Shown: positions 1-64,000 of the stretch, in pieces | Layout: each line of letters opens with the position of its first letter | Numbering within the stretch: position 1 is the first letter of the stretch | From: Eledone cirrhosa | Taxonomy: Eukaryota | Length of the DNA stretch: 64,000 nucleotides | NCBI GenBank assembly: GCA_964016885.1 | Contig: OZ024742.1 | Span: 41,664,001-41,728,000 of the forward strand | Direction of reading: 5' to 3' | Notes under the pieces: generated by a model | What the model saw: the letters and a program-made list of their open reading frames with translations, nothing else | Databases searched by the model: none | Told to the model about the DNA's origin: nothing | Program-made: the position numbers and the translations under genes

Positions 1-59
1 GCAAAGGTGAAAGTTCAGTGGTAATGGAAGTCCTATGTAGCAGCAGTAACATTGACATT

Positions 60-245
60 GCTTACACCCTTAACGGGATCTTCTGAAACTAAAAAATCAA
101 TCTGTGAAGTAAATATTTCGAAAAACGTTGCAACCGAAGGAAAACAGGAAGACGATAGTTTGGTTCGTGAAGACGTTCCCTGGCAATGAACGGAAAATAG
201 CGAAGAAAATACGTCATCAATGAGAACAATGTTTGTCATAATGTC
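60..245 (-). mobile_element. Truncated pseudo-LTR fragment of the PLE-A family
   Basis: Matches 3805-3970 and 7236-7400 (cacccttaacgggatcttctgaaact...aaaaacgttgcaaccg...ggttcgtg); carries only the 5' half of that family's hammerhead. Confidence 0.8.
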
Positions 246-325
246 GTAATGCAGACAACCAGACATACAGATATTATAAGGGCACGACGTTATAGCTATG
301 TATCTACTAAGAAAGACAGAGAGAT
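245..325 (-). mobile_element. Fragment of the non-autonomous Helitron family seen at 40510-41203
   Basis: gcagacaaccagacatacagatattataagggcacgacgttata is the reverse complement of ~40730-40800. Confidence 0.55.
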
Positions 326-1117
326 CGATAACCGGCGCCTAACACCCCTTTAACAACAGAAAATTGAAAAATAAAAGCTGCAGTTAATATCTTTAGACCA
401 CAAGGAATATATAAATGCAAGTTTGGAATCAATCGGAGTAGAAATGTGGATTTGTATAGACTTTTCAAAAATTAGGACACACACACACAACACAGACAAT
501 TTCAGTTTTATACACGTATATGTATAGATACAGCTAATATAGACACAAATGTTCACTCATGCGAAGACGACATATACATCTCAAAAAGACATGATGGAGT
601 AAATAGAACAAGATGAGAACAAAGATGTGACCCAGGGGAGCAAGAATAGTCATCGAGAAGATCACATGATGTGTGACGAAAGAGCTTTGACCATTGACAG
701 TTAAACAACCACCCAGTTACTAAACTAACTGATGAATGGATTAGTAACTCAACTAATAATAAACTGAAGTGAAACTCAACTGGTGCGAATGTTTTTATTG
801 GCCGCATGGCCCTCCCAAAGTATAGCAATATCTGTTTCAACACACGTTTTCAGACTGAGAATCTTGCAAAACAAATACAAAAATACAGTAACTTTCTTGT
901 TATTAAGCTGGTGTTTGGAACACAACTTAACAAAGTTTCTTGCATAAAATAATAATGGGAGAATTTTAGCCAAATACAAACACTTGAAAACAATTTCGTA
1001 TTGTAGTAGCACCCGTCTTTGTCCTGTGTAAAGGCGACCCCTTAATATTTGGGCCTTTGGGCCCAAATATTTGAGCATTATTTTTTTTTTTTATTTCCTT
1101 TCCTAAAAAATAAAAAC

Positions 1118-2441
1118 ATGGAAGAGACACCCCGCTCTCGTTAAGTCGCTGTCAAATGACAGCGACTTAAACCATTGCAAACACCACATAGGCCAGTATC
1201 ACCAACAGCAGCATCAACAATAACAACGACAGTAAAAACACCGACAACAACAATAGCGACATCAACACCACCAACAAAAACAACGACAATAACAACACCG
1301 ACAACAACAACAATAGCGACAACAACACCAACAACAAAAACAACGACAATAACAACAACACCGCCAACAGCAGCAATAACGACAACAACACCGACAACAA
1401 CAATAACGACAACACCACCAACAGCAGCAGTAACGACAACACCATCGACAACAACAACAACGGTAGTAACAACACCACCGACAACAACAACAATAACGAC
1501 AACACCGACAACAGCAGCAAAAAGCCGAGACAGCCTCTGAAGGACATGTAGAGGCTGCGCTGAAATGCATCAATAATGACAGAATATAGCAAGGACCAAG
1601 CAATTTGGGATCATCTTGGTGCTCTTCAAAACTGAGGCCCTTGCTATAAAGCATTCTGAAGTTCCCTGCAAAACGGACCAAATAATTATGTACCCGTCCG
1701 ACATGGGGAGGAGGACAGTAAAGCTCCGTGATCCCAACATTCCGCCGGAACTGGATTTATGGTGGCTCCTGGGATACGTGGTGGAAGAGGACTCTGACAC
1801 CCTCCTCGACGTCAAATTTACAAAAGAGGGAGAGGTGGTCCGGGATTGGTTTGGAGATTCTCCTCCAAATCAGACCCAGAAACGAAATCCAGGTAGCCAC
1901 GGAAGGCAAACGACCGTACTGTTTCGTTTATGGTGAAGCCACACACCTGCGAGCCTTTTGTCCTCAACTGAAAACTGCAGGAAACCACAAACCCCCGTTG
2001 ATGCCAAGACCGGTGCTAGGTCAAAAAACAACACCAGCACCAACACCAGTAAAAGAAACAGCACCATCAGCAATAACAGCAGCAGCAACACAAACAAGGA
2101 CCATTAAAACCACCCAGGGAGTCACCCCAAATAAGCTCTCCCTCTTTCAAACACACACACTCTCACTCTACTCTGACATAGAGTCCCCAGACACCAGTCC
2201 CCCCTCATCTTCAAGTGAATGTATGAGGGGGAAACCCCCAAAGGCGAAAAAGCAAAAAGAAAACAAAAAGAAAAAAAAAATCATCGTCTTATACACCAAC
2301 AAGCACACAAAGGACACTCACAGCAAACACAGACACACCTAAAACAACACCAACGCCGTCGAAAAAACAACCATCATCAACAACACTGACACAATTGCAA
2401 GACATTCCCCACAAAAGAAAACATACACAAACACCAGCAAC

Positions 2442-2442
<1 letters not shown>
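1118..2442 (+). pseudogene. Decayed gag/ORF1-like sequence of a non-LTR (L1/Tx1-like) element, without ORF2
   Basis: Frameshifted ORFs 1616-1936 and 1728-2342 join into RRTVKLRDPNIPPELD...EGKRPYCFVYGEATHLRAFCP (degenerate CCHC knuckle); Thr-rich N-terminus, Lys-rich C-terminus; ends at (TA)n. Confidence 0.6.
1175..1520. repeat. Degenerate (ACA)n trinucleotide repeat
   Basis: acaacaacaccgacaacaacaatagcg-type units seen directly; poly-Thr in one frame. Confidence 0.95.
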
Positions 2443-2520
<78 letters not shown>

Positions 2521-2663
2521 CGAAGGAAATGTGGTAAGGAACCAGGTGGACCATAACGCACCAAAGTACTCAATACTTGAGGTAGTAGAGTGGGTAATAG
2601 GAACTAAAGTCCAGAATTAGCCGTCGAAACGGCTTGAGCTCAGCTGTCGGGGTCTTACTGGTT

Positions 2664-2752
<89 letters not shown>

Positions 2753-2907
2753 TTATTTCATTTTTTTTTTATTTCATTTTTCATTTCATTGTTTTCCTTT
2801 TAATGTTTTATTGTTTTCCGAGATTTATCTTAACCTACAACATTTTCAACATATGGATTACATTGAGTTCTTCATGCAGAATAGACCCCACAACTTACAG
2901 TGGATAC

Positions 2908-2990
<83 letters not shown>
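2443..2990. repeat. Three long (TA)n tracts separated by short inserts
   Basis: (TA)n at ~2443-2519, 2666-2746 and 2915-2988; similar tracts recur up to ~42 kb. Confidence 0.97.
2519..2665. mobile_element. Rearranged fragment of the HHR element at 16863-17570
   Basis: 2519-2603 matches 16864-16948; 2608-2665 matches 17513-17570 (GAAACGGCTTGAGCTCAGCTGTC half hammerhead). Confidence 0.85.
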
Positions 2991-2991
<1 letters not shown>

Positions 2992-3442
2992 AAGTATGTG
3001 TTCCTACGCGTAAAAAATACACATAGGGATACAAGTATTATCCAACCGTATGCCAATGTGGTTCTATGGCAGGTTAATAAATTAACAAGCCAGAACATAT
3101 AAAATCAAGGTCTAGCAAATAGAGAAAAAGTCTTAAAATAAATTTTAAAAGGTTCGCTGTACTTACTATATGTGCCTTTACCGCGCGGTTCCAAATCCCC
3201 AAATAAACAGATAATCCAAGCGGATTTCCATTGAGAAGGGTATTGTTAAGATAACCTTCGGTCGTTTGAACTGCTGCTGTTTCTAGTAGCAGGACATTGA
3301 CCTGTCCGCCCTGCCTTTTGTCTTTACACATGGCATTAGACAAAATTGTTTCTTTCTTCACTCACTCTCATTCGGGAACAGTTTTGTATGGCGCCAGTTT
3401 GTGATTTGAACTCGGGAATTTTATATTCTCCGAGCGAGAAGA

Positions 3443-3526
3443 GCCTTCTGACGATAATCCCCTTCTCAATATAAATCCGCTTGGATTATCTGTTTATTTG
3501 GGGATTTGAAACCGCGCGGTAAAGGC
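3443..3526 (+). ncRNA. Type I hammerhead ribozyme, GUA site
   Basis: GCCTT-CTGACGA-tAATCCCC...GGGGATTt-GAA-ACCGCGCGGT-A-AAGGC: 5-bp stem I, intact core, palindromic stem III. Confidence 0.88.
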
Positions 3527-3594
3527 ACATATAGTAAGTACAGCGAACCTTTTAAAATTTATTTTAAAACTTTTTCTCTATTTGCTAGACCTTG

Positions 3595-3673
<79 letters not shown>

Positions 3674-3778
3674 ATAATAATAAATTTGAAGACTAAAATC
3701 CAAAGAGGGCTCGATAAGGATAAATATATATCAAATATATAAGAACCGTAGAGCAAATATTTATTAAAATAACATTAA

Positions 3779-3829
3779 AGTTTAAGCAAAGAATCGCTGC
3801 TTTCACCCTTAACGGGATTTTCTGAAACT
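3779..3829 (-). ncRNA. Hammerhead-like motif in the 3' pLTR of PLE-A (core CAGAAAA in this copy)
   Basis: Same fold as 8612-8662 but with a G8A change. Confidence 0.55.
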
Positions 3830-4454
3830 AACAAAGTCAATCTGTGAACGCAGAAGTGAATATTTAAAAAACGTTGCAACCGGAGGAAGACAGGAAGACG
3901 ATACTTTGGTTCGTGGAAACGTTCCCTGGCAAATAACGGGAAAAAAACGAATATAATACGTCATTATTTGGAACGGTGAAAAACAATTACACGCAAAGAC
4001 AGAACCACGTTTATGGTATAAAAGAAGTCGTAGACTAATATTCTATTAGGTGGTTCATAGAGACGTTCTCTTGCAATGAACGGAAAAAACGAAGATAATA
4101 CGTCATATGTGGAGCGTGGAGAACAATTGCACGCTAAGACAAAACCACGTAAATGGTATAACCGAAGTCGTAGACTAAAATTCTAACTAGGAGACCGAAT
4201 GATTCTCGGCTTCAGAGTTAAGAATAAAGTAAATAAAATACAAAGTAATTGAAATTAAACAAATACATACACGCCCTCCATATACGTACATACACAAGCA
4301 TACGCGAAAACACTCGCCATAGGTATACAAATACACGCACGTACACGAAAAAAAAAACGAAAAAAAAACCGCACGCACATACAGAACCCACGCAACGCCT
4401 GTATCCGCACGCATACGAATGTATACACCAAAAACACAAAAATATATATATAAA

Positions 4455-4539
<85 letters not shown>

Positions 4540-4959
4540 TGTGTACATATAATTAAATAAACGTATATAAATAAATAAATACGTATATAACAAGCGCACA
4601 CACATACCTACATGTAAATACACATATGTTCGGAGACGTACATCAACCAAAACACAAGTACACATATACACACACCCTACATACGTACGAACCCGCATAC
4701 TCACACAGACGGAAAACTCACTTATACACATAACCAAAAACATATGTAATAAAATATATAATATATACGCCATAACATATACAATCAAATATACGTACGT
4801 GAAAGTATACGTACCTTCACGAAACATACAGGTAATATATACTTACCTATACAAATAAGTAATGGTATAAACATAACATATACTTAGCTACCACATCAAG
4901 ACGTAAAATATCCACGAATAGTTCGTACTATCCGTTAGGGTATAATGTGGGGCTGTAAT

Positions 4960-7057
4960 ACAGGAAAGTTTTGTGCAATTTATGTTTACAAGCCGAAATT
5001 GCCTCAGATTTTTTGTTTAAGATGTGGTCTTTGGCGTAGAGTATTTCCAGGACCTCAGCGGCGCAGGGGTCACATGGTCTTTTATTTCCGATATACGTTC
5101 TTTTATTTCCGATATACGTTCTAGCCCTAGCTAGGATCTCCCAATGTAACTTATATTGGGCGTGGTTGCCTTTAGACTCCAGATATAAACTGAAAGTGAT
5201 GTCATATTCCTTCTTAAAGGGTTACGAAAAGAATGGGTATGCATGTAAAGACGCTGCTTGAATCTATTGGCGGTTAACCCTATGTAGGCCCTACGGGAAG
5301 TGGGTGTTTCAATCTTACGTTTGTAGACAATGTTACTAGAGAGGCATTTCCCGGATAGGGGGCAGTCAACCCGATTCCTACAATTACAGTTAGTACTAAC
5401 TACAGGGTTGCACGTGTTCCTACGGCTAGGTAGTTTAGCTAAATTTGAAGCTGTTATGTTATGTGCAGGTTAGGAGTCGTAGAGTAAGGAATTTTAATAG
5501 TATTTCTATTAAAAATGTTACTATATTTATGTGTAGGGGGAATATGCTTCATAATAGGGGAGAGAAAGATCTTAGCTAATGGTGTGGCCATCTCCATATT
5601 ATATGGTGGGTTATACCATATAATGCGTCGGGATCTATTTCTTCTAGGTCTATTCTCGTACTCTGTATATGCTACCTTATCGACAAATCCACTCCGAGCA
5701 AGAGCTTCATTGTAATATGTGGAATGGTCGTTTAAAATATGCTCGTTAGTAGATAGACGGGAAAGCCTCAAAGAAACTTTTCTTACCAGGTTCTTGATTA
5801 CGCTGGCAGGATGGTTAGAATGCTTACTTATGTAATTAAGCGTATCATTCGGCTTTCTATACGGATAAATTGAGGGTAACGTCGAGGTAATTAACGACCG
5901 AGAGGTTGGTCTCAACCTGTATGGAGAGGTTGAAGCCTTTAAAGAAGGCTGTGAGTTCTTTTCTGAACCTGTCGCAGACACGTGGGCCGCAATTAGTTAT
6001 GGTCAAAAAACCATCATCACGGTACAAACCACCGCCCACGTTGGGGAATACTTCCTTGATAGAGAAAAGAAGGAAAAGGCCGATAAGATCAGTAACCTCC
6101 GCAGAATCGCTGGCGCCCATACTCACGTCGAAAGGGGTACTATTAGATTTTTTAATCCAAATAGAGTCGTCGAAATTAATCACCGAGTTACGGGCATTAA
6201 GGATGACATCAACTTCGAAATCATTAACCACTGTGAGTGTTTTAGCGAAATAGATAGCTCTAAGGAGAAGTGGTAAAGTGATGGAGGAGTAGTAATTATT
6301 GATGTCGAATTGGATAAAACGGCAATGTTCCTTGTTGCATATGCCGTTGAACCAATCAATCACCGCGAAAGAATTGTTCCACAGTGCAAGAGGGGCCAAA
6401 CTTCTAATTTCAGGTATAATTCTATCAAGAATCGTTTTACTAAGTCTACCTAAATCGGACTTCGTAGGGTTAATAAGCCGAATAGAGGGGTTGTTCAGAA
6501 AATTGGATTTGTGATCCTTCAGGATAAAGTGGGAAGAAATAGGGTCCAGAGGTTCAGTCCAGTCCAGGATGTTGAGATCAGGGGTGATTTTAAACCCAGC
6601 ATCGTTGATTTCATTAATGACGCTCCGATAAGTTTTACGGTAATCCTTAGTTACAGCATTATGTAGCAGTTGATGGTAAGTACTGCGCTCCACTTGATAT
6701 AGATTCCTGTTTTGTCGGAATGGACGTGCACGGCATTAGAATCCTTAATAGAGCGAATTCTATTCTACAGGTCCTGTTGGAAGGAATTCCTCCTATTCTA
6801 AAATTGATACTCCGTATGAGTTCCAAGACATCATTTTCGAAGGGTAGCAATGCTGAATTACTCGGAGGGTTATTATAGGTTTTAAACCCAAATTTATCCT
6901 GTTTGTTGTCAGCTTTTTCCTGATTATCGAAATAAAAGGCACGCCAACGCAACCTTTTAATGAACGCGTCTGTTTTCTGTATCAGGAATTTTAGGTATGT
7001 TTTCCTGCTTGGTACAGGTATGTTCTTTGTAGAAATATTCAGATGTTGTTTCTGCAT
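4960..7057 (-). pseudogene. PLE-A reverse transcriptase / GIY-YIG endonuclease ORF, frameshifted
   Basis: ORF pieces with STKNIP, LKDHKSNF, IQFDINNYYSSI, FDVSMGASDSAEV, GLYRDDG, IWYNPPY; the rest reads CNCRNRVDCPLSGKC and LNKKSEAISACKH. Confidence 0.93.
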
Positions 7058-7211
7058 GATGAATATAAGTCAATAGAGTGCTCAACCGAGGGGGACAAAT
7101 AGTAATAATAATAAATTTGAAGACTAAAATCCAAAGAGGGCTCGATAAGGATAAATATATATCAAATATATAAAAACCGTAGAGCAAATATTTATTAAAA
7201 TAACAGATTAA

Positions 7212-7262
7212 AGTTTAAGCAAAGAATCGCTGCTTTCACCCTTAACGGGATCTTCTGAAACT
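7212..7262 (-). ncRNA. Hammerhead-like motif in the 5' pLTR of PLE-A (U4A core)
   Basis: AGTTT-CAGAAGA-tCCC gttaa GGGt-GAA-AGCA gcgattctt TGCT-T-AAACT. Confidence 0.7.
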
Positions 7263-7599
7263 AACAAAGTCAATTGTGAACGCAGAAGTGAATATTTCAA
7301 AAAACGTTGCAACCGAAGGAATACAGGAAGGCGATACTTTGGGTCATGGAAACGTTCCCTGGCAAAGAACGGGAAAAAACGAATATAATACGTCATTAAT
7401 AGGAGCGGTGAAAAACAATTACACGCAAAGACAAAACCACGCTTATGGAGTAAAAGAAGTCGTAGACTAATATTCTATTAGGTGGTTCATAGAGACGTTC
7501 TCTGGCAATGAACGGAAAAAACGAAGATAATACGTCAAATGTGGAGCGTAGAGAACAATTGCACGCAAAGACAAAACCACGTAAATGGTATAACCGAAT

Positions 7600-8052
7600 C
7601 AACTACTACATAATGCTGTAACTAAGGATTACCGTAAGCTAATCGGTGCGTCATCAATGAAATCAACGATGCTGGGTTTAAAACCACATCTGATCTCAAC
7701 ATCCTGGACCGGACCGAACCTCTGGACCCTATTTCTCCCCACTTTACCCTGAAGGATCACAAATCCAATTTTCAGAACAACCCCTCTATTCGGCTTATTA
7801 ACCCTACGAAGTCCGATTTAGGTAGACTTAGTAAAACGATTCTTGATAGAATTATACCTGAAATTAGAGTTTTGCGTCTGTGTGAGTATGCAGGTTCGTA
7901 CGTATGTAGGGTGTGTGTATATGTGTACTTCATGTTTTGGTTGACTTACGTCTCCGAACATTTGTGTATTTACATGTAGGAATGTGTGTGCCTTTGTTAT
8001 ATACGTATTTATTTATTTATATACGTTCATTTAATTATTTATTTATTTGTAT

Positions 8053-8083
<31 letters not shown>

Positions 8084-8690
8084 TATTTATATGTGCGTGG
8101 TTTTGTATACCTATGGTAAGTGTTTTCGCGTATGCTTGTGTATATGCGTATTTGTATGCGTGTATGTATCTATTTAATTTCTATTACCTCTGTATTGTAT
8201 TTATTTACTTTATTCTTAACTCTGAAGCGGAGATTCATTCGGTCTCCTAGTTAGAATTTTAGTCTACGACTTCTGCTATACCATTTACGTGGTTTTGTCT
8301 TTGCGTGCAATTGTTCTCCACTCTCCACATATGACGTATTATCTTCGTTTTTTTCGTTCATTGCCAGAGAACGTCTCTATGAACCACCTAAGAGAACATT
8401 AGTCTACGACCTCTTTTATACCATAAACGTGGTTCTGTCTTTGCGCGTAATTGTTTTTCACCGCTCCTATTAATGACGTATTATATTCGTTTTTTTTCCC
8501 CGTTCTTTGCCAGCGAACGTTTCCACGAACCAAAGTATCGTCTTCCTATCTTCCTCCGGTTGCAACGTTTTTTTTAAATATCCACTTCTGCGTTTACAGA
8601 TTGACTTTGTTAGTTTCAGAAGATCCCGTTAAGGGTGAAAGCAGCGATTCTTTGCTTAAACTTTAATCTGTTATTTTAATAAATATATAT
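7600..8690 (+). mobile_element. Inverted, internally deleted copy of PLE-A fused to its 5' end
   Basis: 7600-7870 is the reverse complement of ~6405-6672 (RT); 7870-8690 is the reverse complement of ~3760-4710 (3' UTR and pLTR). Confidence 0.9.
8612..8662 (+). ncRNA. Hammerhead-like motif (PLE-A family, U4A core, CUU site)
   Basis: agtttCAGAAGAtcccgttaagggtGAAAgcagcgattctttgctTaaact; all three stems pair. Confidence 0.7.
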
Positions 8691-8880
8691 ATATATATAC
8701 AATATTAAATAAATGGAAACTATATTTATAAAACCATATTTATTTCATTATATATATTTCAGGGATAACATATTAACAATATGCTATGCCGTTTCGGACG
8801 ATAGATAGATATTTGTCGAGTGCTTTTATATCAGTTATAAATATTTACTAGTTGTAACACAACAATTTAAATATAACTTT

Positions 8881-8918
<38 letters not shown>

Positions 8919-8922
<4 letters not shown>

Positions 8923-11692
8923 GTGTGCCATAAAAAGCAAGGTCACAATACTAACGCTCACTGTGTGTTTTCCCATGCTCCAATTGGTAAAATAAAACAT
9001 ATTTTGTATTAAATAAATTATTTTGAGTCTTGCCTATATCATGGTGATTATAGTGGAAAGTGTGATTATGTTACATGAAAATGTGAAACCAAATATGACC
9101 ATACAATAATCGTTTATTTTATTAATCCATTATATTTAGTAAACCAGCTTTGAATATAAAGGTGTACAAGAAAGAAACAAGTTCAGTTAAGTTAACTCCA
9201 GTCATATTTTTTTCAGAGTTTCTTTTTTGAAATCCGGGACCTTGCGACGATGAGCTTCGACTACTTGAAGAACACACTGCTTCTCCTCCTCATTCTTGGT
9301 GATGGCAACAAAATCAATTATCAACTTGACTGCTCTCTCCGCCAGATCGTTGACTACCTTGATATTGTGAACAACAGCACAGGCATTTTGATATGACGCT
9401 TGTGATGACCAAGTTGCAGGTGACAGCTCAAGCCAAGTATCGTCGAGACCAAGGAGATCGAACAGAAGCCTTGATTTCTTCCCAACTAGATGAGGCAGCT
9501 TCGTGGACGACTTCAACTCGGGAAATACTGGAGCACCACGGTCGAGAGGCCCAGACGTTTTCGTTTTGACAAGACGTTGGGCTATTTGTTTCTTCTCGGA
9601 CTCTTGGACCCGACTTGAAAACAGCGCTAGCGAAATGGCTTCCTCCGTCAGGTACCAAAGATGCCTGCTCAGAGCAGTAGTGGTTGCCTGCGAGAGATCT
9701 CTATCAACCTTACTGTACTGTGTCAACTCCACGTAGAATTGAAGGTCATTGGATGGTGCATCAGCACACTTGACTGCTGTCAGCCAGTATCGCACGTAGA
9801 ACAGAGCATTGAACATACAGACCCGGCGTAACTTTTCCATTTTAGCTTGATCGTAATTGAGTCGCTCACCAAATGCATACATCTTTGCACTATAGATGAT
9901 TGTTGACATCCACCGAGCGTTATGATGTGCACCAGGCAGCATCCAATGAATTCTACGAGGAGGGGTGACACCAAGCAAGATCAACATCAACTCCGCACAT
10001 TCTCGGTAGTCGTCCTGTGGAAGAAAACTCATTTTCCCAACGTCGGATGTCAGCAAATCTTGGAGGAACTTGATGTTCTCAGAACACAGACGCCTGAGTC
10101 TCCGGTCGACAATGTTCAATGTTTTAAAGTTGATCTTGTCTGTGAGTGACACCCAATCTTTTTTGAACTCCTTGAACTCTGGGGCGTCTGGACTGGACAT
10201 TGCTCCGAATAGTTGCTGCCACACTGCACACAAGATACGCTCTATGACATGGTGCCGACAAGCAAAATAAAACACCTTTTTGTTGAGCATCTCTTCTAGT
10301 TTCACACAGGCACCATTTTTCCATCCAGAATTCGAAGCAGTTGTGTCGAAGACCAAGCCCACCACAGACCCATCAACATTCCAATCTTTAACAAGATCAA
10401 ATGATGTTTTGGCTTGGGTGGTTCCAGTGCCATCAGGAATTATAGGAACACCGAGGAGTTTACCTTCTCTGAAGTCCGGAGTTCCAGCAACTAGCACACC
10501 TAGCCTCTCGTGGTCACCAGGAATTATTTTGCCATCCCAATGCAAGGTAGCAAAGTCTGGTACAGTAAATTGTTCCTTTGTGTGTTCAGCCCCCACAGTT
10601 CTGATCTTCTTAGCTGCACGTCTGCTACTATTCTTGGAGAGAGTTGTGGCGTCTATGTCAGTCCCACCCGCAGAAACAATCGATGCCATAAATGCTGTTC
10701 TCTGGCCCAGTGTCAGGTTTAAACGATCAGCCATTAGAGAAATATTTGGACTTTGAAATGGATTCTTTGGGAGTTCCAGCTGGATTTTTCGTTTCTTGTC
10801 TGACTTTGAGCTGTGTCTGGGTGGGTTTGAGGCCTGAAATTCAGGATCCTGTTCATCTTCAGTTTCATCATTGGTTGAACTTGAATGACTCAGTTCATTA
10901 CATGGAAGTTGTGCTGCTACAGATCCTGACAAACGCTTTCTATGGTTCTCTGACTCTCGACGAGCCACAGAAACCTGATCACGCTTAAACTTTGAAGATC
11001 CCCTTTTCTGGTAACCCTTGTCTTCAGCACCCAGAGATACTTTTTTCTGGCAACGCAGGGCTTCGATAAATGTAGCATATTCCATTTTCTGTTCATTATT
11101 ACGAAGACGGTCTTGCAAAATTATCTTTTCAGCATCAGTATGTGCAATGTAGAAATACGAATCCAATTCAGAAATAAATAGTGCTTCCTTTTCTTTGTTT
11201 GACTTAGAACCTTTGTTTTTTGTAAATTTCTGTATTCATTGTACATGTTCATAATTTTCAGTTTCACTTTGTCTTTTCATTGAGTCGCCACACCAGCTTT
11301 TTCCCACTGACTAACTACTTCCATCACAAGCCTATCCGCAATAGCACCATTGAAGCTCACATGCTTTTCGTGTTTCATAGGACCATCTTTCAGGTAGAAG
11401 AAATATCTTAGAACATCCCCCTTTGTTGGTATTTTGTTTGGTGAAAAGGATGTAACATATTGCCCCAGGAGCCATATTTCTTGATCATCACAACGGAGCG
11501 AGTAGCTACAACTGGTCCCACTGGTTTCCGCCATTATTCTGCCAATTTGTAACTATTAGGCAAGGCTTAAATTAGTCTGAAATAATCAAAATTACATTAT
11601 AAATTGATAATATACAAAATGGCATGAGAAAATGCATAGGGAGCTAAGAAAAAAACACTTTTGTGTAAAATGTGGGATTCTGGAACACCCTA
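8919..11692 (-). mobile_element. hAT-superfamily (hATm-like) DNA transposon, full length
   Basis: Imperfect TIRs TAGAGTGTGCCA (8919) and TAGGGTGTTCCA (reverse complement at 11681-11692); ATATATAT on both sides fits an 8-bp TSD. Confidence 0.85.
9202..11534 (-). pseudogene. hATm-type transposase with one premature stop and one frameshift
   Basis: LHWDGK, VFDTTASNSGWKNGAC, FACRHHVIE, HNARW, VVNDLAERAVKL motifs; ORF 11277-11534 ends in TGA and joins ORF 9202-11166 via a 1-nt shift in the A-run near 11220. Confidence 0.9.
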
Positions 11693-13580
11693 ATATATAT
11701 ATATATATAAATTTTGAGTATATGTTGGTTGTTTACCGACACCTTAGTATGCAGATTGGAGCACTCGACGAAGTACGCAGGTTGGTTTGTTTACCCCGGA
11801 GTAATGTAAAATAATTAAGTCAAATATGTAAAATTTGGCTTCGTTTATTATAAATTTCGATATACTGCTATATATATTTCGGTGACAGCCATCATTGGCT
11901 GTGACCTCTTCGGGCAGTCCGAATTGGTGTGGAAAAGACAGATACACATGTTGAAGTGTATTTTACTCCGTCAATACATCGATATGTCCAACTCCTGGTT
12001 GTGTTGTTATTCCTCTGAAGAACTGGAATCATATGAATTAGAACAAACGAATTTCGGCGTGATAGGACACGCTCGCACCCCATTGGTCAGTTGTGAGAAC
12101 ATTCCTCAGTCAAAAGTCTATAGAAATTTTTCTGAGGCAAGTCAATCTGTTATAGTTGTTTTGTCCGAATGTTTAAGTACAGTTGGCCCCCTCCATTGTG
12201 TTGATAGTGGTAGTGGTGTTAAGGGGTCAGCTGGCAGGTTAGCTTTAGTTTGCTGCTGCTATCTTCTGAAGAATTTATGTTGTAGGCTGGTATCTATCCT
12301 GCCACCATTTCACGTAGTGGGGGATGCCAAATAAGTAAAATATCAAAATTTAAAAGATTTGAAATATTTTTCAAATCTTTCAAATTTTGATATATTATAA
12401 ATTATAGATATATATTTTCAACAGTAATACTATACTATATATTTTCAACAGTGATACTGTACTGTACTATATATTTTCAACAGTAATACTGTACTGTACT
12501 ATATATTTTCAACAGTAATACTGTACTATATATTTGCAACATTAATACTGTACTATATATTTATACTATATATTTTCAACAGTAATACTGTACTATATAT
12601 TTTCAACAGTAATACTATACTATATATTTTCAACAGTAATACTATACTATATATTTTCAACAGTAATACTCTACTATATATTTTCAACAGTAATACTGTA
12701 CTATACTATATATTTTCAACAGTAATACTATACTATATATTTTCAACAGTAATACTGTACTATATATTTTAAACAGTAATACTATACTATATATTTTCAA
12801 CAGTAATACTATACTATATATTTTCAACAGTAATACTGTACTATACTATATATTTTCAACAGTGATACTATACTATATATTTTCAACAGTAATACTATAC
12901 TATATATTTTCAACAGTGATACTATACTATATATTTTCAACAGTAATACTGTACTATACTATATATTTTCAACAGTAATACTGTACTATACTATATATTT
13001 TCAACAGTGATACTATACTATATATTTTCAACAGTAATACTATACTATATATTTTCAACAGTGATACTATACTATATATTTTCAACAGTAATACTGTACT
13101 ATACTATATATTTTCAACAGTAATACTATACTATATATTTTCAACAGTAATACTATACTATATATTTTCAACAGTAATACTATACTATACATTTTCAACA
13201 GTAATACTATACTATATTATATATTTTCAGCAGTAATACCGTACTATATATTTTCAACAGTAATACTGTACTATACTATATATTTTCAACAGTAATACTA
13301 TACCATATATTTTTAACAGTAATACTATACTATATGTTTTCAACAATAATATTATACTATATATTTTCAACAGTAATACTATACTATACATTTTCAACAG
13401 TAATACTGTACTATACTATATATTTTCAATAGTAATACCGTACTATATATTTTCAACAGTAATACTATACTATACTATATATTTTCAACAGTAATACCGT
13501 ACTATATATTTTCAACAGTAATACTGTACTATACTATATATTTTCAACAGTAATACTATACTATATATTTTCAACAGTAA

Positions 13581-15185
13581 TCTATATCTATATATATATA
13601 TATAAAACGGAAGATGCCTGTGTGTGTATGATTTTTATGTATTTCCACATTTCTCTACCGATTTTGATGATTTTTTCCCAATGTGCTCCAAATATACCAA
13701 CGATGGTCAACGCGTAATAAACTTTGCCAAAAGTTTCCTGCTTCTATGAAAAAAATCGATAAAACTAAATACATGCTGTAACCCTCTCTCTTACACGCTT
13801 AATTCCTCTCTCTACTACCCTCAACAATCTATGAAACTACATACATGTTGCAACTCTCTTTAAAAGGTTCATCCCTCCCTCTACTCCCTTCTCAATCTCC
13901 TCTGCAACTCTCTTTAAAAGATTAATGCCTCCCTCTACTACCCTATCACCATTACTGTTTACAACAGTGACAAAACTTCGTTCAGGAAAGCGACATAAAC
14001 TTTGAAAACTAAGCAACACATCAATTTATACAACAACAAACATAGCTTTACTCTCTCCGTCGCTCTTCCCTCTCTCTATAATAGATTATTCACCCTCTCT
14101 ATAATTTAACTGCTTTACTCTCTTCATGCTTTGAGGTTTAACACACGTCCCTATAATTTCTTAGTTTTACTCTCTCCGTCGCTCTTCCCTCTCTCTATAA
14201 TAGATCATTCCCCTTCTCTATAATTTAACTGCTTTACTCTCTCTGTCGTTCTGTAATCTCTATATGACAACACTGTTTTATACACCTCCTTATAGTTTCT
14301 TAGCTTTACTCTCTCCGTCGCTCTTCCCTCTCTCTATAGTAGATTATTCCCCCTCTCTATAATTTAACTGCTAGGGGAGTAATTGGAGTTCCGTATTGAC
14401 ATACGGCTTTTCTGGGGTATTTTAAATCAGCTTATTGCAAATAACGACCCGCAAAATAACACTTCATATAACAGATTAATGCTATAGACATATGAATCGG
14501 AATGTTTAAATTATTTATTTTTTACGACTTTAATTGGTTAAATATTAATATGACAACACCCATAGTGTTGTACTTCTGGCAATTCTGCCGAATACACTGC
14601 CAAGGATGAACCTTTTCCCCTCAGCGTCAGATATCCCGTTCGATTTCCGGCGATCCCAATTCCCGGTGAGACCATGTTTTGCCATGTCCATTAACAAGTC
14701 ACAAGGGAAAACATTGTCGGTGGCGGGCATCCATTTGGGGGAGCCATGCTTCTCCCATGGCCAACTTTATGTTGCCTGTTCCCGCGTAGGGAGCAGGAAT
14801 GGACTTTTTGCTTACACTCCTCAAGGGATGACATCCAATATCGTCTACAAAGAGGTGCTATAGATGTTGGTGCAGGTGTTGGAGGTGTTGGAGCTATGCC
14901 GTCTGGAAAACTATTTCCTGGTAGGGTCACCCATGGCGGACAGATTTGACACCCAGCGGCATCAGGGCCACCATCTTGCAACTTTGGTCTGCTAAATTCG
15001 CTATTGGAAGATTATTAACACATCATTGATTGTCCAAAATGCTAATTGGTTCGTAACTTTTAATAACCGGTTCAACTGCTTTATGCACTTAATTGATAAG
15101 CTTATTCGCTTTCAAGCCACGTTTACTGTATGTAACTTTTCATAGCAAATGAACAAACCCGAGCAACCCCGGGCTAAACTGCTAG
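13581..15185 (+). mobile_element. Non-autonomous Helitron
   Basis: 5' TC, 3' hairpin cccgagcaaccccggg then CTAG; inserted at A|T (cagtaa|tactatac) without TSD; holds a helicase remnant and three ~120-135 bp internal repeats (14040-14375). Confidence 0.92.
14590..14863 (+). pseudogene. C-terminal remnant of Helitron Pif1-type helicase
   Basis: LPRMNLFPS...FRRSQFPVRPCFAMSINKSQGKTL...CFSHGQLYVACSRV...NIVYKEVL*. Confidence 0.93.
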
Positions 15186-15644
15186 TACTATACTATATAT
15201 TTTCAACAGTAATACTATACTATATATTTTCAACGGTAATACTATACTATACTATATATTTCCAACAGTAATACTATACTATATATTTTCAACAGTAATA
15301 CTATACTATACTATACTATATGTATTCAACAGTCATACTATAATACACAGACGGCTTATCGTCTGTTTATCCAGGCGAAGCTATGTACGTCAGGTATATA
15401 TATATATGGATGCCGTAGAACACACCAATGGCAGCCGGGCGCCAGTCGGACGGGCCAGTTAGTAGATATATAATGCTGAACAATGAGAAAAATTAGACAA
15501 GGTGTAGTAATTAAATATTCTACTGTTTTACGCACGTTTCAGAAGACAAAGAAAATTCGATTTTGCCTCGAAAAAACACACCCCTTTTGCTGTAAGACAA
15601 GTAATTAAACAACAATGAAGAAGATAAATTATATCTATATATGT

Positions 15645-16060
15645 ATGTATGCAAGCCACGAAAACCGTATAAGAACTGCCTAAAAGGCACAATTAAAAAG
15701 TTCAATATCGATACTAGCACATGGAAAGATAGAGTGGAGTGGAGAAAACTGATTGTAACTAGTGCTATAAAATTCGAAAACACCCAAATTGAATATGCTG
15801 AGTTGAAACGAGCTGGTAAGTATATGGAAGACGTTAACCCCACCCCCATCCCTTCTTCCTGAGTAGGGAACGAAAGAATCTGTTTCGTGTGACGAACGTG
15901 GCCGAGTTTGCTTTTCCAAGTCAGGCCTAATTAGACACAAATGGCATCTTAGAAACAACACAGTCTACCAATGTGACATCAGGTTGATCTTTCTTGCAGT
16001 GTCTGTAACCAACTATGTAGGTCAACCAGTGGACTCACTCGGTATTACAAATCTCGGCAT
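15645..16060 (+). mobile_element. 3' end of a decayed RTE/BovB-like LINE
   Basis: PRKPYKNCLKGTIKKFNIDTSTW...DRVEWRKLI followed by degenerate C2H2 motifs (CDERGRVCFSKSGLIRH). Confidence 0.7.
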
Positions 16061-16109
16061 CTTGAAAGGTAAGCTGCTGTAGGAAAACTTACACGTAAGC
16101 ACAGTCTAT

Positions 16110-16530
16110 CTTGCCGCCTGAATGCCAAGTGAGCTTTGGAACCGTCTGGGTTGTCCAGAATTGATGGGAAAAGAACTGACGATTCTACCCTGTGCCCCTT
16201 GTGAAGGGGCAGGTGCCTTATCTGAGACGTCACAGTTAGTGACTCTTTTGCTTTTTCCCACATCTTGGATGCTGCGGTTAGGGCGAGAGCTACAGCTTTC
16301 GTAGCCGAACGGAACAAAATCCTGAAATGCTGTCATCTTTCGGTTAACTACATTTTCCAGTCTGTGACGTTCGAGGCGTTGCGAGGTCCTTATGTTCACT
16401 GGCAGTTCACTTAACCGAGGTAACTGGTGATGCTCGTTAAGGCGCTTGGTTGTGCCAGCGCATCAGCCTCGCCATCACCCGAGATAACGCTGCGAGCGTG
16501 CTGGCTTACCTAAAAAATTATTAGAGAGGT
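16110..16530 (+). mobile_element. Restriction-like endonuclease domain remnant of a CRE-like non-LTR retrotransposon
   Basis: Hand translation LEPSGLSRIDGKRTDDSTLCPL*RGRCLI*DVTVSDSFA...FQSVTFEALRG...QRISLAITRDNAASVL fits the GKRPDG/WD.T/QRGNA pattern. Confidence 0.8.
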
Positions 16531-16815
16531 TATCCAGTGCTCCTCGCGATATCGTTATCTTTTGTTCTGGCAGTAGTTCGTTTGTCCACCCCTTTCACCT
16601 GTCTTTTGTTGTATGTGGTCCTAGATGTATGTATTACCTGCTTGCGTCTTTTTTTTCTCTTTCTTTTTTCCTTTCCCTTTTTTTTCTTTTTTTCTCTTTT
16701 TATTTGTAATATTATGTTCACGGTTACACTTTAAAAAATATACATTATATAATTATATGCCCACACACAAACATATCTATACGTATAAAACCACATAAAC
16801 AGATACTATATGTCA

Positions 16816-16865
<50 letters not shown>

Positions 16866-16956
16866 CGAAGGAAATGTGGTAAGGAACCAGGTGGACCATA
16901 ACGCACCAAAGTACTCAATACTTAGGGTAGTAGAGTGGGTAATAGGAACGAGTAGG

Positions 16957-17052
16957 ACCCCGACGGCTGAGCTCAAGCCGTTTCGACGGCTAATTCTGGA
17001 CTAAATGAAAATTTTTATCCTGGTATATGAATAGCCGAGCTTCTCAGGGGGT
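16957..17052 (-). ncRNA. Type I hammerhead-like motif with atypical core CUGAGAA, GUC site
   Basis: ACCCC-CTGAGAA-g..CGGCTA TTC...GAA tTAGCCG tc-GAA-ACGGC ttgagctca GCCGT-C-GGGGT. Confidence 0.72.
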
Positions 17053-17462
17053 AATTCCATATATGGTAAAAATGATTGTCACAAGGATTGGTCAAAAGTT
17101 TGTTGTTGAGACACATAATTCTATCATGGTAATTTGTGGAAGGAAGGGGTAGCTGAACCTGCCAGTAGAAGAAAGAGGGAGAGGGGTGGAGGAAACCCAG
17201 TCGTGCATTGATAGTGCCAACTACAGCAGGGCAGGAGGTCAAGGAAGTAAACTAGGGAGGGGGAGGGGAGGAAGTCGAAACAATAAGTAAAACAATATGG
17301 GGTAAATATATAGAAAAATACCGAGAATGTTAAAAAAAACAATTAAATACTGGCAGGTTCAGCTACCCCTTCCTTCCACAAATTGCCATGATAGAATTAT
17401 GTGTCTCAACAACAAACTTTTGACCAATCCTTGTGACAATCACTTTTACCATATATGGAATT

Positions 17463-17558
17463 ACCTCCTGAGAAGCTCGGCTATTCATATACCAGGATAA
17501 AAATGTTCATTTAGTCCAGAATTAGCCGTCGAAACGGCTTGAGCTCAGCCGTCGGGGT
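17463..17558 (+). ncRNA. Second copy of the CUGAGAA hammerhead-like motif
   Basis: Inverted duplicate of 16957-17052. Confidence 0.7.
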
Positions 17559-17569
17559 CCTACTCGTTG

Positions 17570-17614
<45 letters not shown>

Positions 17615-18839
17615 TTGTGTGCAGTAGTGGATGCATTGTGTGAGGGTAACACAAGCTCTCGCCACGTTACTAATTCTACTTAACTTCCTGGTAATGAAAG
17701 GAGTATTGAATATTATTAGGTTAATCATTTGCATAATCTTCAAATTTTTTCTTCTCTCGATTGTCTTTAAGCTTCAGGGATTACTGTCTATGTGCAAATT
17801 ACCCTTCATCCACATAAAACACTAGAAGCAGTCCTTTATTTTTATTTTAAACATTTTGACTCCAATCCACTTGTTTATGACACAAATTTGTGAGAAATTT
17901 AGTTAACTTGCGTTTGTTCCAAATACCAGATAAATCAGAAAGTTATATTGCTAAATCCCTCCAATTTCTTATTTTCAAAATTATTTGAAAATCATAGGCA
18001 GTATTTTTCATTAGAAATATAGAAATGGAAGTGCTAGATAAGTAAAACCATAAGACGTAATTGTTATTTATGCCAATATAGGATAGTTGTGTTTGATGTT
18101 CTTGCTGTTAAGCCACAGGTCAACTGATTAATACAGTGGATAATTTAGTCCTTAGATACACTGTTTAAGCTAATCACAGATAGAATATCTCTGATCATAG
18201 ACCTCATCCATTAGACATAAGACCAAAGGGAATCCATCCTTAACCATGTGTTTTTTTTTCTTTCCCAAACAGTAGTACTCTTTTTCTAAGGTGATTTTAT
18301 TTGAGGGAAATTTAGGTGTTAATCCTAAGAGGTCGTTCAACTACATAAAGGCTCCTATGAGTAACTTTCTCATTGGCTCCCTCGTGTGACTCACGGCCAG
18401 CTTGATGGCTCCTTCATCGGCTCGTGGCTCCCTCTTTGGTCACTTCGCTGGCTACCTCGTTGATCCTGCGAACAAAACTGCAAAGGCATTTCCACGGACA
18501 ATAGCCAGTGACACTCGCTGCAGCAGCCACCCACTTCACAGGGCTCCTTCCTCCGACGAGCTGCTGACATACCAATCTTGTGGAGGAGCTCGGCAGTATG
18601 GGGTCCGAGGACGCCTGAGGTCTCGACGGCGAACTGTGCGAAGAGGTAGCAGCTGGATAATCCCCGATATTTATTTATCTTCCTGTCCTCTGCATTGCGA
18701 GCCGGGGTTTGTGGTCTAAGCGACTAAGTTGGAGGCAGAGAACGTGTCACATGTAGCGTCCCAGATGAGGGATCTACCTGCTTCGAATGGAAAGAGGGTA
18801 ATTCTGTCGGGACGCTTGTCGTCTGTGCATCGATGCCAG

Positions 18840-19040
18840 CAGGCTATATGTACGAACAGTAAAACAAAGAATCAGGTGTATCTGGAAAATTTTTTACTAT
18901 TTTTTTTCTTTCTCACACACACACACCACGGTTTCGCCTCATATTGTAAACTAAACAACACATCCAATATAGTCGTTTTCTCTTCTACAAGTTTTCTTTT
19001 ATCATCTGTTTACCCGGGCGAAGCTGGGTACCTCAGCTAG
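18840..19040 (+). mobile_element. Helitron 3' end
   Basis: Hairpin cccgggcgaagctggg then tacctcagCTAG|T; 5' limit uncertain. Confidence 0.65.
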
Positions 19041-19266
19041 TTAAAAATAAAGGTAAAAGAAACTTATAGGAGTGAAGAGGTTATCAAATAAAAATACGTA
19101 AACATTACGATCCTCAATCTGCACAGTGAGCATATACTGATCGTTAGGATTACAAGTATATATGAGCATTAAAGACGTATTATGTATGTTAACCCAAATT
19201 AGTGTGTATATGGACACTAGTTTGGGTTAATCATAGAAAAAGCATATAACGATATGTGCTTTTACG

Positions 19267-19362
19267 ATTCTCCAGAAAGGCCGGTAGATAGGTAAATATT
19301 GCTGATGAGTTGTAACAACAACGAAACTAGTTCAATGTTCCTTGTCTGGCTTTCTGGAGAAT
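19267..19362 (+). ncRNA. Type I hammerhead ribozyme with extended stem I, GUU site
   Basis: AATATTG-CTGATGA-GTTG taacaa CAAC-GAA-ACTAGT-T-CAATGTT, closed distally by attctccagaaag/ctttctggagaat (13 bp). Confidence 0.85.
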
Positions 19363-19628
19363 AGAGGAAAGGTGTTTCCTCGAAAACCAGTATGACTCTA
19401 AAAACCGGTTTGTCTGTGTGTTTACATACAGAATAGCTGGGTTGCTCACGGTAAAGTAACCAGTGAAAGACTTGTTACATCTACATATGTATACGTGTGT
19501 GTATTCATATGCACACTAGTATTTCAGTATACATATGTAGATGTACATTTTTAACTTAATTGTTTAAGCGTCAGTCATACAAAAGTGAGTTACAAACGAA
19601 ACGAAATTTAATTTCGTTTCGTTGTTTG

Positions 19629-19693
<65 letters not shown>

Positions 19694-19698
<5 letters not shown>

Positions 19699-20168
19699 AC
19701 GTCAAAACGGCCGGTCGCAAAAGTGAAATTAATTTTTGATAGTTACGTACACGTTATAAGAGTTATTTAAATTTATATATATAAAATAAAGGAGCAAATA
19801 AGAGCATGATATGAAGTCAGTCATGTGTGTGTGTATATATGTGTGTGTGTGTGTGTGTGTGTAAACGAATGTAAAAGAATATATGTAGGGCATAGATCAG
19901 GTTTCCTAGAATTTTACACACACACACATATATACACACACAAGTGTATATATTATACTGTGTATGTGTGCATATATAAGTGTATATGTGTGTGTATTTT
20001 TACATTCGTTTACACACACACACATATATACACACACACATGACTGACTTCATATCATGCTCTTATTTGCTCCTTCATTTTATATATATAAATTTAAATA
20101 ACTCTTATAACGTGTACGTAACTATCAAAAATTAGGTTCACTTCTGCGACAGGCCGTTTTGACGTATG

Positions 20169-20170
<2 letters not shown>
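19694..20170. repeat. Fold-back insertion with ~135-bp inverted arms between (TA)n tracts
   Basis: 19694-19830 is the reverse complement of 20035-20170. Confidence 0.9.
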
Positions 20171-20248
<78 letters not shown>

Positions 20249-20457
20249 TATATAAATATAAATTTAGCGAGAATCGCATTTCGGCGGGTAGAAATTAGCG
20301 AAACGCAACTTCCGTATTGTGTAGACAAGCGCTCCATGGATATGAAGATACCAGAGCTATAAACATAAGTTAAAAAGGTCATACACACTGAGACGATGGT
20401 TAAGAAGCCATTAACCACCAGAGCCAAAAAAGCGAACAAGCTAAACGGGTCAAACAA

Positions 20458-20485
<28 letters not shown>

Positions 20486-20493
<8 letters not shown>

Positions 20494-21141
20494 ATAAATT
20501 AACGGAGGCATAGGCCGTCGTTATTCCCTGTAAATAATGTGCTCAAAGGGGAAGAGATCCTGAGCCCTTTAAAATATAATATGTTGAGAAGGTAACACAC
20601 CAGAGAGAGATATATAGTGCGTTATCAATAATACAGGGAAAAAACCACCAGTGTATGGAATCTATAACCTATGAAAGGCAGACTATAGACACGATAATTA
20701 AAAATATAAATTAAAGCGTAAATAAATGCCTCTATAACTATATAACACACGTACAAATCCAAAGATATGTTTCACCAGAAAATTTGTTGAAAGAAATGGT
20801 CTAGTCTCGGTTCATCAGCGTGTGTAAGGCCATACATCTCAGACAACACTAAGAGAATTTTACAATTGACTGTCCAGCTACACGTGGGAGAGAGAAGTCA
20901 CAGCGTGTTTAAGGGCAGTGAACCAGTGGCCTCTGAGAGACGAACTGCTAAAAAGGGCAGCCCAAAGCCACTCAGAGAAGTGTGCTCAACCAAACAGAGA
21001 TAGGAAAGACTGTTGTTAGGAGCGAAATATCACGATAAATTAACGGAGGCATAGGCCGTCGTTATTCCCTGTAAATAATGTGTTCAAAGGGGAAGAGATC
21101 CTGAGCCCTTTAAAATATAATATGTTGAGAAGGTAACACAC
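20486..21141 (-). mobile_element. Retrozyme-like unit: 541-bp monomer plus ~115-bp terminal direct repeat
   Basis: atatcacgataaattaacggagg...aggtaacacac occurs at 20486 and 21027; no ORF; internal hammerhead; (TA)n flanks. Confidence 0.78.
20745..20825 (-). ncRNA. Type I hammerhead ribozyme, GUA site
   Basis: ACACACG-CTGATGA-ACCgAGA...TCTGGT-GAA-ACAtATC tttg GATtTGT-A-CGTGTGT. Confidence 0.85.
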
Positions 21142-21161
21142 ATATATATATTGAGAAGGTA

Positions 21162-21216
<55 letters not shown>

Positions 21217-21700
21217 TATTTGATGAACATTTACATGTTTTAGTTGTAATTGACTAATAAGATCACTAGAGTGAAAAATCTTAATTCAACAACATAAGGT
21301 CTGCCTGTACGATCTAGAAAATAATAAATCAATACTCACAGACTCATATGGGCAAAAAGCCTTGGTACCAAGACACGTTTAAAATTCAAAATACAAACTT
21401 TTTCCGCAGATCGGTCAGAACTTCAAACTTCAAACATGTTTCACAAAGGATGGTATAATAGTAAAATAATTAACTAATTAGCAGTGAGTTAATCAACTTT
21501 TTCTGTGTTTATCAATAGGTACCCAGATAAAAATAAAATAACTCTACCTCAGAAAAATATCTAAGGTCTGGTTAGCGTAGCGAAAATACACGAGGTTTTG
21601 CACACGGCTTATTCCAGTCCTCTAACGTCCCACACATAGTGCTAGAAATAACAGCCGTTTATATGGGATTACAAAATTCAGCTCATCTGGGGGAGCAGTG

Positions 21701-21761
21701 ATAAATAGCTTAGAGTTTAGACTCAAAGAGGTAAATGACCTCTTTGAGTCTAAACTCTAAG

Positions 21762-21769
<8 letters not shown>
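21701..21769. repeat. Perfect hairpin, 32-bp arms and 5-nt loop, abutting (TA)n
   Basis: ataaatagcttagagtttagactcaaagaggt-aaatg-acctctttgagtctaaactctaagctatttat. Confidence 0.95.
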
Positions 21770-21837
<68 letters not shown>

Positions 21838-22047
21838 TTTATTTTGTTTTGACCTGTTTAGCTTGATTTGGTTTTGGGGTTGGGTGGTTAATGTCTTCTT
21901 GGCCACCTTTTCAGTTTTGTATGGTTTCTTAACACATTGTTTAGCTCTGGTTTTTAACTATTGAGCACTTTGCCAGTATCATTTCTGATATTTGCGTTTC
22001 GCTTCGCTTTTCCTGCCCGCCGAAATGCGATTCTCGCTGAATCTTTA

Positions 22048-22079
<32 letters not shown>

Positions 22080-22086
<7 letters not shown>

Positions 22087-22285
22087 TAAAATAACAGATT
22101 AAAGTTTAAGCAAAGAATCGCTGCTTTAACGGGATCTTCTGAAACTAACAAAGTCAATCTGTAAACGCAGAAGTGGATATTTCAAAAAACGTTGCAACCG
22201 GAGTTGCAACCGGTTCTTATATATTTGATGTATATTTATCCTTATCGAGCCCTCTTTGGATTTTAGTCTTCAAATTTATTATTAT

Positions 22286-22290
<5 letters not shown>
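22080..22290. mobile_element. Short rearranged pLTR fragment of PLE-A
   Basis: 22081-22203 matches 7190-7318 (hammerhead with a 7-nt deletion); 22215-22290 is the reverse complement of 7101-7172. Confidence 0.85.
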
Positions 22291-22337
<47 letters not shown>

Positions 22338-22448
22338 AGAAAAAAATGAAATGAAATTTCATTTCCCACTCTTAGTACGGCTGTTACTTAAATATAAGTA
22401 TGTACACTTACATACATATATGTATACAGACGTACAGTAGTATGTATA

Positions 22449-23340
22449 GTGAACTCTGTACAAGAACGAATTTCGAGAATTTCAGCTAATAAGAATATAT
22501 TTGATGAAAAAGCACATTATTACAACGAAGCGTTAGGTAGAGATGGGTATAGAAATAAAATTAAATACATCGATAATAATAATAATATAACAACTAACCA
22601 TAATCGTAACAATTTTAACTATGGTAACAATTTTAACAAGTATAATAGAAAACCTTACATTAATTCCGAAAGCCGAAAAAGAAATAGAACTAGGAACATA
22701 TTATGGTTCGCTCCTCCTTTCTCATTAAATATTAAAACCCCTATTGCTAAACTATTTTTTAAAGCTCTTGACAAATGCTTCCCTAGAACACATAGACATT
22801 ACTCAATTTTTAATAGACATACTATAAAATTAGCTTATTCTTCCACCAAAAATTTAGCGCAAAATATTAATAGAATTAATAATAGAAATTTAAAACCTAA
22901 CTAAAATACCAATAATAACCCAAGCAATATTCAATCTGATAAATGTAACTGTAGAAATAAATCTAACTGTCCGTTAAATAACAATTGCTTAGCTAAAAAT
23001 GTAGTATATAATTGTAACGTAAAATTCATTTAATTATGTGGGATCTACTTCCACAGAGTTTAAATCCCGCTTCAATAATCATAAAAATTATTTTACAGAT
23101 CCAAACAAAAAATCTTCAACTTCTCTATCTAGCCTATTATGGGACCTAAAACTAAAGAACGTTGAATATTCGTTGATTTGGAATATTATTTCGTAAGCTA
23201 CTCCTTTTAACTCCTCTTCAGAAAATTGCGATCTTTGTATAGAGGAAATATTCTTTATATTAAAGACCAAAAATTCCCTGAACTTAAGGAATAATTTATT
23301 CAGTTGCTGCAGACATATAATTAAACTCAACGCTTAAATA
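22449..23340 (+). pseudogene. 5'-truncated Penelope-like element PLE-D (RT thumb + GIY-YIG), decayed
   Basis: RISRISANKNIF...YYNEAL, ILWFAPPFS, IFNRHTIKLAYS, then CNCRNKSNCPLNNNC, YVGST, CDLCIEE, SCCRH with stops. Confidence 0.9.
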
Positions 23341-25124
23341 TAATTATAAATTTAAAATGTAGTATATAATTAATTAATTAATTTTATTAATATATTGAAC
23401 CTGTAGTGACCTACAATCCGCGGGCTCACATACATTCTCTGTGCGTGATTTGGCTCAACTCAGCCAATCAGCGCCAGGAGAAGAGGATGTATCCCTACGC
23501 GTCCTGAGGGAGAAATAGCCCGCGAAGATTTGAGGAATCTCACTCTTGCAGCTTGACCATGCTAAGGTAAACACCACTTGTTCTTTTGCTCCATAAGCAC
23601 AAACAATATGTAACGACACAACAATTTTACTACGGACCTGGCCAAACGCCTCAGCCAGTCGACCGCATTTTCTCTTGTAATCTTAATTGAATTATTTCAT
23701 TATTCTTGGCATGCCAACTTAATTCACTTCTTAACCTTTGTTAATAAATAATGTAAAAACAAGCTAAAGTCGTTGTCGATATTCCTATCATATCTTTCTA
23801 CCAAAGATGGTTCCTCGTGGCAACATTACAACTATCTAAATATAACTCTCTGCTAAAAACCTGTCGATAAATCATTAGATTCCTTCATCTTTTTTGACTG
23901 ATTATACACTCAAGTAAAAATAACTTTTCTTCCTAAATATAAATAAATATAAATATAATAAACTATTCTAGAGAAATATATTGAGAGCTCTTGAAAGGAG
24001 AAAATATTTCTTATTTCTTATTTTTTATTGTTTTTTTATTGTTTTTTTATTGTTCTGATAGCTTCTCCTATTTTCGAAAGTTTATCCTTTCAAAATTTTG
24101 AGTTAAATATACGTAAGATAAATTTCTATACTAAATCTATTAAACATACTATTATTTTGAAATTATAACTTAAAATACTCTATAATATTTTAAAGTTATA
24201 TTGCTTATAATTATATTTCCAAATTGTAATATAATTCTTTTGTATTTTATGTACTCAATTATACTATGTACTGTATTTATATATACTTCTCTCTTTATGT
24301 GAGTATATATGTATATGTGTGTATTGACATACATGTACATATGTTCTATGCGTTTTTATGAATGTATGTCTGTCTGTATGTATATGTATGCGTGATGCGT
24401 ATCTACCTATTGGCTGAGGGTACACACACATGTATATATATGTATATGTGAGAATTGTGTATATGCGTATGCGTGTATATCCATACAATTTGATTGCACT
24501 TAAGTATAGTGATTATCCCAACATTTGTGACAGATAGACATATAATAACAGCCATAAATACATAAAAGGTAATCCTATAAAACTTATATAAAAAGAAATT
24601 TTGTTTAATAACATAAAGTGTGTATAACATAAAATTTCCTTTAATATCTTAACAATTATAACATTTTAAAGATTCCTATATCTTAAATTAAATTAAAGAA
24701 TCCTTTATGCTTTGTGTGTATATATTATATACGTAGTTAGATATGTTATGTATTTTATAAGTGTGTATATATATTTATATGTATTTTTGCGTGTATATAC
24801 GTGTTATATGATATGTAGTTCTCTAGTAATATATGGATTTCTTAATGTATAGATCCCAATTTTTAATATATTGATCTCAGTTTTTAATATATTGATCTCA
24901 ATTTTTAAATGATTAACTAAACATCTAATCATATTTAAACAATGATTAATTTCTCATATTATATATGTATATTCCATTCATGATTATTAACATTTCTAAT
25001 TTTATTTATTCATTTCATCTCAATTGTTAAGTTAACTCAAGAAGATATGACTTAGAGTTTTCGTTCTCTCCCCTTCTCTCTGTCTCCTCTCTCTCTATAT
25101 ATATCTTTCTCTCTCTGTTGTATT

Positions 25125-25126
<2 letters not shown>

Positions 25127-25200
<74 letters not shown>
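25127..25200. repeat. (CT)n microsatellite
   Basis: Seen directly. Confidence 0.97.
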
Positions 25201-25202
<2 letters not shown>

Positions 25203-25478
25203 CTTCTTTATCTTTTTTTCTTTCTCTGTTACCCAACGGCTTATTTTTAAAATAAAAATATCCAATACTAATAATAATATAATTAAACAACTCCACTATC
25301 CGGGAGCTTCCAACAGTAATGCTTGCATTTTTTAAGGGTATGTCAATATTTATTTATAAAACTGATCTATATTATATTTTGTCTGATGAAAGCACACCAT
25401 AATTTAACTTGGTGTCCTTGAAATATGTATAATGAAGTGAATATGGTTTTATAAATATAGTTTCCATTTGTTAATATC

Positions 25479-25571
<93 letters not shown>

Positions 25572-25674
25572 GAGAGAGATGTGTGTGTGTGTGTGTTTTT
25601 ATATATTTGTGTATGGTTGAGTGAGTTTATATATATATATATATAGTTATGTAATAAACAACATAAGGCAATTA

Positions 25675-25735
25675 TTTCATTTACCAGTGGTTTCTTAAAA
25701 GCAAACAAATTTTGTTTTCAATCATCAGAATGAAA
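25675..25735 (-). ncRNA. Type I hammerhead ribozyme of the PLE-C pLTR, GUA site
   Basis: TTTCATT-CTGATGA-ttgaaaacaaa...tttgcttttaa-GAA-ACC act GGT-A-AATGAAA. Confidence 0.85.
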
Positions 25736-26461
25736 AAAATCCTGGTGTATTTATTGACATTGGATTTTAAAAACAAAAATATAATCTATATGAAAGTGAG
25801 GCTGGAAAAGGAAGAAGGAAAGGAAAAATAAACACACATGCACACGCACACATACACGCACACAAATACATACACACACATATACACATACACATATATA
25901 TACACACACATACACACACACACATATATATGTATATATATATATATACATAGACATACATATACACATACAAACATACACACATATATATCAACATATC
26001 CATACATAAACATACATACAAATACACAAACATGCACACACACATGCATATATATATACACATACACATATACATACATACACACAATCATACATATATA
26101 CACATGTACATACACACACATACATACACACATATATACAGGCATGCATACGCATGCACAAATATAGATATATGTACACACACCTACATACGCACACACA
26201 AATAATTATAAGAAAAAATATAATAATAAAATTACCGTCATATAAGAATAAAAATGAATATAAAAATTATTATAGTGTTGACAGCGATACAAGCAACAAG
26301 TAAATGAACAAACACACGTCGTAAGCAATACACACAATTGCACATACACATACATACGTAAAAATAAATACATACACACACTCACACATACACATACATA
26401 TACAATTACATATACACATACATACACATACACATATACATACACACACACATATATACAG

Positions 26462-26504
<43 letters not shown>

Positions 26505-26917
26505 CACATACATATACATACATATCACAAACACATACATACAAAAACATACACACACATATGTATGTGTGTAAAACTCATTCTTAGATGTATTCATATG
26601 AACCTTTTTTAACTCTTAAAAAAAAAATATATATATATATACATACACACACATACATACACATACATATACATACATACACACAGATATATATATATAA
26701 GAAAAAACAAATATTATATATATAAAAAGCATAAATATTGTATATATAAAAATAAAAAGTTGGGAATACGACAAATAATAAATAAATAATTAGAAAAGGG
26801 TATAAATGTTTATAGCTGATTTAGAGCGCTCGACAAGTTCCCGGAGCAAATGATCAATGAAAATAACCATTAAATCACTGTATGTAATTATGCATATACA
26901 CACACACATACATATAC

Positions 26918-26950
<33 letters not shown>

Positions 26951-27153
26951 ACCATAGAAATACACACACACATACATACATATACGTATATATATGCACA
27001 CATAGGAAAAAGTATGACCCAACGGCAGAGCTCAAGCCGTCTCTGAGGCTATTATATATATACACACAAAACCATTATATAAAAATACACACACACACAC
27101 AAATATACACGCACACACACACACATTATACATATATACACATATATATACAC

Positions 27154-27228
<75 letters not shown>

Positions 27229-27589
27229 CACACACAAATATAACAGAAGCATATAAAATACTTATATATACACATACATATACATACAGATAAATATAAA
27301 CATACATACACACACACACATAAACATACATATATATATATATATACACATATACGCAACACACACACACACAGAAATAAATATCTAAAAATAAAAATAA
27401 AAAAGGTGGGTATGTGAAGGGTAATGTAGGAAGTAGGGGGGAAAATAAGGAAAATAAATGACATAGGAAAAGGTTTAAATATAAGGGGAGATAAGGGAGA
27501 AAAAGAATATAAGAGTACAGAAAGTGAATTCAGAAGGTAAAAAAACCGTAGTGGATGTAAGGTGTAGAGAGCAGAGAAGAAGTTCAAGG

Positions 27590-29556
27590 TGGTTGAGTTA
27601 TCGTAGGAATGTCAATCCAGTTACAGATCAGATGCGATTTCAGGTGAGGACAACATCTGAAGATCTCGGTCTTTGAGTTCAGGCAAGTTGAACTGGCTTT
27701 CATGTTTTGTAAAATCCTAAATTTTTCAGTGGTACACAAAGAACAATTCTTTGTGCCCCTTTGGTACTCCCTCGAATGGTCTAAAATAGATCAATCGATA
27801 GAGTACGGGATGTTTTTATCCTTGAATTCCCACACCTTATTTGCGAGAGCTGTTGATGTCCTTTTATCGGAGTGTTTAAAAGAAGCGACATGTGCATAAA
27901 ACCCTTATTCTCGTATGATTGGAATTAGTGATTTTAGACTTCATTGATGGGCAGCAAGAGTAACTGATCTTAACTACATTTCTATTAAATATCTTATAAT
28001 ACCTATGATTAGGAGGAAAATGTTTATCTAAGAGGTCAAGGAATTTCCTTCCTACATTAGTTTTGACAGTTAGAGAGAAGGGGGGTGTAAACCAAATAAT
28101 TTTCCTTTTCCTATTATTGTGGTTAGTTTTAGGGGGGAGTAGGTAAATAATTAATTTGTTCTGTAAATCCGCTGTTATTAAGGGCTTTATTATAATAAGG
28201 GGCGGCTTTATTAAAAATGTCTAGAGACGAAGATAAGGTAGAAATCCTACGGCTAATGTTGGGAATAAGATTTTTAAAAACTATAGGGGGATGGCAAGAC
28301 TCTTTGTGTATATATCTAAGATTTTCGTTAGGTTTATGATAAGGTTTAAAAGAGGCAGTAAGTAGATCAAGATTAATGTCAAGAAAGTTAGCATTGGTAA
28401 GGTTCGTATCTCTAGTATATATAGTAATTTTAAGGTTAAGATTAGCAAAAGTATTGATTAAATCTTTACGGAATTTATCAAGGTTATGGCCGTTGGTGGT
28501 ATGAGAAACTGCCAATCCGTCGTCACGGTATAAACCGATATTATGGGAAGAAAATTTCTCTTTGAGGGTGTGGAGAAGGAATAATCCTACTAAGTCACAC
28601 ACATCCGCATTGTCATATGAACCCATTGCAACATCAAAAGAGTTTTCAGGGTTTGACTTTTTAACCCAAATACTTTCATTAGTAAAGAGTAAAGTTTTAC
28701 TAGCATGAAAGATAATGTCTTCTTCTAATTTAGAAATATTAATGAAGGGTCTTGCAAACTCTAAGGCATTAGTTAATAAGGAAACAGTAATAGAGGGGTA
28801 AAAATAACCAATATTGGGTAAATCTACACTTATTTTTACCTTGTATGTTATTAAACCAAGAAATAACAGAGGATGTATTTAACCATTGTGATAGGTCAGT
28901 CTTAGTTCTAATTTGGAGAATTATTTTTCTTAAGATTTTTTTACAAGGCCAACTTCGGATTTAGCCGGGTTAATCAGTCTACAACTAGGTCGATTAGTAA
29001 AGTCTAATTTATGGTCTTTAAGGGTAATATATACTTTACGTTTAGCTAGGCTTTCAATCCGGTTGTCTATTTTTAATGAACTAGCTAGTTCTTTAGCTTC
29101 TTTATTAATAGTATTGTAGGTATTATTATTAGTTAATTGATATTTGTTGGTGATACTATTAGTTAAAAGTTGGTTATACAAAATACTATTAACTTCAAAG
29201 AGATTTTTAGTTTTATCGGAAAGAACAAAAGTGTTTGTAGAATTTCTAAAATTAGAAATATCGTTAGACAGTATAGTTTGAACATTATTATTGTACTTAC
29301 GAAATTTGATATCACTAATTAAATTAACAAGGTCTAATTCGAAGTTGGCCATGTCTTTAATTCTAGGTGGATATTTACGGGATTTTATGTCAAAACAGTC
29401 ATTAGTATCAGCACTGAATAGTCCATCGTAAACCATTGCCTTGCATCTCATTCTTTTAACGACTTGTTCGATTTTATCTATAAGCATTTTGGTATAAGTT
29501 GTGTTGGAAAGAGTAGGTATATTTTTTATTGAATAATCCAATTCATAAAGGTCCAT
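27590..29556 (-). pseudogene. PLE-C RT/GIY-YIG ORF, decayed
   Basis: YSIKNIP, LSDKTKNL, LKDHKLDF, CRLINPAKSE, MGSYDNADVCDLVG, GLYRDDG, IIWFTPPFS; several frameshifts. Confidence 0.92.
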
Positions 29557-29771
29557 GGTGTATGTTGGTTAAATTCCTGAAAACTGTAGAGTGCTCAACT
29601 AATCGGGCTGGAAAGTGCCAATCATATATGTAATATAGAATATGCTTCAATCAATCCCGGTTGGAGCTGTATAAATGAAGTAATTCCGTCGGAAAGGTCC
29701 AGGAAAAAAGAGTGCTCTATGTAGGTAACAGAGCTTAATAGTTATGTAATAAACAACATATATATATATAT

Positions 29772-32531
29772 ATATAGTGAAAAATTGAACGGGAACAAAA
29801 CAGAGAGGCAGTACGAACAAAGGTTTATTAGTTTCACGCTCTTGAGAGTGGGGTGATGGTGGGGAACGACGTTTCGGGCATAAGCCCTTCTTCAGGCGAA
29901 AAGTGTGTGGGAAGAGAGTTCCAAGGGTGTGTAGGGGAGTGGTGGAGAGACATATAGAAAAAAGGGAGTGAGAGGAAACGGTACAAATGAAATTAAATAT
30001 AAAAGCATAATAAAAATAAAAATAAACATGAAGTAAAACAAGTGGGGGAAGAGTGTGGGGCGTGTAGGGGTGGTGGCGAGTGGGGTGGGGAGAGGGAGGC
30101 GGGGTCTCCGAGCGGGGAGGGCTGAAGGTGGTGTGTGTGTGTAGGTGTACGTGTGTGTGTGTGTGTGTGTGTATGTGAAAGTAAGAGTTGGGGGAAGAAC
30201 GGAGTTGCATGTTCAGGAAAAAGTGTGTGTGTGGTGGGGTGTAGGTCGGTGTGTGTGTGCGTGTGTGGATGGGGAGGGGTCAGAGGGGTGGGGGGAGAGG
30301 ATTCCGGGGGCTGAGTGTGTAAATATGTGGTGGTACGCACGTGTGTGTGGTGTTTATACGTGTTGTGGATGTAGGTGGCGTGTGGGAAAAAAATGTTTTT
30401 GAGTGTATGTCCGTGGGTGAGTTCCTAAGGTAGTTCCGTAGAGGGTGGTGGGATGCTGGGTAATTTCCTTGTGATGTAGTTGATTCTTGGGAGAGATGTC
30501 CAATGTGTGTAATCCGTGGCTGGGTTGGTCGGAAGAGGGGAGATGTGGGGTGCGCGCGCAACAGAGAGTGATCAGAGGGTCAAGGCAGGAGGAGGGTTGT
30601 GTGTCTGTGTGTGCGGCGAGGTGGTCAGAGATTCAGGGCATAGCAGCAGTCGGGGAGAATGGTAAGTGAAGAAAGTCGGTGTGTCAGTGTGTGCGGAGGT
30701 GCGGTGGACAGGGGAGAGGATGGGTAGGTGTGAAAGTTGGAGTGGGGAGGGGTGTGTGTGTTAGTAGAGGTGTTAGTGGGATGTGTGTGTGTGTGAGAAG
30801 GGGTGTGGGTGGTGCGGGGGGAGAAAGGTGTGGGGGCCGTTGGAGGGAGTGTAGTGTACTGGTGTGTGTGTGCGTGTTTGGATGAGTGTGTATGTGGTGA
30901 AGGGGGTGTTAGTGGGTGTTAGTAAACTGGTGGTGGGGAAAGGGTTGAATGCGGGTGTTAGTGGGGGGTCAGTGGTGGTAGGGTGTGTAGAGTGGGTAGT
31001 GTAAGTGGGTGTGTGTGTTCGTGTGCATGGGGTCGGGGGGTGTTAGTGATATTAGTTGCGTGTAGAGTGGGTGGTGTAAGTGGGTGTGTGTGTTCGTGTG
31101 AGGGATAGTGGTGGTAGTAGGGTGTGTGGTTAGTGTGAGCGCGTGTATATATGTACCGGTGGGTGTGTGCGTGTGATAAGGGGAGGGGGGAGAAGAGAGG
31201 AGGGATGTTAGTATTGTTAGATGGGGAAGGGTGGTCGGTTGTGGGGTGGAGGTGTTAGTATTGTTAGTTGTGGGATGGGCGGTGAAAAGGAGGAGTGTGT
31301 TAGTGGGGGATATGTGTGGGGGAGGGGGGAGGGAGGGCGAAGGCTAAAGGAATAAGGGTGGGGAGTTCAGGCCGGGGGGAGTGTGGGTCTGTAGGGTGAA
31401 GATGGTGCGTTGTTCGACCCTGAGGAGGGTGACGGCTGTTGCGTGGCATTGGAGTAGGCCACAGACTGTGAGGTGGTGCGCGGAATGTCCAGGGGCGCCA
31501 AAGTGGCGGGCGATGGGGGAACTACCGCCGAAACGAATATCTCGGAGGTGTTCGGTAAAACGGTCCGCCAGGCAACGTCCAGTCCGTAGGTAGGTTGCGC
31601 TGCACTCCGTTCAGCGAAGTCCATAGACTAGGTTGGAGGAGGTGCAGCGGAAGGCATGCCGGACAGAGAGAGAGTGGCCGTTGGGATCCTGGAAGGTGGT
31701 GGTGTTGGTGATGTGGGGACAGGTGTTGTAACGAGGCCTGGAACGGGGAAGGGAACCGGGGGGTAGGGAGCTGTGGACGAGGAGGGTGCGGAGATTGCGT
31801 GCGCGTTTGAATGAGGGGAGTGGTGGGGCTGGGAAGATGTGGGAGGTGGAGGGGTCGGACTGGAGGCGTCGGAAGAGGCGGAAGATGGTGCGATGGAGGG
31901 GTATGGTGGAGGGGTGGTAGGGGATGGGGAAGGGGAGACGGTGGGTGGGTGGGTGTGCGGTGGCGTGGGGTGAGGGTGGTGGAGCGGTGGACAGCACGGG
32001 CGCGGGTGAGAGCGGTGTGGACGAGAGGGGGGGAACCTCTGCGGATGAAATGGCTGACTAGGGAAAGGGCCTGGGACTCAAAGTCAGCATCTCGGCTACA
32101 GAGGCGCCGGATCCTGAGGAGTTGGAAGTAGGGAATAGAGTGTTTATTATGTGTAGGGTGGGAAGAGGTGAAGTCGAGGTAGGAGTGGGAGTCGGTGGGT
32201 TTGAAGAAGGCGGAGGTGACGAGGGAATGGTGGGAGGGGTCGAAGGCGACGGAGATGTCTAAGAAGTGGACGTGGGTGATGGAGATAGAGGTGGTGAAGT
32301 GGAGGGAGGGGTGGAAGGAGCAGAAGAAGGAGAGAAAGGACTCGAGCTGTTCTCGGGTGAGGGTCGTGGCTCCGATACAGTCGTCGATGTAACGACCGTA
32401 CAGTTCGGGCGTGGGGTCGGTGTACTGGGCAAAGATTTGGGTCTCAACATGGCCAACAAGAAGGTTGGCATAGTTTGGGCCCATTCTTGTACCCATGGCT
32501 ACCCCCGTGAGCTGTTGGTAAAACTCACCAT
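29772..32531 (-). mobile_element. 5'-truncated Neptune-like Penelope element PLE-E with C-rich sense strand
   Basis: FYQQLTGVAMGTRMGPNYANL, YGRYIDDCIG, FLDISV, KPTDSHSYLDFTSSHP, SIPYFQLLRIRRLCS, FRCTSSNLVYG, LADRFTEHLRDI; minimal hammerhead near the 3' end. Confidence 0.88.
29865..29898 (-). ncRNA. Minimal hammerhead ribozyme of PLE-E, GUC site
   Basis: gc-CTGAAGA-a-GGGC ttat GCCC-GAA-ACGT-C-gt; stem III reduced to the palindrome ACGT, stem I weak. Confidence 0.8.
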
Positions 32532-32544
32532 ACATATATATATA

Positions 32545-33128
32545 TAAGTATGTATACGTACATACATATATGTATACAGACGTACAGTAGTATGTATATA
32601 TATACATACATGCACACATATATATATGTACGTATGGGTTCACTGAACATTTATTATAATGCTCGGTGTGTTTGTAAACAAACATCCCGTATTAAGCCGT
32701 AGTGTCTCGCAACCATCGTTGCTCATTTGTTCAACACTGACAAAGGAACGCTGTACTAGTTTCAAGCTTATTAGCTATCGTCAGCAACGTATACCTTCCT
32801 GCCAGATGATTGAACGTCTGAAAGTATATACATTCCTTATGCATATTAACGGCTGAGCAGCCTAATTTGCATATCGAGTGGGTTAATCGCCGGGTGCACC
32901 GAAAAGGATAAACGGAAAAAATGAAACGAAATTTCATTTCCCAATCTTAGTACGGCTGTTACTTAAATATAAGTATGTATACGTACATACATATATGTAT
33001 ACAGACGTACAGTAGTATGTATATATATATACATACATGCACACATATATATATGTACGTATGGGTTCACCAAACATTTATTATAATGCTCGGTGTGTTT
33101 GTAAACAAACATCCCGTATTAAGCCGTA
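32545..33128 (-). mobile_element. Retrozyme-like unit, 425-bp monomer, ~1.4 copies
   Basis: aagtatgtatacgtacatac...gtattaagccgta repeats at 32546 and 32971; other copies at 41562-42100 and 22335-22448. Confidence 0.8.
32748..32790 (-). ncRNA. Type I hammerhead ribozyme, GUA site
   Basis: ACGTTG-CTGACGA-tAGCT aata AGCTt-GAA-ACTAGT-A-CAGCGT. Confidence 0.85.
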
Positions 33129-33496
33129 TATGTATGTGTGTGTCGGCACGTTTATATCTATAGACATCAAAAGGTATGCAAATTTGTGTATATTTGTGTT
33201 GCACCATAGAACATGTGTGTTTACGTATGTCATTGTGTTTATATGTGGATAGAGATGTATGTAGGATGTATGCTGATATAGGTATGTATGTTGACGTGTG
33301 TATGTTGTGGGTTCGTCTTAGGGAGAAGTGTTTAGACGGGGTCCGTATTTGTTAATAAAGTGAGATTCCTTGCTGATGATATATCATTTCACACCTTTTA
33401 TTATTAATGTTTTTGATGTTCTCTTGAGAGAATCGTTTTTGCTGAAAATATCGAATAATGTACACCATTTTTACCAGTATCACAAAAATACTGGTT

Positions 33497-33556
<60 letters not shown>

Positions 33557-33723
33557 TATATATACACACACACACACTAACATACAAAGAGACATATACA
33601 CACACACACACACTTCTCCGTATAAGACAAGAGCTGAAAAATATCTTTCAACATGTTAAAATATCCCCCACACACGTACAGACACATTCCTACTGACCGA
33701 TCCCTCTACCACGAATTACTCTG

Positions 33724-33827
<104 letters not shown>

Positions 33828-33952
33828 TTGTCTAATTAAACTATTTTTTACTGGGAACAATTTGTCAGCATTTTCTTTTCCTTTATTATATATATATGTA
33901 TATATATATATAATATAATATAAGATCAAAAGATGGTTAAAAGAGTTCCATG

Positions 33953-34023
33953 TATTTTATTATGCGCATTTCAAAAACAAATATCATCATGGGATGATAT
34001 TTGCGTTCTCATCAGATAAAATA
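33953..34023 (-). ncRNA. Type I hammerhead ribozyme, AUA site
   Basis: TATTTTAT-CTGATGA-gaacgCAAATATCATC ccat GATGATATTTGttttt-GAA-ATGCGCAT-A-ATAAAATA. Confidence 0.87.
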
Positions 34024-34217
34024 GGGAGACATGATATGAAGCTTAAAAAACACCTGCGAGCAGTGAACTGTTAAATCAACAATAAATAAAATACATGGAA
34101 CTATTTTAACCATCTTTTGATCTTATATTATTTATACTCCAGTCCTATAAACTGTTGAGTGCTACTTATCCGATATTTGCATTGCTTTATTGTACTACAA
34201 TAAAACTCACCTCCTAC

Positions 34218-34268
<51 letters not shown>

Positions 34269-34272
<4 letters not shown>

Positions 34273-34905
34273 TTCTGATTCTCGATTATTTACTTGTATT
34301 AATCTCCAGGCTTTAGCTATTGACCAGTTAATTTTATTGATTTTTTAGTTGATCTTATTGACTGATGAATAGCTCTTGTTTATTTTAACACGTCTGTTGA
34401 GAACGCTTATTCGATATGTGATTTTTTGTATTCTTACAAAATTTACACTTACTGAATTCTTTCGCCAAATATAGGGGTTCCCTCCCTTGCTGGACTACAC
34501 GTGCGTTCAGTAACGGGTCGCCCTATATTTTTGAACGAAACATCCGCTGAGAAAGCAGTCTCCTCGTTCATCTCTTTACTAGAAGTCAGATATATTTTTT
34601 TATGTGGGCTGACAGTAATTGACTAAGGAACTGCAGAAACCCAAAAAGCTAGAATTTAACATCCTTCTAGCGGGTCCGGGTGAGTTTTTACATTCATTTT
34701 ATTAATTTATTATTTGAGTGACCCGAATTTTCCTGGTCGTTTGTTTCGGCTGTGCGAATGATTTTAGGCATCGTCTCTATGTGTTGGTACTTTAACGATA
34801 GTTATAGCTCTGGTTCATCCAAACTATTGAGCCCTCTGCCACACATGTCGAAGATTGTTTATCGTTATTTCGTGGGCCGAGATTCTGATTGTCGATTATT
34901 TACTT
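34269..34905 (+). mobile_element. Non-coding 610-bp unit with 27-bp terminal direct repeat between (TA)n tracts
   Basis: gagattctgatt(c/g)tcgattatttactt at 34269 and 34879; several internal hairpins. Confidence 0.65.
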
Positions 34906-34953
34906 ATATATATATATATATATAGTTATGTAATAAACAACATAAGGTAATTA

Positions 34954-35014
34954 TTTCATTTACCAGTGGTTTCTTGAAAGCAAACACATTTTGCTTTCAA
35001 TCATCAGAATGAAA
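34954..35014 (-). ncRNA. Type I hammerhead ribozyme (PLE-C family)
   Basis: Inverted duplicate of 35284-35344. Confidence 0.88.
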
Positions 35015-35283
35015 AAATCCTGATGTATTTATTGACATTGGATTTTAAAAACAAAAATATAATCTATATGAAAGTGAGGCTGGAAAAGGAAGAAGGAAAG
35101 GAAAAATATATATATATACACACATATAATCATACATATATACACACGTACATACACACACATGCATACACACATATATACACGCATACATACGCACACA
35201 CAAATATATGTACACACACCTACATACGGAAACACACAATTAATTATAAGAAAAATCCAATCTCAATAAATACACCAGGATTT

Positions 35284-35344
35284 TTTCATTCTGATGATTG
35301 AAAGCAAAATTTGTTTGCTTTCAAGAAACCACTGGTAAATGAAA
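35284..35344 (+). ncRNA. Type I hammerhead ribozyme (PLE-C family), GUA site
   Basis: TTTCATT-CTGATGA-TTGAAAGCAAA atttg TTTGCTTTCAA-GAA-ACC act GGT-A-AATGAAA; 7-bp stem I and 11-bp stem II are perfect. Confidence 0.92.
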
Positions 35345-35440
35345 TAATTACCTTATGTTGTTTATTACATAACTATTAAGGTCTGTAACCTACATAGAGC
35401 ACTCTTTTTTCCTGGGCCTTTCCGACGGAATTACTTCATT

Positions 35441-35492
<52 letters not shown>

Positions 35493-35495
<3 letters not shown>

Positions 35496-38123
35496 AAAAT
35501 ATTTCTGAAGAATATTCCCACCCCCTCTAAGAATTCTTACGAAAAACTCTTAATTGCTAGTGTTAACTCCTTCGTAAAAAGGATTAGATGGCGTGCTTTC
35601 CACTATGATATTAATAGGAATAGGAAGGACCCCAGGAATAGAACTCATTTCAATAACTATGGCTTCAAAACTTATAAGAGCCCACCACATAGTGTTCTAT
35701 TAGATAATTTTGAAAATGACTTACTCTCTCTAGTCAGAAATATTAAGTATAGGCCAAATAATAGACATAGAAATTATAATAAGTTTGATAAGTTCCAGTC
35801 TAGACTTAAAAATATTGTTAAGAGTTTTAGTGCGAATAAGTCTATTCTTGTCCCGGCGGATAAGACTAAGAATCTATACTCTATGGATTACAGTGCTTAC
35901 CGTGACTTTATTTATAAGGAGCTGCATAGAAATTATAAAAAGACTACGCAATATAATTTGAACCATATCAATAGTGAGGGTCTTAAAATAGTCTCGGACC
36001 TCGGCCTCGATAAGTATACCCAGCCATATTACCCTAGAGAACCGAGATTCACTCTTAAGGATCATAAGGTAGACTTCATTAGTAACCCCTCTGTTAGACT
36101 CATCTGTCCTTCTAAGTCCGATATAGCCATAATCAGTAAAAGAATCCTTGACCTTATTATACCAGATGTTAGGGATAAAGTTAATTTTAACCTATGGGGG
36201 AACACTAAGGAAGTTATAGATTGGTTCTCTGGCATTAATAAACTTGAATCTAATAAATTTATCCAGTTCGATATTGATGCCTACTACACATCGATTTCAC
36301 CCATCCTCCTCAATAAAGCCTTAATGTTGGCCATGAGAGTGTCCAGCCTTACACGATCACAGGTAGATATTATACTAGCAGCCCGTAGAACTATCATTAA
36401 TTTTGAGGACACATTTTGGACCCGTAAAAACACGCCCAACAATTTCGACGTTACAATGGGTTCGAGTGATTCGGCCCAGGTAACTGATCTTGTTGGGTTG
36501 TTCCTCCTAAATGAACTATATGTTACCTTTCCGCACCTTAAAGGCGGACTATATCGTGATGATGCATTGTTTGTGATTAACTCTAGCACCAACAATGTCG
36601 AGCATAATAAGAAGCTTTATAAGTTTTTTAAAAGCTATAACCTTTCGATCACGATAGATAGAAACGATAGAGCGGTCAACTTTTTAGATGTGACTTTGGA
36701 CTTGGTCACTAATAGTTTTAAACCCTTCCATAAGCCTAATGAAATACTTTCTTATGTTAGTGCCAATTCTAACCACCCCAAATCTATGATAAGCTCTATA
36801 ATTAAGGGCGTATCTAATAGGATTTCCATACTCTCTAAGGACGTAGGAACATTTAATGAACATGCGGAGTACTATAATAATGCCCTAGCTAATTCCGGTT
36901 ACTCTAGTAAAATACATTATAATAATAGTAACCTTAGAAAGTCTCCGCTTACTTATAATAATAATAACATAATATCCCATAATATGGCCATGAATGAGAG
37001 TAGGAAGCATAATAATCGTAGAAATTACATAGGTGTATCTGAACCCATCCATAAGTTAACCCACCGGACTCGTAATAGGGAATATAATACCTCTAGGAAT
37101 CAAGTCGAACCCTCTGAGCGCTCACTCATTGGTGATGCTTTTGCTAGATCTAATTCTAATAATGTTGTTTCTACTGATCCTATTATTGGCCCTAATCCTT
37201 TTGATAGGATTCCAGACAGCAGCAGATCTACTACAGGTAGAAACAGAAAGAGACTTAATGGAATTTCGGCTGATTCTAATAATGTGGTTTTAACTAATCC
37301 TTGTAGTAACCCTAGTCTTAATAATGGGATATTGGATAATGGTAGAGTCGGAAAGGATAAAAATAGAAGGAGACTAAATACTTATTTTAACCCGCCATAT
37401 AATCAGGAAGTATTAACTAATATCCCTAGGTCTTTCTTTTCTATCTTAGAGAAAAATTTCCCCCCTTCTCATAAATACCATAGTATTTTTAATAAAAATG
37501 TTATTAAACTTTCATTCTCTACCACCCCTAATATTAGTTCTCATTTAGCTAGCACTAACAATAGGAAAATTAGGGATGGATACTCCTCTCTACATACTAC
37601 TAGTCAGAACAGATCTGCAAATGCCTTACCACCAGAGCAGACCTTATCTAATAGTAATCCTACGTGTAATGCATCACTACTTCAGCCAATCAATAGCACC
37701 CGGAAGTGTAACTGTAGAGTGAGTGCTAACTGCCCTTTAAACGGTAACTGCCTCTCTAAGAACATCGTTTATGCTTGCGTAGTTATAACTAATTCCTCTA
37801 ATAGAACTTATATAGGCTCTACATCTAACACTTTTAAGACTAGGTTTAATTCTCATATCTCTAATTTCAAACATGTTAAGTTTAAGAAATCTACTTCTTT
37901 AGCACACTATATCTGGGATCTTAAGGGGGCTAATATACCATATAGCCTTAATTGGCGTTTAGTAGCACGCTCTAATAACCTTTCTACACATACTAAATTT
38001 TGTAATCTCTGTATCCTCGAGAGACACTCTATAATTTTCTCTAGTCTGAGATATTCTCTTCTTGCCCCCACGCTATTTCTAATTCTTACTTTTATTATAA
38101 ACCTAAAGGTTCTAGTAGTGTAA
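35493..38123 (+). CDS. Penelope-like element PLE-B RT + GIY-YIG endonuclease ORF (876 codons, no ATG start)
   Basis: LKNIP, PADKTKNLY, LKDHKVDF, IQFDIDAYYTSI, FDVTMGSSDSAQV, GLYRDD, NFLDVTLDL, CNCRVSANCPLNGNC, IVY...YIGST..TFKTRFNSH, CNLCILE; lacks the terminal LN..SEL.SxCRH seen in PLE-A and PLE-D. Confidence 0.92.
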
Positions 38124-39831
38124 ATTGTATCCATTAGCTGATATATTCCATTACTTATTTTTTTAGTTTAGGTTCATTTTGTTTACCACCATTATTATCA
38201 TCATTATTATCATTGGTTTTTGACAACTTTTTATTCTAGCTCTCATAATCTTTTGGCTACTATACCATATCTATCTTGTTACACATTAAATTTTCACTAT
38301 TAACACCTTATGAGTATATATCTGATTATATATTTTATATTATTTTATTTCATTTTATTTTATTTTATTTGGATTCTTCTTTGGATAACTAACCCCCCCC
38401 CCCCCCCTTCACCACCACCCCATGCACACATAAACTTATTGCTAACCCCTTCAAATATATTATGATTATATTTAATCCCCTTTTTTATGCTCCTTTCTAT
38501 TATATAATACAGTATATTGATTATGATTTTATGCTCCTTTGTATCCTTCATACATTTCTTCTTTTTTTCTGTCCACATTAGCCTACCATAATTCTGCTTA
38601 AAGTCAGTTTTTTAGATATCGTTATGTAAATGATAGTAGAATATTTCATTCCTTTCTATATATATTTATAGTGATATCTTAATGTTTAGGGATTTTGATT
38701 ACTTAGCTAATATTGTATTGCCTTATTAAGTATTTTAAATATTTTCAATATTAATTTATCAAATAGGGTTTTCGAGTCATTTATCCGGGTTGTTTCCTAA
38801 GTTTTTACTTAACTGCATGTGAGACCTAAGTAAATACTTTTGTTTTTGTTTTTTGATTTCCGGTCGATTTTATTTATTTATTTATTAATACTACTGTGCA
38901 TAGTATTTTCTGTCTGGCCCTTATTCACTCATTCACATATGTGTCTGTTTACCAACCTTGTAATTATAAGTAATTATATATTATATTATGTTCATTATTT
39001 TATATTGAAGTTGTTATTCAACTCTTTGTAAATGTACTATTGATCCTTATTACTTACCGATGATTTTATGTACCATTATGATATGTTAAATTTTATATAT
39101 TCTGTAAGATGTTTATATTTTTGTACCATCATAATTTTGGTATTGTACAATATATTTTTTTTTTCTCACCTGCTCTGTAACTCTATATGAATTCATTTGT
39201 TAACTTACATGCCATTATATATTATATATTATTATATTATTATTATAGTGTTATTGTGACATCTATATTGTTTGTGTAAATTAACCGGAGATTATCTATT
39301 ATATTATATTATATATTATATAATTATAGAGTTTATTATATATTATATGTGTTACTTTTAATCATTTCTTTACTTCATGTTTTACTGTATATTAGATATA
39401 CGTATTATTTTTATTTTTATTCCTATTATGCTTATTTATATTTAAACTCTTAATAAGGTTTAATTTGTGCTGTTAATGATGGAAATGTGTATTGATGTAT
39501 ATGTATATGTGCGTACGTGTGTGTATATATATACATATGTATATTGTGCCTTTTAATTTTAATTTTAATACTGTTACAAGTATATTATATTATATTATAT
39601 TATATTGTATTACATATAGTACTATAATTCCCGCTCTATATAACCACCTTTGTTTAGCTCTAGTTTTTTGCTTTGGACTATATTTGTAATATGGTTCAAA
39701 ATGTTATCCACCTCCTTAGTGATTTTTATTATATATTTTTACGCATAATCTTCCAATACTTTAGTGTATGTACACTCCATATTCTTCGGAGTTTTCGGCT
39801 TGTATTGGCCGATAGTGCTTCTTGTAGTTTT

Positions 39832-39880
39832 GATTGCCCTGATGAGTCCTTAATAGGACGAAACATTGTTGGCTAATAAA
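39832..39880 (+). ncRNA. Minimal type I hammerhead ribozyme followed by AATAAA
   Basis: GCC-CTGATGA-GTCCT taat AGGAC-GAA-AC att GT-T-GGC-taataaa. Confidence 0.85.
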
Positions 39881-40047
39881 GACTTTTGATGTATTGAAGG
39901 CTTCTTTGTTTTATTTTCATAATTCATCGGCTCTGTTTAATTACATTGAGCTATACCTTTTACTGTCATTTCTATAATACGAAGAGGGTGTTTAACTCCA
40001 ACACGCTCCAGTATTTTAATCCTTATATATATATATATATGTATATG

Positions 40048-40110
<63 letters not shown>

Positions 40111-40509
40111 GCATGCATGTATGTGTGTATGGATATGTATGTGTATATGTGTGTGTATGTATATATGTGTATGTGTTTGTGTGTACATATATGGGTGCGT
40201 ATATATTTGTGTATATGAGTATGGAGAGATATGCATGTGTGTATATATAGTTTTTACGTTATTATTGAGTACCCGTGTGAGTGTGCGCATATGTGAGCAA
40301 AAGATCACGTTTATATGTGTGTTCGTATTTCTATGTAGACGCACATACACTTATGTGAGAAAGTATACGTCTACGTTCTATTACGTATAAGCGCGTGTTT
40401 GAGTGTGTATGTTTATGTTCTGGATATTTATCTATATATTTTTTCCCCTAAATCCTTTTTGCCCGTTTTTTCAGCCTCACTTTCATATTTCCTAAATTTT
40501 GTTTACAAA

Positions 40510-41203
40510 TCCATATATATATATATATAACTGAGGATGTCTATCTGTGTGTGTGTGTGTGTGAGTTCGAATTCCTAAAACTCGAGAACCACCCAACCGA
40601 CTATTTTCAAACTTTACACATGTAATACTTATGTTTCAGGGAGTGTTCTGAGCAAAAATTTCAAATTTTCTATGCCCCATGAACCACATTAGCGATTTAG
40701 CAATCTCGCTCTATAATTCTTAGTCTTTCTCTTTTTAGATAGATACACACTTATAACGTCGCGCCCTTATAATATCTGTCTGTATGTCTGACTGTCTGCA
40801 TTACGTCACTTCCTTGAGGATGTCTGTGTGTGTGTATGTGTGTGTGTGTGTGTGAGTTTGAATCCCTAAAACTCGAGAAGTACCCAACCGATTTTTTTCA
40901 AACTTTACATGTGTAAGTTTTTCAGCTTCTTAGGGCTTTTTGGAGGCGTTACGTCTAGCCGATTTTCCAGAAATTTCAAGGCATATATGCACATAAAAAT
41001 AATTCATTTTCTTGATCCCCTAGGGCCTGCATTAGGTGAAAACCTGCATTTTTCCTGCTTCATCGAGGAAAATCTTAAAGATTATCCAGCCATCAGAGTA
41101 TTCGGTTTATTTTCTTTACATATTGTCCAGGCATGCAGTTTTTAGGTCTATTGGCGGCCGCGTTCCAAAATACCTTATCCCGTGCAACGTCGGGTACCAC
41201 TGT
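40510..41203 (+). mobile_element. Non-autonomous Helitron, 3' CTAG lost
   Basis: 5' TC + (TA)n + gatgtctatctgtgtgtg head like 13581; duplicated ~110-bp internal block; 3' hairpin cccgtgcaacgtcggg. Confidence 0.65.
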
Positions 41204-41209
41204 TATTTA

Positions 41210-41271
41210 TTCATTCTGACGACTGAAGACACATATAAATATCTGCCTTCAAGAAACCACTGGTAAATGAA
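41210..41271 (+). ncRNA. Type I hammerhead ribozyme, diverged PLE-C family copy
   Basis: TTCATT-CTGACGA-cTGAAG...CTTCAa-GAA-ACC act GGT-A-AATGAA. Confidence 0.78.
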
Positions 41272-41561
41272 ATAATTATCTTATGTTGTTTAGTACATAA
41301 CTATATATATATACAAACACACGCACACACATACATATATACAAACACACATATACACGCATATAAACACACACACAAACATGTATATAAACACACACAC
41401 ACACACATATATATTTTTTGTGTGTGAGTATGTATATATATATATATATATACATACACACACAAAAATATATATAAACACACACACCCATATATATATA
41501 CACACACATTTACATATAAACACACACACTCATATACACAGCCACTTTACTATGAAACAAT

Positions 41562-42100
41562 ATAAAAACGGAAAACATGAAACGAAATTTCATTTCTCAC
41601 TCTTAGTACGACTGTTACTTAAATATAAGTATGTATACGTACATACATATATGTATACAGACGTACAGTAGTATGTATATATATATACATACATGCACAC
41701 ATATATATATATGTACGTATGGATTCACCGAATATTTATTATAATGCCCGGTGTGTTTGTAAATAAACATCCCGAATTAAGCTGTACAGTGTCTAGCAAC
41801 CATCGTTGCTCATTTGTTCAACACTGACAAAGGAACGCTGTACTAGTTTCAAGCTTAATAACTATCGTCAGCAACGTATACCTTCCTGCCAGATGGTTGA
41901 ACGTCTGAAAGTATATACTTTCCTTATGCATATTAACTGCTGAGCAGCCTAATTTGCATATCGAGTGAGTTAATCGGCCGGGGTACCGAAAACGATAAAC
42001 GGAAAAAATGAAACGAAATTTCATTTCTCACTCTTAGTACGGCTGTTGCTTAAATATAAGTATGTATACGTACATACATATATGTATATAGACGTACATA
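41562..42100 (-). mobile_element. Second copy of the 425/431-bp retrozyme-like unit
   Basis: aaacgaaatttcatttctcactcttagtacg repeats at 41580 and 42011. Confidence 0.8.
41835..41877 (-). ncRNA. Type I hammerhead ribozyme, GUA site
   Basis: ACGTTG-CTGACGA-tAGTT atta AGCTt-GAA-ACTAGT-A-CAGCGT. Confidence 0.82.
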
Positions 42101-42112
42101 TATATATGTATA

Positions 42113-44850
42113 TAGAAACGAGAAAGAATTAACAGGTAAATTAGAAGAAGCAATCAAGAGCGAAGATGTGGCCAGAGTGCTGGCATCGAGGACGGCCTTG
42201 AACCAGTTTTTCGATGCAAAGCACGAAGGCTGCGTCATTCGAAGTAAAATACGTGCTCTAGGTAATGAGGGGGCCAAAGCCGTTGGCTGGGCCCGCGTGA
42301 CAGAAGCTAAGAGTGGAAATCGATCCACCATCCGGTCATTGCAAGACGAAGATGGACGGGTGATCCGGGAGCCTAAGCAGATGTGCAAGGCCTTTCAAAG
42401 GCACTTTGCCCGATTGTTCGGGTGAGGCGAGGGTCCGGGCGGGGCCGTGGATTTCGGTCCATACCTCGACGACCTGCCGCGTCTCTCGAGGCAGAGTCCT
42501 GCGAGGGACCAATCTCGGCTGATGAGATCGGAGATGCGCTGAGCCAATGCAGCAGACGCAAATCTCCAGGTCTCGATGGTATACCTTACGAACTTTATTT
42601 AGCAATGCCGGTATTCTTCTCCGAACTCCTCGAAGCGGTCTACTGCAATTGGCAGCAGAACGGGAGAATTCCTTGTTCTGTAGCCAAGGGCGTAGTCACG
42701 CTGGTGAGGAAGGACGAGAACAAGGGAGATAGTATAAATAATTTTCGGCCCATAACCCTGCTAAACACAGAGTTAAAGATTTTGGCCAAGGTGTTAGCAA
42801 AGAGGTTGGCGCTTGTCGTGGGTGGCCTGGTGGGAGATGCGCAGACATGTGCTATCCCATCCAGGTCCATTCACAATAACCTCCACCTCATGCGATACAT
42901 CATAGAGAGGGTTGGCAACAAACCCGGCTTCGGTGGGGCCCGATCAACTTGGATCAGTCTAAGGCCTTCGATAGGGTCGACCATGGTTACCTGGATGCGG
43001 TGCTAGCGGCGGCTGGGTTCGGTCCTGTTTTCAGAGGCTGGATCACTGCCTTACATAGCAACCACATCTGTTCTAGGATCAAGGTGAACGGCTACCTTTC
43101 AAAGCCGTTCGAAATCACACGATCCATTCGACAGGGGTGCCCTCTCTTCTCCCTTCTGTACGTATTGACTCTCGAGCCTTTACTGAGGAAGTTGGAGTTG
43201 TTGCAGGGTATCCCCCTGGAACCAGGATTGAGCAAAGCGGTGTCAGCCTACGCCGATGACATAACAGTAATGGTATCGACCGACTCGGAGATCGAGGCGA
43301 TCGGTACCTTACTGGAGGATTACGAAAGGTTGTCAGGAGCGAAACTGAACCGGGAAAAATCCATCGGGCTGCAACTCGGAACGTGGAGAGGCAGACCGAT
43401 GCCTCCCGACGGTGTCGTCGGACACTGGACGGAGGGCCCGGTAAAGTTGCTTGGGGTTTGTTTTGGACCGGACCTCCAGGTGGAAAAGAACTGGAACGAG
43501 GTTACGAACAAGATGTTTGCACTAACCCAGAAATGGGCCAAGAGTAAGCTGTCCCTAAAAGGCCGGGCGGAGGTGGCGAACATTTACATAGCGTCCGTCA
43601 CTTACTACCGCCTGACTGTCGTGCCTTGCCCTAAGGAAACACTCACCACCATGGAACGCATGCGCTTCCAATTTCTTTGGAAGAAGCGCCCTCCTATGGT
43701 GAGAAGATCCATCTGCTGCCAACAACCTTCGAAAGGAGGGCTGGGGATGCCGTGGTTGATGATGCGTAGGCACGCATTAAGGCTACGGCACCTACAGGTA
43801 TTCCTCACTGGTCAACCGGTGTGGGCTCCGTTCATGAAACGAGCCTTTCCGAGACTCGTCTCGCTCACCGAGCTGCAGTCCTGGGTCAAGCAAAGATCCG
43901 GAAAACTGGGAGACTGGCACACTGAGTGTGCTCAGGCGCTCAGGGCTCTCTGGCAGGCGGGCCAGGCCATCGGTGGAGAATCCACCTCATCATTCTATAG
44001 AGGGCTGGTGGCTAGCAGGGGTGATGACACCCTTGGAGAGTCGCTGGACATGGACGAGGACGAACTGGCCAGCCTGTTCGGTAGGACTTTCGGCCCGGGA
44101 CCAATGGACAACTTCCAGAAGTCACTAGCCTGGCAGTGCTACCGGGGGGCTCTACCCATTCGAGAGAGGCACTACAGACACGGGCGCCCGGGCAGGGATC
44201 CCTCAAAAAAGATTTGCCCTAGATGCGTGCGTCACGAAGAAACTGTTGCGCACGCATTGGTGCAATGTTCGGGCGTGGCTGATCTGTGGGGCTACGCCGA
44301 ACGACTGCTGTCGCGGGTGGCGCCGATTCGATTGACCACCGAGTCCGTGATGACAATCAAACCACCTCCCCTCTTCACAAAGGAAGCAAAGGCGGTTTTT
44401 CTGTGCGTAATAGCCATGTTGAAAGAGGTTGTTTGGTGGACACGATTGAAAGGTCTGAGGTCAGGCAACTTCCTCTCTGGCCATAGTCTGGTCTACTTCT
44501 TCCGATATCACTTCGGAAGAAGGATAAGAATGGAGAGAGAGGTGCTTGGCCACAGGCAGTTTTATGAAAGGTGGGTGATAGTGGCGAGAATGGCTCGTGT
44601 AAATGGGCCTTCTCTGTATACCATCCTGTAGGTAAAGAAGTAAAGGAGAGGGGAGCACCTTCTCCATGTACTCCCCGGGCAAAGGATTGCACACTTTTTC
44701 GGGGGTGTGTGCAACCCCCATCACGTCCCCTCCCTTTTGAGGTTATTTTCGATTATTTTCATTTTATACCCTTTTTACTCGATTGTATGTAAACTCCCCC
44801 TTTGTATTTGTCCCTTCTTTTTATGCCTTTATGGTAAATAAAGAAATATA
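42113..44850 (+). mobile_element. 5'-truncated L1/Tx1-like LINE (ORF2 RT + CCHC finger)
   Basis: KSPGLDGIPYELY, FRPITLLNTELKILAKVLA, DQSKAFDRVDH, RQGCPL, AYADD, GGLGMP, CPRCVRHEETVAHALVQC; frame breaks near 42425 and 42940; 3' aataaagaaa. Confidence 0.93.
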
Positions 44851-45285
44851 TCTATTTATCTGTATTTAATACTACTAAAACTGTGATTGTGCCTTGTCTG
44901 TTATTTAATACAACCAAAACAGTGCATAATGGGAAAATACTTTGAAAGGAAGTTGCCCCTGAAAGGGGAATACAAATGGAATAAAACATGTTTTGCGTAA
45001 ATTGGTGCATGGCTTCCTGGGATATGAGGTTTTTCCAGGTACCTTCATAAATAGAGAGAGAGAAAGCAATAGTGGTTGTGAGAGAGTAGATTGAAAGAGA
45101 GACATTGAGAGAGAAAGACATAGAGAGAGAGAGACATAGAGAGAGAGAGAGAAAAGAAGACAGAGAAGGAAAATGGAAAATGGAAGATAGAGAGAGAGAG
45201 AGGGGGCTGGTGGTGTTGAATGAAATTATAACTAGTGACTTCAAAGAATCAAATACAGCAGCATTACTGTATCTAACTAGATAAC

Positions 45286-45430
45286 ATCGACCCCGTAAGA
45301 ATGAAAGGCAAAGTCAACCTCAAATCCCGCCGAGGTTGACTTTGCCTTTCATCCTTACGGGGTCGATAAAATAAAGTACCAGTAATGCACTGGTTATTTG
45401 CTGGCCTTGTGCCTAAAGTAGAAACAATTA
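45286..45430. mobile_element. SINE fragment with a short inverted piece
   Basis: aaatcccgccgaggttgactttgcctttcatcc...ggccttgtgcc as in 62576-62764. Confidence 0.85.
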
Positions 45431-45599
45431 CTGTATCTAACTAGAATTTGGTGACTGAATATTAAATTATATGTATCATATAACTTGTGTTAGGACAGGA
45501 TGTGTGTGTGTATATGTGTGCGTGTGTGTGTATATATGAGTGTGTGTATCATCATCATCCTCATCGTTTAACGTCTATCTTCCACGTTAGCATACACAC

Positions 45600-45630
<31 letters not shown>

Positions 45631-45645
45631 TACAGACATATACAT

Positions 45646-47205
45646 GCGAATTGATCTAGATGAAATGCAGTTTGGGTTTGTGTCAGGTAAAAGTACCACA
45701 GACGCGCTTTTCCTTGTACGACAACTACAGGAAAAGTACCTAGCTAAAAGTAAACCCCTATACTTAGCTTTCCATTATCTGGTGGGCTCTTACAAAACTA
45801 GGTGTTGATGAATGGCTTGTGAGAGCTATACAAGCCATGTATAAAGAAACAGTCAGCAACAGAGTGAGATTTATGTATAAGCTAAACAAGCTATAGCTTA
45901 GGGCCCCCACTTTCTTGGGGCCCCCAAAAAATTGAAAAAGAACGGTGTGTACATTTCCAAAATATAAGATTAAAAAACACTAAAATAATGCAATAGTTTT
46001 AAACAGTTTTCTGCTTTAATATTGAACTTTTTGCAGTTTTTATAACATATAAAGGGCCCCATTATCTCAAATAGCTTAGGGTCTCATCAAATCTAAATCC
46101 GGCCCTGGTTAGCAAGGTTAGAATTAACAACGAATATAGTGAAGAATTTAGCGTAAAAGTTGGTTTTCATCAGGGCTCTGTCCTTAGCCCCGTCCTATTT
46201 ATTATTGCCCTTCAGACTATAACAGAGGAGTTCAAGAGCGGCTGCCCATGGGAACTTCTATATGCAGATGATCTAACGCTCATAGCTGTATCAATGGCTG
46301 AACTAGAGAAGAAATTCCAAACATGGAAGCATGGCCTAGAATCAAAAGGCCTTAAAATTAACTTGTCTAAGACTAAAGTTCTAGTATGTAGGAAGGAAAA
46401 TATGGTACTGGTCCCCTCTGGGAAATGGCCATGCTCAGTGTGTAGGAAAGGAGTAGGCAGAAACTCCATTTTATGTCCCAAATGCAAAGTATGGGTGCAT
46501 AAAAGATGTAGTGGGATCACAGGTAAGCTAACTAAGAACATACATTTTATATGTGGCCGGTGCTCAGGTGCAATAAGTAGTAGCAAGTGCCCACAGGATA
46601 CTAGCTCCTTCCATTGCCCAGATGGTTCTATAGAAATAGTGGACACCTTCCGTTACCTGGGTGACAAAATCAGCAGTGGTGGAGGGTGCTCTGAAAGTAC
46701 AGTAGCCAGAGTCAGAACGGGATGGAAAATGTTCAGAGAGCTTATACCACTATTGGCCGCTAAAGGTTTCTCTCTAAAAATGAAAGGCAGACTGTATGAT
46801 GCCTGCATACGAACAACAATGTTACATGGCAGTGAGACATGGGCATTGTGTGCAGAGGATCTGCGCAGACTGGAGAGGAACGAAGCTTGCATGCTCCAGT
46901 GGATGTGTAATACGTGAACGGCAAAACATAAATGAACTGAGAAATTAGGAATAAGAAGGATCAGATGCTGTTTACTCAAGAGAAGACTATGTTGGTATGG
47001 TCACTTGATGCGCATAACAGACGACAGCTGTATAAAAAAGTGCAGGGAGATCAAAATTGATGGTAGTTATGGAGTAGGCAGACCCAGAAAAACCTGGGAC
47101 GATTTGATAAATTCCGACCTTACACACTTACACCTCTCCAAGGCAATGTCACTGGACCGAGATCTTTGGCACTACGCAGTAATACAGAAGACCCGCTTTG
47201 CCTAA
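45646..47205 (+). mobile_element. RTE-clade LINE, RT and C-terminal region, decayed
   Basis: MQFGFVSGKSTTDA, HQGSVLSPVLF, ELLYADDL, KWPCSVCRKGVGRNSILCPKCKVWVHKRC, FRYLGD, MLHGSETW, GRPRKTW. Confidence 0.92.
45860..46107. mobile_element. hAT-type MITE nested in the RTE element
   Basis: Ends cagagtgagattta / taaatccggccctg; flanking 8-mers gtcagcaa and gttagcaa (7/8 TSD). Confidence 0.8.
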
Positions 47206-47380
47206 GTACAAAGCGAAACCTAGTCAGTGGGCACCTCTTAACCAAAATACACCCCCATCCACTACCCCTACCCCCACCTGGTCTCTATGTAATGTACCCT
47301 GCTTCCCCCGTTCTTCCATTCTTTCCATGCCTGTCTCTTGACCTTAACTGCCTCATCTATCTTATTGGTCCACCACCAAA

Positions 47381-48130
47381 TCACTCCAAGGCTTTTGTGT
47401 TCACGACCGTCCATCTGTCATGTCCTCTGATGAGGATAAAATCTATCTGACTAGAATGCTCCCCTGATCTGTAGGTGATCAGATGGTTGTCGGGTTTTTT
47501 GAAGTTTGTGTTACATATCGACATGCCATTGGCGTCGCAGAATTCTAGAAGCCTGAAACCTTCTTCATTTCTTGTGGCCTCCATGGACTCTATAGAAGCC
47601 GTCACGGTGTTTACCGACGTGTCTGTTAAAATGTTGTTTGTTAGAGCAGTAGTGTGCATTAGGGAATCGTAAAACCTATCTTTAAGTTCATCTGGCAATC
47701 CCAATTGGGGTGCGTAAGCCGATATTATTGTGGTAATTGTTTTATTCAGGACTAGCCTGAGTTTAATGATTCTTGCATTCACCCTGTTTACTGAGATTAC
47801 CTTATCTATCCATTTGCCAGCTAGTAGGATACCTACACCACCCATCCCATCGTCATTTCCCACCCAGAAAAATTTGTAGCACTGACTTTTGCCTACAAGG
47901 ACTCTAGCAGACTCTCCTCTCCATATAGTCTCTTGCACACAGCATACATCAATTTCCTTTCGCTCTAGCATCTCTACAATTTCTCCTGCTATTCCTTTCA
48001 TTGATGGTTCCAACTCGGAGTTTTGGGCATTTGCCAACATTTGTGAGAAAGGGTAAATTTTTGCAGGGGTGTGTGTATGCTTCCTGTCTCTGAATTAAAG
48101 CTTCGCAGGGGTGCTTGGTAACTCGCGGAT
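47381..48130 (-). mobile_element. RTE LINE AP-endonuclease fragment
   Basis: IDVCCVQETIWRG, GGVGILL, IISAYAPQ, RNEEGFRLLEFC, SQIDFIL. Confidence 0.9.
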
Positions 48131-48323
48131 TCATATTCATATATATATATATACAACCCATGCTAGCGTGGAAGATGGACGTTAAATGAAGATGATGATA
48201 TATATATATATATATATATATATGTGAGTGTGTATGTGTGTGTGAAAAGTAAACAGAAACAACAGAGCAAACAATACAGTACAATGAAGATATATATTTA
48301 TTAACATTTGATAGGGAAAGAGT

Positions 48324-48358
48324 CTTAACATTTCGGATGATAGTCCGTCATCAGATGG
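48324..48358 (-). ncRNA. Decayed minimal hammerhead motif (PLE 3' end type)
   Basis: CTGATGA-c-GGA ctatca TCC-GAAA-tgtt; stems I and III pair poorly. Confidence 0.5.
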
Positions 48359-48771
48359 TAGAATGAGAAATAAAAGGAATAGAAAGATAGAGGAGAGTGA
48401 AAAGAAAGGAAGAAATAGAAAAAAATGGTGGCGGGGTGATCAGTCAGCCATTTTGAAGGGGAAGAAAAATAAAGAGACATGGTCAAAAGATGTCAAAATA
48501 TAATAAGACTCTATAAACTGATTTGGTTGAGACTTAACTGACAAAGAGAGAATAACAATGGAAGGGAACATTTGGACAATATGCCACAATTAATAACAAA
48601 TATTGCAATGACACTATGGATAGTGGTGGTAGTTAATTCTAAGACACAAAACCCAACTGTCAACTGTTCATAACATCAAAATAGTGACAAATGTCTGTGT
48701 AACCAAACTAAGTATTAAAGTTAATCAAAAGTAAATCAGTGCAGAAGATCACAAATTTATATAACATTCAG

Positions 48772-49303
48772 GCGGTTGCGCTGGTATGGACATGTGATGC
48801 GTATGAAGGATGACAGCTGCATAAAAAGGTGCAGAGCACTAGAAGTCAATGGAAACCGCGGAGTGGGGAGACCCAAGATGACCTGGGATGAGGTGATAAA
48901 AGCCGACCTTACCCAATTACACCTCTCAAAGGCAATGACACACGACCGTGACCTCTGGCGTCACGCAGTAATACAGAGTACCCGACCTCCCATGGGTACA
49001 AGCTGAAGCATATAGAGAATATGCCTCCACACCCCCCACTGTAAAGTGGTCGTGGAGGTGCCACAGCAAAAAAGCACCCAGCCCACACTGTAAAGTGGAC
49101 GTGTAGGCGCCACGAATAGCACCCAGCAATTCACTGTAAATGAGGTTGGTGTTAGGAAGGGCATCCAGCTGTAGAAATCAAGCCAAATCAGTTCCTGTAT
49201 GAGCAAGGCATGGTCACCCGACCAGACACTGCCCACAACAGGACAACCCGTCTAACCCATGCTAGTGTGGAAGAACGGACATAAAACGGTGATGATGATG
49301 ATT
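48772..49303 (+). mobile_element. 3' end of an RTE LINE with (GAT)n tail
   Basis: LRWYGHVMRM...GRPKMTWDEVI then cactgtaaagtgg repeats and gatgatgatga; near-identical inverted copy at 62138-62458. Confidence 0.9.
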
Positions 49304-49750
49304 CAATAAAAAATTATTACAACACTTCATTTGTTATTTGCTCTAACTTTCTACCAAATAAATGATAACATTGACACATGTAAATCTTCATTTAGTTCCA
49401 TTACCATATTGTAGAACATTCAGTAAAGACAGTTAAAGAAAATCTTCTGCTTATATTTTCTGAGATAAAACAATAAACATATTGTAGTATGACAACACAA
49501 TTGTTGTCAATTTTCTGTCCTGTTCTGGAAAATTCTTCTTCACCCACTTATTCAGGTGTGGAAACTAAACTTGCTATTTTCAATTCTGTATTCATGCCAA
49601 CACTTACCTATGGTCATGAATCTAGAGTTATGAATGAAAGAATATGATAGCGAATACAAGCAGATGAAATGGAGTTCCTCTGAAGGGTTTTTGGAGTAAC
49701 GTTACTCAATAGAGTGTGTAGCCCAAAGATCAGAGAGTTGCTGGGAAATT

Positions 49751-50977
49751 CTATTCTTTTGATGTTTGGTTTTCATGAAACTTTTGCTTGTGATTAGCCA
49801 AACTCCTTTTCTCAGAGTAAGATTTACCACAAATGTTACAATGATATGGTTTCACACCTGTGTGAACAGATCTGTGACGGTTTAAACTCTGCTTATCAGC
49901 ATATGATTTACCACAAATATCACAAATATATGGTCTCTCACCTGTGTGAATACGAACATGAATGGTTAAATGACCTTTCTGAGAGAATGTTTTACCACAG
50001 ATATCACAGTGAAATGGATTTTCACCTGTGTGAACACGTACATGTTGAGTTAAATGAACATTTTGAGCAAATGTTTTGCCACAGATATCACAGTGGTATG
50101 GTTTCTCACCTGTGTGTAAACGGATATGTTTAGTTAATCCACTACTGGTAGAGAATGTTTTACCACAGATATCACAGTGGTATGGTCTCTCACCTGTGTG
50201 GATACGAACATGTTGAGTTAAATGACCATTTGCAGAGAATGTTTTACCACAGATTTCACAATGATATGGGTTTTCACCAGTGTGTATGTGTATATGTCTA
50301 ATTAATGCACTGTTGCCAGAGAAAATTTTATCACAGATACGGCAGTGATATGGGTTGTAACTAGTGTGCATGTGCATGTGTCTAGTTAATGCATTACTAA
50401 GAGGGAATGTTTTACCACAGATATCACAATGGTATACATTATTTACTGTGTGAACTTGTTTGTGATCCATTAACTTATTCCATACAGAGAACGATTCTCC
50501 ACAAATATCACATTGATATGGTTTCTCACCTGTGTGAATACGTTTATGAACAGTCAAATTACTTCTTACAGAGAATTTTTTCCCACATGCATCACAACAG
50601 AATGGATTTTCACCTGTGTGAATACGTATATGTTCTGTTAAATGACCATTCTGAGAGAAAGCTTTACCACAAATATCACAGTGGTATGGTTTTTCACCAG
50701 TATGCAAACGTATGTGTTTATTTAATCCACTTCTGTCAGAGAATCTTTTCCCACAGACATCACAGTGGTATGGTTTTTCCCCAGTGTGTGTACGTATGTG
50801 TGTAGTTAATCCAATGCTTTCAGAGAATGTTTTACCACAGATTTCACAATGATGTGGGTTGTCACCAGTGTGCAGACGTATGTGTCTAGTTAATGCATTA
50901 TTGCGAGGGAATGTTTTGCCACAAATGTCACAGCGGTATGTTTTCTCACCTGTATGAGTATGTTTACAATTGGTCAT
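49751..50977 (-). CDS. Poly-C2H2 zinc-finger protein, 14 fingers (408 aa from first ATG)
   Basis: Uninterrupted CxxC...HxxxH array with TGEKPY-type linkers; no KRAB/BTB/SCAN domain visible; splice acceptor tttatttcag at 51156. Confidence 0.9.
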   Translation of the reverse strand: MTNCKHTHTGEKTYRCDICGKTFPRNNALTRHIRLHTGDNPHHCEICGKTFSESIGLTTHIRTHTGEKPYHCDVCGKRFSDRSGLNKHIRLHTGEKPYHCDICGKAFSQNGHLTEHIRIHTGENPFCCDACGKKFSVRSNLTVHKRIHTGEKPYQCDICGESFSVWNKLMDHKQVHTVNNVYHCDICGKTFPLSNALTRHMHMHTSYNPYHCRICDKIFSGNSALIRHIHIHTGENPYHCEICGKTFSANGHLTQHVRIHTGERPYHCDICGKTFSTSSGLTKHIRLHTGEKPYHCDICGKTFAQNVHLTQHVRVHTGENPFHCDICGKTFSQKGHLTIHVRIHTGERPYICDICGKSYADKQSLNRHRSVHTGVKPYHCNICGKSYSEKRSLANHKQKFHENQTSKE

Positions 50978-51639
50978 ATTACCTCTTTTAGAAAATGTTT
51001 TCACACTGGTATAATCTTTTTATAATTTCACACCAACTTAATCAAGGTTATAGTGAACTGTTATTTGTGTTCTTGATAATTTCTGGTTTCAAAATCTAAC
51101 AAATCTCTTGATATAACTTGAATTAACAATTACCATCTCAACGTCACCACAAACCCTGAAATAAAAAATATATGGTAGAACAGTTATGGATATGTAGTGT
51201 AAATATATGATGAGATGTGTAGGTGATGGTCATTAGAAAAGGAAATAATGGGATACAGAGATAGAAAAAGGGTTCAAAGATGGTAGCAATACTGACACTG
51301 TTGTCTTAGACATTGATGTTGTGGATTAGTGGTGGTTGTGATGTGGTTGTAGCTAGAGTGGTGTGGTGATAGAAGTGCAGGTAATGCTCGTGGATTGGTG
51401 TTGTTGGTAGTGGTGGTAGCGATGATGTTGAAGAATTTCTTTATGGATATATGTCATTCATATTTGTATTATTGTTACTCTTTCCCTGTCAACAATCTCT
51501 TGCACTACGATTTCTCTTCAAGACATATACATGAGAAGTTATTTAGCATTTAGCCTGGTGTTCATTAGTCACACCAAAACAAATGCACACATATTACATT
51601 ATTTTTATCATAATTAATGTTGGATTTATTGTGTATATT

Positions 51640-53300
51640 TCTTTTCTACATAGTAATGTTATGCTTCCACAAGTAGGTAAAAAAAAGATGCAACCCTGGC
51701 CCCAAGTGACTTAACACTAATCATCTGAAAATTTCAGAAATAAGGGAGCAACCCCACCAGAGCATCTCCAGCAATTTGAATCAAGTCAAAACTGCCTCCT
51801 TAGACCAACATTGACAGTCTTTAAGAGATGTTCTGTACGAAACCACCAAGAAGGCTGTTGGCTCCCCAAAAAAGACTGATTTGATAAAAACAACCTCATC
51901 ATTACATAGAAACATGACAGCTTCCAGGTAGTTCATAGAGATTATTATCTGCAAAACTGCCAATGATACAGAACCTGTAGAAACAAAATGTGAAACAAAG
52001 CTGCACTGTATGCAGAACCAGTGGTGGCTTGACCATGCACATAAAATTAAATGACATGTGGAATGCCATGATTCAAAGAGTTTCTTTCAAGCTGTAAAAT
52101 TTGTCACACAGCATTGGATATTAGGGCTGACACCTATCAATGATTCAGGATGACAGCCTCAAGCATTAGAAGGAACATTTCAGTACACTGTTGGACCAAC
52201 CAAACAGCACCAACCCAAATTTACTTGAAGATATTCCTCAGAATTGGAAGATCTACCAACAGCCAAGAAGCTCTCAAAAGCTCTTAAACAGCTCTCAAGC
52301 AACAAAGCTCCTGGAAGTCCTAAAAGCAGGTGGCCATGATTTCACAGAACTGCTGAAACTTCTCCATTCTATTTTGCAGGAAGAATGAGTGCCACAAAAT
52401 TTCAAGGTTTAAGACATTATTACTCTTTATAAAAAGAGTTGTCGCTTCCCTTTTAAGAACCACAGAGGCATCACTCTATTAGTCATCACAGGGAAACTCT
52501 TTGAGAAGATAATCCAGAATCGAATTTCTTCCAGAAGTATAGTGCAGGTTCAAGGGAAACAGTTCCACCAACAATATGATGGTCATCTTCTTGAGAAGTA
52601 CTGTGAACAGCACATCATCTTTGTGGACCTGGTATAGGCTTTTAATACAGTTAACAGGAACATCATGTAGCACCTGCTGCTCAAAATTGGAATTGGTCAA
52701 TGTCATCAGAAGCTTCCATTAGCAGTGAGCTCACAGAGGAATATGAAGTATCAACTTGTCTTTGCCAGGATTGCATTCTTGCACCAACACTGTTTGTGCT
52801 ATTTTTCACCTTTGTCTTGTGTCATGCACACAAAACCATGCCAAACTTCAGCATTGATATGTGCTACAAGCTTGATGGCAACCACTTCAACTCATGTCCC
52901 CTTAAAATCAACTAGCACATCAAAATGAGGTACCTTCTTATAGACACAACCATGGCTACATCAAATGCATGCTCTCTGCAAAAAGTAGCCACTGCTTTGA
53001 ATAATTCCCGTAAAGGATGGGAGCTGACAATTAGCAAGTCGAAAACAGAGGTCATGCATGTTGACTGTGTGAACCCACCACCAATCAAGATTGATGATTT
53101 CACTCCTAAATGTGCCAAAAATTTCACCTACCTTGGAAAAGTTGTCTGGTGATTTGGCCATAAATTCATAGATTAAGTGCAGAATATCTCGTGGTGCTGT
53201 TGCTTTCCACTCCCTTAACGCCAGAGTGTAGAATTGCAAAGACTTATCAGTTGCAACAAAAAAAAAAAAAAAAAAATAAGGTTGAAAATGTGGACGTTCC
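51640..53300 (+). mobile_element. Heavily decayed RTE/BovB-like LINE
   Basis: Remnants QWWLD, DSKSFFQAVK, TLYKK, NHRGITLL, CQDCILAPTLF, LTISKSKTEVM, FTYLG. Confidence 0.8.
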
Positions 53301-55424
53301 AACGTAAATGAGCCTAATAATAGTCGATCACTACAATAATTGAGAAAATCAAGTGAAGTACCCCTGTAGACTGAAAAAATGGACAGAAGCGCCTATGGAC
53401 AACGCATCTCTCTGATGCCGAGCGAGGGCCTTATGCCACCAATTCTGTCTGTTTAGAATATTTTAAGCCTGTAGCTAGAAGAGTATACAAAGCGGTTGAC
53501 TTAGGAAGCATTGGGAAAATTTGAAATTATACGAGAAAGAAAAAGACTTAAAGACGTGGTCACATTTACTGAGGATGTGCAAAATATAAGACTCACTACT
53601 AACTGATTTGGTTGAAATGGCACTCATTTGACAAAGACAGAATAATATAAGAGAGGGACATTAGGACAATGTCACAATTAATAACAAATACCTCAATGGT
53701 GCCATGAATAGTGGTAGTAAATAATTTATAAAATTCAACATTACTAGTGTTTGCTTTTCATGAATGTAAAGAACAGCTCACCATCAATATATACAGTAGA
53801 GATGTTTACATGAGAAATATTAAAACATATTTAACAACAGATCGATTTACTGTGTGTCTTCCTCACTATTTAGTGAAATAATATTGAGAGATGAATGGAT
53901 CTGTCAATTTTAACAGACATAAAACATTTATATAGCCACAGTAAATAAACGTACATAATAACTTTTGTGTAAACGTAAATAATCGAACAACCAGCCGTAT
54001 TTTCGTAGAACAACTTTATTTGCAGTTATCTTCTCTTGTGTTATCCAATAATCCAGAAATATTGTGTACGTAAAATCAATTTGTATAGTTAGTTCTGTAA
54101 ATATATCTACGAGTACACAGCCTATAGGAAGAGGCCCTATAGTTTTACCTTTAGATTGATGCCTCATATGGAACGTTACTGTCAGAGACTCTTTCGTTCC
54201 TTCTCATATCCTAGATGCGGCAGAGGATATGGAGGCTACTGCACCCATAGCCGAAGGGAATAAACTACATCTTTTTCAGTCTGTAGCATTCGAAAGGTTC
54301 GGAGGAGGTAATATACCTACAAAGCGATTATTGTCCTTGTTGACGGCACATATTGAAGTGGTAGTGAGGGTGTTTGGCTATTCCAGCACCTTTGTCTAGC
54401 CGTTAGTTACTGTAATGCCGTATCTGTCTTGACATGTCTGAAGCGTTTTTAAGGAGAAACCCCAACTTACCCTGTTGTAAAGTGTAATTGAGTGTTTATG
54501 CATTCCCTCGTTTTCTTTTTATACTTTCCAACACTTTTTTTTTTTTATTTGTTCCATCTGCAAATCATAGACTTTATATAATTTAATTGAAATAAAATAT
54601 GTTGGTATGATTAGTTTATTGAATACATGTAGTAAATTATTTGAATTCCTAAAAGAAAATATTTAAAATCATTTCATTGAAAATAAACTCTTATGAATTC
54701 ATTAGCTTGTCTTTCTACTAAGTCACACTCTAACTACTTACTTAAAAGAAATAGATAGTGATAACACTATATATATATTCTCTACATTGATAGAGCAAGA
54801 CTATTGGATTCTGTTAATTACAACAAATTCGTATATATAATGACATCTTATGAGGATTGATCAAAGAATATAATATTTAAGAAAATTCCTCTCCAGCTGC
54901 CCCAGCCATGGGTGGTGTCCTAAAGGGAATATTTGGGCCCAGTTCTCTTTCTCATTTATATCACCAGTTATAAGACCAACCTAAAATCATATATAGACAA
55001 TGCTTAATTATACATTTCAAATTCTATTGTCTATAATTTATTTTAGTCAAAATTACCTCCCATTAAAGTTACATATTTCACAGCAAATCATCCATCTTCC
55101 AAATAAACAAAGTTACAACTGCAGAAATAAGTGATAAAATAGCCTTTCCAGATTATTTATTGCAATTTCAATTGAAAGACTTCAGTCACAAAATCCAACT
55201 GTCAATTGTTCATAACATCAAAATAGTGACAAATGTCTGCGTAACCAAACTGGGTATTAAAGTTAATCCAAAGTAAATCAGTGCAGAAGATCACAAATTT
55301 ATATAACATTCAATAATAAATTATTACAACATTTCATTTGTTATTTACACTAACTTTCTACCAGATATATGGTAACACTGAGACATGTAAATCTTCATCC
55401 AGTTCCATTCAATCAATAGGTCAC

Positions 55425-55725
55425 ACTACTTGCACGAATCCCTATGACTCTTTTATCACCATCCAATTCTGTTGTTCATTATATTCAGCAAGTCAGAAGG
55501 TCTGCAGTTTATGTTGTTACAAATCTGACTATGTTCTTTAATGATGTCTGATACTGGGCGAAGGTTCCCATACAATCGCTCATTGGCCAGATGATCTCTC
55601 CAAATGACACTGAAAGCCACTCTTAGCATGCAAGTGTCAACTCCATCCAATCATCTTTCCAATTTTGAGGTAAGGATCTATGCTTAGCAGCCATACAATA
55701 GAATAGAGGTAACAGTTCAATTACT
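55425..55725 (-). mobile_element. RTE LINE C-terminal fragment
   Basis: LDGVDTCMLRVAFSVIWRDHLANERLYGNLRPVS; interrupts a segment shared with the paralogous region at 49300-49530. Confidence 0.7.
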
Positions 55726-55914
55726 ATGTTGTAGAGCATTCTGTAATGACAGTTAAAGAAAATCTCCAGCTTATGAGCTAAAACGACATAGATATTGCTA
55801 GTATAACAACACATCTGTTGTAAATTTTCGGTCCTGTTCTAGAAAATTTCATTATATCAAGTCGCACATAAATTTTATTGTGGTTTCTTGAAGTAATAAT
55901 TTATAGAAATTCTT

Positions 55915-56236
<322 letters not shown>

Positions 56237-57865
56237 CTAACCAGTGTGAATACGTACATGTTGAATTAATTCGTCTCTCTGAGAGAACGTCTTACCACAG
56301 ATATCACAGTTGCATGGATTCTGAACTGTGTGAACTCGTTTGTGAATATTCAACTTATTACCTACAGAGAAGGTTTCCCCACAGACATCACATTGGTATG
56401 GTTTCTCACCTGTGTGGATACGCTTATGAACAGTTAAATTACTTCTGTCAGAGAATGTTTTCCCACACATATCACAGTGGTATGGTTTCTCACCTGTGTG
56501 GATACGCTTATGAACATTCATACTACGCCTTTCAGAGAATGCTTTCCCACAGGTATCACAATGGTATGGTTTCTCACCGGTATGAATACGTACATGATCA
56601 GTTAAATGACTTTTCCGAGAGAATGTTTTATCACAGATATCACAGTGGTGTGGTTTCTCTCCTGTATGCATACGTATGTGTTGAGTTAATTGAACAGTTT
56701 GAGAGAAAGTTTTACCACAGATGTCACAGTGGTGTGGTTTCTCATCTGTGTGACTGTGTATGTGTGTAGATAATGTACTATTGTCAGTGAATGTTATTCC
56801 ACAGATATCACAATGGAATGGACTCTCATCTGTGTGAACCTGTTTATGAATAATTAACCTATTACCTACAGAGAAAGTTTCCCCACAGATATCACAGATG
56901 AATGGTTTCTCACGAATATGGATACGTTTATGAACAGTCAAATTACTTCCTACAGAGAATGTTTTCCCACAGGTATCACATTGGTATGGTTTCTCACCTG
57001 TGTGGATACGTTTATGAACATTCATAGTACGCCTTTCAGAGAATGATTTTCCACACACATCGCATTGGTATGGTTTCTCACCAGTGTGGATACGTACATG
57101 TTCTGTTAAATGATGTTTGCGAAAGAATGTTTTACCACAAGTATTACAGTGGAATGATTTTCCTCCAGTGAGATCGTGTTTGTGTGTAATTAATCTACTA
57201 TTGTTAGAGAATGTCTTCCTATAGACATCACATTGGGATAGTTTCTCTCCTGTTTGAACTTGTTTATGAATAGTAAGCTTTTTATATTCGGAGAATGTTT
57301 CCCCACACACATCACAGTGGAATGGTTTCTCATCATCATGGGTGCATACATGTTGAATTAAATTACTTTTCCAAGAAAATGTTTTCCTACAAATATCACA
57401 GTTGAATTGTTTCTCACTATTGTGGGTATGTACATGTCCAGTTAAATGGCTTTTCCGAGAGAATGTTTTACCACACACATCACAGTGGTATGGTTTTTCA
57501 CCAGTGTGCATACGTTTGTGTCTAGTTAATGAACTATTGTCAGGAAATGTTTTTACACAGACATCACAATAGTAAGGTATATCTCCTGTGTGTACTCGTT
57601 TGTGAATAGTTAACTTATTACATTTGGGAAAAGTTTCTCCACAGATATCACATTGATATGATTTCTCTCCTGTGTGAATACGTTTGTGAACAGTCAAATT
57701 ACTTCTTAGAGAGAATGCTTCTCCACATACATCACATTGGTATGGTTTCTCACCAGTGTGGATACGTACATGCTCAGTTGCATGACTTTTCCGAGAGAAG
57801 GTTTTGCTACAGATATCACAATTGAATGGCTTCTCACCAGTGTGAGTAAGTTCAAAATCTGTCAT
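56237..57865 (-). CDS. Poly-C2H2 zinc-finger protein, 19 finger repeats (17 intact)
   Basis: 542-aa ORF of tandem C2H2 fingers; repeats 7 and 8 have lost ligands; splice acceptor at 58069. Confidence 0.88.
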   Translation of the reverse strand: MTDFELTHTGEKPFNCDICSKTFSRKSHATEHVRIHTGEKPYQCDVCGEAFSLRSNLTVHKRIHTGEKSYQCDICGETFPKCNKLTIHKRVHTGDIPYYCDVCVKTFPDNSSLTRHKRMHTGEKPYHCDVCGKTFSRKSHLTGHVHTHNSEKQFNCDICRKTFSWKSNLIQHVCTHDDEKPFHCDVCGETFSEYKKLTIHKQVQTGEKLSQCDVYRKTFSNNSRLITHKHDLTGGKSFHCNTCGKTFFRKHHLTEHVRIHTGEKPYQCDVCGKSFSERRTMNVHKRIHTGEKPYQCDTCGKTFSVGSNLTVHKRIHIREKPFICDICGETFSVGNRLIIHKQVHTDESPFHCDICGITFTDNSTLSTHIHSHTDEKPHHCDICGKTFSQTVQLTQHIRMHTGEKPHHCDICDKTFSRKSHLTDHVRIHTGEKPYHCDTCGKAFSERRSMNVHKRIHTGEKPYHCDMCGKTFSDRSNLTVHKRIHTGEKPYQCDVCGETFSVGNKLNIHKRVHTVQNPCNCDICGKTFSQRDELIQHVRIHTG

Positions 57866-58482
57866 GTTATCTTTTCAGAAAATGTTTTCCCAGAGATATC
57901 ACAGTTGTATATTTCTATAACCTCAATTAACATATCACCAACATAATCAAGGTTTATAGTGCACTGTTATTTGAGGTCTTGGTAATTTCAGGTTTCTGGT
58001 TTGAAAATCTGACAAACTTCTTGATATATCTTGAATCAACAATTACCATCTTGATGTCACCACAAACCCTGAAATAAAAAAAATATATGGTGGAAATCAT
58101 AATGAACAGTTAACATAAAGATTATTAGAGAGACAGGACTTAACTAGAGACATTGAATGTTATAATATAAAAGATCAGAAAATATCTAGAGGAAAGATAC
58201 AACAGTATGGATATGTAGTATAAATATATGATGAAATGTGTGTGTGATGGACTTTAGAAAGATGTTTATAACAGAAACAGTTAAATATAAACATATTTAG
58301 TAATCAACCAATAATGGTTGTTAAAATATACAAACTATAAACATATTTTTATTTAATTATTTTCTATTAACACATGTTTAATCGGAGATGTTACACACGA
58401 GAAACTACAAATATCGACGGGATGCAGGTGGAATTAGTTTAATGGGAATTTTTTTTAAAGTCCGTTCTACACAAGATAAACC

Positions 58483-58515
<33 letters not shown>

Positions 58516-58523
58516 CTGGGGTT

Positions 58524-58580
58524 ACCCTCGAAAAGGCTTGCCGACTACAAGCCGAAACCGCTATACGTTGTGGTAGGGGT
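58524..58580 (+). ncRNA. Hammerhead-like motif with U3-A8 core, GUA site
   Basis: CCC-TCGAAAA-GGCTTG ccgacta CAAGCC-GAA-ACCGC tatacgtt GTGGT-A-GGG, beside a (TG)n(TA)n tract. Confidence 0.68.
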
Positions 58581-59354
58581 TTAATCTTTCTTTATACCCA
58601 GACTATTTCCTCCCGTGCATCGAGTACTACCCGATTTGTGGTCTCCCCGGCAGCGTAGACTTTATATATATAGACTATATATTGAGATAAAAATTTACTG
58701 TGGAAGTCCAAAATATATGGAGACTAACTACAAATTGATTTGGTTGAAATGGCACTCAACTGACAAAAAGAGAATAACAATGGAGGGAAACATTAGAACA
58801 ATGTCACAATTAATAACAAATACCTCAATGTCACCATGAATAGTGGTGGTAAATAGTTTGTAAAATTCAACATTACTGGTGTTTACAATTTGTAACGAAC
58901 AGCTCACCATCAATAGACTGGGTTGCTGTTACTGTAGAGATGTTAACATTAGAAATACTAAAACAACATATTTTAATAACATATCGACTTACTGTGAGTC
59001 TTCCTCACTATTTAGTGAAATAATGTTGACAGGTGAATGAATCTGTGAATGTTAACAAACAAAATATTTTTATAGCCATAGTCAATAAAACGTACATAAT
59101 AACACTGTTATGTAAACGTAAATAATCTAATAATCAGCCGTACTTTCGTAAAAAAAACTTTATTTGCAGTTATCTACATTTTGTATTGTTGTATCCAAAG
59201 ATACGGTGTACGTAAAACCACTGTTGTGCAAATATATTTATGTAGTCGATGGAAAGGAGCCTCTTGGTCTTAGCCTTTGTCCTTGGGCTAGAGATAGATG
59301 TCTGATAGGGGACGTCACTCTCAGGGACTCTTTAGTTCCTTCTCACTCTCAAAC

Positions 59355-61595
59355 CAGGGCTCCCCAAACGTTTTAGACCATCGATCCCTTATTGGAATCA
59401 TTAATCCATCATCAACCCCAGGCATGTACACAAAATAAATTAATAATAATTGTTTCTACTTTTGGCACAAGGCCAGCAATTATTCCAGTGCATTACTTGT
59501 ACTTTATTTTATCTACCCCGTAAGGATGAAAGGCAAAGTTAACCTCGGCGGGATTTGAATTTAGACCGTAAAGGGCTGCAACTCTGTGCTGCAAAGCATG
59601 GCGCCCGACCCTCTACCGATACTGCCAATCCACCGCCTAATAAATAGATAATAATTGTTTCGACTTTTGGCACAAGGCCAGCTATTACCCCAGCGCATTA
59701 CTGGTACTTTATTTTATCAACCCTGTAAGGATGAAAGGCAAAGTTAACCTCGACATAATAATTGTTTCTACTTTAGGCACAAGGCCAGCAATTACCCAGT
59801 GCTTTACTGGTACTTTATTTTATCGACCCCGTAAGGATGAAAGGTAAAGTCAACCTCGGCGGGATTTGAACTCAGATCGTAAAGGGACGTAACTATGCTG
59901 GAAAGCATGGCGTCCGACCCTCCACCGATACTGCCAATCCACCTCGACATAATAATAATAATCAAGTAGATGTGCAGTTTCCATGTACATTAGTAGGGGA
60001 AACTGCATACCAAACCCGGCTCTCAAAATACATCAGTATGGGAAACTGCGTTCCATGCCCTGCAAAAGTGTTGTTCTGTATCCCCTCGCCCTGTGAATAT
60101 GTCTCATGAAATATAAGGAAACAAAATGGAAAGACTGTCTACTGTCATAGTGTCGGAGGAGTTTCGTGACAGACAGACGATGGCAGGCAGGCGAACAAAC
60201 TGAACTTCTCAGGTCTCCATACCATACATGCGTGCTACATTTGCATTACCCCTAGTTTCGATACCAAACCCAACATCAATAATAATAATAATTGTTTCTA
60301 CTTTTGGCACAAGGCCAGCAATTACCCAGTACAAGGCCAGCAATTACCCAGTACATTACTGGTACTTTATTTTATCGACCCCGTAAGGATGAAAGGCAAA
60401 GTTAACCTCGGCGGGATTTGAACTCAGATCATAAAGGGACGTAACTCTATGCGTCAAAGCATTGCATCCGACCCTCTACCAATACTGCCAATCTAATAAT
60501 AATGAGAGAGAAACTTAATAAATAATGTAGATAATACTAAATACATTAAATATAAATCAAGATCTTTTTATTGAATTGGTTGAGATCATTAATGAGAAAA
60601 ATCTGTTGGGTGAGCATCAGAAAGGTCATTGATATTTGATTGGAGATTGGTGAGTTTTAGCCGTACGTCACCATGCTCTTCCAGATTAGGTATGTTCCTC
60701 TGCTTTGTTAGAACTGCATTTGTGTGACTAAAACCAGCTTCAACCATGTACAAACTTGGGAATGTAAGTAAAAATGGCTCAACCTCTGCACTAAGCTAGG
60801 GATACTTGGTAGCAGTATTTACATTGTTCCAATAGTCATTGAGGCTTTTACTTCCGAACAATGATTTAACTTCGAGATCCACACACATATCAATGAGTTA
60901 GTTCCTCTTCTAAGTGAGATTCAATGTCTGCATTTTCTATTTCCAAACCAAACGGGGTAGCAATCCAGTCAGGTATGTACATTTTCTTGGGGTTCTCGAA
61001 AAGTACTTTAATATCTTCCCTTAATCTTTCAAGGTGCTTCACACAAATCTCCAAATCACAGTCTGAAATCTTTTCATCTTCCAATTGCTGTAAGTTTGAA
61101 AATTATTCAAATCTTTATGAAGCCAATAAAGATTTAAATAGTCCTATTTTGACTTATTAGTATAGTTCAGACTTAAATAATTGTAACATCTTTACCTTGC
61201 AGACGTTTCTATACGTCATTAGATTTTGAATATAGGTCTGCCATATATAACAGATGGTTCTTACACATTTTCAACTCATCACATAGTAATGGGTCCACAT
61301 CTGTAAGAAACACTACACTTGAGCCATACAAGTCAAAAGGTCCTTGCAAGCTATCACCTTTTGACAACCACCTTACCTCAGTATGTAAAAGTAATTTGTT
61401 CAAAGTCTCATCATTTTTTTCACATAACATTGCAAACAGTCGCGAATTGAGAGGATGTGCTTTAATTTTATTGATTGACCTGAATTTTACAGTTCATGGC
61501 ATACTCTGAATCAGATGTTTTGAATATTGAATGGTCAACCAGAATAAAATAAAAATTAAAGTGGTCCATAAGTAAAAAAAGGTTAAGAACCACTG
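59355..61595 (-). mobile_element. Internally deleted hAT (Buster/Charlie-like) transposon
   Basis: Ends cagggctccccaaac / ggttaagaaccactg; transposase remnants LLLHTEVRWLSKG, IPDWIATPF, FPSLYMVEAGFS at ~60600-61490; absent from the paralogous site near 54210. Confidence 0.8.
59447..60494 (-). mobile_element. Four nested copies of a tRNA-type SINE (~59447-59638, 59652-59752, 59758-59944, 60288-60494)
   Basis: A-box-like tggcagtatcgg, B-box gagttcaaatcc, shared body, (ATT)n tail. Confidence 0.88.
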
Positions 61596-61654
61596 TTCTA
61601 AAATATATTTTTCAGTCAGTGACATTCCAAACATCCAGAGGAGGCAAGATACTA

Positions 61655-61990
61655 GCCGTTTTTGAAATTTCGCCTTACTGAAGTATCAGGTGATGCTAGT
61701 GAGCGTGCTTGGCTATTCCAACACCTTGACCTCACCTCACTGAAGTATCAGGTGATGCTAGTGAGCGTGCTTGGCTATTCCAACACCTTGACCTCGCTAT
61801 CACCTGGCCTTACTGAAGTATCAGGTGATGCTAGTGAGAATGTTTGGCTATTCCAATATCTTGGCCTTGCTATGATCCAGTCTAACTCGTTTATCAGATG
61901 AAGCTTGTGAGGGTATTTGGCTGCTCTAGCAACTTAGCCATGCTATCACTTGCCTTTACTGAAATATCAGGTGAAGCTTATGAGGGTGTT
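61655..61990. repeat. Tandem repeat of ~62-72 bp, about five decaying copies
   Basis: actgaagtatcaggtgatgctagtgagcgtgcttggctattccaacaccttgacctc. Confidence 0.88.
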
Positions 61991-62137
61991 TGGTCATCCA
62001 GCTCATTAACTCACTATCTCCCACAGTGTCTTGGTTTGCCTCAAAACTTTTAGAGGGAAAGACCAACATTTCTGATACATTTTATTGATTTGTTCCATCT
62101 GAAAATCGACTTTATATAATTTAATTGAAATAAAATA

Positions 62138-62458
62138 TCATCATCACCGTTTTACGTCCGTTCTTCCACGCTAGCATGGGTTAGACGGGTTGTCCTGTTG
62201 TGGGCAGTGTCTGGTCGGCTGACCATGCCTTGCTCATACAGGAACTGATTTGGCTTGATTTCTACAGCTGGATACCCTTCCTAACACCAACCTCATTTAC
62301 AGTGAGTGCTGGGTGCTTTTTCGTGGCGCCTACACGTCCACTTTACAGTGTGGGCTGGGTGCTTTTTTGCCATGGCACCTCCACGACCACCTTGCAGTGG
62401 GAGCATATTGTCTATATGCTTCAGCTTGTACCCATGGGAGGTCGGGTACTCTGTATTA
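62138..62458 (-). mobile_element. RTE LINE 3' UTR fragment
   Basis: Reverse complement of ~48968-49300. Confidence 0.9.
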
Positions 62459-62575
62459 CAAAATATATTGACATAATTAGTTTATTGAATACATGTAGTA
62501 GATTGTGTGAATTCATTATCAAAGAAAATATTTAAAATTATTTCACTGAAGATAAACTCTTATTATTAAATTGTC

Positions 62576-62764
62576 TTGGATTGGCAGTATCGGTAGAGGG
62601 TCAGACACCATGCTTTGACGCATAGAGTTACGGCCCTTTGCGGTTTGAGTTCAAATCCCGCCGAGGTTAACTTTGCCTTTCATCCTTACGGGGTTGATAA
62701 AATAAAGTACCAGTAATGCACTGAGATAATTGCTGGACTTGTGCCAACAGTAGAAACAATTATT
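62576..62764 (+). mobile_element. tRNA-type SINE
   Basis: ttggcagtatcggtagagggtc...gagttcaaatcccgccgagg...agaaacaattatta. Confidence 0.88.
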
Positions 62765-63124
62765 AAATTGTCTTTCTTCTATATCACACTCAATAATATA
62801 ACATCAGTTATCACACCTCTTTTATTGAAATTATATTAAATAATAAATTTCTAGTTCTAGACTTACAATGATATTCTAAAACCTTCTAACTGTAAACTGT
62901 CTATAATATTAAATATCTTTAAGTCGTTTGGAAGCCTCGACAATGCAAATGGGTAAATCTCCGGGTAACAAGGTCCGGTGGTGGAGAGAGATGTAAGTGG
63001 GTGTACGTTGAGATGCGTGGTGTGTATAATATGTGTGAGATGTGTAGAATGAAGGGAAGAGTATAAAGGATAAAAATAAAAATAACAACACAAGAGAGAG
63101 TTACCTTGGGAGAGATTTAATAGT

Positions 63125-63160
63125 CCCTATATATTTCGGATTCACATCCATCAACTGGGG
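63125..63160 (-). ncRNA. Degenerate minimal hammerhead-like motif
   Basis: CCC-CAGTTGA-t-GGAT gtga ATCC-GAA-ATATAT-A-GGG; two core changes. Confidence 0.5.
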
Positions 63161-64000
63161 TTTTTTTCCAGGGTGGGGGAAAAGGTTGTCTGTCGGACAA
63201 CTCAGAACACGTCTTTCGCTGTTTGTTGATTTGAATATCTGAGGTATTCGGCCGAGCGCGCGTGCGCGTTAAATGGAGTCGGTCGTACAGAGATCAGCGG
63301 CCGAATGAGGGAGTGGGATGGCGCTAGCTGTCAGTCCATTCTCTGCCTGTTTGTTAAATGTAACTGTGTGTGTGCGTGTGTTGTTGTCTCGCTTGAGTGT
63401 GTGTGTGTGTGTTGTTGCCTTGTTCATCTGTATTGGCAGTGTAGTATGTTCGTATGGTGGAATGCTACTGTGTGTGTGTGCGTGTGTGTGTGTAGTTGTC
63501 TCGTTTGCGTGTGTGTGTGCGTGTGTTGTGTGTTGTTGCATCGCTTGTTAACTTAAACCAGCCATTTCATTTCGCTTCTCTCTGATCAGTTGTTTATTTG
63601 CGGTTGCAGTCGTTTGATAAAAAGCGCTTCCTTGATACGTAACGTGCCGACGTTTCTTTCAGTCGCTAGAATTGTGACAATGGGCCTTCCGTCTTTGTTT
63701 CCGCATTGTCTATAATATTTTATTTATTCAACATTACCTGACACTTGTTCTTTACTCATTTTTTCTACCACTTTCAAATCTGTCACTTACCTCTGATAAC
63801 CATATCTACCTCAAATTCCACCATTACATTATATACAGCTTAACTGAGGTCTTGCTCCAATAGTACACTAAATCATTGATTTATAGTATGTTATCTTGTT
63901 CAGTGTTCTGTTCTGCAATAATTCTCTATCTAATTATATGTTTCTAATTCTATTTAGAGGTATCTTTCAAATTCCACATCCTCCATTTCCATGTCTCAAC

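What the first reader, a model, noticed from the sequence alone, without database searches (positions are those of the whole stretch)
32545..33128. 425-431 bp non-coding hammerhead monomer, a candidate circular-RNA retrozyme family
Seen: the unit occurs as ~1.3-1.4 head-to-tail monomers here and at 41562-42100, plus a fragment at 22335. The two long copies start at different phases of the monomer and each has one minus-strand HHR with palindromic stem III (ACTAGT). Circularly permuted, more-than-unit-length copies are what reverse transcription of a circular or multimeric RNA would give (inference).
Basis: partly seen in the sequence, partly recalled or inferred. Interest (0 to 1): 0.8.

Follow-up and report, generated by a model that had tools for sequence, protein, structure and literature searches.

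The report
Penelope-driven hammerhead retrozyme family
A 420-431-base non-coding repeat with a hammerhead-ribozyme motif, present in thousands of copies, carries the insertion marks of Penelope-like retrotransposons and is likely copied into the genome by their enzyme from a likely circular RNA, which makes the open question of what moves animal retrozymes testable.

Summary
In detail: 1.37 and 1.29 head-to-tail units of 425 and 431 nt, each with one minus-strand type I hammerhead, plus a fragment. The ribozyme core has 8,639 exact copies in this 3.0-Gb genome; three related families give 39,468 motif hits.

The copies are not freely permuted. 172 of 204 arms end 3' at one of two fixed sites about 55-60 nt apart, mostly joined to (TA)n; 5' ends vary. 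In head-to-head inverted insertions, 37 of 41 pair one site with the other. This is the two-site 'tail' signature of Penelope-like reverse transcription.

No sampled arm runs on into an ORF, so it is not the pLTR of a coding element. Units and arms of one insertion share a haplotype, and copying runs through the ribozyme cut site without stopping. That fits a circular template (0.6); long uncut multimers (0.3) are not excluded. No RNA data were available.

Verdict: a new non-LTR retrozyme-like family of a known kind, with direct genomic evidence of Penelope-type mobilisation.

The parts
32539..33128 (-). Copy A: 1.37 units (period 425 nt); 3' end (left) at the short site S, in a TA-rich target; 5' truncated (right)
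32737..32800 (-). Type I hammerhead of copy A: core 32784-32754, 2-bp stem III with palindrome ACUAGU, predicted cut between 32754 and 32753, extended stem I
32908..32963 (-). 'Tail' segment between the two 3' end sites (T at about 32908, S at about 32964); predicted hairpin
32970..33062 (-). Long AU-rich self-complementary hairpin just 5' of site S (source of the spurious miRNA-family hits)
41560..42114 (-). Copy B: 1.29 units (period 431 nt); 3' end (left) at the tail site T; 5' truncated
41823..41886 (-). Hammerhead of copy B (core 41871-41841)
22332..22448 (-). Fragment C: T-type 3' end on (TA)23 (22289-22334), 5' end fused head-to-head to a truncated coding PLE
22449..25479 (+). 5'-truncated Penelope-like element (Neptune-like by motif reading): RT C-terminus and endonuclease, long 3' UTR, own hammerhead-like motif at 25383, ends at its own short (S) site on (TA)n; likely the second arm of one chimeric insertion with fragment C
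19231..19635 (+). Copy of sister family F2 (467-nt unit, same hammerhead type, T-type end on (TA)n)

Best explanation
This is a non-coding 420-431-nt repeat family with one hammerhead motif per unit, two fixed 3' ends and inverted-arm insertions in (TA)n, and it likely spreads as a non-autonomous retrozyme whose RNA, predicted to be cut and closed into a circle, would be copied by a Penelope-like reverse transcriptase/endonuclease supplied in trans. Steps: (1, inferred) a locus with two or more hammerheads is transcribed; two hammerheads pair through the ACUAGU palindrome and cut at GUA, releasing a monomer that is ligated. (2, inferred from shown end statistics and PMC11167929) the PLE protein nicks both strands of (TA)n DNA; one 3' end primes at site S (about 219-221 nt after the cut, in the loop of a small predicted hairpin) and the other at site T (about 275-281 nt, at the foot of the tail hairpin). 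(3, shown as a pattern) each cDNA runs back through the cut site and stops at a roughly constant 0.35% per nt, giving 0.2-3 units. (4, inferred) the two cDNAs join head-to-head by microhomology, or one is resolved alone. (5, shown as a pattern) some inserts later expand at DNA level into arrays of 30 to over 100 units.
For: Ends: S 95, T 77, other 32 of 204 arms. 37 of 41 inverted pairs with standard ends are S+T, p=3.6e-8. Genome-wide, 2,478 exact T-end/(TA)n joints vs 2,597 read-through copies. One template per insertion: discordant diagnostic sites 19 of 228 within arms (103 expected) and 13 of 228 between the two arms (101 expected), against 79,161 of 175,123 between loci (78,269 expected). 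No pile-up at the cut: 4 ends in phases 0-6 over 77 passages, 1.9 expected, p=0.13; spacer across the cut intact in 200 of 203 crossings. Ribozyme under selection: core non-major letter frequency 1.3-1.5% vs 3.9% elsewhere; 94.3% of cells paired, 7 of 16 pairs with two-sided change, covariation 0.323 vs 0.135 shuffled, 0/500. The unit is colinear in three families, F1 vs F2 286 identical of 485 columns. Circular folds z -6.5 to -12.2 in 7 of 7 monomers; 27 of 126 consensus pairs compensate. Longest stop-free frame 63 aa. Intact PLE ORFs of about 915 aa exist and a coding PLE family shows the same S/T/(TA)n anatomy. Fragment C (T) + PLE arm (S) obeys the S+T rule. Sampled long arrays carry variants that dispersed copies lack.
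Against: No RNA evidence of expression, cleavage or circle. All template statistics are also expected from a few long homogeneous linear multimers: five haplotypes make up 58 of 97 insertions, and only 4 of 138 private variants are shared between units. Very long F1 arrays exist. In vitro a PLE used uncut RNA and hammerhead mutants did not affect insertion (PMC11167929). Only 1 of 9 Xenopus retrozyme dimers cleaved in vitro (bioRxiv 10.64898/2026.07.22.740005). F1 has U-U instead of the usual G10.1-C11.1 pair (16 of 22 rows unpaired) and F2 has a GUU triplet, so cleavage may be weak. The fold z-scores are inflated by AU palindromes. The driver is not identified: the two coding families checked share no pLTR homology with the unit, and the chimera evidence is 2 loci, only one with both ends read. 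The sample leans to contig C1 and to HHR-containing copies.
Confidence: 0.6

Rival explanations
1. Same non-autonomous PLE-driven element, but the template is a long linear, largely uncut multimeric transcript from a few homogeneous master arrays. The hammerhead cuts rarely or has another role, and no circle is needed.
For: Few major haplotypes (58 of 97 insertions in 5) and rare sharing of private variants (4 of 138). Arrays of 39 or more units and of about 55 kb exist, the latter with a major haplotype and no fixed private difference. A PLE used unprocessed RNA in vitro. Read-through of the cut site is expected.
Against: The 55-kb array's units carry 14.2 variants each with many shared, against 4.1 in dispersed copies of the same haplotype. 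The 51.77-Mb array has fixed variants at about 1% in dispersed copies. Both look like products, not sources. Stems covary between families about 40% apart, so cleavage seems selected. A linear route needs a separate way to regenerate homogeneous tandems.
Confidence: 0.3
2. The unit is just the pLTR/3' end of a longer coding PLE; these are truncated tandem and inverted pieces of it.
For: Tail, inversions, (TA)n target and hammerhead are all standard for coding PLEs. Copy A and fragment C abut PLE ORF pieces. Xenopus retrozymes resemble pLTRs.
Against: No arm of 204 continues in sense into a PLE ORF; tblastn used 6 window proteins only. Tandem joints are seamless unit-to-unit. No fixed 5' boundary. 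60 loci of two coding families show no pLTR homology to the unit. Sister-family loci (60) show no such linkage either, judged from hit positions.
Confidence: 0.06
3. A DNA-level satellite or rolling-circle DNA element; the hammerhead is incidental.
For: Long arrays show DNA-level expansion: non-adjacent units share variants, and L147 alternates A-B-A-B.
Against: Fixed 3' and variable 5' ends with polarity, the S+T rule even at the ends of the 31-unit and 55-kb arrays, dispersal over many contigs, RNA-type covariation.
Confidence: 0.04

Closest known systems
Metazoan non-LTR retrozymes (Cervera & de la Pena 2020, PMC7229834; coral, mussel, axolotl)
   Same: Non-coding tandem unit of a few hundred nt, one type I hammerhead per unit, GC <45% (36-38% here), thousands of copies, weak stem III suited to dimer cleavage, highly paired predicted fold.
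   Different: Unit 420-431 nt (sisters 466-502) is above the 170-400 nt given there. Here: two fixed 3' ends, inverted arms, (TA)n targets and no evident TSD; the words inverted, tail, truncat, microsatellite have 0 occurrences in that main text. Circular RNA is shown there, untested here.
Vertebrate non-LTR retrozymes as non-autonomous PLE derivatives (bioRxiv 10.64898/2026.07.22.740005)
   Same: Proposed dependence on PLEs; monomers, dimers, multimers and long arrays.
   Different: Their evidence is co-occurrence and pLTR homology. Here it is the insertion signature itself, and no homologous pLTR was found in the two coding families checked.
EN+ Penelope-like elements (Poseidon PAc, PMC11167929; Neptune/Naiad anatomy, PMC8557442)
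   Same: Two internal initiation sites defining a tail, AT-rich targets, both-strand priming, 5' truncation, partial tandems, inverted copies, hammerhead upstream of the tail.
   Different: No ORF; the tail is about 55-60 nt rather than 30-40; the unit closes on itself.
Non-autonomous Chlamys elements such as MRC1 (PMC8557442)
   Same: Non-autonomous PLE-type elements with multicopy head-to-tail insertions.
   Different: Those resemble their autonomous families at the 3' end, and that clade lacks canonical hammerheads.

Membership tests
non-LTR retrozyme | Type I hammerhead in each unit | tested here: met
non-LTR retrozyme | Short tandem units (dimers to multimers), many loci | tested here: met
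   33 of 172 standard arms hold 2 or more hammerheads; arrays
non-LTR retrozyme | Non-coding, low GC | tested here: met
   longest stop-free frame 63 aa, GC 36%
non-LTR retrozyme | No LTR-internal region-LTR layout | tested here: met
   seamless tandem units; PBS/PPT were not searched separately
non-LTR retrozyme | Self-cleavage of the RNA | not testable with these tools
   only conservation and covariation
non-LTR retrozyme | Accumulation as circular RNA | not testable with these tools
   no RNA holder listed
PLE-mobilised (non-autonomous) element | Two 3' end sites defining a tail, tail on one arm only | tested here: met
PLE-mobilised (non-autonomous) element | 5' truncation, partial tandems, inverted copies, AT-rich targets | tested here: met
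   59 inverted pairs; TA-rich 3' flank in 110 of 172 standard vs 5 of 32 other arms
PLE-mobilised (non-autonomous) element | Identified autonomous partner | tested here: inconclusive
   2 head-to-head chimeras (window C, L106); no homologous pLTR
autonomous PLE (pLTR of a coding element) | Unit continuous with an RT-GIY-YIG ORF | tested here: not met
   0 of 204 arms, with 6 window proteins as queries

The most novel reading that the evidence does not exclude
One viroid-sized RNA circle is primed twice, at two fixed hairpin sites, by a Penelope-like reverse transcriptase that nicks both strands of (TA)n DNA and rolls around the circle. This single event explains the tail, the inverted arms and the more-than-unit copies, and the same route may regenerate the pLTRs of coding PLEs. 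The about 39,000 motif copies are then a population-scale record of circular-template reverse transcription, and T+S chimeras name the driver.
Probability: 0.45. Interest if true: 0.75.

Novelty: new member of a known kind. Interest (0 to 1): 0.52.

Why it matters
A 2020 review states that metazoan retrozymes show no motif revealing which retrotransposon moves them (PMC7761336), and a 2026 preprint argues for PLEs from co-occurrence and homology. This family shows the PLE two-site initiation signature directly, in thousands of copies. It also gives exact predictions (circle size, junction, two priming sites, candidate driver) for testing whether a circular RNA is a real reverse-transcription template. 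A 430-nt cis-acting substrate would also be a compact tool for working out how PLE tails and inversions arise.

Tried and rejected
- RNA evidence: no RNA holder listed among 6 runs. Laying 4 contig runs gave very deep cover in X1 and thin partial cover in X4-X6, kind not on record; not used as evidence.
- Rfam: miRNA-family hits are microsatellite artefacts below the gathering scores. It listed hammerheads only at 19284-19355 and 39833-39877, both below gathering.
- Pfam (0 families for 3 proteins) and PDB (0 hits) did not classify the PLE proteins; 'Neptune-like' and 'Poseidon-like' rest on motifs I recall and on passages of PMC8557442.
- Partner by homology: 30 loci each of two coding families show no pLTR homology. 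Hits there are the window's own fragment C, one separate relative insertion upstream in L259, and AT-rich noise.
- Random circular permutation: rejected.
- Linear cut-to-cut monomer as sole template: rejected, no pile-up at the cut.
- Sloppy template jumping at the cut: 3 of 203 crossings had a changed spacer length, in line with controls (120/125, 163/163, 49/53, 235/239, 121/122 intact). The script printed 'without indel 0' because I set the expected length to 12 instead of 11; I counted from the printed list.
- Rows dropped: of 268 segments, those touching locus edges or duplicated were removed (214 left), then identical 5' junctions (204). The pair rule (-40 to +25 nt) missed some overlapping inverted pairs.
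- Earlier scan notes: none on this genome; two on other genomes did not bear on this.

Full report
Observation. The repeat is as described. Copy A (32539-33128) has period 425 nt and 1.37 units, copy B (41560-42114) period 431 nt and 1.29 units, fragment C spans 22332-22448. Each long copy has one minus-strand type I hammerhead core with a 2-bp stem III whose sequence ACUAGU is a palindrome, and a predicted cut after GUA. The isolated motif does not fold better than shuffles and Rfam did not list it, so I tested it by comparison across copies.

Family size. The genome is 3.0 Gb; genome size, the zinc-finger clusters and the repeats suggest a cephalopod, which is my inference and untested. The exact 25-nt core occurs 8,639 times, control 0. 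A looser motif occurs 39,468 times, control 1, covering this family (F1), a young 467-nt sister (F2; one copy at window 19231-19635; 286 identical of 485 columns) and a 466-502-nt sister (F3). All are colinear over the whole unit. In 22 motifs, 94.3% of cells pair, 7 of 16 pairs change on both sides and the covariation score is 0.323 against 0.135 shuffled and at most 0.088 when slid (the rows are related and I chose the structure, so this is not a probability). Core columns vary less than the rest (1.3-1.5% vs 3.9%). Cut-to-cut monomers folded as circles reach z -6.5 to -12.2 in 7 of 7 (25 shuffles each), helped by AU palindromes; 27 of 126 consensus pairs compensate. No frame exceeds 63 aa.

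Ends. From 150 loci I kept 204 distinct arms; the sample leans to contig C1 and to copies holding the ribozyme region. In ribozyme sense the 3' end lies at site S (about 219-221 nt after the cut) in 95, at site T (about 275-281) in 77, elsewhere in 32. 110 of 172 standard ends have a TA-rich flank against 5 of 32 others. Genome-wide, 2,478 copies join the T nucleotide exactly to (TA)n and 2,597 read on into the next unit. 59 insertions are head-to-head inversions; of 41 with two standard ends, 37 are S+T, 2 S+S, 2 T+T (p=3.6e-8). Junctions overlap in 34, are blunt in 2 and have extra bases in 23. This matches PLE biology: an inverted truncated copy and a tail at one end only (PMC8557442, passages), and two internal initiation sites that define the tail, with both strands of AT-rich DNA cut and extended (PMC11167929, parts 1-2 of 4 read).

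Template. 103 of 172 standard arms exceed one unit and 33 hold two or more hammerheads. At 10 polymorphic columns, units of one arm disagree at 19 of 228 sites (103 expected) and the two arms at 13 of 228 (101 expected), one comparison per locus; between loci disagreement is at chance. So one insertion comes from one haplotype. Among 66 arms ascertained just downstream of the cut, 5' ends fall at about 0.35% per nt with no significant peak at the cut (4 of 77 passages, 1.9 expected, p=0.13); the strongest of 22 bins has uncorrected p=0.02. The cut-site spacer is intact in 200 of 203 crossings. A linear cut monomer is therefore not the usual template. A conserved cleaving motif whose cut site is copied through seamlessly is most simply a religated circle (inference). 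Against this: five haplotypes cover 58 of 97 insertions and private variants are shared in only 4 of 138 cases, as a few long homogeneous master arrays would also give. Such arrays exist: about 55 kb at C1:96.98-97.04 Mb (three stretches sampled), 39 or more units at C1:51.77 Mb, and 31 units of F2. They keep the S+T ends where both were read (31-unit and 55-kb arrays), but their units share variants in a DNA-level pattern, and dispersed copies lack those variants (14.2 vs 4.1 variants per unit; fixed array variants at about 1% elsewhere). They look like products, but only a few were sampled.

Driver. No arm of 204 continues in sense into a PLE ORF (six window proteins as queries). Intact PLE ORFs of about 915 aa are present, with their own different hammerhead and pLTR. 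The family at 22449-25479 has S and T ends about 90 nt apart, (TA)n targets and S+T inversions. The window copy ends at its S site while fragment C, fused to it head-to-head, ends at T, with (TA)n outside both. That is what one insertion made from two different RNAs would look like, but it is one case at even odds. L106 is a second T arm fused to a relative of that family; its far end was not classified. Pfam and PDB did not name these proteins; 'Neptune-like' is my reading of the linker cysteine motif.

Known systems. Non-LTR retrozymes (PMC7229834: passages, sections 14 and 17 read) match in unit, ribozyme, GC and tandem habit, and were shown to be circular in coral, mussel and axolotl; PLEs were named only as strong candidates. 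The 2026 preprint (parts 1-3 of 5, whole main text) adds co-occurrence and pLTR homology; its supplements are closed and were not seen. PMC4209133 (parts 1-2 of 4) describes palindromic stem III and dimer folding, and proposed circles as templates for PLEs. PMC7761336 (passages) says no motif reveals the driver. Seven searches listed no paper on this family or on tail/inversion marks in retrozymes. The library lacks most subscription papers and repeat databases were not searched, so the family may already be catalogued as a non-autonomous Penelope repeat.

Verdict. It works like a non-LTR retrozyme and meets every membership feature testable from DNA; cleavage and circularity are untested. PLE-type mobilisation is strongly supported (about 0.9, the first two explanations together); a circular template is favoured (0.6) over linear multimers (0.3). 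New member of a known kind, with evidence that makes an open question testable. Interest 0.52.

Noticed in passing
window 19231-19635; L181-L210: Young sister family F2, 467-nt unit, copies mostly 97-99% identical, same two ends and inversions; cleavage triplet GUU; best target for experiments.
   Followed up: partly
G000:C1:96983000-97039000; C1:51771500-51789000; C1:5738327-5752443: Satellite-like arrays of the units; the first and third are bounded by an S arm and a T arm. The 55-kb array's units differ by about 8%, more than dispersed copies of the same haplotype (3.4%).
   Followed up: partly
window 35373-40022: Nearly full-length Penelope-like element (916-aa open frame) with a hammerhead at 39833-39877 and a 3' end on (TA)n; many intact relatives in the genome.
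   Followed up: partly
window 25682-25728, 34961-35007, 35291-35337, 41223-41265: Another hammerhead-like family with stem III palindrome ACCACTGGT, in inverted arrangement at 34961/35291.
   Followed up: no
window 29864-29895 and 48317-48354 (minus strand): Further hammerhead-like cores of other families.
   Followed up: no
window 31522-32530 (minus strand): Truncated RT with a Poseidon-like motif (recalled label) directly abutting the S end of copy A; whether this is a target site or a template switch is unresolved.
   Followed up: partly
unit phase about 312 and 353 (window about 32866-32873 and 32823-32830, minus strand): An octamer ATGCAAAT, kept in all three families, and a TATA-like stretch lie between site T and the next hammerhead; a possible internal promoter (motif names recalled, untested).
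   Followed up: no
window 49751-51019 and 56237-57874 (minus strand): Two C2H2 zinc-finger array ORFs (84-nt period).
   Followed up: no
window 9202-11235 (minus); 42115-44631 (plus); 46075-48094 (minus): A 677-aa open frame resembling a DNA transposase, and LINE-type RT/endonuclease remnants (labels from recall).
   Followed up: no
L147: 4.5-unit arm with alternating A-B-A-B units (0-2 differences within type, 13-15 between), i.e. a duplicated dimer.
   Followed up: partly
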